A stretch of DNA of 63,799 bases, the filler included, from Folioceros fuciformis (taxonomy: Eukaryota), in assembly GCA_049999805.1 (NCBI GenBank). It is 10 parts of 10 records of this genome, joined end to end, with 100 filler letters (N's around TTAATTAATTAA, not from the genome) between each part and the next. Parts side by side here need not be neighbours in the genome. Positions count along the whole stretch, not along the records: positions 38,838 to 54,362 come from JBNGIO010001350.1; 9 more parts are not named here. One strand, written 5' to 3'. A program made the position numbers and the translations under genes. Below, in pieces: positions 1 through 63,799 of this stretch. Within the stretch, counting starts at the first letter, position 1; each line of letters opens with the position of its first letter. The notes below the pieces were generated by a model. The model ran no database searches. It was given only the letters and a program-made list of their open reading frames with translations, and had not been told where the DNA came from.

Positions 1-300
1 ATATTATATATCTTTAATTAATATTAAACTAATCACCAGACTTAGACTCAAACTTTCCCAACCCTATGGCTTGGTACCGAACCTAAACCTTCTCAGGTCT
101 GGGACCAAACTTATACCCACTCTTATAACCAAACCAATTATTTCCTGGTCAATTAACCTAATTAGCACAAAGAAAAATAGGAAAAATGACCAGAAAATAA
201 AGGAAACTTAGGGAAAATAAGTTGAAAAAGAAAACCAAACCATACCACTATTAACCCTTTTTCAACCAAAACAAACTACTACCCCAAACTTTGGAGGTTC
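1..300. repeat. Dispersed AT-rich repeat, copy 1 (second copy at 33721-34020); probable transposon terminal/non-coding segment
   Basis: Gap-free near-identical match to 33721-34020 (atattatatatctttaatta...ttggaggttc) with scattered substitutions. Confidence 0.9.
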
Positions 301-1624
301 AAAGGCTCCTCTAGCAATCCTTCACCTGTCAGGTACGGTGTTTGTGGCTTGCAAAATCACCTTAAGTAGGCCTATCTGAAAAATCACCTTAAGTAGGCCT
401 ATCCTCTTCGGGCTGGAGCTGGAAGTGGGGGTGACAAATTGGAGAGAAGGCTCATCCAGGTCCATTGCCTGGCTTTAAAGGAGCTCTGAAGAAGTCTCGG
501 AGGTCTAACCCCGGAACGCAACAATGGGCAAGTAGAATTCAGAAAGATTTTTTCTCGGGGAGTGCTGGTGCAAACAACATGCAGATCAAAGTTTGTGTGC
601 TCATGAGGAAGAAGGTGAATAAAGTATACTACTATTGGATGTCGAAGGTGGGAGAACTCAGGGCCTTGTCTACGCGCTCCTTCCAGATAGGGGCTGCGAC
701 TGGGGATCGGCTTCCTTCTCTCTGGAATACAGTTAAGTTGAGAGCTCGGGACATGCTGCAGGTGGGACTAGGGTTTGACGAGCAAGCTGTGAGAAGGTGT
801 CTTTAAGATGCTAGGCACAATATAGTGTGTCACAGATTGGAAGATTGCTCTTCCATCTTGTTTGTGAACACACTAATTGAGTTGGGAGAGGAATGCCGAT
901 TTTGGGACACTAATGTGTCGCAGTGGATGGGGGAACCACAAGTGTTAGCTTATATCAAGGATGCAAAATTTGGCAAAGGCAGGGTAACACTTGCATCTAG
1001 GGTGGTCTTCAAGGCTCACCTTGGTTTTTTAGGTTTGCTCACGGCCCTAATTTTGATCAAACTCCCAAGCACCTTGGAGCTTAGACGGGAAGAAGACATG
1101 GTGGTAGAGGGTGTTGTGCCTATGGAGGAGGACCTTGGTAACGTTGAGTACACTTGGAGGGCAAGGTCGGCACCAGCAAATGTGTTTAGGGATCCCCCTA
1201 AAGAGAGCCAGGCTGCAAACAAGGGGACAGACAAATGGCTGCGTGGGCAACAACTTGCCTGTCCCGCAAGTACACTGGTTGGCAGGGACTTGGAAGCATT
1301 GTTTGAGGCTACCCCGACGAACAGAACCTCAGAGGAGGTACAGGGTTCTCGAGTTGAGCTCCCACTCAGCAGGGGTTTTTCATGAGGAAAAGGATATTGA
1401 TTAAATTGATGGAAGGAATCTTCCACTTACAATACAAAGGGAGACCCCCCTACTTGCGTATGTACAGGGTATGAGCACCATGAGAGAGGGGAAAGCCGAA
1501 TTCGTGTCCAATACACAAGCATGACACTCAGAGAGCGTACCCCTGTACCATGGCAGCTGCAAGCTGCTAAGACCACTCAGACTAATCCTCCAATTTACCC
1601 ACAAACCATACAGGTTCACCTACC

Positions 1625-3640
1625 TCAAGGGCACGAGTGATTCCAAAGCTCATCATTCCTAGGATCGAGAAATCCCGCCAGCGTCCACTCTTTCTGCTTG
1701 AACTCTTTTCGACGAGATTGCCTCAATGCTTCTACTGCAATCAGTAAGTGCTCCCATATACACCATACTGGAGTCTTATCAGAGGTTGACTCTTGTCCTC
1801 CATGGACCACAAAAGACCAGTTAACCCAAAGACAAAAAAGGCAAGAAGACCACAATAAGCCCCACCATTGGGTCTGAAGTAGAGGCTTCCGCGAGACTAC
1901 ATCCAACCCAAATAGGGCTGATTGTTTCTTGATCCTAAGATTAGCACTAGGAAAAACCCTTTGCAGCCATTTGCCCACCTCCCGCCAGATATCCTGAGCG
2001 AAGCTGCAAAGAAAGAAGATGTGCTGACTTTTGTTCAGGGCACCCGAGGTGCACAGTTGACACAACTCCTCTCCCATTGCAACTAACAGCCTATCCCATT
2101 GATCCGCATTAGGTAAACATGCTTGAAAAAAACACCAAACCGTAGTCCTCACCTTAAGAGGGATACCTACAGACTTCCATAGAAGCTTGATAGCTTCCTT
2201 TTGTTGCCGCACCGATAGCTACAACCTTGGAGCCATTGGCTGTCGTTGCTTGATTTTCTGCGCTTGCACCATCCAGAGGAATATGTTTGCCATTGGGAAA
2301 TTGAAGAAAGATCAAACGCTGGCCTCCTTGCACCCTAGACATCTAGGCCATTTGTAGAGGTTTGGTCTTGAGGTCAGTTCCTAATTTTCCGCCAATCGAA
2401 ACCAGCACCGATCCCTAGACTTGTTTGAGGGTAGAGGCCCACTAGAGCATTCATCTTGAGTGCACCATCACCCTGCTCGAACGGATTTAGAGAGAACTAT
2501 GATGGCCCGCAACTCCCCTCCTCGGACTTCACCATCATCCCGACCTTGATCTTCCAAAAGTCCTTAAGGCGACATGACCTTGAATGTCCGTAACCTGAAA
2601 GCCAAACAGCCCTGTCTAATTCTAGGGAATCTTCATGTTTGTCCTCCTCAGAGTCAACTCCCTTACTGTCCACCCCTCAACGCCCGTGCTAAGATGATGC
2701 CTTAAAACTTGTTGCACCTAATCCTCTAGCCCCTCTCACAACCATGAAAATATGAATATGACGTGTCGAGTTACCAATCCAAACTCCCTCTTGACCTCCT
2801 CCACCTCCTTCCACCGGGACTCTGATCTATTCCATAAGTGACCAAGAACCACAAGTATTAGGAGACATTGCAGATCCACCTCCGAACCCTCTAGGCGACT
2901 TGGATGCTACTCTTGACCAACAACGGGAGCTTGCACCACTGCCAGATGTTGAGGATGATCTGGATGTACTCTATGATGATCATGACCAAGCAGGAAAACT
3001 CCTTTTCGACATGCCAACCCGAAAATTTGTGACCGATATACCCTTGCCCTGAACTCCTGAGCCCACAACCTCGCAAATCCTTGCAAAGGAATACCAAGCA
3101 CATCATCAACATGCGAAATGTTACTAGGAATGATGCACTGTTTTACCTCTAAGTAACTGCACCAGATGGATGGACTTGAAGAGTGGGGAGCAATTTGCGG
3201 TATCAAGTAATGGTTTGTCGGCAAGGATGTTGTTGATCAACCTCCTTTCCCTAGGTACCGCTTGAGTGCAGTCCAAATGCTACGTTAGAAGACTCTTCCA
3301 CGGGTAGTACGTCGGATCCGCCGCCCTAACAACCCATTGAGCATGCAAAACTTTCCTCTTAGCAACCGAGTCCACCACCCCGAGTCCTCCCAGACTGCGA
3401 TCGTGAATAATGTGTTGCCAAGCCACTTTAGCGCACCCGGCCATGCTATCCCCCGAACGTTTCCACATGAAGGAGGTCAACACTTGTTGCAACCGTCTCA
3501 CCTCCGTCTTGGAGGGGGACCACAAGAACAAATAATACCATAGAGAGGCTGTAAGGATATGATTAATCACCACCAACCTTCCTGCTAGGTTAAGCTCCAA
3601 CAGTTGTAGGCTCGCCCGCCTTTTGGAGGGGAGCATGTGA
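1625..3640 (-). mobile_element. Degenerate non-LTR (LINE, L1/Tx1-like) retrotransposon ORF2 fragments
   Basis: 3280-3636 encodes RT C-terminal motifs (LNLAGRLVVINHILTASLWYY, AKVAWQHI..SLGGLGV). 1625-2212 encodes a zf-RVT-like segment (PLKVRTTVW..CQLC..QHIFFLCSFAQDIW). The frame is broken between them. Confidence 0.8.
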
Positions 3641-3969
3641 GCTCTCGATCTTTGGGGACCGGGTCTCGTTCCCTCCCATTCGGGGGTATAGGAGGGGGGG
3701 ATCTGACCGCGTCAATCCCGGAGGAATTGCCAAGCTCGCCTGAAAGCAATGCAGATAGCAACCCAGTCGGAAAGGATTCACCGGCTCTCTTCCTGAGGCG
3801 GTCTGTGAAATGGCCCAAGACCCAGCTGCGGTTGGACTGACAGGAAGGTGCTTGGGTGCGTGAGGTTGTTCAAGGTCGGGTTCAAGGTCGGGTTCAAGGT
3901 CGGCCTGATTCTGAAAAAACAGGGGAGGAGGCAGACGTTGACCGGTCGGAAGGTGGAGGTGAACCTGAC

Positions 3970-4069
3970 NNNNNNNNNNNNNNNNNNNNNNNNNNNNNNN
4001 NNNNNNNNNNNNNTTAATTAATTAANNNNNNNNNNNNNNNNNNNNNNNNNNNNNNNNNNNNNNNNNNNN
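3970..4069. other. Artificial contig-join linker
   Basis: N44-TTAATTAATTAA-N44 (stops in all six frames). Confidence 0.98.
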
Positions 4070-4152
4070 GTGACAGGATAGAGCGCAGCCGCTGTTCTTC
4101 AGACACTCGTGTCCGCACAAGAGGGATAACGGACTCCGCAGACGCTCCCAAA

Positions 4153-4410
4153 ATGAAGGCCGCCTCAAACAGGGACTATCAGAGGGACATGGGAGGCTTC
4201 CTGGGAATGGTGGGGTATTACAGAAGGTTTGTAAAAAATTTTGCAACAAGAGCAGCGCCGCTGACGAGCTTGTTGCGTAAGGACGAGGAATGGGAATGGG
4301 TTTACGGACTTCTCATCACGGCCCCAATCCTCAAGGGACCTGACTGGACGCAAAAATTTCATGGGTATGTGGACGTTTCCGCCTTCGCGATCGGAACGTT
4401 CAAGAGAACC
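4153..4410 (+). mobile_element. Ty3/gypsy RT-RNase H linker fragment
   Basis: FLGMVGYYRRFVKNFATRAAPLTSLLRKDEEWEW..APILKGPDWTQKF..VDVSAFAIG. Confidence 0.8.
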
Positions 4411-6464
4411 TTCAAGTATCTGGACTTGGTGCAGAGCGATGGAAGAGCGAGCTCACATGTTCACCTTGCCCCTGATAAGAGCGCTCGTCGAGGACTTCTC
4501 AGGGTTGGACAAAGTTTTAGTTCTGGGACCTGTGTAGTTTTCTGACGACTAAGTACACTGCTACACAAGTTCTAAGCCAATAATTATACTGCTACTGACG
4601 CACTAGTTGTGGCAGCGTTTAGCTTTCTAAGCCACTAAGTACATTCCTGAAATTCATCCTCTTCAGATTGAGTATATTATTCTCTCTATATATTTTCCTC
4701 AAGAACATTTCCCTCTCTTGCAGAACATAAAACTAGGCAGTTATTGTAAATCAAAACACAGAACCCAAGGCTTCCATCCATCGTCAGACTCAGAGGTCAA
4801 AGCCTCCATTTTGGCCTCTATTGCGGAGGCACAGCTGTGAATATGTGAACATCAACCCATATACTCACGACTGGGAACATGTCAAAGTCTTCAACTCGAG
4901 TGCTAGGTGGCCAGCCATTTCCTATTCCAAACTATGAAGCCTTTGACCAAATTTCACGACCTCGGCCACAATTCACGACTCAGGATATGTGACAGTAGGC
5001 ACTTGCAGTACAAGAGTACCTGCTTAGGAACGGGAAGAAAGCAGAACATGCTTACACCAATTAGAATAATCTCCATCAGCTGCGCTGACATGTTCCGTAA
5101 GAAAAAGATTAGTGTACAGTGGTTTACATTGTCTGGGCTTCAACCAAGCCAGCAGTGGCACAACGAAGACTAACTTCTAAGGACCCTTCTTCAAGGGCAT
5201 CCAAAAACTTAAAGGTGCATGAATACTTGCCTGTCACCGCCCGGCCAGGGGTACTTATGCATCAAGATAAGAGCTTACAAGAAACACCCTTAGAATTGCT
5301 GACCGATGGGTTCTCCTGTAGGAATTCTGCCACCACTTGTCGCATGACAATGGAAGGGTGATAGTCCCATGGTACTACAGGGACACAAAGAATGGACTAA
5401 CCTAGATTTTGGGAGAACATCGCCAGTGTCTTGACCCACATTACTTTCCGCGAACATCATATCTTGAATCATCACAAGAATCGAATGGAAACAAGTTAAC
5501 CGTTACTTGAAAGCAACGTCGCAACATCAATAAACAGAAATTTCACTCCACAGATTTGCGACTTGATGCTGCCGCAGTGGTTCTCTTGTCCACCTCTTGA
5601 CATCTTGCGCATTTCAGTTCTCGTACCAGCCGAATAGGTGCCTACTGCTGCACAAGGACAGTGTGAGAGACGAGGTGCTAAAGTACCAGGCAAGCAATGT
5701 CCCAATTCAGGGAAGCATACAGCATCGACGTTGCACAGTTCTTAACGCTGCTATACGCTAGTGACATCAACCAGCAGACATTCGTAAGCATACATCAAGT
5801 TCGGCTCTGATCAGCTTTAAGAATCTTCCTTCGAATCAAGCGCAGTCACTTTGCAGTCCACCTTTCGATTAGGGTCAAAAGCAGGCTACACGGATATAAT
5901 GGTGGCAAGGGTAACTTCTTACTGTCCTGCAAATACGTATCAAGTACTAGTCTGCATACCTTCAAAAGCACTCTCAAAACATACCCAAAGGACCAAGACT
6001 TCAGGAATTCGAATCCTAAGGGATTAGGAGTTTGAGAAATAATGGATGAAATTTTTTTCTACCTGCATCTCACAGCTTGCGAGCTGAAAGAAGTCCACAC
6101 AAATTTGTCTGCAAGCAAAACAAAGGCTTTTAACAGATACGCTATAACATGAGCACGAGCTTTGCACACAGACGTCAGCTGACATCAAGCGGCCCCAAAG
6201 AAATTGTGGAAAAAAGGATGTCAAAAATGATTTGGACCACCTGCCAGAAGCTTCAGGCCATACACCTTAAGCTTGAAAGCAGAAAAAGAATTGAGCCTAT
6301 GCCCTCGAGTTCCCCCAAATGCAGAACATATAAAATTGAATACGACTCACAGAAAAGCCTACAGACGGATTCTGCCCAAACATCAGTCAGGATGAGTAAT
6401 CAGGTTCAACATGCACGCAACGAGGCCTTCTACTACTTCAGACGAAAGGACCAAACCGTACCTG

Positions 6465-8144
6465 TCAACTGTCCATGAGTCGCAAACTCAATTTTTCAAG
6501 TAGAAGAGCCCAGTCTTCACCCAGCAAAGCCGGTGCGTCCATCTCTAAAACACCCATCAAGTCTGCAGGCGTGATTAGAGGCCGAGTCTTCTCGTTCTCA
6601 CATGGTGCTCCTTCCCCCACACCTCCAACTCCCTCAGCGTGGCCAGATGGATGTGACGGCCATGCACCGTTCAGAGCGCGTTTCTGAGGGAACACACTGC
6701 AAACACCATTCGCCCCTGTAGCCCTAAAGGATTCTCCACCAGGAAGGGGTGTAGATGCCTCTGTTTGACCCCTGTAACGTCGGCACTGTACCACCCTCAC
6801 AACAGGTTCAAGAATTCGCTTGAGATAAGCATCAATCCCGAGATTAAGTACATTGGCAGCCTCAAAGGAGACTCCTTCAAGCCCCCTCTCTGCAACGGCG
6901 GTCTGCTGCATTCTTTTCAGCAAAGATGCAGTGTCTGGCAACATTTCACTTGCTTCGAGACACTCCTCCTCTATGTCATAACCTAGCAATGAGAAAGTAA
7001 GTGGCCCGGTGACAGCAGAGGCCGTTGCATTATGAGGAGCACCAACGCTTGCTCTGCAAAAGGGTATTCCCAGAGGAGCTTGAAGAGGCCTGGTGCTCCA
7101 AACCAAGGCTTCTTCCTCCTCCGTACCATCAAGCTCATCAGCAGTTAGAACATCATGAGCATCCACCAAGCCATTGAGCAGATTCGAGTCATGCTTTGGT
7201 CGCTTGGCAGAGGGATACTGTGACTGATCAACAGCGTTCTCCACATGCTGCAATGATCTGGAAAGATCAGGCATGACTCTAAACCCCACTCCCGCCGACT
7301 GATCCACCCTGTCCTGTCCAGGACCTGCTTGAGCTTCACTCAACTTGGGCAGGCCCAGGGGACTTGGCCTGTCCTTGGCCTTGCGGTCTCGGATGCCGGA
7401 CCTACCCTTCCGAGGGGACGTGATAGCATCCCCATTGGACCACACAGGCGTGGAAATAACCCCCGTGGGAGAAGACTGCCCTGGGGACGAGGCGAGCTCG
7501 TCACTCGCAACCGGAGACGACACTGGTCTCCTCCGCACACCCTTGACAGGCTTCGAGGTATCATGCGAGTTGAGAGACGTAGCGTTGTACCCACATGGGC
7601 TGTTGCTGTTAGACTGAAGCGGAGGAAGAGGAGGAGAGGGAGCCTCACCCGACAAGGCGTTAAACAGGATAGCCCGCAGAAAATCATTATGCAGTGAGAT
7701 GTTCTCCAGTCCGATGGCAGCCGGCAGCTGCTTTTCCAGCTCCTGCTTGCTCAGCTTGAAGGCCAGAAAGCTGGAGAGCAGAACCCAGTAACGACCCTCC
7801 CTTGCAGGCCCCAGGATCTTGCACAACTTGGCCTTCATCTCCGGCAAGTTCACGCGAGCGCTTCCAGGCATCATGCGCCCAAGCTGCTGCACCGGCACCA
7901 TGACCACACCATCAGCCTGCCCTGCGGAAGGCGCCCATACAGCCCCGCTTATCGGGGGCGCCACTCGCTTAGCCCGGCTGAGCATCACCCTGCCACCACC
8001 ACCTGCCCCTGCTGCATTACCATGGTGATTGCTACTCTGTCGCAACCCTGCGCCCTGCTCCCCACCAGTACTGACCTGTTGCGGACGCCGCTGATTAATA
8101 TCCTCCTGCCGGATGATCACCCGCTCCGCAGCTGCACACATCAT
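6465..8144 (-). CDS. ADA1: SAGA complex subunit ADA1/Tad1 (transcriptional adapter 1 family), single coding exon
   Basis: 559-aa ORF with N-terminal RVNLPEMKAKLCKILG..YW..LSKQELEK..NISLHNDFLRAIL, the APLGIPFC motif and a C-terminal GLEGVS.EAANVLN.GIDAYLKRIL histone-fold-like region. Start codon uncertain. Confidence 0.85.
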   Translation of the reverse strand: MMCAAAERVIIRQEDINQRRPQQVSTGGEQGAGLRQSSNHHGNAAGAGGGGRVMLSRAKRVAPPISGAVWAPSAGQADGVVMVPVQQLGRMMPGSARVNLPEMKAKLCKILGPAREGRYWVLLSSFLAFKLSKQELEKQLPAAIGLENISLHNDFLRAILFNALSGEAPSPPLPPLQSNSNSPCGYNATSLNSHDTSKPVKGVRRRPVSSPVASDELASSPGQSSPTGVISTPVWSNGDAITSPRKGRSGIRDRKAKDRPSPLGLPKLSEAQAGPGQDRVDQSAGVGFRVMPDLSRSLQHVENAVDQSQYPSAKRPKHDSNLLNGLVDAHDVLTADELDGTEEEEALVWSTRPLQAPLGIPFCRASVGAPHNATASAVTGPLTFSLLGYDIEEECLEASEMLPDTASLLKRMQQTAVAERGLEGVSFEAANVLNLGIDAYLKRILEPVVRVVQCRRYRGQTEASTPLPGGESFRATGANGVCSVFPQKRALNGAWPSHPSGHAEGVGGVGEGAPCENEKTRPLITPADLMGVLEMDAPALLGEDWALLLEKLSLRLMDS

Positions 8145-8623
8145 TCATTCATTCACCTACTCCCTCCCCCGCCCTTCCTCCATCACATCTCCACCAGCCC
8201 TCCCTTAACCTGCACCTGCTCCAGCTCCAGCTCCCACAATGTCTAGTGAACTCCATACCCTGACCTTGCCATCCCTCCTCCTTCCCCTCCTCCTCCTAAG
8301 GACCACCACCATACCTATATCCCGCGCTGCCAATTCCTGCGAAGCCAATTCACATCAAGCTCGCATGCCCTAATGCCCTTCCCCCTTGCATTCCAATCTC
8401 GTGAACCAGCCACGCCACTCGGATCCCCCGACTCACAAATTCAAGCAGACTTCAGCTCCCATATCGTCACATCATGAACCTCGCCTTGCGTTGCGTGCCC
8501 TTCCTGCCAGCAGCGCTCATCCGCACAACCACCAATTCACACGCAATTCAAGACTCCTCAGAGAACTAGGACGTCTCTCCTCTCACAGACGCTGCTACCT
8601 GGGAGCAATGTAGGAGGGGAGGG

Positions 8624-8723
8624 NNNNNNNNNNNNNNNNNNNNNNNNNNNNNNNNNNNNNNNNNNNNTTAATTAATTAANNNNNNNNNNNNNNNNNNNNN
8701 NNNNNNNNNNNNNNNNNNNNNNN
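8624..8723. other. Artificial contig-join linker
   Basis: N44-TTAATTAATTAA-N44. Confidence 0.98.
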
Positions 8724-9599
8724 CTCCTCACCTCCTCACCACTCCTCGACTCCGCTCCTCTCCTCTTTTCTCCACCCGGCCAGACTCCATTTCAAGGCTC
8801 CTCCATGCCGCCTTCCTTCCACAACCTCACAAACGCTGTGCCGGCGGCGGCGCGATCGCCAGAGGGGTACCCGAGCCCGCAGCTCTTCCTCCGGCGGCCA
8901 GCTGAGAGAGAGACAGAAACACAAGACGACGAGGGAGAACGGCCGGCCGGCAGAACCAGATCCCGGCTCCTAGCACCTGCAAAGCGAGACTCCGGAAGCA
9001 GCAGCACCATCAATGCGGCGTCCAGGCAGGAGCCAAAGCGCAGCTCCGGGATCCGCCATTGACGGAATTGCGCTCCGCCTCAATTCCGAGCTCCACAAAC
9101 GAAGAAGGCGCGGCGGCAAGGGCCGAAGCAGGCGCAGGGAAGTAGGCGTTCAGGCGAAGAAGCCAGGGCGCAGAGAAAGGCGCGGCAGAGGCGAAGGCAG
9201 AGCCGAAACCAGGCAAGGCCTGCAGAAAGAAAGGAGTGGCTCGGAAGGAAGAAAGGAATGCGAAGAAGAGGAGAAGGAAAACCGTGAGCGTGTGAGGAGG
9301 TATAAGAAGGGGATACCGGGGACGTCTGAGACGTCTCAAACGTCCAAGACCTCCAGTCGACGCGAGTCGTGTTGGGATTGATTGACGGCCCCCTGGCGGG
9401 GCCCGCTCAGTGTAGAGAGTTAAAAAAAAAACGAAAGCAGAGCCGACCCTGGTGCCAAGCTAGCGACTCGATCTTGAAGCAGGATTTTTCCCGCTCTCCC
9501 CATTGGCCTCTGTAGCGTTTCATACGCCACGATTCTAAACGTCACAGCAGATATTCCACATCCGTGACACAGCAGCGGCCCCTCCGGGCCATGGAACCA

Positions 9600-9680
9600 G
9601 GTGTTGGGCCCAGCCCGGCCCGGGCCGGCCTTTCTGTGGGCTTGGCCACCCGTTTCCCGTTCCGTTGAGCACGTGACGTC
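9600..9680. promoter_or_regulatory. Putative promoter elements (site II-like TGGGCY motifs; G-box CACGTG overlapping TGACGT), possibly upstream of a minus-strand 5'UTR
   Basis: TGGGCC at ~9605, TGGGCT at ~9637, CACGTGACGT at 9670-9679; CT-rich minus-strand leader-like sequence at 8724-9340. Confidence 0.3.
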
Positions 9681-9997
9681 CCACGCTCCTCCCACTCGGC
9701 TGCGAGTCGCGACGGAAATATGGCCGCCACAGGACCCGTACTTCCACTTCCAACTTATAGCTATAGCTAGCCCCTTCAACAAATTCTAGATTGTTTACCT
9801 ACAACTCCAGACACTGACACTGTACTGTTACTGTTATCGTTATTATTGTTATTTTTAGAGCATCTCAGACACAGATTTTGGCCCTCCGTTTAGGCGGCGA
9901 TACCGGTTTCGCCGGCTGGATAGAGTCAGTCGGCGGTAGTAGTAAGTAGTATGTACATGTACATACAGCAGTCTATGTACTGTCCGTATGTAAAGAC

Positions 9998-10138
9998 GGG
10001 GGACTGGGGGACCTGGGACCTGGGACCTGGGGACCTGGGGGTAACTCTCTGACTTGCCGGCAGGCTGTGGCTGTTTTTAACGGCGGTCTTTGGACCCTTG
10101 GCCAGTGCGGGGAGTCGAGTCGAGTCGAGTCGAGTCGA
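9998..10138. repeat. Simple repeats (GGGACCT)n-like and (GAGTC)5
   Basis: Direct reading at ~9998-10042 and ~10112-10138. Confidence 0.8.
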
Positions 10139-11275
10139 CTTGCACTCGACACGACTCCCTTCGCATTTTCCTTGTTCCTGCTTTCCCCCCGTCATCTTCT
10201 CTTGGCTTTGTTGCTTTTGTTTGCTTGCAGGTTGGATGCAGCGTGGAGAGACAAAGGGTGTGCGGACACGGCCTTATCTCGAAGCTGGACCTGCTGCCGC
10301 CAGTTGGCAAACGGCTTGTCTTGCCTTGCACTTTGCTGGGGTTTCAGTTGCCTGGTTAGACGGGGAAAAGCAAAAAATAACCCAAAAGGAAATGACCCGC
10401 CGCGCCTGCCGCCGGGCCGGCGCGGGTCTCACGCACCTTGCAACAGTGAGAGTAGGTGAGTAGAGTGTGGTACGGCGACGCGGGGTCGTCACTGCTCTGT
10501 GGATCATCCTGTTGCCTGCCGACACTCGGCGGCAGGTGCATGTGAGCTCATCTGCATCTGCCGTTGCTTGCTGCGGTACGTGTACGTGGACGAGGCGGAG
10601 GAGTTGTCGGGAAACACGAAACCTCTTGGTGCGAGGCCGGACGGGTGTGCTGCATCTTGGAACCGGATCCCGAAGGCCGCTTGCTTGGATTCCCTTGCTC
10701 TGCTATCCACGGCAACAACAGCATTGGTTACTGACATTTGGTTGGTTATCTATCCGAAATGTAGCAGCTGTTGGAGCGATAGCCATAACCACCTCTGCAG
10801 CAAGACATCTGAATATGTAATCTGAAAGGGGGTCTCGTCTCGCGCCTCAAGGTGGCGCCATGCACAATTTGGTACGAACGTTTCTGCAAATACATACCTG
10901 CACCAAGAGTTGGCAGCTCTTCCTTACATCCGATCATCGGGGCTGAAGAGGATGTTGCGAGGATCCGTTGTTCACATATCGAAACCCTCCCTGACAGCAA
11001 GAAGAAGGAAAAGGGAACCGACAGCAACAAAGGAAGAAGACAGACTCCGTGAGGACGTTGCAGCCCTTGTGGAAGAGAGGAGAGGTTCGCACCCATGGTA
11101 CGACGGAGGAGAAACCTGCCTTTTGGCCTGGCCCGAGGAGCGAGGCTGGTGATCCATCCGCCTAGCAAGAGACAGGCATTTGTTCACTAGCTAGCTTGTG
11201 TCTCACTCTGGTGCGGCAAGCATTGCACTCTTGTTCCCTCCTGTCTAGTCTCACTTTCTTGAACCAGGGACAGCA

Positions 11276-14200
11276 TCACCATGCGAGATGCGGGATCTTC
11301 TCAGGGGCTGATTCCTGGCTTACGATAGGCACCCCGGCCCTGGACATGGATAGGGAGATGCGTCTGGACGGTGCCGTGGACGAGCTTGCTGAGGCGACTA
11401 CCGTCGGGGATGCGGACTCCATGTCCGATTCATCAGCGGCTGCAACTGATTGCTGATTGGAAAGAGAGGTGGTGTCGCCGCTGTACTGCCTCGAGTCCCT
11501 GGAGTCGGCTGCTCGAGATTGAAACGAGGTGCTTACTACCAAACGCTTGATGGTTGCTGCGCGCAAGTAACAGTGGAAACGAGGAAGTGAGGAGATCTGA
11601 TCTGAATTGCAAAGCAAAGTAAAGCTTGTGTCCCCCCAAAAAAAAGCTACTGCAAGAACGTTGCTTACTTCCTTTCTTGGATAATTCGTGTCCCCTCTTC
11701 CACCACTGACGGACGAGGTTCCTTCTCGGCACGGGCAAGCACTTGACCAAAGCTCCCAATGGCCAGCTGCATGTCACAGCGCGTTCTTTCAAACGATTGA
11801 CGACCAAAGAATAGCCATGGAACGCTCTCACATGCAGACACGGAACTGCCTCACCTTATGAAACCAAGACCGATACAAACAAGCCACAGCTTCCAAGAGA
11901 GTGGCACAGTAGAGGCAAAGTTTCCCGCAAATTCCACAATCAGAGCCTGGATTCCAGAGGTCCAATGAAGGTCAGAGTGAAGCAGACACCGATGTTCTCT
12001 AGAGGTTAAGAGGAATTTGGAAGAATTTAGTACCTGCATTAGGACAGTGAAGATAATGACGTTCAGGAACACCCGGTTGCTCAGAAGGCCATCGAAGATA
12101 TTGATTGCGTCCACCTTCCTTGAATTCACCTCGTTGAAAATCTGCAGAATCAACAAAGCAGTGCCACTGTGAACATATTGGAGCTTGGTGGCCATTTCAC
12201 GAATAAATTCTAGGGGAACTGGTGAGGATGGTCACTTGGCAAAGCACAAAGGAGTTGAAAATGACGGTAATGAGCTTCTTTTTGCCGGAAGGAAGATCAG
12301 AGAACGAAGGCCGTGTGATGCTAGCCTGCACGTTGCAACAGGGAGCTTGTTAGCATAGTCTACAGCAACCACTTTCCTACAGACATAAAGAAATGCCGAG
12401 GACTTCTTGCATTTGTGGAGCTCTCTGATTGTAGACTGAGGAGAGACAACCCATGAAACTGAAGCACCAACAGCATTCCCAGCTGATAAGCTGCCTGGAG
12501 AGCCACATGCACAATACAGCTCGTCTGTCAAGACAGACTGCGTGAAATGGCACAGTAAGGGACCGCCCATCTTCATGCCCCGTGAAAGCTGACAAGACTG
12601 TTCGATGACCTAAGGACTTGTCACTCTGTCGGTAAAATGAGATTGAAACTTGTAGTGATGCTGCCGTCTTACTTGGAAGATTATATTCCGCCACATTATA
12701 TTTGAAATGAGCGGCTCTCTGTTGACAGGCAAGCACTTTAGGATTCAGATCCAGCTATTTGTTGCTAGCAGTTGTGAAACACAATCAGGTTGCACGAGGA
12801 AGCAAAGACCTTTTGTGGACAGGCTTCCTATCCATGAAGGAATCTGAAGGAGGCTCTGTAGCCAGCGCAAGTGCACCCAGAGTATCCATGATCAAGTTCA
12901 CCCACAACAACTGTATCTCACAACGGCATATTAGGACTCAAACACTGCAATGAGGGACAGTACCGCAACATTTCGCTTTGAAAACTGTGTTCACTTGGTA
13001 CGAACTTGAACTGCCGTAAGGGGAGCTTCTCCGTCGACAACAGCAGATATGAAGTTCAGAGCAAGTGCAACTGCGTTGACAGTAGTTTGAAACTGAATAA
13101 ACTTCTGGATGTTGACATAAACAGCTCTTCCCCATCTGACCACCTGAACAATGGAATTTATATGGTCAGTACTCCTTTCAGCCTAGCTGTCAGACTCAGA
13201 CTTGAAACCTGCAAAGCTGCCGACAGTCTGCTGTCTGGTTAACGTCTCGTATTCAAGCTTGTATTATCTCTATACCTTCACTATGGAGGCAAAATTGTCA
13301 TCTAAGATGATGATGTCAGAGCTTTCTTTCGCAACCTCTGTTCCAGCTATACCCATTGCCAGTCCAATGGATGCCTACAAACATGACCCTGCAGATCAGT
13401 ACCGGTGTCACAGGTCTGTTCTCCCAAACTGTGCAACCTCAAAGCGCAATCTGTGTGCTTCGTTTGAGCTTAAAAGACCTGATTGACTCACACTGTAGGA
13501 CTAGACAGCTTCAGTTGGCCAGGACAGAACCTCGTGAAGGGCAGGTGCATCATTTGTGCCATCACCAGTCACAGCGACCACCTCCCCCATCTCCAACAGC
13601 CGCTTCACTAGCGTGTGTTTGTCAGTAGGAGAGGAACGTGCCATCACCTTGCACCACAGAGAGACCAGAAAAGAAAGGCCAGAGCCATGTTGGTTCTTGT
13701 GGTAGTCGAGTTCTGAGCAGGCACCCCTAAACCAATGACTGGCTTACAAAAACCTACCTGAAGTGATGGCAGACATGCCTGTTGCTGTTGAACCGTCATG
13801 GCTCTGAACTCCTTGCCCTCAATAGCTGTTCCGCTCTCGGTCAGGATCCCACATTCAGCCGCAATGGCCTTGGCTGTGATCATGTTGTCTCCAGTTACCA
13901 TGCGGACCTGAAGAGTAGAGAACAGCTTGAAGGTGACAAGTTTCTGTGCAGTTTTGTTCTGACGACTCTGGTCCCAGGAAGCTACATCACTTGAACCTTC
14001 CTTGACAGCAGACACCGCAGCTGCAACATGATGCGTTTTCCCCACACAGTCAAAAACATGTGGGATTGGCACCTTGATTCCTGCCCGTTGACACTGAAAG
14101 ACAGCTTCAGGCACTCCCGGTCGGCAAGGATCTTTTATCCCCACGATTGCCAAGCATGTGAGATCATTGTCTGGGATGCCAGCTCTGTCACCCCCAGGTA

Positions 14201-15665
14201 TCTCCGCCTCCGACAGCTCCTTGCATGCGAAGCAGAGAGTCCGGAGTGCTGCATTTGCAAAAGAATCGATCACTGACTTCAGCTCGACTATCTGACAAGC
14301 CAACTGCAGCAAATCAGTTGAGGACAATTGACCTAAGAGCTGAAAAACACCATGCCATAGCCCGGACTGGAAGAGCTATGGTAGAGTAACCAGGTCAATA
14401 GCTAAGATCCAGAGTGGGTTTATTCGTCTTCCTTGCCTTCTCCGGTGTCAATGGGACGAGGGAACCCTGCCCATTGTAGTAATGCGTACAAAGGTCGAGG
14501 ACAACCTCAGATGCACCTTTCCAATGAACCCAGTGTCGTCCATCTTGTATCTGCAAACAATGAAAGCTGTTCCCCAACTTAACTCTGATCTGATGTTCTC
14601 TGGTTTATGGAAAATGTAAACAATACGTTAGGGCTCCAACAAGTGTACCTTGAATAAGGTACCCATCCGCTTCTTGGTAGAGTTGAAAGCTTCGACTCTT
14701 GTCACTGTGATCTCCTCCCTCACATCCTCGAAATTAGCACCCAACTAGAAATCACGAAGGAGATGGCAAACAGTCTTAGCTAGCCAGAAATTAAGGAAAC
14801 CATACAAAGATCTTCTTGCGTATACCTGCACGCCCCAAGACAGGATTGCCTTCTCTGTAGGACTGCCAAACACTTCCACACCTCCTCCTTCCTGATTTCA
14901 AACTCAGAGTAAACATCGCCTTACGGACTCAACTCAAGTGTGAAAACAGGAGCAGGTTGTATGATTCAGCGGTACCTTGGGCATGTAGACACTTCCATTG
15001 GTATTAACACATATTGCTTCAAACAACACCTGTGACATACATTAATATATTATTATTTTCTATATAATAAAAATATAAATTAAAATCCATATCCGACTTA
15101 TACATGTATGTGCACCTTAGTTAACGAAGGACTGAAGTCTTTCTTCACATTACGGGGAACTTTTAGCATACCGCACATCCATGAATTCACTACCGTCATC
15201 TGATGGATAGATTACAATATGAATGTAGATATTTCTTTGTAAATTTTTTTATTATTATTATATACAAAAATTATATATCATATCCCAAAGATTTACCTTA
15301 TTCATGGTAAGAGTTCCAGTCTTATCACTGCAAATTGTGGTTGCTGAACCCATAGTTTCGCAAGCTGCCAAGTGTCTGACCTAAAATATTGTCCTAAAGT
15401 AAGTGACTTCAAAATTACATGAATAAAAGGTTTATTATTTTATTTCTTAAGAGTAAAACTTGAGTTTACCAGTGCTCGATCTTCCATCATCTGTTGCATT
15501 GAATATGCAAGTCTAAAAATTTATGAGAAAATGATTAAAAAAGGATGATACATATTAAAAGTTAATTTGAAATTGAATATTGTTCATGAAAATACGATAA
15601 GGTCTTACGTTAAAGTTACTGCTAAGGGAAGGCCTTCCGGAATGGCAACCACAACAATTGTAACC
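11276..15665 (-). CDS. Type IIB (ACA/PMCA-like) calcium-transporting P-type ATPase, multi-exon, 5' part lost in gap; 3' end uncertain
   Basis: Spliced exons give [99 protein letters not shown] and QIFNEVNSR. Confidence 0.95.
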
Positions 15666-15678
15666 TTCAACCCAAGAT

Positions 15679-15778
15679 NNNNNNNNNNNNNNNNNNNNNN
15701 NNNNNNNNNNNNNNNNNNNNNNTTAATTAATTAANNNNNNNNNNNNNNNNNNNNNNNNNNNNNNNNNNNNNNNNNNNN
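15679..15778. other. Artificial contig-join linker
   Basis: N44-TTAATTAATTAA-N44. Confidence 0.98.
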
Positions 15779-16612
15779 AATGCGGTCCTATACGATGCCA
15801 TGTGGGGTGGGCTCATCAGCCGAGAGGGAGCAAGGGATGCTGGAGCTGACTTCGGGCTGGGTCTGTACAACGATCATCACTACCACTGGGGATATTTCGT
15901 GTATGCCGGAGCTGTGCTGGCCAAACTAGATATGGCATGGGGCCAATTGTTCAAGGGTCATATGTATGCTTTCGTGAGGGACTACATGAATTTGGATGCG
16001 AAAGACCATCTGTTTCCACGTCTCAGGAACTTCGATCTATGGGTGCTGCATTCGTGGGCAGGAGGGCTAGTTGAATTTGCAGATGGCAGAAACCAGGAAA
16101 GCACCAGCGAAGCTGTGAATGCTTACTATGCTGCTGCTCTCATGGGCATGTCCTTTTCGGACGATAGTTTGATCAAGCCTGCGCTCACCCTGGCTGCACT
16201 GGAAGCCAGGGTGGCGCAGAGCCTGTGGCACATCCCTAGCTCCTGCACAATCTATGAGCCAGAGTTCGTCGAGGCCAACAAGATGGTGGGAGTTCTGTGG
16301 GCAAACAAGAGGGACACTGGTCTATGGTTTACTTCAGCCGAAAGTAGGGAATGCCGGGTAGGAATCCAGCTTCTCCCCTTGTGTCCCTACACACAGAACC
16401 TGTTTCCGGATACAGAATTCGTGAAGGAGCTCGTAGAGTGGTCACTTCCTCGTCTGACCCGAACAGACGTCTCAGATGGGTGGAGGGGCTTTGTGTATGC
16501 GCTCATGGCCATATATGACAAACAGCAGGCACTGGACAAAGTTAGAACTCTCTCCAGTCACGACGATGGCAACTCCTTGTCCAATCTTCTCTGGTGGATA
16601 TTCACAAGATAG
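15779..16612 (+). CDS. Glycoside hydrolase family 81 endo-1,3(4)-beta-glucanase, C-terminal part (5'-partial)
   Basis: DFGLGLYNDHHYHWGYF, HSWAGGL.EFADGRNQESTSEAVNAYY; frame open to the gap. Confidence 0.93.
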   Translation, partial: NAVLYDAMWGGLISREGARDAGADFGLGLYNDHHYHWGYFVYAGAVLAKLDMAWGQLFKGHMYAFVRDYMNLDAKDHLFPRLRNFDLWVLHSWAGGLVEFADGRNQESTSEAVNAYYAAALMGMSFSDDSLIKPALTLAALEARVAQSLWHIPSSCTIYEPEFVEANKMVGVLWANKRDTGLWFTSAESRECRVGIQLLPLCPYTQNLFPDTEFVKELVEWSLPRLTRTDVSDGWRGFVYALMAIYDKQQALDKVRTLSSHDDGNSLSNLLWWIFTR

Positions 16613-17275
16613 TCAGCCAATCTTGATACCCGGACACGCACCCACAGGCCATGATAAACCGCTTTGCGCGAGGTGCACTTTTTCAAGGGAGGCACAGAGA
16701 TTTTGGTCCTGCCATTTCCATCAAAGTAGATTATTCCTTGCTCATCATCTACTCACACCATCCTCCTCCTTTGTCTCTCAGATTACAACCTCGCGTAAGT
16801 CCTCCGCTGCAATACAAGTAGCACGACAGCAGTGACGTTTTTGTCGCTGCGGCTGGCCCACTGGGCTAAATCCAACGGGAATGCAAACTTAATTACGGTC
16901 TGCACCGATGGCAACTGAGTGGTCGAAAGCAAAAACCCGCCGGAGTTAGGGCTCGTCATGATCTGGACGATGCCAGCCTCTATCTACGTGACCTGGTAGT
17001 CACAGCGTGAAGGATCGTCCAGTCATGTCCACATTCTGAACGTTTCATAAAGCCTCTTGTACGAGCTGGAAAAAACTATAAGATCTCTACCTGATTCAGG
17101 AAAGGACGGAACCTCAAGGACCAGCGCCATAACAAGTCAGCAACTAAAACTCGCCATCTAGCAACTGCACAGCGTTCGTCACAATCAGATTTCATTGGTT
17201 CTCATGATATGCTTGTCGGTAGCAGGCAAATGGTTGCCTGTTTCAGATGCAACTGAATCCGTGAAACCTAAAAAA

Positions 17276-17741
17276 TTACCCCCTCTTTTCCGCTCTCATC
17301 CCTGCAACCACCTGCAATACCAGGAAATTCCGTGAGACAAAACCTCCGGTAAACCGCTGCTTGCGAACGCGAAGTGCAGGCTTGACACCATTACCTCAGA
17401 CAGAGGTGGTGGAGAAACAGGCTTCGAGCTGGATATAGCATTTCTGATGGGTGGTACCACGAGAGGTGCTAGCACTCCTGCTCACAGAAGCCACACGGAA
17501 TTAGATTTCAATCACATGAAGCTTGCCAGATCACAAACCTCAATACGACTGATGCAAGAGGCGGCCCCCAGCCAACTAGTACAGTGCAACTCTTATTGGC
17601 GCCTCCGGGAAGATCTTTAAGCAACACTGGCTCTCAACCACGATTCTAGCCAGAGAGCTCACCGATGCTGGCAAGAATGATAGAAGCCGAGAGAACAGGG
17701 TCCCTCGCAATCTGTGTCTTCACTTTGTTTATGAACCCCAT
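17276..17741 (-). CDS. Mitochondrial complex I B9/NDUFA3-like subunit, ~65 aa, 3 exons
   Basis: GT-AG splicing gives MGFINKVKTQIARDPVLSASIILASIGVLAPLVVPPIRNAISSSKPVSPPPLSEVVAGMRAEKRG*, with one TM helix; resembles plant B9 from memory. Confidence 0.7.
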
Positions 17742-17957
17742 CTTCAACCCTTGCCCTTCAGTCACGCAACAGAGCAACACTCGACTGAGGCCGACACCGA
17801 TGGTCTGAGCAAACGCAGCGTTAGGGCTTTGCAATATGTGACGACGTGAAGCTTACTATAGCGAGATCCAGAAAGGATGCTATTTCCGAATTTCTAGAGG
17901 TGTAAGACTAGATAGGTCTCGGCTCTCTGTTGTGGAGAGTGGTCGAGTGAACTGACA

Positions 17958-18585
17958 ATGGTGGGGTTCAAGAACAGGTACATGGTTATGGAGCTGGTGT
18001 GGCAGGGTCAGCAGCCAGCACCGGAGTCCTGGTCTACGGGGTCGGTGAGTAGCGCAATTCAGAAGAGTCTGCTGCTGAATTTCGGGGAGTTGGGCCTCGG
18101 CGCATCCATCACGTCCTTGCAAGGTGGTCTTTGCTATTGGTGATTGTCAGCTGTGATCTTCCCAGGTAAAAAAAATATTGATCCAGGATGTGTTGCCAAT
18201 CCCTTGCAGTCAAGTACTTGAATCCATTCACGAATCTATGTGTAGTAAGGTGTGGACGAGGTGAGTACCGAAAGGTGTGGGCTGCGATCACCCTCATCAC
18301 AGCCATCCGGAAGCTGCCGGTGTTGTTCAATCTACTAGATTTGAGTGGTAAGTGGGGACCATCATGCGTTGCAGCTGCCAGCATCAGTTGAGAGGGGATG
18401 GCTCTGACTAGGGTAGTCGTGCCTGGATGACAGGAAGTGTAAGAGCCTGCCGAAAAAAAGCATTGGAGTACGAGAAGGTGAGGCTTCGGCAGCAGCAAGT
18501 GCTAGGTGAAAATAGTTTGGACCCGGGGCTCATGAAGATGCTTGATTCCACGATAGAGGAGAGGATTGCCGCCCTGGAGCGGTGA
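17958..18585 (+). CDS. POP5: RNase P/MRP protein subunit POP5 (exons 17958-18123, 18210-18347, 18434-18585)
   Basis: MVGFKNRYMV..SLLLNFGELGLG..SLQVKYLNPFTNLCVVRC..KVWAAIT..LLDLSGSVRAC. Confidence 0.9.
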
Positions 18586-18700
18586 AGCCCATCCAAGTGA
18601 GCAGAGGACATTATCCTGGACGGTGAGCAGAGGACCTGGACCTGTACCAATTAGTAAACTGAATGGAAGATTTTTAAGCTCGTTCAAAAAACTGAGAGCA

Positions 18701-20743
18701 TTAATCAGGGGCTGAATCCAGCTCCGTCGACTCAAGATCGTCAACCAGGGCGTATTGCACACAGTCCATGGATTTCAAATCAGGTTTCACTCCCTCCCGC
18801 TGCATACGTTCAAACAGCTTCGCACCTTCTTCAGCAAAACCGTGCTTGAAACAAGCTCCAATCATGGCGGTCCATACTACCACGTTCTTCATGGGTAAAG
18901 CATGGAAGGATTGCCTAGCGTCTTCGATGCTCCCACACTTTGAATACATGTGTACCAGGGCACTCCCCACAAAGACATCCGACGTGAGTCCCTTTCTCAG
19001 GACTTCAGAATGGACTCTCTTGCCCTCCTCCAGAGCTGACGCCTGCGCACAGGCATGGAGTACCCGGGTGAGCACCCTTGTATTCGGCTCTACTCCTTCT
19101 TCCTTCATCCTCCGGTATATCTTTATAGCCTCTTCGGCGCGGCCATAGTGTGAAAAACCGGCAATCACGCCGTACCAGGTTACTGCATTACGGTCGGGCA
19201 TTTTCTCGCAGACCTCCAAAGCCTCGTCCAAGCTTCCGCACTTGGCATACATGTATACAAGGGCATTCCCAATGACTAAATTTGAAAACCCCCTTGCCAC
19301 TATGTACTTATGCACTTCTCTCCCTTCTTCGACGGCTCGGACACTCGCACATGCTTTCAAGATGCAAGCGTAAGCCACATCGTCGGGCTCCTCCTCTGAA
19401 TCAAGCATTCGCTTATAAAATCTGATGGCATCCTCAGCTAGACCTGCCTGTGTGTACCCCACCAGCATGGCAGTCCAAGAGACCACATTTCTGGTGGGCA
19501 TTTTCTCAAACACCTCGAGAGCATCGGCCATGCCCCCACAATTAGCATACATGTCAATCAGAGAGTTGCCCATCGTGACCTCCAGTTCAAAACCACTTGA
19601 GATCACATCCGCATGCACACTTCGTCCTTCTTCAAGTGCAGGTATACTAGCACATGCCTTTAGTACCGAAGTGAAAGTGGACGTGTTTGGCTTCACACCT
19701 GATTGCTGCATCAGTTTGTACAGCTTGATTACTTCCCTCGCCTGACCCACTTGAGCATATCCTACAATTAGGGCTGTCCATGAGACCGTATTTTTCCGCC
19801 GCAGTCCATCAAAAACATGCCTTGCTTGAAAAACATCCCCACTTTTTGCATACATGTCGACAAGCGCAGATCCAACGATGACATCCAGCTCCAATCCAGT
19901 ATCAATGATGTCAGCATGTACTCGTCTACCTTCCTCCAGGGCGTGAACATGGCCGCATGCTTTAAGAACGGAGGAGAAGATCCAGCCATCTGGCTTGACA
20001 TGTGCTTCCCGCAACTTCTTGTAGAATCTGATGGCTTCCCATGGGAGATCAGCTGTGGTGTAAGCCACCAGCATTGCTGTCCAGCACACTACATTCCTAG
20101 TGGGCATTTTCTCAAAAATTCTCCTTGCATCCTCATGGCTCCCCAACTTTGCATACATGTCCAGAACAGCAGTCCCTATAAAGCTGTCTGACTCTAGCCC
20201 ATGCCTTCTGATACATGCATGGACCTTCCTACCCTGCTCCAAGTCTTCTACACTCACACAAGCCTTTAGTAGAAAAGTAAGCACAAATGGAGAAGGCTTC
20301 ACCTTTTCAGCCAGCATCTGCGGAAACAGCTGCAGAGCTTCTTCATTCTTTCCAGCCTCAACGTACCCTCGAATAAGCGCAGTCCATGTGTAACTGTTAC
20401 GGCTCTGAATTCGATCAAATACAGCCTGTGCATCCCCGAGCCTCCCTAGTGCAGCATACATCCTGACAATGTTACCCGCGACGTAGCTTTCGGATTCCAA
20501 CCCACTCCTCATGATATGAGCATGCACCTCTACGCCCTGTCGTAATGCCGTCCTTTCTATGCACGACTGAATGAGAGACTCGTAGGTACGAACATGAACC
20601 CCAATCCCCTGGTCCATCCTAGCGCGTAACCTTTCCAACGCCTCCTCCACCTGTCCCTCCTCGCAAAGCCGAGTCACAACCCTGACGGTCCCAGATGAAG
20701 ATGACAACCAATGAGAGAAGGCAACCAAATTTCGCCACGCCAT
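18701..20743 (-). CDS. PLS-class pentatricopeptide repeat protein, intronless, no E/DYW domain
   Basis: Tandem P-L-S motifs (..GSALVDMYAK.G...AR.VFD...KNTVSWTALI.GYAQ..); first ATG at 20743; ends without an E motif. Confidence 0.92.
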   Translation of the reverse strand: MAWRNLVAFSHWLSSSSGTVRVVTRLCEEGQVEEALERLRARMDQGIGVHVRTYESLIQSCIERTALRQGVEVHAHIMRSGLESESYVAGNIVRMYAALGRLGDAQAVFDRIQSRNSYTWTALIRGYVEAGKNEEALQLFPQMLAEKVKPSPFVLTFLLKACVSVEDLEQGRKVHACIRRHGLESDSFIGTAVLDMYAKLGSHEDARRIFEKMPTRNVVCWTAMLVAYTTADLPWEAIRFYKKLREAHVKPDGWIFSSVLKACGHVHALEEGRRVHADIIDTGLELDVIVGSALVDMYAKSGDVFQARHVFDGLRRKNTVSWTALIVGYAQVGQAREVIKLYKLMQQSGVKPNTSTFTSVLKACASIPALEEGRSVHADVISSGFELEVTMGNSLIDMYANCGGMADALEVFEKMPTRNVVSWTAMLVGYTQAGLAEDAIRFYKRMLDSEEEPDDVAYACILKACASVRAVEEGREVHKYIVARGFSNLVIGNALVYMYAKCGSLDEALEVCEKMPDRNAVTWYGVIAGFSHYGRAEEAIKIYRRMKEEGVEPNTRVLTRVLHACAQASALEEGKRVHSEVLRKGLTSDVFVGSALVHMYSKCGSIEDARQSFHALPMKNVVVWTAMIGACFKHGFAEEGAKLFERMQREGVKPDLKSMDCVQYALVDDLESTELDSAPD

Positions 20744-21480
20744 GTGAAACAGACAATGTTCTATACGGACAGACATGCACACATTGCAACCCAATACCTG
20801 TCGGTCATCTGACCAATTCCTCTGGTTGCAGCGGTTTCAACCCGGGGAGGCCCCGAAAAACTGTAACCCACATCTTTCCTTGGCAAATGAACGGAGGACA
20901 TATTTCCACAGCTCTTCACATCCGATTCCGGGCCTGCCAGCAGCACCAGAGAACGGCAATCAGCTCGTCTGAGAGCATCCCATATTTCTTCTCAGCAGCT
21001 GCACGCACAGGGCAAGGCCGGAAGGGAATAAGAATGAACCAGGACTGGAGATAGCGCTGAACCTCCGAGCAGACCCGATGGCAAACCCTGCTTCTGTCTC
21101 TCGCCCTGAGGTCTGCCTGAGCTATCGCCCTCCCCGACTGGCCCACCCACTTCTCCACTCCCTGTGGAGCGGAAGGAAGATACCAGCACACGAAGGCACC
21201 CATGGCCGGATTTCAGCAAGGCGCTACGTGAGAGAATCCAGCTCCCTCTTCTCCCGGTAGCGCGCATCGGACCATCCAGTGATGTCTGCCTCCTCACAAG
21301 TCTTCACAGTGCCCAAACGAGTCGGATTCGAAGCTACAACGAGTCGCTTCATTAAAATGAGCATTCACTAACACGAAAGAACGCAAGTACTCTACATATC
21401 TATATAGGTGGGATAAACTATGCGTTCCTGGGCGAAGGTCTGTGAAGTGGGTTGCCAAACGCTTGCTGGAGGCTCCTGCG

Positions 21481-23871
21481 ATGGCGGAAAAGAAGACTTG
21501 TTTGTGGAAGATCTGTTTCCCGTCGGAAGCAGTGCCTCTGGACATATTGGCTGCAGCAGCCGTCTCTGACCTTGAACTAGAAGCCTTCTCTAATCTGGTG
21601 CCAGGGTCTGTACCGGTGCTGTCTTTTCCTTCCGGGGAGCAGCTTCAGGGAGCCAGCACTGTGCTGAGGTACATTGCGAGAGTGAGCAAGCTGCCAAATT
21701 TCTATGGTTCGGACGCCCTGTCTGCGTCTCAGGTGGATGAGTGGCTTGAGTACGCTCCGCGGTTCCGAAATGAAGCTGAGTTCGAGCGGGCATGTGAGTT
21801 TGCGGATTTCTATCTTACGTTCAGGACTTTCTTGGTCGGATATGACTTGTCCGTTGCCGATGTCGCTGTCTGGGCCGGCCTGGCTGCCTCGGTGCTGCGT
21901 TGGGAGGCCCTTGCTAAGGCTGGTAGATATCCCAATCTGGTGCGATGGTATAGTGGACTCACTGGTGAGCATCAGGGGTTTAAGGATGTGATGGCAAAGT
22001 ATCGCAGCAAGAGGGCTTTAGGCAAGTCTCTCCCTGATGGAGTATCTGCCAGTAAAAAGTCCAATGTCACGGTGGCTAACAGCCAGAAGAAGGAGCAGGT
22101 GGATGGATCATTTGATGTGGATCTGCCTGAGGCGGAGGTGGGGAAGGTTTGCACCAGATTTCCGCCTGAACCTAGCGGGTATCTGCACATAGGGCATGCC
22201 AAAGCCGCTTTGTTGAATCAGTACTTTGCAAAGAAATATGAGGGCACTTTGATTGTCAGGTTTGACGATACTAATCCGTCTAAGGAAAAGGACGAGTTTG
22301 TTCTCAGCATTCTGGCAGACCTCAAAACCCTGGGGATTGTGGGGGATAAGCTCACGTATACGTCTGACTATTTTCCGCAGTTATTGGAAATGGCCGAAAG
22401 GCTGATCCGGGAAGGGAAGGCGTATGTGGATGACACTCCTAGAGATGAGATGAAAGAGCAGAGAATGGTGGGGACTGAATCAAAATGCCGCAACAACAGT
22501 GTGGAAGAGAACCTGAATCTGTGGAAAGAGATGGTGGGTGGCACGGACAAGGGCAGGGAATGTTGTCTGCGAGGGAAGCTTGACATGCAGGCGGCTAACA
22601 AGACCCTTCGGGACCCTGTGTACTACCGATGCAATCCAACCCCTCACCACAGAGTCGGTGACAAGTACAAGGTGTATCCAACGTATGATTTTGCTTGTCC
22701 TTTTGTGGACAGCTACGAAGGCGTAACACATGCTCTTCGAAGCAGTGAGTATCACGATAGAAATGACCAGTACTATCGGATTTTAGCCGACATGGGGATG
22801 AGGAAAGTTCATGTTTGGGATTTCAGTCGTTTGAACTTTGTTTACACGTTGCTGAGCAAACGCAAGCTCCAGATGTTCGTGGATAGCGGACGAGTACAGG
22901 GCTGGGATGATCCTCGTTTCCCAACTGTACAGGGTATCCGCAGAAGGGGTCTGACCGTGGAAGCTCTGACACAGTTCATTCTGTCTCAGGTAGTTAGTAT
23001 GTTAAGCTACACGCATCGTTGCGTGCAATGATGTTGCACAAGTTTTTTAACTGTCCAATGTGGCTACTGTTTGTTCCCAGGGTGCTTCCAAAAATCTCAA
23101 CCTCATGGAATGGGACAAGCTTTGGACTATCAACAAGAAGATAATTGATCCTATTTGTCCAAGACATACTGCAGTTTATAGTGAAGGAAAGGTTCTTCTC
23201 GTCTTGAACAATGGCCCTGATGTGCCCTTTGTTCGGGTTATACCTCGCCACAAGAAGTTTGCAGGTGCTGGAATGAAGGCCACTACCTTCAGTAAGGCGA
23301 TATGGCTGGACCTGGAGGATGCAACTCAAGTGCAGCAAGGAGAGGAAGTTACCCTCATGGATTGGGGAAACGTTATAATTCAATCCGTGCAGAAGGATGC
23401 TATGGGAAAAGTCACGGGTCTCAAGGGAGTACTACATCTTGAAGGTTCGGTGAAGACCACAAAGCTAAAGCTTACATGGCTACCAGATACTCCTGAACTT
23501 GTTTCTCTGTCACTAGTGGAATTGGATTATCTGATCACAAAGAAAAAAGTAAGTCCTGTTCTCTCTCAACTTCATTTCGATCTCAGATTGTGCAGAATGG
23601 TTTTCATTGTGGTTGCGTGTTCCAGCTGGAGGAGACAGATCTACTGGACAATTTCCTGAATCCTCGCACTTGGTGGGAAGTCCCAGCAATCGGTGACTCG
23701 AATATGAGGAATTTGAAGAAAGGAGAAATTCTACAACTAGAAAGGAAGGGCTACTTCGTTTGTGATGTGCCATTTATCCGGCCCTCGAGGCCTATCACAT
23801 TGATATCCATTCCTGATGGAAGGCAAAAGCCAGCATCAGCTTCAGTAGCGCAGGTACGACCAGGTCAGTAA
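21481..23871 (+). CDS. Cytosolic glutamyl-tRNA synthetase (exons 21481-22989, 23081-23548, 23626-23871)
   Basis: N-terminal GST-like domain, TRFPPEPSGYLHIGHAKA (HIGH), LSKRKL, GWDDPRFPT, and anticodon domain LQLERKGYF. Confidence 0.96.
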
Positions 23872-24530
23872 TAACATCACATTGTCGTCCAGGACAATTT
23901 TTTTGTCAGTCCAGTTTCTAGAGATTGGCATATGCGAGAAAGACAGTTACGTAGGTGAGTGAGATGTGGGTAGTGCTGGTCACCTCCAGTAGAAGGCTGA
24001 TTTGAGCCTATCGGTGGTGATGAAGCTGCTGTTGAGCACCAAAATTTTGAACATTTGCTTGGTAGAATATTTGCCGAGCTTTTTGTTGGAGGGATTGATG
24101 TAGAAGACTTGTGAGAGCAGGCCACTGCCGTTAAATGCGTGAAGGCAGACGAAGCTCCTGGAAATATCCTTGCAGATGGGCCTTGATACATATTTGTCTG
24201 TGACGACGAGACATTGATCTACCCTCGCGAACCCATGCTCCGACATTCTCGCTGGTAACAAATGCTGCATCTGGTAAAGGATGCCGTCACACCAGTGCCG
24301 TCTGGTGGTGTGCTGTGTCTGCTCTCTTCTTTCCCCGACCGTCCGTTCTCCTTCTCATCTCCGGCACGTATGTGCCAGTATGAAGGGCGTTGTCGTTGAA
24401 CAACACGGAATCTACATATGCAAAATCATTTTGAATAAGAAAATATCTGACCTGCTGTTCTGTCGGTTAAATTATTATAATTTTCCATGCATATATAAGA
24501 CAATTTTTCAGTGACACCCTTACTAAGTAT

Positions 24531-24630
24531 NNNNNNNNNNNNNNNNNNNNNNNNNNNNNNNNNNNNNNNNNNNNTTAATTAATTAANNNNNNNNNNNNNN
24601 NNNNNNNNNNNNNNNNNNNNNNNNNNNNNN
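24531..24630. other. Artificial contig-join linker
   Basis: N44-TTAATTAATTAA-N44. Confidence 0.98.
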
Positions 24631-26351
24631 GAGTGAGCATAAGTCTGTGCTCCGGCGTGATGGGGTGGATGGGACTGCAGGAGAGGAGAACTCCTCTCAT
24701 CACAATTTAGGCTTTTCCGAGGCAGCCAGACTGCATGGTGCCGAAGCTAAACAGTGGTGGTCACAGCAGTTCATGCTCCCGGAGTGGATGATCGATATTC
24801 CTCCACACCTGAAACAAGACTGGTAGGATTGTGTGTTGATTTTGCTGTCTCTTCTTCTCTCTTCGCTGATGACGACTCTTGGCTTGTTGCCGGTGGTCTC
24901 CACCTCGTAGGTATGTCGTGGCGAGACCAGCCGGCAAGCGATGCTTAGTGGTGTCAGCAAACGGCCGAACAGTCAGCAGACTTCGTAATGGTCGCATTCT
25001 TCACTCTTTTCCGTCGGCTCTCCCCAATGGGGCGAGGAATGTGGATGTTTCAGCGCCTTCTCATGTCTTCTGCATCCTTGATTGTGTGTTCTACGAGGTC
25101 AAGAGTTATCGCCTTCTACTGATTTTGGAGCTTTCAAGGCTTCACAATTACTTGCGATGTTGAAGTTGCATGCTGCAATTTCAGCCTTCTTGAGCTATTT
25201 GCTGACGTCAACCTGTTGACTTCAGCCCGACGAGACCTACTACATCCTGGACATGATGTGCTGGCGGGGCTACGCGTTCTATGACTGCACCGTCGACTTC
25301 AGATTTTTCTGGATGTCTTCCAAACTTGAAGAGACAGGTGCATGCGACCCACCAACGTCATGCCACCGATTTAGGTTCAAACAGGTCCCTGTATTTGAGT
25401 GCGATTCAGCTGGACTTCAAGCTGCGTATGCTGGTATTCTTCCGTTTAAACGGGAGGGATTAGTATTTTACAACAGGTACGGTGCTCTGTGATCTGGTAT
25501 TTATTGTGTTCTGAGCTATTCCCTCGTCTCGACCTTCCCGGTGTCGCACTGAATAGAGATGCTGCAGACATGCCCAGTATGCTTTGGGGCTCACTCCCCT
25601 TGCCCTCTCTTGGAAGGATGCCAATTGCTGTCAGTATCTCTATGACACTGATAGCAACGGCAATATTCCATCACAACAGCAGGTGTGTAAGTCCATAGAA
25701 ATTATGATCTCATTGTTTCCAAAACTCAGCATCTTAACTTGGCAGTATGTTAGTTGGTTAGTTGCACATGGCAAAAAATCTACTATGGCTACTTATCACT
25801 GTCAGGCCGTGCAGGTAGTGCTTGAGTTACAACATGATGGGACTGTTACGACGGGAGATGAACCACCTGTGGTGATTGCCTCGCTGCCCAAGGAGTTTTT
25901 AGATCAGGTGCTCAGTTCAGCTATCTGCCTTTCTATTCATTTCTATCTTGCTTACTCCCCCCGGTAGATGGTTCATTTCTACACTGATAAATTGTATTGC
26001 AGCAGAATGCGAGATTCTTGAGACCCGGGATGTTCCTTCGCTTTGCTATTGGTGATGAAGGACTGAGTGTAATTGATGGCAAACCGTGGGCAGCTCACAT
26101 AAGCTACCTAGGGCCAGCAAGTAGGCAACGGCCGTATGCTGATAGCTGCACTAAGGTACGAGCATTAGTGATGCTTCTATTGTTGAGGAACTTGTTTCCT
26201 TGTCAACTGCTCTCTGAATTGATGTTTGTAGCTTTCGACATTTTTGCAGATCATGTTTCAATACGCTGCCAGACGTGCTCCTCTGACCTTCCACGATCTC
26301 TTGGCAGCCGTGGAATCGTCAGATGCAGAGGGTGGCACGGAAATGGCTTGA
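24631..26351 (+). CDS. Snurportin-1 (m3G-cap import receptor), multi-exon, 5'-partial
   Basis: QFMLPEWMIDIP, RPAGKRCLVVSANGRTVSRLRNG, FPSALPNG, CILDCVF, YYILDMMCWRG..YDC..FRFFW, GLTPLALSWKD. Confidence 0.9.
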
Positions 26352-26630
26352 CTATTGTTGAGCCAGCACTGGTTCGAAGTTTCACGGTCTCGTGTGTTGC
26401 TGCAGTCCCGGGTCGTGGATCCGTGGGCTCGTGAAGTTGACATCGTTCCTTGGACTCGGAATGAGGAGATGGAGTGTCAAGTGAGGAATCTCAGCAGGCG
26501 GAGTTGTGGAGGTTCCCAATTGCTCCGGTTTGGAATGTGATTTTCGCGATTGTCGTGGCGTACTCTCTTGCTTTCCCCAAAGACAGAACAGAATGTGACT
26601 TTAAATAGGCGTTCTGGCTGGGACAGGACC

Positions 26631-27514
26631 CTACGATGCGTGACGATGGTAAATATCGACGGCCGGTGTTTGTACGTAGTGCATCAGGAAGCTGGCTCGC
26701 AATTCATCCTCTTTGGCACCTACATGTGAGTGGACCAGTACTCCATTTTTGAAGATCCGGAAGTTGGGCACTGATTTGACGCCCCATTTCCGCATCAACG
26801 CCTGTGCCATGTGCAGAACTTTGTCAGGATCACATTGTGCGTGATAAGACGAGCAAGTTACGAAAGGAATTTACCCGTGTGTCGTTGTTGAAATCTCCAT
26901 TGATTCTGAGGAAAATGACATCGGGATACTCGGTGCTCATCTGGACAAATGCTGGATAAACAAGTTTGCAAGGACCGCAAGTCTTGGTGGACACATCCAC
27001 AACGATCTTCACAACAAGGCGCCAACATCAATATCTGACAGCATAAGGCACAGGCAGTGACAAGTTGGCGACAAGAGTTCGAGAGGCAGGCACAACTCAC
27101 CAGCTTGTCTCCCGACTCCGCAATATACTTCTCCATGGTCTCTGCTGTTAAGTAAACAAGCAGCAGCGGCTGCTATTACACTCCAATCCATGGACGCAAC
27201 GCGGTTAGACTGTGTGCAACACAAGCGTGGGAGTTGAAGGACTCACAGTCTTCAACAGTGATGACATTGCCGTCAGTTGGTGCGTCTTCCAGGCCAGTAG
27301 CAGCGCAGCTCACAAAGCGGTCGTTCTTGCTTGAAAGCAGCTGGGCGGGGACATCCCATCGGAAGCGGAATGTACTCACACCCAGAGGCAGGGACAGAGA
27401 TAGGCGCATGGGCCGGGAGACAGTGGCGGGAGCGGTGGCAGAGCCTGCTGTGCGGGCCAGGCCATGGGGTAGCTTCAGCCTAAGCAACCCGGTGTCGAAG
27501 TGCACACAGGCCAT
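26631..27514 (-). CDS. Plastid-type thioredoxin-like protein with atypical TCGPC active site, 4 exons
   Basis: Transit-peptide-like N-terminus; IVVDVSTKTCGPCKLVYP..YPDVIFLRINGD..WGVKSVPNFRIFKNG..HVGAKEDEL. Confidence 0.85.
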
Positions 27515-28131
27515 GGGATCCAATTCCGATGGGTGAACCGACGAGGATTGGAATAGCTGGAGGAACGAGGGTCAAGGTACTGAGGACAGCGATGATGCGT
27601 ATCAGCTGCGGCTGATGACGGTATCGTACTGTACGTAAGGGTTCCCGTCCTCCCGAACATTGAATCATTTCATCCCTATCTTCTTCCCCTGCCCAATCGT
27701 TTTTTACGTTGCCAATGGGAAAAATTACTTCCAGTGTGGGGATTGGAGTCCGAGGAATCAACAATCACGGGAAAGAAGATGCGGCCATGCGATGCCAGCG
27801 AGCTAACCATGGGTTCCGTGACGACCATTCATGTCTGCGAAGTTAGCCCTTGATGGGCCGCACAATTAGCACGAACTTTACATGATGCAATGGCAAAAGA
27901 CTGGGTGTGTAACACGCGGGATCTGTGCCAGCCTGAACGCCTACTCGTGAGCGTCTCATGATTTAAGCCTTGTTTCCTGCCTCTGTGCCCCCGAAAACAG
28001 CAGTCACCGCTGACAAGGCCACAAACATCGACCGCCTTCACGCTCTAGGACAGTCTGCATTGCTAGCTTGCTACAGCGATCCAGCTCGATCCTACACCCG
28101 GGATAGATCTGCAGTTGGTCTGAATCTGGAG

Positions 28132-28723
28132 ATGGCTATACCTGTATCTCTATCGAGAATGTCGTCCACATCTAGAGATGGCATCCTGGGCACCGCATTG
28201 TTCATCGCCTTGAGCTTGTTCGCGGCCTCGCAATCGCCGGTATCTCAAGGATCGCGCATCCCGTCATCGGGTAAGTCACGACTTAGTGCGGATGTATGTG
28301 CTTTGGAATTGGTCTGGAGCTTCTCGGAGAAGCTTAACTGTTTCACGCTGACATAAATGTTTGATCGAAAATGCAGGCTTTCGTCCCGCAATCACGCCCT
28401 CAAAATTAATCCTTCTTCCACATTCAGCCTCAGGCACACCAGCCCAACTTACTTTGGTTACCGATAGAGGTGCCGCAAACGAGGCAAAAGCGTTCAACAG
28501 TTTGATAAGGTCCGTGAACCAAGCCAGACGAGTCCTGGCGGGATCGTCTCTGCCGGACTGCGCTCGCGCGTGCGGTCCCTGCATGCCCTGCAAAATCGTG
28601 ACCGTGAGCTACAGGTGTGAGGTTGGTGATAGTCAGCAGGATCTTACCAGGGATTCCGACTCTCTGGCATGTCCTTCTTCATACAGGTGCATGTGTCGGG
28701 GAAAAGCCTTCCCAGTCCCTTGA
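28132..28723 (+). CDS. EPF1: EPIDERMAL PATTERNING FACTOR precursor, EPF1/EPF2 type (exons 28132-28270, 28377-28723)
   Basis: Hydrophobic signal segment; mature peptide GSSLPDCARACGPCMPCKIVTVSYRC..ACPSSYRCMCRGKAFPVP with 8 Cys. Confidence 0.85.
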
Positions 28724-29330
28724 TCAACGAAGAATAATAGTGTCTACTTCCTTGTGCCCAGGATTCTGATCCCTCCTCTCACGAACCCAGCACATCTACA
28801 GTAAAATCGTTGCACTCCGCTTTGCACAAAACTCTTGAGAATGGTGTAGCTGTCCTCCTGAAGCAGTTGAACTTGATCATAATGTACCGTAGAGCTTCTA
28901 CTCGTTTTGCTGCACCCGATCAGTGAAGTCCATGGCATTCGTAATTTATGTGAAAGCGAGCTCGGCAATCAGCATCGCCTTGGCGCTACAGTATTTGGTT
29001 ACACTATAGGAAGCGACAGTGTCCAATCTTCATTCTGAGAACCCAATTCCCGGCGACGCTCGTAAGTGTCGCGACAAACGTCCGACTTGCGCACACTGTG
29101 ACACGTGGCAGTTGGATTCTTACATTGCAATCGCAGTACGACCGTAGCTGTATTTACGCGTACATGTGAACCCTATGTATAAAACCCCTAGATTCCGATG
29201 GAGGCTCGACTCACAAGCTCATGATCGAGCATTAGAGCTTAGCTGGTTTGTATTTGTGAGTGCAATTCTACAGACGATACAGTATGGAAGAATTTCTGGC
29301 ACCTGCGTAGCTTAATTTTCGTTTGCAAAC

Positions 29331-32300
29331 ATGTCGGTACCAGGACGCTGTGTCAGAATTGCCAGGACAGCTGCCCGGAGGCTACATCTGTATGGAAGGG
29401 ATGGCAATGCCCGGGGCCTTCTGGCAGACCGTAGGCCGGCGCCGAAGGGGATGACGTTCACAAGATTCTCAACTGCGGCCTCCGCCACGACCGAGCCTTT
29501 GGACTCGGTTGTGGCACCTTCGTCGATCAGGAATGTAGCTGTCATAGCTCACGTCGATCATGGCAAAACTACACTTCTTGACAGGATAATGAAGCAGTGT
29601 GGGGCATCCATAGCCCAGGACCGTGCTATGGACTCTATCGTCCTTGAGCGCGAACGTGGGATTACCATTGCTTCCAAGGTTCGCAAGTGTCGGTCGTCCT
29701 TTCTGAAAGTCCTCTAGTGACATGTAAACTTTGATGTGGCTAAGGTTTTTCAGCAATTCTTACGTGCAGTATACCTCCATGACATGGGAGGGTGTTGAGT
29801 TGAATGTCGTGGATACACCAGGCCATGCAGATTTTGGTGGGGAGGTGTGTGCGCCGATTGTTGATCTAGTCTTTCATGCTTAGCTTGATTATACTAGGAT
29901 CCTCCAGCATTTTTCACACGTGGTGTACCCTTCAATAGGTAGAAAGAGTTATAGGAATGGTGGAAGGTGCTGTGTTGGTGGTGGATGCTGGTGAAGGTCC
30001 ACTGGCTCAAACTAAGTTTGTGGTCGCTAAAGCGCTCAGCAGGGGTTTGCGACCTCTCCTGCTTCTCAACAAAGTGGACCGGCCTTCTGGTTTGTAGGGC
30101 ATCGTTTTTTGTCTTCTGAACATGTTTGTCCATCTCTGGCCTGGCTGGTGACCCAATTCATTCGGTAGCCAGCACTTCATGGGTATTGAAGTGTGATGAC
30201 TGCAGTGACTGTGGAGAGGTGCGAGGAAGTTGAGACCATGATTTTCGATCTTTTTGCAAGCCTCGGCGCCACAGGTACTGCACCAGATGTTCATTTGAGG
30301 TTTTTCTTTTTATGTGAAGGGCTTTGTATATCTTAATCTTAGTCTTGTCATCAGCGTGTCTCGTCATGATTGCCCTTCTTTTTACAAACGATCGGAAGGC
30401 CGGTGATCGATTTTGCGCACCTATGTTAGAGCAGCTTATGATTATCTTGAAAACTTCACACCACCAGCTGACCAACTGGTCCAGGTTGTTGTTATTCCCG
30501 CAGATGAACAGCTTGACTTCCCAGTGCTCTATGCCTCTGCGAAAGAGGGTTGGGCAGCTCACACTTTCTCAAAGGACATGACAAGGGAAAGAAGTATGGG
30601 GCCGCTGCTTGATGCCATCATCCAACATGTTCCAGCACCCGAAGGAGATTTACAATCCCCTTTTCAGATGTTGGTGTGCACCCTGAGCATCCTACATTCT
30701 TTGTTTCTTGCATAACTCAATGGATGTTAAAACATCATCACTTTTTCGCGTGCAGTTATCTAAAGGTAGGATGCATGGTTGGTTGGAACCAGGAGTGTCT
30801 TCTGCTCTTCATGCTGCCTGCTGGTGTTGCAAATAGGTGTCGATCATGGAGCGTGATCCTTATTTGGGCCGGGTAGTAACCGGGCGCATTGCCTCTGGTG
30901 TTGTGAGAGTGAACGACCGAGTCCATGGGCTTCGCATCAACAATGGTCAGACAGAAGCATTTGATGGGGGCAAGGTACGCGAGTAGTTTGGTTATGGTTG
31001 GTTTCAGGGCATGCCTGTGTTGTATGTCCTGAGGCATTCAGTGGCTGCTGGTGATATTTGTTTTTTCTTTTTTCTTGTTTTCTTTCTTTCTACTGAGAGT
31101 TTCTTGTGTTACATGGTGGGGTTGTGCTGGCAGGTGTCAAAGCTGATGAAGAGAAAGGGTACGGCTACTGTTCTGGTGGACTCAGCAGGTGCTGGCGACA
31201 TTGTCTCTTTAGCTGGCCTCAGCCAGCCCACCATCGGTCACACAATTGCCAGTATCGAGGTTAGCCCAATATTCCATAGCTAGGTTGAACAGTTTGGTGA
31301 CGTGCTGCATGTAGAGTGATTGGGGCGCGAGGGCAAAACCTCTGTTTTTGCTCAAGACCTGCTGGCATATATTGCAGATCCTAGAAGCTTTACCAGCGGG
31401 GGCTATGGATCCCCCCACAATTTCCATGACTTTTGGAGTCAATGATTCACCTCTGGGTGGTCGAGATGGCACTCATGTAAGTATCACATTATCCTTTGTG
31501 GGGTTTCGTTTTTTAACACCTTGCAGCAAGCGCATTCAAGCTCCAAGAATCAGAGCTCGTCTTTGTACTTGTGTTTCTAGAATCAAACTGCAGTCTTATG
31601 TAGGCGATTTGGTTGTAGTTGACAGGTCCAAAGATAGGGGAGAGAGTTATGGCAGAGGCTGAGAGCAACCCTTCTATTAATATCATGCAAACAGCTGGAC
31701 AGGATGCTTACGAAGTCCAGGGCCGGGGTGAACTGCAGCTTGGTAAGTGTGTAAGATGAAGCACATGTTAAGATGTAACTGTGAAGCTTGTTCGTGACTG
31801 ACCATGGTTCTGAAATAGGAATTTTGATTGAAAACATGCGAAGGGAAGGGTTTGAACTCTCTGTCTCACCGCCAGCGGTGATGTAAGTGGCCAGATTGGT
31901 TTCTGTGCACTCTTCTGAATCTGGCACTGGGATTTCGTTCTTTCGAAGTTCGCAGTTCCATTTTAACGGGATTGTAGGTACAAGAATGAAGATGGCAAGA
32001 AGTTGGAGCCGATTGAAGAAGTAATCATTGAGGTCTGTGACCTGTGCCATTACTCTATATAGTTAATTGAGCAAAAGCCTACTGATATTCTAAGAACATC
32101 GTGCTCAAGTAATGCATTGCGAGAATGTGAATTTGACTTTCTCCTTTTGTTGAGGAAAGTCTACTGACAAAACTTAGCTGTCCCTGGAAGTGGCTAATCG
32201 TGCTGTTATGGTCAATTACAGGTTAATGATGAACATGCTGGCCTGATTGTTGAGGCTTTGTCACACAGACGTGCAGAGTTGCTGGATATGGCTCCTTGTG

Positions 32301-33442
32301 CTGATACTACGGGCAGAATTCGTCTCTCCTTTACTTGCCCCTCGAGGTCTGCTTAAATTCACACGTGGGTGTTCAAGCTAACAGTAAGGAGTGAACTGAA
32401 AACTGATGTTTTTTGAACGTTGTGAATGATTTTCAGAGGGTTAGTCGGCTATCGCAGTGTCTTCAGCACTGATACGCATGGCACTGGTTTTATGCACAGA
32501 GCTTTTCTAGGTACAATTTCTGACTCCTGTTTCTGTCAATGATCCTATATTCTTCGGCATGCATTAGTCCCTCTAACTTCTTGTGTGGATTTGTGGATGT
32601 GTCCAGCTTACGGGAAGTATCGTGGTCAATTGGGTGATGTCCGAAAGGGCGTACTGGTGAGGTTCTGTAATATGGTCTTAGCTCCCCTTTAGCTGTCCAC
32701 ATGGAGACGTGAGACCATCAGTTCAGTTTGGTATCTTACTTGTTGCTTGTTGGGCTTGCAGGTGTCGATGGCCTCGGGCAAAATTACGGCACATGCGCTC
32801 ATGAGTTTAGAAGCTCGCGGCATTTTGTTCGTGGAGCCTGGAATGGAGGTCTATGTCCAGCGCGTACTGCTTTTACTGAATACGTGGCACTAAAATTTGG
32901 GCTGACAAATTGTGACCTGCGTATCCACCAGACTTATGATGGCATGATTATTGGGGAGCACACCCGAGAGAACGACCTGGAGGTAGGATTAGCTGTTTGT
33001 GGCTTCGATATAATAAAATGTAAGGGTCTCACTGAGCTTTATGTGGCCATGGTTTGAAATAGGTGAATCCTGTCCGAACTAAGCATCTCAGCAATGTTCG
33101 TGCTGCGAGCAAGGATGAGAATGTCAAACTGGTTCCTCCTCGATTGGTATATACTGATTCCCACATCGATGTCGCGGGAAATTATATTTTTGTTTACGTC
33201 CTCTGATTGCCATTGTGTCTCGTTCTGGTACAGATGTCGCTAGAAGAAGCTATCGGTTATGTCGGTGGCGACGAGCTTATAGAGGTATCTTGTTACGAAG
33301 GTCCACAGATGTATTTTTGAGGCATTGTGCTTTAGTTTTAAGACGTAAGTGCATTTCACAGGTCACTCCGAAAGCTGTACGCCTACGGAAGAAGATACTG
33401 GACACCTCGAAACGGAAGAGCGTACGTCGAACCAGAGATTGA
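29331..33442 (+). CDS. typA: TypA/BipA translational GTPase, organelle-targeted (likely mitochondrial), ~19 exons
   Basis: [84 protein letters not shown]. Confidence 0.93.
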
Positions 33443-33472
33443 AGCACCAATTCTGAGCCCGATGCACTGGGA

Positions 33473-33572
33473 NNNNNNNNNNNNNNNNNNNNNNNNNNNN
33501 NNNNNNNNNNNNNNNNTTAATTAATTAANNNNNNNNNNNNNNNNNNNNNNNNNNNNNNNNNNNNNNNNNNNN
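33473..33572. other. Artificial contig-join linker
   Basis: N44-TTAATTAATTAA-N44. Confidence 0.98.
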
Positions 33573-33720
33573 CTCCATAACCGTTCAGGCCAGCCATGCA
33601 ATCAGCCAGCCTGACGTCATACCCTGACCCCTGACACTGACATACCCCACATATTCCCGTTCCTATGTTCAAACCATTATTTTATTATTTTATTTTATTC
33701 TATTATTATTTAATCATTTA

Positions 33721-34020
33721 ATATTATATATCTTTAATTAATATTAAACTAATCACCATACCTAGACTCAAACTTTCCCAACCCTATGGCCCGGTACCGG
33801 ACCTAAACTTTCATAGGTTTGGGACCAGACCTGTACCCACTCTAATAACCAAACCAACTATTTCCTAGTCAATTAACCTCATTAGCACAAAGAAAAATAG
33901 GAAAAATGATCAGAAAATAAAGAAAAATTAGGGAAAAGAAGTAGAAAAAGAAAACCAAACCATACCACTATTAACCCTTTTTCAACCAAAACAAACTACT
34001 ACCCCAAACTTTGGAGGTTC
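33721..34020. repeat. Dispersed repeat, copy 2 (matches 1-300)
   Basis: Direct sequence comparison; homology ends where the copia pol sequence starts. Confidence 0.9.
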
Positions 34021-36521
34021 ACATCAAGCTTGAGTAAGGCGTATTGGGCAGAGGCAGTTGTGACTGCCACCTACATACTCAATAGGTTGCTTACCACAGC
34101 TGTTCCTGATTGTATACTTTTGAACGGATCTGGAAACGCAAGCCCAACTTGCTCCACCTCCGTGTGTTCGGCTCCCTTGCATATGCCTATATCCATGAGG
34201 AACAGAGGAAGAAGCTGGAAGATCGAGCTCGACCCCTTATTTTTGTTGGATATGGTGAGGAGACAAAGGCCTACAAGTTGTATGACCCCTCCACTAGATC
34301 CTCAATCTTTGCTCGGAGTGTCACTTTCCAGGAGCTCACTCAACCAGCTACGACATCTTCTCCTGCTTCTGCCCCTGCTCCTCACTTTGATGATGCGGAT
34401 TTTGATGCCCCTCCCACAGAGTATCCGCAATACCCTGCTTACGAACTGCCACCTCGCCCTCGTTTTGATCAACAGGCAGCTAGTAGTTCAGGGGGTGGAA
34501 TTTCTGCATATGTGCAGGTTCTCGTACAAGCACTTGCACCACCAACTCCTGCACCCACAGCTACAGTTGGTCGTGACCCTATTGTGGATTTTCCTGAGCA
34601 GCAGGATGCAGAACTTGAGCAGGATGCTGATCCAGAATTTGACACACAACATGTGGACATCCATCCTGATGCTCCTAACCAGCTAGAAGATGAACCTGAG
34701 CTAGCAGTCCTTCCAGAGTCTAAGATACAACCAATTGAGAAGACACTTCTTGAACCTGCAGTCGAGGAACGGAGGTATCCTACAAGGTCTCGTCCAACAC
34801 GAGACAGCTAGAACACAAGACCATATGAACCAGAGGATTTTCGTCTTCCTCGATCTACAAGGCTATGTGAAGCCTTCTCTACAAGGACTGCTCATCCAGC
34901 AGAACCTCGCACATACAGAGAAGCTATCACTGGTCAAGATAAGGCTCATTGGATAGCATCCATTCGAGATGAGTACGACTCACTAATGAAGAATGAAACA
35001 TGGGAGCTTTGCCCCCTACCTGCTAGAAGGAGAACCGTAAGCTGCAAGTGGGTTTTCAAACACAAACTCAACGCCAAAGGTGAAATAGCACGTTATAAAT
35101 CACGACTTGTTGCTCGTGGATTTTCTCAAGTAGCAGGTGTTGATTTTAATGAAACTTTTAGCCTGGTTGTGAAGACTCAATCCGGAAGCTGTTAGCCTTA
35201 GCTGCAGCTAGGGATTGGGATCTGGAACAAATGGATGTCTCCACAACTTTCCTCTGTGGTGATTTGGAGGAAGATATCTATATGGATCAGCCCGAGGGCT
35301 TCGTGAATCCTGAGCACCCAGATTGGGTATGTAAGCTTAAGAAGACCTTGTACGGGCTCAAACAGAGTGCTCGTGAGTGGTATAAACGCATAGACAAGTA
35401 TCTTTGCTCTTTAGGCTTCCTGCAGAACCCAGCAGATTCTAATGTGTACGTCTACACCAAGGGTGGTAATATAGTTGTTTTAGCTCTTTATGTAGATGAT
35501 GCCATTTTGGCGTCAAATAATCGAGAGCTGTTAGATTGGGCTAAGGGCATGCTTCATAAACAATATGATATGAAAGATATTGGCCCTCTCACTTTTGTTC
35601 TAGGCGTATCTTAGGAACAGGGAAACACGTACTTTGGTTCTTCATCAAACCAAGTATATTGAAGAGACACTTTGACATTTTAATCTTCAGTATGCTAAAC
35701 CAGTTAGTACTCCCGGATGTGTTGGTGTTAATTTTTCCACTCTTCAGTATCCTCAGGATAATTATGATCAAGAAGCCATGAGCCAGATTCCTTATCGGCA
35801 TGCTGTGGGCTGCCTCAGCTATATCAGTTGCTGGACACGACCTGACATCCAGCATTCTGTGAGTGTAGTCTCACAATATCTTGAGAATTTTGGCCAAGAA
35901 CACTGGATAGCCGTTAAACGGATTTTAAGATATCTAAAAGGGACTTCTACTTTTGGACTCTTTTTTCAAGGGCAAGACAATGACCTCACCTTGGCGGGAT
36001 ATGCTGATGCGGATTGGGCAACTGACCCAGATCAACGTAAAAGCATCTCTGCATATTGCTTCCCTCTATCTGGTGCAGCTGTCAATTGGAGTTCGAAGAA
36101 GCAGACATCTATCGCTCTTTTATCCACCAAGGCAGAATATAAGGCCCTTATGGATTCAGCCAAGTAGGCCAAATGGGAGCAAACTTTCCTTGCTGGTTTG
36201 AATTTTCCACAGGCTATTCCTACAACCATTTTCTGTGACAACATGTCAACTATAGCGTTGGTAGGGAATCCTCAGTTTCACGCGCGCACCAAACACATAG
36301 AATTGCACCATCATTTTGTTCGACATTCTGTGGAGCGCAAGGTGATCAAGATCGAGTATATATCAACAGAGCTAAACATAGCTGATATGCTTACAAAGAG
36401 CTTACCGACAAACAAGCATGTCTTCCACATGGAGGCAATGGGCCTGGTAGAGTATTCTTCTTTAGGCAAAGACTCCTCTATGGTCAAAAAGATTCTAATA
36501 GAGGGCACTCTGTTACTATAG
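34021..36521 (+). mobile_element. Degenerate Ty1/copia pol (end of integrase, RT, RNase H)
   Basis: YWAEAVVTATYILNR, LRVFGSLAY, FVGY, KWVFKHK..YKSRLVARGFSQ, LYGLKQ, YVDD, YADADWA, RTKHIE, ADMLTK; several frameshifts and stops. Confidence 0.95.
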
Positions 36522-36659
36522 CTGACAAACCATGACGCAAACTGTCCTCATAAAATGTTGGAATGAGGTAAAGTATCATATCAAGTATGTAACCTAATTC
36601 CTTGAGAAGGTGTGTGACTTCAGATGTTACTGTCAAGCTCACTGTACCCATGCCCTACA

Positions 36660-36850
36660 AAATTAGAGACCTTGCGTCTCCTAAGTGAATTTCATGCCCT
36701 TGACTGACAAGTACATGTCACAAAAAGGCTAAGAGACCTTGCGCCTCTTAGGCTATAATACATGTTCTCAATTGACCTATATGTCACAATTGAGCAAAGA
36801 GACCTTGTGTCCCCTAGGCAATAATACACGTCCTTAATTAACTTGTATGT
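36660..36850. repeat. Diverged ~66-bp tandem repeat, ~3 copies
   Basis: agagaccttg anchor at ~36666, ~36733 and ~36798. Confidence 0.7.
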
Positions 36851-37279
36851 GAGAAATGTCTTCCAATCCAAATAGATACGAGCAGTAGCTGCTATATGAA
36901 AAACACCACACTGCATGTGGTTTAACTTATGCTTTGGTGGACAGACATGTAGGTAGCAAGGAAGATGAGACGCGCTGAGCCTGGTTAGTACAAAGTGAGC
37001 CCAACTCTTCTTGACTACCACGTGAGAGAGATCAACAAAGGTGCTCTCATTGCGAGAATTAGATTATTGCTTCTTTCTTCAATCACGTTCCAAGAGTGCG
37101 GGTATTTACCACAAATGTAAACACCTAACTCGGAGTATGTTTATACGCTATAGGGTTTATACAACAGTAACAGAGTATACAAACAATTGTATACTCTGTT
37201 GTATAAACTTCTCCTGCAGGAAAGACCTCCCTGAGAGCATCCTTCTAGGAGGTAATATGGTAGTTTGGCCTTGCACCTT

Positions 37280-38737
37280 CACCAATAGAGAAGTGCCAAA
37301 CCCTTATGTTTGATAGAACGTCTGTGTAGGTACCTACTTATGTCGACTTTCGGCAGGACTTCCACTAGATCGCCAATCCCCGCAATTAGTAGATCTGCTA
37401 GCATTGTGTCTTGGACTTGAGCAAATGTGTTAGATGTAAAATATGTAACCAACTTGCTGGTGGAGAATGACATTTCTACTAAGAATCAGGTGCAATGGCC
37501 ATGTGCATTGGTGTCTCCATACAAATTCTCACAACACCCAGCTGGTAAAAGTTAGTAAAGAGGTTAGAAGACCTACGTCAAGATCGTCACCCTGTATGGT
37601 TTCCCCTAAAACACTCTTGTATCTAACAGTTGATGCTCCAAACGCATTATCATTGTGCTAGGCAGAATCACTCTACTTGTTACAGAGATTTCTCATTGAT
37701 GCCGTGTTGTCTTTGGAGTGTAGAGTCTCCAATCTTGTCCACAGTGGACCTAGCCCCACCTGTCTACTAAAGCATGATAGATGGTCTACTATTACTAAGA
37801 AAGTACATAGCTTCTTCGTGATTGACTGTCTATGTATTTTCTTTTGAACTGGAAAAATAACAAAAGACAAGGCTTCTGCTGCAGTGTTGATGATGCAAAG
37901 ATTCTTAGTCTTAATAAGACTCCTTTCATCTAGATCAACCTGTGTTTTGCTCTTGAATTCATTGCCAGCATTGAGAAAGATCTCGCCCATTATGAAGGGA
38001 TCTCTTTTTATCAGCTGCAAATGAACGGAACTACCTGAAGATATAAGACTGAAGCAATCTTCCTAAAAGTCAGCTTCTTGCTTGTCTTGATCTGTAAAGT
38101 CAAGTTGTTCCTGCTTTGCAACCATGCTGCAGGCTTAACAATTATTATGTCAAAATTGACCAGTGGATCAGCACCCACCAAAAGGGAGCATCCACATAGC
38201 AAGGTCCAGCAAGCTTGTCCCTAAGACGTATCTGCTTGCTTTCCAATTTATTATGTATGTAGCAGGAGATACACAAATTTGGTGTGTCAAAATTGTGATT
38301 TCTGAGAGTCCAGTGCACTTGTATGTGCACTGTAATCTGCTGAAGTGAATCCTTCAAGAATTCAGACTCCAGTAGCACCAACAGATTGCAATCCATATGC
38401 ACAATTTTCCCTTGACTATTTGTACTCACTCTGAGCACGTTTCTTTTCAGATTATTGAATTGACGCAAAGAATCCTTGTATGCTTCTCCAATCTTTTTAG
38501 TTAGCATGCTCAAAGAGCCATACTTGACTGATTGTATTTTGATGAAACCTCTAGGGTTTTCATTGCCATCGAATGTGTGTTTGACCCGAATTTCTTGCAA
38601 GCCTTTAGAGTTTTCAGTAGTGAATGCAACAATTTGATGTTTCTCATTAACGTACGCAAATATTGTAATTGCATTTTTAATTTCCCTAAGATTATCTATT
38701 TGCATTCTTTGTTCCTAAAAACCAGATACCATTACAG
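37280..38737 (-). pseudogene. Decayed AT-rich coding relic of unknown family
   Basis: Successive minus-strand ORF pieces (38145-38705, 37673-38020, then a frame that continues through isolated TAG/TGA stops). Confidence 0.35.
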
Positions 38738-38837
38738 NNNNNNNNNNNNNNNNNNNNNNNNNNNNNNNNNNNNNNNNNNNNTTAATTAATTAANNNNNNN
38801 NNNNNNNNNNNNNNNNNNNNNNNNNNNNNNNNNNNNN
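38738..38837. other. Artificial contig-join linker
   Basis: N44-TTAATTAATTAA-N44. Confidence 0.98.
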
Positions 38838-41800
38838 TACATAGGGCTGCACTACCCGGCCACGGACGTGCCCCAGGCGTCCAGGTTCCTCTTCATGAAG
38901 GAGCGCGTGCGGATGATCGCCGACTGCTTCTCCACCCCGGTGCGGGTGGTGCAGTCCCGGGAGCTGCATCAGCCCATCAGTCTAGCCGGGTCCAGCCTGC
39001 GCTCCCCGCACGCCTGCCACGCCCAGTACATGGCCAACATGGGGTCCGTGGCGTCGCTGGCCCTGGCGGTGGTGACTCACGACGTGGACGAGGAGCTGAG
39101 CGGCAGCCGAAGGTTGTGGGGGCTGGTGGTGTGCCACCACAGCACTCCGCGCACCCTCCCCTTCCCGCTCCGCAAGGCCTGCGAGGCCCTGGCGCAGGCC
39201 TTCGCGGCGCAGCTGAACCGCGAGATGGAGTACGCAGAGCAGATGCGGCAGGAGCGGATACAAAGGAACGAGGGTCTGCTCTGCGACATGCTGCTGCGGG
39301 AGCTCCCGGTGGGAGTGGTGGTGCAGGCGCCGACGGTGATGGATCTGGTGGATTGCTCCGGTGCCGCGCTGTACTACGAGAAGCGGATTTGGATGCTCGG
39401 GATCACGCCGACCGAGGCGCAGATCCGGGATATAGCCGCATGGCTGCTGCGGCAGGACAAGGATGTAGTGGATTTCGCATCCGACTCTCTCACGGAGTCT
39501 GGCTATCCCGGGGCAGCCGCACTCGGGGACGCCGTGGCCGGGATGGCCGCCGCCAGGATCTCCCCGGCCGGCTCCTTCGTCTTCTGGTTCCGGTTGCAGG
39601 AGATCCGGAAGCGGAGCTGGGCCGGGGCGCAGCAGAGCGCGGAGGAAGGCGACGATGGGAACAGGCCGCACCCGCGCTCTTCCTTCCTGGCGTTCGCGGA
39701 GTACATCAAGGGGCGGAGTTCGCAGTGGGAGGAAGTGGACCGGGACGCCATCCATTCCTTGCAGCTCATCTTGCAGCGGGAGGAGGAGGCCAATCAAGAA
39801 GGCAGTGGGAGCTCAGGCGTGAAGTCGAGTTCGTCCATGTTGATGACGGGGCGCGGAATGTCAATGCCCCTGCCCCTTCCTGGCGGTGGCGGGCCCGGGG
39901 GTAATGGCCCGTCGATGTCCTTGCCCTGCACTTTGGCGCGTGAGTGGATGGAGGCGATGAGGAGCTCGGAGGGGAGCGATGGCGTGAGCGGGATGAGCCG
40001 GGATGTGAAAAGCGCGCTAGGGTCGTTCCCGCACGCGTTCCTGGTGTGCGACGCCAGGAAGCCGGATAACCCCATCATCTTCGCCAGCGCGGGGTTCTTC
40101 GCGATGACGGGGTACGGGACGAAGGAGGTGCTGGGAGCCAACCCTCGCTTCCTGCAGGGCCCGGATACGGACCCGGGGCAGGTGGACGAGATTCGGGCAG
40201 CGTTGGAGGATGGCAGAAGCTTCTGCGGCAGGATTCTCAACTACAAGAAGGACGGGTCCACCTTCTGGAACCTGCTCACCATCACGTTGGTGCAGGACGA
40301 CGCCGGGACGACGACGCATTACGTGGGGATGCAGGCCGAGGTGAGCAAGCACACGGAGGGGGCGATGGCGGACGCGGTGCGGCCCAGGGGCCTCCCGCAG
40401 TCACTCATCCGGTACGATGCGCGGCAGGAGGAGAAGGCCAAGGGGCTGGTGGGGGATCTGGTGGCGGCCGTGGCACGGCCCAGGCAGGTGTTGGATCAGC
40501 CGTGCCCGCTGCTGGACCCCGAATTCGTGTCCATGTCGACTCTGTCGCTGGCGCCATCGCCGAGGATCAAGTCGCTGGTGCCAGGGTTGATGGGGAGCGG
40601 GAACGACAACAGCAGTGGGGTGGCGAGCGGTTCCGTTACCTCCGAGCAGGAAAGGAAGCCGCTGCTGCTGGAGAATGTGGCGGCGGCGGTGGCGGCCGCT
40701 GCGCAGGCTCACGAGGCCGTCTACCCTGAGCTGGAGGTGGTGATGGTGGAGGACGATGGGAGGGTTGAGCGCGCCAGGTTGCCGGAGCGGACGCGGCGGG
40801 GAGTGGATCTGGCCACCACGCTGGAGCGCATCGACGACAGTTTCGTCATCACAGACCCCCGGCTGGATGACAACCCCATCATCTTCGCCTCCGACCGCTT
40901 CTTGGATTTGACGGAGTACAGCCGGGAGGAGGTCCTGGGCCGGAACTGCCGGTTTTTGCAAGGCCCGGCCACGGACTCAGGAAGCGTGAAGAAGATCCGG
41001 GACGCGGTGCGAGACGGGCGGGAACTGTCCCTGGAAATTGTGAACTACACCAAGGGCGGGCGGGCGTTCTGGAACCTGTTCCACCTACAGACCATGCGCG
41101 ACCCGGACAGCGGGGCGATACAGTACTTCATCGGCGTGCAGCAGAAGTTGGCGGACTATGTTCCCGGCCAGAACAAGGATTTGTCTGCCCCCTTGGCGAA
41201 AAAGAAGATTTCCACCCCGAAGGCCGTCGACTCACAGCAGCAGGGGCAAGTCCAAGGGGGAGTAGGAGTAGGAGGAGGAGGAGGAGGAGGAGGAGGAGCA
41301 GGAGCAGCACATTTGCTGGTGACAAGCAATAAGACTACGGCCAAGACTGTGGACAAGGCGACGCGGCAGCTGCCGGACGCGGACCAGACCCCGGACGCGC
41401 TGTGGGTGGCGCACTCGGGGCCCGTGACTGCGCGGCCGCACAAGCTTAACAGCGCGCAGTGGCACGCCATCGCGAGGGTACAGCGGCGGGGGCGTGGGCA
41501 GGGACTGGGGCTAGAGGACTTCCGGCCGCTCAGGCCGCTGGGCTCCGGGGACACGGGGTCCGTGTACCTAGTAGAGCTGCGGGGAACGGGTCATGTGTTC
41601 GCCATGAAGGCCATGGACAAGGACGCCATGGTGCGGCGCAACAAGGTGCACCGGGCGCGCGCGGAGCGCAGCATCCTGGCTATGGTGGACCACCCCTTCC
41701 TGCCCACGCTCTACGCCAGCTTCCAGACGCGCACACACGTGTGCCTCATCACGGACTTCTGCCCGGGCGGGGAGCTGTTTCTGCTCCAGGAGGAGCAGCC

Positions 41801-42620
41801 GCGCAAGATTTTCAGCGAAGACGCGGCCCGATTCTACGCTGCTGAGGTGGTGATCGCCCTGGAGTATCTGCACTATATGGGCGTCATCTACAGGGACCTC
41901 AAGCCAGAGAACGTGCTGCTCCAAGAGAATGGCCACATTCTGCTCACCGACTTCGACCTCTCCTTCCTCACCTCCTCGCGGCCGCAGCTCCTACGGAGCC
42001 AGAGCCATGTCGGCCCGATGCGGCGACGCAGGCGCCGGCGCGAGCTGCAGCCGCCTGTCTTCTGCGCGCAGCCCAGCGCCGCCTCCAACTCCTTCGTCGG
42101 CACCGAGGAGTACATCGCGCCGGAGGTGATCAACGGGGACGGCCACACCAGCGCCGTCGACTGGTGGGCGCTCGGCATCCTGCTCTACGAGATGCTCTAT
42201 GGCCGCACTCCCTTCCGCGGCCGGAACCGTCACCTCACCTTCGTCAACGTGCTGCAGCAGGAGCTCACCTTTCCTGCCAGCATTCCCGTCTCGCTACCGG
42301 CGCGTCAGCTCATCCGCGGGCTGCTGCACCGGGACCCTGCGCGTCGCCTGGGGACCTTCCGCGGCGCCAACGACATCAAGCAGCACCCCTTCTTTCAGGG
42401 CTTCAACTGGCCTCTCATCCGGTGCAGAAATCCGCCGTCTCTCCAGGTCCCCGTCACCTCCAATCAGGACGCCCATTCCCATTCCCATTCCCCTGCCCCT
42501 GCACATCACGAAGATGTCGACGCCGACGACACGTTCGTCCTGGGTTGGGACAAGATTGCCCAAGGATCCCAGACCCCGCCGCCTGCTAGTTCTGCCCAGA
42601 CCTTCAGTGATGTCTTTTGA
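38838..42620 (+). CDS. NEO: Neochrome (phytochrome GAF-PHY fused to phototropin LOV1-LOV2-AGC kinase), intronless, 5'-partial
   Basis: [19 protein letters not shown], bilin Cys in PHACHAQY (39015), [17 protein letters not shown]1 [11 protein letters not shown]2 [27 protein letters not shown] and [14 protein letters not shown], all in one frame. Confidence 0.96.
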
Positions 42621-43125
42621 GATTCCGTCCACCTTTGTCTTATCGTCACGCTCGGTAGAACACACCCGGCAACACCGGGTCTTCAACTGAAGCCCATCAT
42701 TTGTCAACTGCACAGACAAAAATCGTCTGGGAATGCGTACCGTTTGGAATGTAAAGCTTCCATGAATTGTATCCTGGCCTCACTGGGATGCGCAACTGTA
42801 GCAAACGGAACAGAGGCACGTAGTGCGTGGCGCGCATGCAGCCAGCCCATGCCGAGGGAATACAGTAGTCGGAAAAACTGTGATAGATCAACAAAGCTAC
42901 TGTACGCTGGTTGTTAACATTGCTCTCGATATGTGTACCAACAGCATCGTCCAAGGGAGTGACGCACTACTAGAGATCACCAAATCAGGAGCGTACAAGA
43001 ATAACGTCCGCCCCAATGCGACGCCTTCGGCGGCGGTGGTCGAAATAACGAAAATGCTCGTCACTCCCGCGAACATCCCAGTAGCCGCGTCTCTCGTGGT
43101 GAAAGAGACATGTATGTATGGCACC

Positions 43126-46100
43126 TCACTCATCCCTGAGCTCCACAACATCGCCAGGCGAGAACACAGCCTCCAGAGCCTTGGCTGCACTTGTCACCCT
43201 TGTAGCGCTCTGCAAAACCACATACCAGCATGGGATCAATCAAAGACTGGGGAGCGGTTGGAAACAGCTCTTGACCCATGAAGGGAGAAAAAGCACGTTA
43301 TGCACCTTGCCGATAATACTCAACACAAGCCTTCCCACGTTCCAATTGCCCTTCACTGCTTCCGAGCGAGCCGATTCCCTGTAGCAGCCTGCACACCGGT
43401 TCCCAACATGAGATTAAATGCTTGCTCAAGCACACAGGCTTGCTCATACGCTGCTGTACTCCAGCGCAGCATAGCAGTCACCGACCTATTGTGAGGTCTG
43501 GATACTCTGAGTCCAGTTGGGATAATGGTCCTGCAATCTCAACCTGCTCCAACGCGAAAGTGCCCATCACACCATGAAGGTCTTAGCGTCCTTCCTTTGC
43601 CTCCCAACGCCTAGAGCGATGGTTATAGGTAGGTCGACCCACACCCCTTGTCCCTGTTCCTTCCTTTCAACGAACAGGGCTTCGGGCACACAGCAGCACA
43701 AACTTTCAAACAAAACCTCACCTCAGGAACCGCAGTGCAGAGCCTAATGGATGCAAATGGACCTTGAATGCGAAACAAATCTCTCTCGCTACTCAGCTCC
43801 AGCAAGCATCTCCACTGGACCTCCACCTCCGCTCTCGTTGCCGCTGGAAGCACATACACATTCCGGCACTTGATCTGCACACCTACAAGTTAGAGAACTG
43901 CTTTGTCAAAGCCTGCTTGGTCAAAGCATGTCAGGCTTACCACTGGAACTGGTAGATCTTTGTGCGGCAGAAGCTCTGTGATGCCCTCTGGTAACTTCGC
44001 CATCTGCAAAGGGAAGATATAATGGATGGGAACTACGAACTACGGATTGTAGGGACTTCACTTGCAGAGGTTGCTTGTTTGAGAGAACTACTGTTAAACA
44101 GTGGTGTTCAAAGCTCGTCAAACAATCAGACCTTATTTTGATCACCAGAGCAATGTTCGCCGATCTGTTGACGAAGGTCCTCTTCGAACTCTTCATCTGT
44201 GGCCTGCTTGTCAAAGCATGTCAGGTCTGGACCATATGCCTGTGCTTGGGCTATGTTTCCCGAAAACAAATTTCAGTTTGCCCCAGAAGACAACTGCCAC
44301 CCAACATACCAGGCGAACGCCAAAGGCCTTCGCAACACCTGCCAAAGTAACATCGCTGTGAAGAGGACCAACGCCGCCTGCAATCAATACCTGCAGCCAA
44401 GTCAAGTTAGAAAACTTATGCAGAACGGCACAAACACACATATGGCGAAGCCGAGATACTTTACAAGGTCGTTTGTGGCTGATCTCTGCTCAACTTCCTC
44501 GGAAATTGCGTCAATCTGCACTTGTAGCCACCGAGTAACTTGCACTGTTCAACATATAGTAGCACTGGAAGCCAGTATGGTGTCTATCACAAGGTCAGAT
44601 ACTCTACAATGCCTGCATGAATGTTAAGTGTCCACCTATATCCAGATAGACGAAAGGAAGGGGTGTTACCGTACATCATTTGGCAGAATGGCTCGACGAG
44701 CAATGGCCCAGCCAATCAAGTGAAGCTCCTGGCTCAGATAAGTGCCCACGAGATCCTCGACTTCCCCTCGTCTGCAGGAGACCCCAGATCAGAAGACTTG
44801 ACACAAATGCCAGTCACGTAATTGTCAGAGCAGAACAGCTTGTCAGGTTACAAATTATGGTATCTCTAGTGCCTTTACTTGTCAGGTTGCACACTATCGT
44901 CTCCCTAGTGCCATGTAAGATGAGTGAATCCCATTGACCCAGACAAAAGACATCGCCAAGCTTACAGTATTTCATCGCCCACGACTAGGATCGATGCAGC
45001 ATACAGAGTGTTGCCTCTGGCAACTGATAAGTCACCATTATCTGTTGCGTCTACTGTTGAGTGACACTTAGAAGAGGGTTTCTTTGTTCTCCCTGCTCTT
45101 TCAAGTCTGCCATCCCGAAGAAGATAAGCAGGCCGATAGATTGCAGATCCAGGTGCATCTCCCATCTCCACCTGCCCATCCAATCTGGAGATGAGCAGAG
45201 CTCCATTTGGTGATGTGTCGTGCACACTACCAATGGATGTGTACCTAGAAAAAGAACAGACTACAGTGAGCAAAGTTAGTCACAAAGTACTACTTCCTGT
45301 TCAGCAGTTTAGTAATACCTGCAACAAGCATCAACAGATGGCAAACTTCCAGTCTCACCCTTGGTCATACAGCTTGCAGTATGGGACCTTGCAGGCCAGC
45401 AGAAACGCCCATACGTCCCTGAGTAGTCCATAAACCACGTACAATCAGCTTGGGTGAGACAAATGTGGGATATGCCTGGTTTTAGTTCCATTTATCATCA
45501 TACTAGTAGCCGATTCCACACACCAAACCACTGACCTGTAAGACCAATCGAGAATGGGGTTGACTCGCATGAAAGGCGGCCAGCCTGCAGAGCTAGGTGA
45601 GAACTTTTCTTGCCCTACCTGAATAACAGAAGGCAACATGTCAAAAAATCACCTCAGGCACTAGGTGACGTGAACAATGTGTGGCCTAGCAGAAAGTACT
45701 AGAATCGAAAAGGAAAGTCAGAACCGGACATGAATGTGACGGAACATACCGCATTGGGATCCCCAATCCGAGTACCAAGAAAAATGGCCATAATTGGCCT
45801 GTCCCGGCGTAATTCTTCAATCCCAGACTTAAAATCAAGACTAATCTCTTTAAGCTCTAGGTTATACCTGTCACATGCCAGCACGTACTCAATCAGCCAC
45901 ACGGCAGCTCTAACCCCTCCCAGAATCGTAGTCTGAACAATGGAACTCACCTTTTGGCAGTTTCTAACGTGAAAGCATCAATTTCCGGAAATGCATTCGG
46001 ACTTCTGAAATAAATTGTCGTGATAGAATGCGGGGTAGCTGAGGAAGGGCTCTTAGGATCGGCAGATTCCGAACACGATCTCGAAGCACCTGCCGCGAAA

Positions 46101-46594
46101 CCCGCTCGCAGGAGGTGCAGGAGAACCTGTACCAAGGACAGGCATTGTAATCCGCAACCAGTAACTCTTTCGTCAAACTCGAAACGACGATGGCCCCTCA
46201 TTCATATCCCAATTCTTATCCTGGGAACTCACAGTGGAATCTTTGCCACCGTTGAAACTGAAAGCCACCTCTTCAAACCTGTAGGAAGCAGGCGTTAAGC
46301 TCCTAGAATGGACAGGCTCGAAGCAATGACAGCCTCAGAATCCACGCAGGACGCCGGACAGTGAGATGCTTGACGTATCACTTCCTGAAGAAAATCGAAT
46401 AGACAAGATCCAAGCACCCGAGACCATGCACGAAGCCAGGGTAGCAAGAACACAAACAAGGACGCAACATCGATGCAATGTGAAAACACTCGCCTGTAAA
46501 GTGCAAGCGTCCGATCCACCACATTGAGCGAATGCTTGAACTTGGCCTGCAACCTCCTGTCCCCGCTTTCCGCCACCGCAGACATGATCTCCAT
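43126..46594 (-). CDS. FAD synthase (PAPS-reductase-type FMN adenylyltransferase plus C-terminal molybdopterin-binding/CinA-like domain), multi-exon
   Basis: [80 protein letters not shown]. Confidence 0.93.
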
Positions 46595-46876
46595 GGCTGC
46601 TTGTGACTGAAGCTAGCGCGCTTCACAGTCGCTCGACACTCCAGCAAATTAGCGACTATCCACCGGACTCCATTCCGCGCTTGTGGTACTAACTTCACGC
46701 AACATCCAGACTCCGGTTTCTAAAAAAGGAGGACATGGCATGAATCACGTATCAGGATTTTCGGTTTAGTAAAAGTAGTATTATCGATTTGGCTAGCCGT
46801 GTCAACCACCAGCATGCATCACAGTGGCGCTTGCCAGACACAAGCCTCCTTTGTTTCCTTCGTTTGAGTAACGTTT

Positions 46877-49486
46877 TCAAGAAACGATAGAACAAGGTCT
46901 CAAGGTGCGTCTTTCACGAGGAGTATGGGGTTTGTCGTTGAGGGAAGGTGACATAGTCAGCTGCTCGCTGTGCCCATGCAAACCATCTTGCTTTATATCA
47001 ACGAAGAAATCTGTCGGTGAAAAGTCTACATATTCTTCCGCCTTCAATGTGGAGAAGAAGTGTTTCAGCCTGGTTTGACACTTGGGATGTTTTTCATCCT
47101 CAGCCAGGAAACTGTGCACCAGTCCAGCCATGTCTGTCCACCAGCTCTGAGCTGGTTGCTTCCATGCCCTGATGCTTGCCCTCCTCGATCTTATTTCGCC
47201 TGCCTGATCCCACATCTCTGCACCCCTGTATATGTTGGACATCAGGACATAAGCTGCAGCATCTCTCCTGTCTAGCTGCAGTGCTTGGTCGAACGCATGG
47301 CATCCCACTTCGACGTTGCTCCACTTTCTACAAGCACCCAGCAGAGTGTGCCAGACAGCAGCATTGGGCAGGACAGGCATTGTTCTTGTCACAGATAATG
47401 CCTCCTTGAGTAGGCCTGCACGGCCCAGGAGATCCACCATGCATGTGTAGTGCTCTACTGTGGGTGAGATTCCGTAGTGTCTACTCATAGCCTGGAAGTA
47501 CTGGCTCCCCTTGTCCACTAGAATTGCGTGGCTGCAGACCGTTAGTATGCTGAGGAAAGTGACGCTGTCTGGCTGAATGCCCTCCTCTGTCATTCTCTGC
47601 ACCAGGTCGAAGACCACTTCACTGTCTCCCTGGCAGGAGTAGCCTGCAATCAGTGCACTCCAGGCAACAATGCCTCGTTCAGGCAATTCGTCAAACACCT
47701 GTCGTGCATCGACCATGCTCCCAGATTTTCCGTACATGTTTACTAGACTGCTGGCTACAAAAACATCAGCTTGAAGCCCTCGCTCTTCAATCTGTGCATG
47801 CAGCTGCCTTCCCAGATGCAAAGCTGCCACATTTGCACATGCCTGAAGGAGGCAGACAAATGTCACAGCATCAGGTACAGTAACGCCCTCCTGTTCCATG
47901 GCTACGTAAAGTCGAAGGGCCTCCTGTCCCATGCCCTGCTGAGAGTAACCTGCTATCATGGCATTCCACGTCACAACGTTCTTCTGATCCAGTCCATCAA
48001 ACACCCTCTGAGCATCTTCCAAGCTGCCACACTTCGCATACATATTCACCAGACCGTTGGCTAGAACGACATCAGCTTGATGTCCTTGTTCTCGAATATG
48101 CTGGTCAAGCTGCTTCCCCACCTCCAAAGCCGACGTGCCCACACTTGCACATGCCTGCAGGAGGCATGCGAATGTGGGGCAATTGGGTGCAACCAAGCCT
48201 TCTTTCTGCATAGCACGATAGAGACGAAGGGCTTCATGGCCCATGCTCTGCTTGATATACCCTACCATCAGAGCATTCCATGTCACCACATCTTTCCGAC
48301 CAAGGCCCTCAAACACTCCCTGAGCGTCCTCCAAGCTTCCACACTTTGCAAACATGTTCACCAAACTGTTGGCCACAAACACGTCATCTTGATAGCCTCG
48401 CTCTCTGATCTGAGCATGAAGCTGCTTCCCCATCTCCAAAGCTGGAGTGCCCACACTTGCACATGCCTGTAGGAGGCAAACAAATGTAACCGAATTGGGC
48501 ACAGCGACGCCTTCTGCTTCCATATCCCTGAAGAGTCGAAGAGCTTCCTCCCCATTGCCCTGCTGGGAATATCCTGATATTAGAGCAGTCCACGTGACCA
48601 CATTCTTTTGGCCAAGTGCGTCAAACACTCTTCGGGCGTCTTGTAAGCTGCCACACTTTGCATACATGTCCACCAAGCAACTAGAGACAAACATATTCGG
48701 CTCAACGCCAGAAGCTAGCACATCAGCATGTAGCTCCAGCCCAGTCTTCAAGTCTTGCCCCCTTGCACAAGCCTGAAGGGCTGCCACAAATACATGGCCA
48801 TCTGGCTTCACACTGGATTTCCGCATCCGATTATACAAATGGAGGGCTTGCCTGTCTTGTCCGTGTTTAACATGCGCAAAAATTATGGAAGACCAAATGA
48901 AGGCATCTGGTTTTGCAACGGCTTCGAACACATTCACCGCATCTTGCAGCCTGCCATGGGAGGCATACATTCGCAGAATGTAATTGCACAGGAACGTATC
49001 TGACTCGTAACCCATCTTTGCCGCGAAAGCATGGACTCGGCGACCTTGGACAACATCCTTCTTCACCGTACACTCCTTCAGCACAGCATAAAGGAGGGGC
49101 CTGGAGACACAACAGTCTGTCTCCACCAGCACTCCCAATGCGTTTACAGCCTCACAGAGATGGCCTTGATGACATAACTTGATCACTGTCCCAGCCGATA
49201 CACTCCTTTCGTACCCTGCTTGCCTGCGACAACAGACCTTCTTATCCAGCGCATCAAGCTCTTGGTCGATGCAGGTTCTGTCCACAGCCCGACATACCAT
49301 TCGCCTACCTGGGTTTCTAGCAAAGGGGCTGCACCTCCGAGGTTCGTTGTCTGCCGAGTCCTGGTTTCTTGAAGTTACATGTCCGGATGCTATCAGCCCA
49401 CTACTTTGCTGGGTCCACGAGGACGGTACCCACAACAGCTCCAGTTGCCCTTTGACTGACTCAATTGCGACGCTCCACACAGCCAT
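46877..49486 (-). CDS. PLS-E class PPR protein with truncated WW-type DYW domain, intronless
   Basis: PLS triplets; EHYTCMVDLLGRAG and E motifs (AAYVLMSNIY); KQPAQSWWTD; HSE present, then a stop before CxxC/DYW. Confidence 0.92.
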   Translation of the reverse strand: MAVWSVAIESVKGQLELLWVPSSWTQQSSGLIASGHVTSRNQDSADNEPRRCSPFARNPGRRMVCRAVDRTCIDQELDALDKKVCCRRQAGYERSVSAGTVIKLCHQGHLCEAVNALGVLVETDCCVSRPLLYAVLKECTVKKDVVQGRRVHAFAAKMGYESDTFLCNYILRMYASHGRLQDAVNVFEAVAKPDAFIWSSIIFAHVKHGQDRQALHLYNRMRKSSVKPDGHVFVAALQACARGQDLKTGLELHADVLASGVEPNMFVSSCLVDMYAKCGSLQDARRVFDALGQKNVVTWTALISGYSQQGNGEEALRLFRDMEAEGVAVPNSVTFVCLLQACASVGTPALEMGKQLHAQIRERGYQDDVFVANSLVNMFAKCGSLEDAQGVFEGLGRKDVVTWNALMVGYIKQSMGHEALRLYRAMQKEGLVAPNCPTFACLLQACASVGTSALEVGKQLDQHIREQGHQADVVLANGLVNMYAKCGSLEDAQRVFDGLDQKNVVTWNAMIAGYSQQGMGQEALRLYVAMEQEGVTVPDAVTFVCLLQACANVAALHLGRQLHAQIEERGLQADVFVASSLVNMYGKSGSMVDARQVFDELPERGIVAWSALIAGYSCQGDSEVVFDLVQRMTEEGIQPDSVTFLSILTVCSHAILVDKGSQYFQAMSRHYGISPTVEHYTCMVDLLGRAGLLKEALSVTRTMPVLPNAAVWHTLLGACRKWSNVEVGCHAFDQALQLDRRDAAAYVLMSNIYRGAEMWDQAGEIRSRRASIRAWKQPAQSWWTDMAGLVHSFLAEDEKHPKCQTRLKHFFSTLKAEEYVDFSPTDFFVDIKQDGLHGHSEQLTMSPSLNDKPHTPRERRTLRPCSIVS

Positions 49487-49880
49487 GGTTCTCGACAGCC
49501 GGCAGCTCACATCTACGCGAGTACCGCTCTAGTTTCCATGGATTAATTCTCATGCTGTAAGATGAAGGCCCTCGCGGAGGAAGCATAGCGATGGTAGGAC
49601 TCCCGGTCTCACGACTCCAACGGCTATGGCAGAGGCTGGCCCCCGCCCAGGGGCCAGGACGAGATGAAAACGAGGTATCGGGATGAAATCCGATCTGGAG
49701 GAAGCACCATATTGATGGAACATCCATCCTCAACTCCAATGAGGAGAAAGGAGCATTCTCTTAAATAGAGAATTTTTGACATGCAGAGGTCTCCATGATG
49801 CGGACTTTGAGATGAAGTCTGATCAGCTTAGATGGAACTGACTGGAACACGAAGGTGCAACGTGAGCTTCGGAAGTCATT

Positions 49881-54362
<4,482 letters not shown>

Positions 54363-54462
54363 NNNNNNNNNNNNNNNNNNNNNNNNNNNNNNNNNNNNNN
54401 NNNNNNTTAATTAATTAANNNNNNNNNNNNNNNNNNNNNNNNNNNNNNNNNNNNNNNNNNNN
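54363..54462. other. Artificial contig-join linker
   Basis: N44-TTAATTAATTAA-N44. Confidence 0.98.
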
Positions 54463-54927
54463 TATTACCAAGTGTACCCAAACCATTAACTCCTCGTCTT
54501 GTTGCCTCGGCTTATAACTTTCTATGCCCTAGTAGGGCATTTGGCACTTTCTCCCCAAGGAGTCTCTCTATGGCAACAAGTCTGGCTCCAAGGCTTCCCT
54601 ATGGACGTTGTTCCATATGTATTATCTACTATCATCTTAAAGATCTTCTAGTGGTTTTTCTGAAGTTGTTTACCTTGACCACAACAGTAGCAATCGAAGT
54701 GAACCGACCGAAGAGTTCATGAGATTCATGCCTTAATAGAGGAAAAGTTTTGCAATGGCAATTGAGTTTGAGGCTTGACTAGGTAGCCCCTTAAAGGTTG
54801 CCACCATGAATAAAGCTAACAAGAGAACTTGAAATATCATAGTTTGAGAGTTGAAAGAAGGGTCTACCTACCACAAGAGTCCTAAACAGAGTCTTTCTAC
54901 CACCAGAGTCATAAACAATGCCTCCCT

Positions 54928-54999
54928 TGTACTCCTTGTTCTTGTTCACAATGTACTCCTTGTTCTTGCTCTCAATGTACTCCTTGTTCTTGTTCTCAA
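54928..54999. repeat. 24-bp tandem repeat x3
   Basis: tgtactccttgttcttg(t/c)tc(a/t)caa x3. Confidence 0.85.
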
Positions 55000-55277
55000 A
55001 ACAACATCTACCAATGCTCTGCAACAACTCCTCCCTTGCACTTGCTATCATTCAGAAAATAGTAGTTGCTAATGCCCTTCGGAGAGCAATGGATGCCTAT
55101 TATCCAATGAAGGCCACAATATGGGGTCTTCAAGGCTAGAAAACTTATACAGAGTTATGGTTGGGATGGAGATGACCACTAGTTTGAAGAGCTTCTACCT
55201 GGAAAACCACCATTCAATGAACTGTAGATGCTTTTGAAGCTATTCTTCAGTTGGATTTGCACGAAAAACATGTATGA

Positions 55278-55553
55278 ATAGAACTTCTGACACCCATTGA
55301 TTAGGTAGAACTTCTAACACCCATTAATTAGGTAGAACTTCCAACACTCACTAATTAGGATAGGTATCAGACACCCATTGATTAGGTAAGACTTTGGACA
55401 CCCACACAATACCCACTGATGAGGTAGGACTTGTGACAACATTAATTAGGTAGAACTTCCAACGTTCAAAGATTATGAGGTAGAACTTCTGACACGATTG
55501 ATTAGGTAGAACTTCCAACCCCACTGATTAAGATAATATTTGACACCCACTGA
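55278..55553. repeat. Diverged ~27-bp tandem minisatellite, ~9-10 copies, probably transposon-derived
   Basis: Unit aggtagaacttc(t/c)(g/a)acacccattgatt repeated with variation. Confidence 0.8.
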
Positions 55554-56355
55554 TGGCAACCGACATTTTGTGAATTGGAAACAATAGTTACCACATGTCG
55601 AAGCAAGAATTTGAATAACCAAGAGCTAAAAGATGCTTCCCCAACAGCTTGCAAACATCCTTTATGCCAAGCATGCCCAAATCCATTAGTGAAGTTGTTG
55701 TAGCTCATACAGTATTTTTCAATGTAAATATATGAATATTGTACATGACATCTTGTCTGAAAGAATTTTAGCATTTTCTTATTTTTTATTTTAACATAAC
55801 CTTATTATTTTATAAAAGAATGTATATAATATTATTGAATATTAAAAATAAATAAATTTTTGTATAGACTCATAACACATTTCTAGTAGACTTTTGGTGG
55901 TGTTTGGTAATTAGAGTGCATAAAACAAGAATAATCAATCAGTTCATCATTATGACTTGCTCTAGGATGCGCTTTGCGGTATAACAACCGATGGGATGAT
56001 GCGAGATGTTTTATTTAGAAACAATGAAGAAAGATAATGTAGAAAGAGGTAGCTTTCAGAAGATGGACAAGACATGGCATTTGAGAGAAAAACAGAAATG
56101 GAATGGATCTAACAGAGGTCTATTGCTGAGATGAGGACTCATATCCCAGATCAACTGAAGCAACAATGCATTAACTAAGATTAACTTGCTATGAGCCTAA
56201 ATTGAAGTGAAAGTAGTTACGAGTGGGGCAGGAGGGACTGCTGCTGCAGGTTTGAGGGTATGGAAGATGGTGGTTGGAGCAACAGGGATCTACCGGCTGA
56301 TAAGTGACGGGAACGACTGCTTCCAGAGATGCAGCCCAGAGTGACTGACCTGGCT

Positions 56356-57181
56356 CTAGAAGCCCTGCAAGAACAGGACGATGCCCGTGAAGATGCCCGC
56401 AGTAGTGGCCACCATAGCCTGCTCAGGGAGTAGCAAGCAGTGTTACACATTGGTGTGTGTCAGGGTTTTGGAAGACAGGCAAGGCTCGTGAATGACGACT
56501 TAGAAGACTCCAGGTTCTCGACGGATTTACCGCAACAGCACATGCAGCAAGTCCGGCCAGCTCCCTGGGGTCACTCTCCTGGTAGGCAGAAAAATACAGG
56601 TACGAGGCGTAGAGCCAGGCTAGTGGAATTCCGAAACCAAGCAGAAACCTGCGCATGTGAGAAAACGTTCAGATGATTTTGAAAAGCGGGGAAAGGGAAT
56701 CGAGTCACCAGGTCTGGCCGACTCACAGGAACCAGCCGATGCCACAGCCGCAGAAAGGCAGCGGTTCATCGTACAGTCCCGAGTAAGGATGCGGGTCTAT
56801 GTTGCCTCCATGAGGCTGTCCTCGAAGCCGTCCGTATGCACCTGCAGTTGAAAACGTTGGTCCATTTCGGAGCATAGCATAGCTCCTTTTCTTTGAGGAG
56901 ATGTAATATTGGCTCTTGTGGCTTAAGGAAATGAGACATCTCTTTAGACTGCCTACCAAGGGAGCCGTACTCCGGCCCGGTCAGAGCCATTGAGAACGCA
57001 TCACGGAGAAGTCGCTTCTCTCGGGGTGAACTTTCCGCTGCAATCTCTTCGTCTCTGCCTCCGTCATCTTCCTGTTTCGACCGTCACTCATCAAACTCGG
57101 CAAATCTCAAGTAAATTGTGTACGCTCCAGCCTGTATTAGCTCACCTGGTGCAGCGCCGGGCAGAATAGATCGGCCTCCAT
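56356..57181 (-). CDS. 'Ribosomal protein L18a-like' (L18ae-family-annotated) small membrane protein, ~5 coding exons
   Basis: Spliced: ..YDEPLPFCGCGIGWFLFLLGFGIPLAWLYASYLYFSAYQESDPRELAGLAACAVAAMVATTAGIFTGIVLFLQGF*; start uncertain. Confidence 0.8.
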
Positions 57182-58223
57182 ATTCTAGCCTTTTTTGGTC
57201 ATCCACCTCTGCAGAGTGGGATTCAAGTACAAGGCAAAACCAAACTCCACTGCGAACAGGAGCCCGGTGGCAACCACAAGACCAGCCAGGCAGAGAGGCC
57301 CCATCGTGATCTGTCCCGACGGAAATCCGGCAGAAATGCAATCAAAACGACTGCAGATTATGCAAAGCCAAACTCATCAAGTCTCGAGGCAACCGGCATA
57401 CGGGGACTCAGAAATTCTTCGATTCTCAAACAGAACCTCGAAGAGAAACAGACTTCCAATGCTCGTTACATGCAAATACCTCGGCGACAGGAAGTGTCCA
57501 CACAGTGGCAGATCTTTAGAGGCCAACAGGCGTTACAGCGCGGCAATGAGTTCTTGCAAGCTCGCAGAGCAGCAAGAAAACAAAGGACGTTGGCGGTTGT
57601 GGCAGAGGCCGCCGACTGTCGGTCTGTGCTCGCCCGGTCGCAGACCAGCGGTCGTTCGTCAGCTGCCGATCCAAATGTCTTCGGTATTCTGTGGGTTTAA
57701 GAGCAACACGAGGCTTGAGAGGTTTTAGCAAGGCCTTCTGGATCAGAAGCGAAGCTGGGTAGAAGTCCTTCCTTCTCAATCACGTCAGTTGCAGCTCCGG
57801 ACGTTGGTGAACGAGAGGAAATTTTCGTGGCTTGATTCTTCGGAAATTCGACTCACTCCTGCTGCGTTGCATTGGAGTGGTAGGAATCGCTTTCGACACA
57901 TCATGGGTGCTTAACAAGAGCACATTGTGGGTCGTGATGGCGGCTTTCTCTCCAGCGGCATCCTCGTCGCATGCATTGGCGTGCAATGGCGGTCGCTGGC
58001 GGGCTGTCAGGATATCCGGAAGCGTTCCGTACTCGTCATGGTGCCCTGTCTTGGTTGGAGGGCCTGCCAATGCAATGCCTCGGCTATGGTCTAAGGCGTG
58101 GCGGAGGGAGGAGGTGGCCAGGAAGGCTCTGGTCAGGTTCTACAGAAGGTCTGATTGCTGCAAGCAGGTGGGGGTTCGCAGTGGAGGCTATGGCGGGGAG
58201 GAGGTCTTGTCAGTGTCTCGGTT

Positions 58224-58323
58224 NNNNNNNNNNNNNNNNNNNNNNNNNNNNNNNNNNNNNNNNNNNNTTAATTAATTAANNNNNNNNNNNNNNNNNNNNN
58301 NNNNNNNNNNNNNNNNNNNNNNN
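58224..58323. other. Artificial contig-join linker
   Basis: N44-TTAATTAATTAA-N44. Confidence 0.98.
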
Positions 58324-58422
58324 GGCTTGTCCATGGCGAAGGACCCCAGATGCTCATTGTCACCACTAAATCAGTTGCACATGGCACGCACAGGCAACTC
58401 CGGACTCCTTATCATGACCCCG

Positions 58423-59999
58423 CTACTGAGAGTTTACCTCTACTGGTATTAAGCTGCTTATCATCTGAGCACTTTTTACAGACACTGAATCACTGTTGCT
58501 CTCGGTGCAATGAATTTGAAACCATGGCTGCCTCTCTTGCTGATACAATCTGCAAACGGCACACATATCAAGCTTAAGCTGCAAAAGAAAATGATGTCCA
58601 TCTAGCAACACCATGCAAAATAAATAAGGAGGGTAGGCTATACGAGCTTACGGATGTTGACACAGGGTGGGAACAGAAATGACAAGAGTGTATTTGCATG
58701 TCGGAGCCTCCTTGAATGACAGTATCGAAAGCTCTTCGGCACAGACAAACCTCACCTGCATCTCCACACGGCCATACATTCAGCATGCAGCCCCATTGCT
58801 GAGTGAGCAATGTTACTCAGAAGATGAGAAACATACCTCACTCTGCCTCAGCTGACCAGTCACATCACAGATTGTTCCGTTGGTGAACACATGAGCGTGG
58901 TATCTGTTAAGCAAGTTGCGGACTTGGCTCAAATTCCGGTTACTAGACATAAAAAGAACACAAAGACAGAGAGCAATAGTGAAAGGGAAAACAGCTTCTG
59001 ATGTGGGGGTGAGTGCAACTTTGGAACCTTTGTGCAGCTATTCGAGAGCGAGGATCTGGTTGAGTAAACACATCAGACGAGTTCTTCTGCAGAGCAGCCG
59101 TCGCCTCCGCATCATACTTCCCTAGAGAGAACTCTATGGCCTTCCCCTGGACAAGAAAGCACAGCTCCGTGTCAAACCAGGAAGCAACGATAGGTGAAGC
59201 ATTGGATACTCGAAATCTCCAGCAGCTCGTCTCACTTTGTTGTCCTTATCATCGTGATATTGTTTGAAATGTTTTTGGTAGGAGAACTCATACATCCACC
59301 AGCCCTCACTCTGCAGGAAAGACAAGAAACATGTGGTTTAGGTCATCATGAAAGCCAGTCCTGATCTCCATAACAGCATCCAGAAAACAGCTGCAATCAG
59401 AATCATACCTTCAAAAGAAGCTTGTCCCTTAAAACATCTAAAAGATCGTCAGCAGTCTTCCTTGTGGTTTTGTGATCGGTTGGCACCCCAGAGCTGGTGC
59501 CATTCTGTTTAGCTTCGGTGGTGTGTTGTACCAAAGGCTTCGGCAGTGCGCACACAAACTTTCGGCCCTCATGGTTTGTCATGACCACAACCTCCTGACC
59601 TGATTTCTACGCCACCAAAACGAAAGGTTACATCATCATGTTCCGGCAAGAAAGGCCACACGTGACTCTGCTGGCGTGTCATTGTTGGTAGGCACGAACT
59701 CCAAAATCAGGTGAAGCTGCAGGAATGCGAACTTGAAGCATACCGGTACATAAGGTGAAGGAGTCGGGTGCATCTCGATGGTGTACTTAGGGTCATGAAA
59801 GTTGAGAACTTGCTCATTTTCTGCTGCAAAACATTATGGTGAAAAAAAGGAACCCGGAGGTGCCAGTTGGAATGTCAAATGGACGTCGCGGTCAAACATG
59901 TGGCATACCTTCTGAATCAGGACCAACGCGCTCAGAATTTGCACCAGCGAAAGCAACTAGGCACAGTTCCAGCAGCACCAACAAGCACGGCAAGGCCAT
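58423..59999 (-). CDS. OS9: OS9 ER-associated degradation lectin (MRH domain), ~8 exons
   Basis: Signal peptide; MTNHEGRKFVCALP, EGWWMYEF, RYHAHVFTNGTICDVTGQLRQSEVRFVC, EAPTCKYTLVISVPTLCQHP; 3' end approximate. Confidence 0.88.
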
Positions 60000-61034
60000 C
60001 GACACAATCCTTTAGCGGGCTCCAAGCCTGAGAGACGAGCTTCACAAATAATCAGAAGCCCCTTGTGCCTGGATTCCATGCCACCCGACAACATCACAAC
60101 ATGCTTCTCCACTTGCGAGAACCGGCTAATAATCAGGTCTTCCAATTGCAAGAAAACTGGACGCCAGGGTGGTTAACTTACCGTCACAGCTATGAATCAC
60201 GCATAATTATCCACATCTGGAGAGCAGCTAGTGTTGCCAGCTTGCTCCTTCATCCCTCACACGCCACCAAGTTCATAGAATTTTTGACAACGCCTGTCCA
60301 GACATGATTTGACTGTCTGTCGTAACTTGAAATACGTACCGTATGTGTCATTTTAGGGTTGGCTTGTCTGGGGCTTCAATCTGTCAGGGAAGACACATGG
60401 TTTGGATTTCGGACTATACACGGGCTTCTCGATCTCGGTGGAGTTAGGTCGGAGCGTACGCGTATTGTTCGGATATAGAGCTTCAGCTTCCTCGGTAACC
60501 GAAATGGCACCTTCCTATTTGCGTGGGATCTGAAGGATTCTGGAGCGCTTACCCGCGCAAGGATGTGATTCCTCGTGATTCTTGCAAACTGCCGGACTCC
60601 GGTGGAACACCCAATAATTGAGCACAGATGACCCTACGATTATATTCTGGACCAAGTTCGAATGGGCGGCATTCGAGCTGGTGACTTGAAGACGCCATCT
60701 TTAAGTGTCAGTGCATTCTATGAGTTGCGTTGGTATTGTATGATAATACCATTTAGTAGGCTGCTGTCACGTGGTTCGCTCGACCCTTTTCTTTTCTCTG
60801 GAGGATGGTCATCAGAGGGGCTAGCTGTGGCCCAGACTAAAGCTTGGACGCCTGTTGGGAGAGGAATTGGGTGTGGAATTGTCAGGATCTGACGCGAGAC
60901 TCGAAAGCTAGCTTGATATATGTATACGAGTCGAAAGCTGTAAGGCAGGGGTCACTCGTTGGTCACGCGGGAAAGCAAAGATTTTAACAGCGCGACCATG
61001 TCTGTTGCATGCCTGGCCAGGAAGTACGAGTGAG

Positions 61035-61084
61035 TGGCACAGGCACAGGCACTGGCACAGGCACTGGCACTGGCACCGGCACTG
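61035..61084. repeat. Hexamer microsatellite (GGCACA/GGCACT)n
   Basis: Direct reading. Confidence 0.85.
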
Positions 61085-61289
61085 CAGAGCCATTTCTGTG
61101 CAGCTCACAACAAATATAGCGTTGCAGACAACAGCTGGCACACCCGTAAAGGACGGGATGCGTAGCAGTATCCAAGTTGTTAGCAAACAGGGGTGGCTCC
61201 TCCAAGCAAAACCTTGCAAGCTTGGACCACATCATGGAAGTGAGGCAGATCCGAGGGACACACACTCATATCCTACCAGCAGCTAGTCT

Positions 61290-61335
61290 AGACCGGACCA
61301 GACCGGACCGGACCAGACCGGACCGGACCAGACCA
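61290..61335. repeat. Pentamer microsatellite (GACCG/GACCA)n
   Basis: Direct reading. Confidence 0.85.
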
Positions 61336-62544
61336 GCTCATTCGGTCCGCACCAGGTCGAGCCCAGTCCAAATTGCACGGCCAGTACAGGATACAATCAC
61401 GGGACCCAGGATGAGCCGGTGGAGAGGAAGTAAGAGGCGTTTCTGGTCCCCAGCCTCTGACAGTCGGACTGACATGAGTGGAGCTCCACCTCCAGACTTC
61501 ATGGCCTAGCTTGCTCTCACCACACCACAGAGAGTGGCCTGCAATTGATTTCTCAGTGAAAGCCTTGGTAACGTTTTCCGGTCAGCAAATGATGAAGATA
61601 GTCAGAGCACTCATTGAGTCTCATGCACTTGGCAGTACCAGCTGTGGCTTGCAAGGCTGAACCCAAGTGCTCCCAGAAAAAGAGTAGTTTACTATGCCCG
61701 ATTAAAAGCTGAATCTGGTCCATATAAAGCTGGAATTGCGCACATTGAATGGAAGGGCGCAAGCAGGATACGAAGTACAGCCACACGAGCGCTACAGTGC
61801 GCTCTTTAAAGAACGGAACACCAGCTGCAGCTTTGCAGCAGAGGCAGCAGTGGCAGCCACAATCCTGCGCAATACAACCTCTGCGGACGACTCAGTGCAC
61901 CCTTCCAGAACTTTTTATTGGACAGCTTTTCCGCAAAAGTGGGCACTTATTTTGCCGGCCCCCTGACCCGTACTGATCTTCCCGTCAAGCTCCGCATTCC
62001 CTTTCCCAATCCCATTCGCATACATCCGCCCACCTTGGGGGTAACCTTCCGACTAAAAGTTTAGCAAGGCTGCAAGCGACTAGGCATTTACACACCTTGC
62101 CAAGCATTCAAGGCTCAAGTTCAAGAAACGGACAAACCGGGCCAGGAATAGGCGTGCTTATTCCTGACCTCGCTTGTCCGCTTATCGAACCCTAAACCTT
62201 GCCGCTTGTGGTCTCTTCACCTGGGGTATTCCTATTACGGAAGAAATATTTTAAGATAATATGGTGAATAGGCCCATCAAGGTATTGCAAACCAAGCATA
62301 ATTTTTTTTTTTTTTTTAAGGAAAGGTAAGGTTCGGTTCGGTTCGTGGGAAGCTCGCGAAACTAGTTGTGTGCTATCCAACACAGCAGAAGCCAACCGAG
62401 TACGAGCGGGAGGGGAGAGTACCGTACAAGTGCCTCGGGCTACTGTTTGGCTGGGTGTTGTGCGTTGTGGCACCCTTGGCTTAGAACAGGTGGCACTATG
62501 ACTCGAAATCCCAAAAGAGCCTGGACGTATCTCTTCTCGGAAAG

Positions 62545-62644
62545 NNNNNNNNNNNNNNNNNNNNNNNNNNNNNNNNNNNNNNNNNNNNTTAATTAATTAA
62601 NNNNNNNNNNNNNNNNNNNNNNNNNNNNNNNNNNNNNNNNNNNN
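62545..62644. other. Artificial contig-join linker
   Basis: N44-TTAATTAATTAA-N44. Confidence 0.98.
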
Positions 62645-63799
62645 TTGGGCAGGCACAAGACGTTTAAGTTTAAGATTCGGCTTAAAACTTCTAAACCGGT
62701 TTTAAAAGGCCATATCGTTTGAGTAAAATGGAGAATGAAATTGTGGACAAGAATTGTCAAGAGCTGCTTGAAGCTGGATTGATAAGGTCTTCGGAGTCAG
62801 AGTATGCTACAACTATGGTGCTTCCACCAAAGAAGGATGCGCATGGCAATTGGACACAAAAGAGAATGTGTGGTGACTATAGGCCGCTTACTGAAGTGAC
62901 ACCTATGGACAGGTATCCAATGCCAACTCTAGAGGAAATTTTTGATCCAATTGGTGAATGTAAGATACTTTCAACATTGAATTTGAGGGGTGGTTTTAAT
63001 CAAATTGAAATTGAAGAGGAGGATAAGAAGAAGACTGCTTTTTGGGGTAATAGATGTTTGTGGGAATGGGTGGTTATCCCATTTGGGTTGAAGAGTGCTC
63101 CTAGTGCTTTTCAGAGAGCGATGGATCAAGCATTGAGGGGGTTGTCTTTGACTAGATGTTACATAAATGATATAATAATTTTTAGTAACAATGTGGAAAA
63201 ACATAAGGAGAATGTTAGGCGACTGTTGGATAGACTGAAGGAGGTTGGTTTGACATGTCATCCACAAAAGTGCAGGTTTGGATCCTCTAAGATAGCATAT
63301 TTGAGACATTTTATAGTGCCTAGGGGTACCATTTGACGTCAAGGTTGAAGCGATAGCAATATGATGCCACCTTCATATGTGGGAACTTTGGGCTCCTTTT
63401 TAGGATTGGTAAATTATTATCGCAATTTTGTGGCAAACCATAGTGTGGTGGTAAAACCGATGACAATGTTGTTAAAGAAAGATGCAGTGTGGGTTTGGGG
63501 AGAAGATCAGCAGAGGGCATTTAAGGAGATAAAGGACATTTCGATGAGCAAGCCTTTATTGACAAGACCCAATTTTGATAGAAAGTTCAAGTTATATATA
63601 GATTGGAGCAAACTTGGTTTGGCAGTAGTGCTGGCACAGGCTGATGAGAGTGGGTGGAGCATGTGGTAGCATATGCAAGCAGGAGTAACAATTCTGCAGA
63701 GAATTATTCCTCATATCATGGGGAATGTTTTGCGGCGGTATGGGCAGTATTGCATTTTAGGCCTTATTTGTATGGGGCTCAATTTAAGTTGGTGACGGA
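62645..63799 (+). mobile_element. Degenerate Ty3/gypsy pol (RT, RNase H)
   Basis: RMCGDYRPL, PFGLKSAPSAFQRAM, YIND (catalytic YIDD mutated), FLGLVNYYRNF, YIDWSKLGL; frameshifts. Confidence 0.93.

Follow-up and report, generated by a model that had tools for sequence, protein, structure and literature searches.

The LOV1 domain of a neochrome gene from the hornwort Folioceros fuciformis carries a proline where the photoactive cysteine is expected, which raises the question of whether the substitution is genuine and, if so, what such a domain contributes to the receptor. The gene lies in a stretch of 63,799 nucleotides from assembly GCA_049999805.1, here called the window, in which contigs have been placed end to end with nine artificial joins. 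Positions 38838-54362 form the contig that carries the neochrome. On a separate contig, the open reading frames at 35676-36521 have a copia-like appearance and give no Pfam match at E 1e-5.

Domain organization of the neochrome gene

The join at 38738-38837, which has no strand and consists of 44 N, TTAATTAATTAA and another 44 N, removes the 5' end of the gene. The remaining reading frame is on the plus strand, as are all the features described below, and extends from 38838 to 42620. It contains 1260 codons, has no intron within the part present and terminates at a stop (TGA/TAA) at 42618-42620. A tblastn search of the window with the homologous protein P0002 returns a single segment, in which residues 218-1350 are aligned to 38838-42248. 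The integrity of the gene can be asserted for the part present, because the first ~217 codons, as judged from this alignment, lie outside the window.

Pfam finds the order GAF (part)-PHY-LOV1-LOV2-Ser/Thr kinase in this single reading frame. Judged by that order, the gene is a neochrome of the hornwort/fern type, in agreement with the original prediction. The GAF domain is represented by its C-terminal part (38838-39227, residues 1-130; PF01590, E 9.7e-10). The PAS domain and the start of GAF are missing because the contig ends there, and P0002 has both (PF08446 is listed). Cys60 of GAF, encoded at 39015-39017, is nearly invariant in an alignment of 18 sequences and is presumably the bilin-attachment residue. 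The PHY domain follows at 39264-39776 (residues 143-313; PF00360, E 1.2e-42).

The LOV1 core occupies 40023-40337 (residues 396-500) and is recognized by the Pfam PAS_3/PAS families and by LOV1 entries of the PDB, with E values of 8e-40. The LOV2 core, at 40818-41141 (residues 661-768), has the canonical motif GRNCRFLQ, in which Cys704 is encoded by TGC at 40947-40949. The Ser/Thr protein kinase domain, of the phototropin AGC type (41529-42395, residues 898-1186; PF00069, E 1.1e-61), has its catalytic-loop and activation-segment motifs, including GTEEYIAPE, as read in translation. LOV2, the linker region in which a J-alpha helix would be expected, and the kinase are all canonical.

The adduct position of LOV1

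The LOV1 motif GANPRFLQ is encoded at 40134-40157 by GGA GCC AAC CCT CGC TTC CTG CAG. The codon of Pro436, CCT at 40143-40145, is in the frame of the long reading frame, and the LOV2 counterpart reads GGC CGG AAC TGC CGG TTT TTG CAA. A phmmer search aligns LOV1 without gaps to the LOV1 domains of Arabidopsis phot2 (2z6d; E 7.3e-42, full length) and phot1 (2z6c; E 2.6e-39), and the alignment to LOV1 of Chlamydomonas phot (1n9l) is gapless as well. In all three, Pro436 falls exactly on the adduct-forming cysteine. The reading of the sequence and the alignments to LOV1 domains of solved structure thus bear out the earlier claim that proline has replaced the photoactive cysteine in LOV1, and that LOV2 has kept its own at 40947.

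Since Pro436 occupies the place of the adduct-forming cysteine, LOV1 is not classed as a canonical photoactive LOV domain. It lacks the thiol for an FMN C4a adduct, and the canonical LOV photocycle is therefore impossible in this domain. LOV2 has both the adduct-forming cysteine and the GRNCRFLQ motif.

The PAS/LOV fold of LOV1 is indicated by sequence, through the match to 2z6d. An AlphaFold2 model built on a 23-row alignment has low confidence, with a mean pLDDT of 66.7 and values below 50 for model residues 45-52, which lead to the proline. The low pLDDT near the proline may reflect the depth of the alignment rather than disorder. When this low-confidence model is used as a Foldseek query, the best matches are LOV1 domains, with TM scores of 0.55-0.62.

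Authenticity of the substitution

It is very improbable that the proline stems from an error of sequencing or assembly, or that this copy of the gene is a dead pseudogene. In favour of such a reading are the shortness of the contig, which lacks the 5' end of the gene, the assembly itself, which is built of small contigs strung together, and the only reads that support the site, which are possibly not independent. They form the X1 contig, from one public run, which covers 39911-40232 at a word depth of 9.2 and has no differences to the window; it is not counted as independent, because the run may derive from the very sample that was assembled. The reads of two further public runs leave the LOV1 proline site uncovered, and run X3, which is RNA by guess only, spans 39400-39521 and 40607-41246, outside LOV1.

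Against an error or a dead copy stand the perfect agreement of X1 at a depth of 9, the open frame of 1260 codons with intact kinase motifs, and the two base changes that would be required. CCT differs from both TGT and TGC at two positions, as had been stated earlier in arguing that a single-base error is unlikely. That argument is strengthened by P0002, an independent homologue 88% identical to the window protein, which also reads GANPRFLQ; because of it, Pro436 is judged not to be a sequencing error. Restoration of the cysteine by RNA editing is not expected. Hornwort RNA editing is organellar, and C-to-U changes in CCT produce Ser, Leu or Phe codons, none of them Cys.

Distribution of the proline variant

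The survey set comprised 127 phototropin and neochrome proteins, in 126 of which two LOV motifs were found. The adduct site of LOV1 is cysteine in 124 of these and proline in two, the window protein and P0002; that of LOV2 is cysteine in 126/126. The alignment of LOV1 across neochromes, suggested earlier as a check, has the cysteine in every other hornwort and fern neochrome (15/15, with NCRFLQ in both LOV domains). It is kept too in the algal Cylindrocystis neochrome P0029, where LOV1 has GSCRILEG and the LOV2 cysteine is absent.

Proline at the adduct site (NPR) was found in 4 of 211 LOV-type motifs from 149 representative proteins. A phototropin-like kinase of 702 amino acids, P0409, has the order LOV-LOV-Pkinase and reads GHNPRIIQG in LOV1, with proline as in the window. 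However, its LOV2 motif is degenerate too (QSPLFIM) and its identity to the query LOV1 region is 40%; its proline probably arose independently. Two near-length protein searches for further members of the lineage returned P0002 only, and among shorter proteins all 74 matches were at most 63% identical to the query. No close DNA relative of P0002 was present among the 80 retained of 205 metagenome relatives, for which the best segment identities were 41-73%. What is said here of the lineage thus concerns a variant carried by two sequences only.

The window protein and P0002 form a group (SH-aLRT 100) in a quick tree built from the phototropin module. All other hornwort and fern neochromes are its sister group (SH-aLRT 95), and this whole set of neochromes is nested among hornwort phototropins (SH-aLRT 100). 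The PHY-module quick tree places the pair in the same way, with a support of 83. Both modules thus appear to group with hornwort and fern neochromes, with moderate tree support, because these are quick trees and the stem branch of the pair is long (0.78-0.8).

The known members of that group, NEO1/phy3 of Adiantum capillus-veneris and the neochromes of Nothoceros, Megaceros and Paraphymatoceros, have the same PHY-LOV1-LOV2-kinase fusion as the window protein, with LOV2 and kinase likewise canonical. Their overall identity to it is, however, only about 56-59%, and their LOV1 has Cys, Thr400 and Val404 where the window protein has Pro, Ala and Cys. The neochromes of the zygnematalean algae Mougeotia and Cylindrocystis, the phototropin module of which has an independent origin according to PMC4525182, have likewise lost the adduct cysteine from one LOV domain. 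PMC4532919, where this loss is already published, assigns it to the switch domain LOV2 and describes it as extending to many flavin contacts, whereas the window protein lacks the cysteine of LOV1 and retains the contacts.

The flavin pocket

Seven of seven polar flavin contacts (N435, R437, Q440, R453, N468, N478 and Q499) are intact in the window protein and in P0002, and five positions of LOV1 are matched to a published account. Those five, namely the adduct position and the positions at +17, +32, +42 and +63 from it, correspond to Cys57, Arg74, Asn89, Asn99 and Gln120, which PMC11364019 names around FMN. The motifs NYKKDG..FWN and GMQ are also present, as the original prediction had noted. 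Natural LOV domains without the cysteine, including ones with proline, do exist as had been claimed. They are the LOV* domains of Yee et al. 2015 (PMC4682037), defined there as having all strictly conserved LOV residues but the adduct cysteine; LOV1 of the window conforms to this definition over a partial list of those residues.

Two further changes accompany the proline in both sequences. Residue 400 is alanine (GCG, 40035-40037), where 122/124 other sequences have threonine, and is aligned to Thr21 of Chlamydomonas LOV1, the hydrogen-bond partner of the active-site Gln120 (PMC11364019). Residue 404 is cysteine (TGC, 40047-40049), which is present in 0/124 other sequences; the position is valine in 15/16 other neochromes and serine in 107/108 phototropins. 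It corresponds to T418 of AsLOV2, C76 of VVD and T30 of YtvA, and lines the flavin pocket (PMC3867380, PMC4161478).

These residues bear on whether LOV1 has been rewired as a cysteine-independent sensor that reports blue light, redox state or both beside the bilin module, a reading that we regard as unlikely. It is favoured by the preserved flavin contacts and glutamine, and by Cys404, which occupies one of the positions around the isoalloxazine ring and is unique to the two proline-bearing sequences. According to PMC4682037, LOV proteins without the cysteine can signal through the semiquinone, the natural proline-bearing BAT-LOV reacts to reduction, and a neighbouring cysteine increases the yield of photoreduction. 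An intact glutamine relay is argued against, however, because Thr400, the partner of the glutamine, is replaced by Ala in both the window protein and P0002. Moreover, the position of residue 404 (that of T418 and T30) is presumably near the dimethylbenzene edge of the flavin and not near C4a or N5. In its specific form, with proline at the adduct site, Cys404 as electron donor, Gln499 retained and semiquinone signalling from LOV1 next to the bilin module, the proposal is equally improbable, although some redox or semiquinone role of LOV1 is possible. The three roles originally suggested for LOV1, as a silent or structural domain, a redox-type sensor or a photosensitiser, are alike at the level of sequence.

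Constraint on LOV1

Within LOV1, the window protein and P0002 differ at 3/60 family-conserved and at 11/45 variable sites (Fisher p 0.007), and the same avoidance of conserved sites is found in LOV2 and the kinase. The identity of the pair is 86.7% in LOV1 and 89.8% in LOV2 as against 71-83% in the linkers. LOV1 thus looks constrained since the two sequences separated, because the seven polar flavin contacts are kept and the differences within the pair fall at variable sites. The changes shared by the pair, in contrast, affect 8/50 family-conserved sites in LOV1 and 3/142 in the kinase (p 0.001), because of which some relaxation of LOV1 on the stem is possible. Compared with LOV2, where 6/68 such sites are altered, the difference is not significant (p 0.26).

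The altered stem sites would suit a decaying relic without cofactor, which lost its cysteine under relaxed selection and was kept as a mere spacer. So would the low confidence of the LOV1 model around the motif and the dispensability of LOV1 in PHOT1 (PMC3539441). This reading is nevertheless unlikely, as a relic would hardly be expected to keep all seven polar flavin contacts in both sequences, to avoid changes at conserved sites after the split, and to be more conserved between the two than every linker. The algal neochrome LOV2 without its cysteine, unlike LOV1 here, has lost many of its flavin contacts too (PMC4532919).

Role of LOV1 in the receptor

We consider it fairly likely that the Cys-to-Pro change is real and inherited, that LOV1 is a folded and probably flavin-binding domain unable to form the adduct, and that blue-light gating operates via LOV2. 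The change would date from the long stem branch leading to an early-diverging neochrome lineage, of which the window protein and one other sequence are the representatives. LOV1 would persist in a structural or modulatory role, for example in dimerization or tuning, while blue light would act through LOV2 to gate the kinase and red/far-red light would enter through the bilin-binding GAF-PHY module. The exchange of Thr400 for Ala removes the threonine that pairs with the active-site glutamine, and fits a light-signal relay that was abandoned with the pocket retained.

A single-residue change that inactivates LOV1 leaves Arabidopsis PHOT1, like the window protein, with a LOV1 incapable of the adduct, and this mutant receptor works through LOV2. 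Phototropism, chloroplast accumulation and leaf positioning are intact in it, and LOV2 is essential (PMC3539441). The PHOT1 mutant is engineered, whereas the change in the window is natural, is fixed in at least two diverged sequences and is accompanied by further changes in the pocket. The PHOT1 result and the sequence fit the earlier claim of a canonical blue-light input that depends on LOV2, and the switching by blue light has probably been left to this second LOV module.

The halobacterial BAT-LOV, a natural LOV* domain, has proline at the adduct position and keeps the active-site glutamine and other conserved residues, as does LOV1 of the window. It binds flavin, of which the expressed domain contained only modest amounts (PMC4682037). 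However, natural LOV* domains such as BAT-LOV belong to archaeal and bacterial multi-domain regulators, whereas that of the window is the LOV1 of a land-plant phototropin-type kinase, next to a canonical LOV2.

Implications

No published report of proline in a hornwort neochrome LOV1 was found in the literature searched, although Figure 5 of PMC4532919 may show it. The function of hornwort neochromes is still described as unknown in PMC10030945 and PMC4532919. The practical weight of the finding is modest, because the engineered phototropin 1 with a dead LOV1 works normally in the assays tested.

The window lineage is nevertheless a natural experiment, in which a neochrome has a LOV1 incapable of the adduct with its flavin pocket kept, and offers a naturally cysteine-less plant LOV scaffold. 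It could reveal a role of LOV1 beyond photochemistry. It could also reveal whether plants use cysteine-independent LOV signalling of the semiquinone or redox kind, which has so far been shown for engineered proteins and one archaeal domain. A LOV1 that did prove to be a rewired sensor would be the first LOV domain of the semiquinone type to occur naturally in a land-plant receptor of the phototropin family.

Gene and contig setting

The neochrome reading frame occupies 38838-42620 (+) and continues for 1260 unbroken codons before a stop. From N- to C-terminus, Pfam recognizes the C-terminal portion of GAF, then PHY (E 1.2e-42), two successive PAS/LOV domains (LOV1 and LOV2) and a protein kinase domain (E 1.1e-61). 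This is the order of a neochrome, in which a phytochrome sensory module and a phototropin are joined in one protein. The GAF cysteine, presumably the bilin-attachment residue, is present, as judged from an 18-row alignment.

The frame begins immediately 3' of a linker consisting of 44 N, TTAATTAATTAA and 44 N. Nine copies of this linker, whose TTAATTAATTAA puts a stop codon in every frame, lie in the window (3970-4069, 8624-8723, 15679-15778, 24531-24630, 33473-33572, 38738-38837, 54363-54462, 58224-58323 and 62545-62644). Ten small contigs have thus been strung together to make the window, which is not one natural stretch, and gene neighborhoods spanning the linkers are artificial. The neochrome contig extends from 38838 to 54362, with the gene truncated at its start; the DNA 5' of 38738 belongs to a different contig and is uninformative about the gene. 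Only residues 218-1350 of P0002, a partial database protein of 1350 residues, are matched by the window in a tblastn comparison, and thus about 217 N-terminal codons are missing.

An intron-free ORF of 883 aa with PPR repeats and an E motif (46877-49528, -) shares the neochrome contig, and a second intron-free PPR-repeat ORF (711 aa; 18701-20836, -) lies on another. PPR genes that lack introns and have an E motif, on this contig and a neighboring one, would be in keeping with a hornwort source. Further ORFs match the class I Glu/Gln-tRNA synthetase catalytic domain (21361-23031, +), a SAGA-Tad1 subunit (6465-8144, -) and the glycosyl hydrolase family 81 C-terminal domain (15731-16612, +, beginning right at a contig join). 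By eye, ORFs at 35676-36521 (+) resemble the C-terminal end of a polyprotein of Ty1/copia type; Pfam has no match for them at E 1e-5, and their contig is not that of the neochrome. Within the neochrome, a GGA/GGAGGA run (41260-41300) encodes poly-Gly between LOV2 and the kinase; P0002 lacks the run at this place, and sequencing reads are cut at the repeat 41247-41313 around it. In both the window protein and P0002, LOV2 (40818-41141) has T731S, V732L, Q733E and L734I, changes at four neighboring residues that are highly conserved elsewhere and lie just before a conserved NY, and likewise P677D and E690D.

Phylogenetic placement

With the LOV1-to-kinase part as query, P0002 is followed in score by phototropins and neochromes of hornworts. 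A quick maximum-likelihood tree of the phototropin module, computed from 36 rows and 795 columns with SH-aLRT as the sole support measure, unites the window protein and P0002 (support 100); their stem is 0.78 changes per site long. The remaining hornwort and fern neochromes are together sister to this pair (support 95), and the neochrome group including the pair is nested among hornwort phototropins (support 100). A quick GAF-PHY tree (21 rows) also joins the pair at 100, with a stem of 0.8, and places it with other neochromes at 83. These placements, from quick trees with a long stem, assign the window gene to an early-branching, fast-evolving lineage of hornwort-type neochromes. The remark in a passage of PMC4525182 that the Anthoceros neochrome is difficult to place in the phytochrome-module tree fits such a lineage.

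Proline at the LOV1 adduct position

The LOV1 motif GANPRFLQ is encoded at 40134-40157 by GGA GCC AAC CCT CGC TTC CTG CAG, and the LOV2 motif GRNCRFLQ by GGC CGG AAC TGC CGG TTT TTG CAA, whose TGC (40947-40949) is the Cys codon. Among all solved structures, the top phmmer match is Arabidopsis phot2 LOV1 (2z6d, E 7.3e-42); Arabidopsis phot1 LOV1 (2z6c, E 2.6e-39) is also among the best. Both alignments are gapless and full-length, with NPRFLQG opposite NCRFLQG, and an alignment without gaps to Chlamydomonas phot LOV1 (1n9l) equates Pro436, numbered from the first codon present, with Cys57. The original prediction had read the same codons and had placed proline at the photoactive-cysteine position of LOV1 while LOV2 keeps its cysteine; it is borne out on each point. 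Having no thiol at the adduct position, LOV1 cannot form the C4a adduct, as is evident from the sequence.

P0002, the sole close relative from the database search, is 88% identical to the window protein, both over the query region in the search and, in the 18-row alignment, over the entire protein, and has GANPRFLQ in LOV1 and GRNCRFLQ in LOV2. Since 14 of 105 residues differ between the two LOV1 cores, P0002 is distinct from the window rather than a duplicate of it. The proline common to this diverged homologue argues independently for the variant. In the 18-row alignment, each of the remaining neochromes from hornworts and ferns (15 sequences) has NCRFLQ in both LOV domains; the algal Cylindrocystis neochrome keeps the LOV1 cysteine and lacks that of LOV2. 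A wider survey covered 127 neochromes and phototropins, with two LOV motifs recovered in 126: the LOV1 site is Cys in 124 and Pro in 2, and the LOV2 site is Cys in all 126.

A contig from the public sequencing run X1 covers 39911-40232 at a word depth of 9.2 with 0 differences from the window, in agreement with CCT, although X1 is possibly the assembly's own sample; the other runs compared, X2 and X3, have no coverage of the site. That the proline is an error, or the gene a pseudogene, is highly improbable, because the reading frame is open and P0002 carries the same residue. A single-base error had been considered unlikely at the outset, and read error is now ruled out, as P0002 also has proline and CCT is two bases from any Cys codon.

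In a survey of the 149 representative proteins closest in sequence to the window's LOV1, 211 motif matches comprise 198 Cys, 4 Pro, 3 Ala and 6 others, making proline the commonest non-Cys residue (4/13). The library proteins P0345, P0376 and P0391 are large multi-PAS proteins with GAF, each with a single Pro-bearing LOV-type motif (GRNPRFLQG or GRNPRLLQG); their remaining PAS domains have Cys or are of other kinds, and P0391 additionally has a histidine-kinase ATPase domain. P0409 is a 702-aa phototropin-like kinase whose LOV1 reads GHNPRIIQG, with proline in place of the adduct cysteine, and whose LOV2 motif is degenerate (QSPLFIM); from its sequence it appears to be a second case of proline in a phototropin-family LOV1.

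The LOV1 pocket

All polar flavin contacts are retained in LOV1 of the pair: the motif Asn, Arg and Gln, Arg +17, Asn +32, Asn +42 and the active-site Gln +63. The other LOV1 pocket motifs, NYKKDG..FWN and GMQ, are present as well, as the original prediction had noted. The offsets of Chlamydomonas Cys57, Arg74, Asn89, Asn99 and Gln120, which surround FMN according to a passage of PMC11364019, agree with the neochrome LOV1 positions.

Two further pocket positions are altered. Ala400 corresponds to Chlamydomonas Thr21 in the gapless map to 1n9l, and Thr occupies this position in 122 of 124 other sequences. Cys404 occurs only in the window protein and P0002, with Val in 15/16 other neochromes and Ser in 107/108 phototropins; it corresponds to AsLOV2 Thr418, VVD Cys76 and YtvA Thr30. 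We take position 404 to lie near the flavin dimethylbenzene edge, too distant from C4a for an adduct. As judged from the alignments, the pair lineage has lost the adduct cysteine and the threonine partner of the glutamine and has gained a pocket-wall cysteine. In the literature, Thr21 of dark-state Chlamydomonas LOV1 is hydrogen bonded to the active-site Gln120 and is discussed as belonging to the signal path (PMC11364019), AsLOV2 Thr418 is among the residues surrounding the isoalloxazine ring (PMC3867380), and mutations at VVD Cys76 and YtvA Thr30 alter the UVA spectrum and the kinetics of the photocycle (PMC4161478).

It is unlikely that LOV1 is a cysteine-independent sensor, in which Cys404 could serve as electron donor. 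Such a sensor has precedents: PMC4682037 describes about 70 LOV-like entries from nature in which Ala, His or Pro replaces the cysteine, the ability of LOV proteins without the cysteine to signal through photoreduction to the neutral semiquinone, and an archaeal BAT-LOV with proline that binds flavin and responds to reduction. The loss of Thr400 argues against an intact relay.

Among positions at least 97% conserved in the 124 other sequences, changes common to the pair number 8/50 in LOV1 (Q399H, T400A, C436P, L466I, P484L/A, I485V, K494H and I496V), 6/68 in LOV2 and 3/142 in the kinase. LOV1 carries significantly more changes than the kinase (p 0.001), and its excess over LOV2 is not significant (p 0.26). 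Differences between the window protein and P0002 fall at 3/60 conserved and 11/45 variable sites in LOV1 (Fisher p 0.007), 1/75 and 10/32 in LOV2, and 1/159 and 7/81 in the kinase. Their identity in LOV1, 86.7%, is higher than in every linker (71-83%) and slightly lower than in LOV2 (89.8%). At the protein level, at which the comparison was made, this pattern points to change on the stem and conservation since the pair split, not free decay; no DNA encoding P0002 was found. The conservation pattern and the intact flavin contacts both make it doubtful that LOV1 is a relic without cofactor. The LOV1 structure model (23-row alignment) has a mean pLDDT of 66.7, with residues 45-52, up to the proline, below 50; the nearest folds found by Foldseek with this low-confidence model are LOV1 domains (2z6d, E 8.2e-11, TM 0.55/0.62).

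Functional implications

Kinase control in phototropins is exerted via LOV2, and LOV2 of the neochrome is canonical. Kanegae and colleagues (2006) reportedly obtained a result with a fern neochrome similar to that of inactivating LOV1 in PHOT1. In Arabidopsis PHOT1 with inactivated LOV1, phototropism, chloroplast accumulation and leaf positioning are intact and LOV2 is essential, according to the abstract of PMC3539441. Because LOV2 is canonical and PHOT1 works with an inactive LOV1, we favor a LOV1 that would still fold and probably bind flavin, in a role either structural or modulatory. Blue light would then act by way of LOV2, and red/far-red light by way of the bilin module. The parts of the original prediction that stand are the missing adduct and the input through LOV2, which fits the canonical LOV2 and the PHOT1 data. 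Arabidopsis phot1 LOV1 is described in part of PMC4401697 as a dimer in the crystal and in solution, and by analogy dimerization is a plausible retained role.

The section text of Li et al. 2015 (PMC4532919) reports algal neochromes without the LOV2 cysteine and does not mention a hornwort LOV1 proline. A full-text literature search found no description of it, although the LOV1/LOV2 alignment in Figure 5 of that paper might show it. In reviews, the function of hornwort neochrome is called unknown (passage of PMC10030945). Carried by two sequences, the window protein and P0002, the proline is of moderate interest, since LOV1 photochemistry is known to be dispensable in phot1. It goes beyond an ordinary substitution in that the pocket is kept, T400A and Cys404 occur with it, and its consequences are testable.
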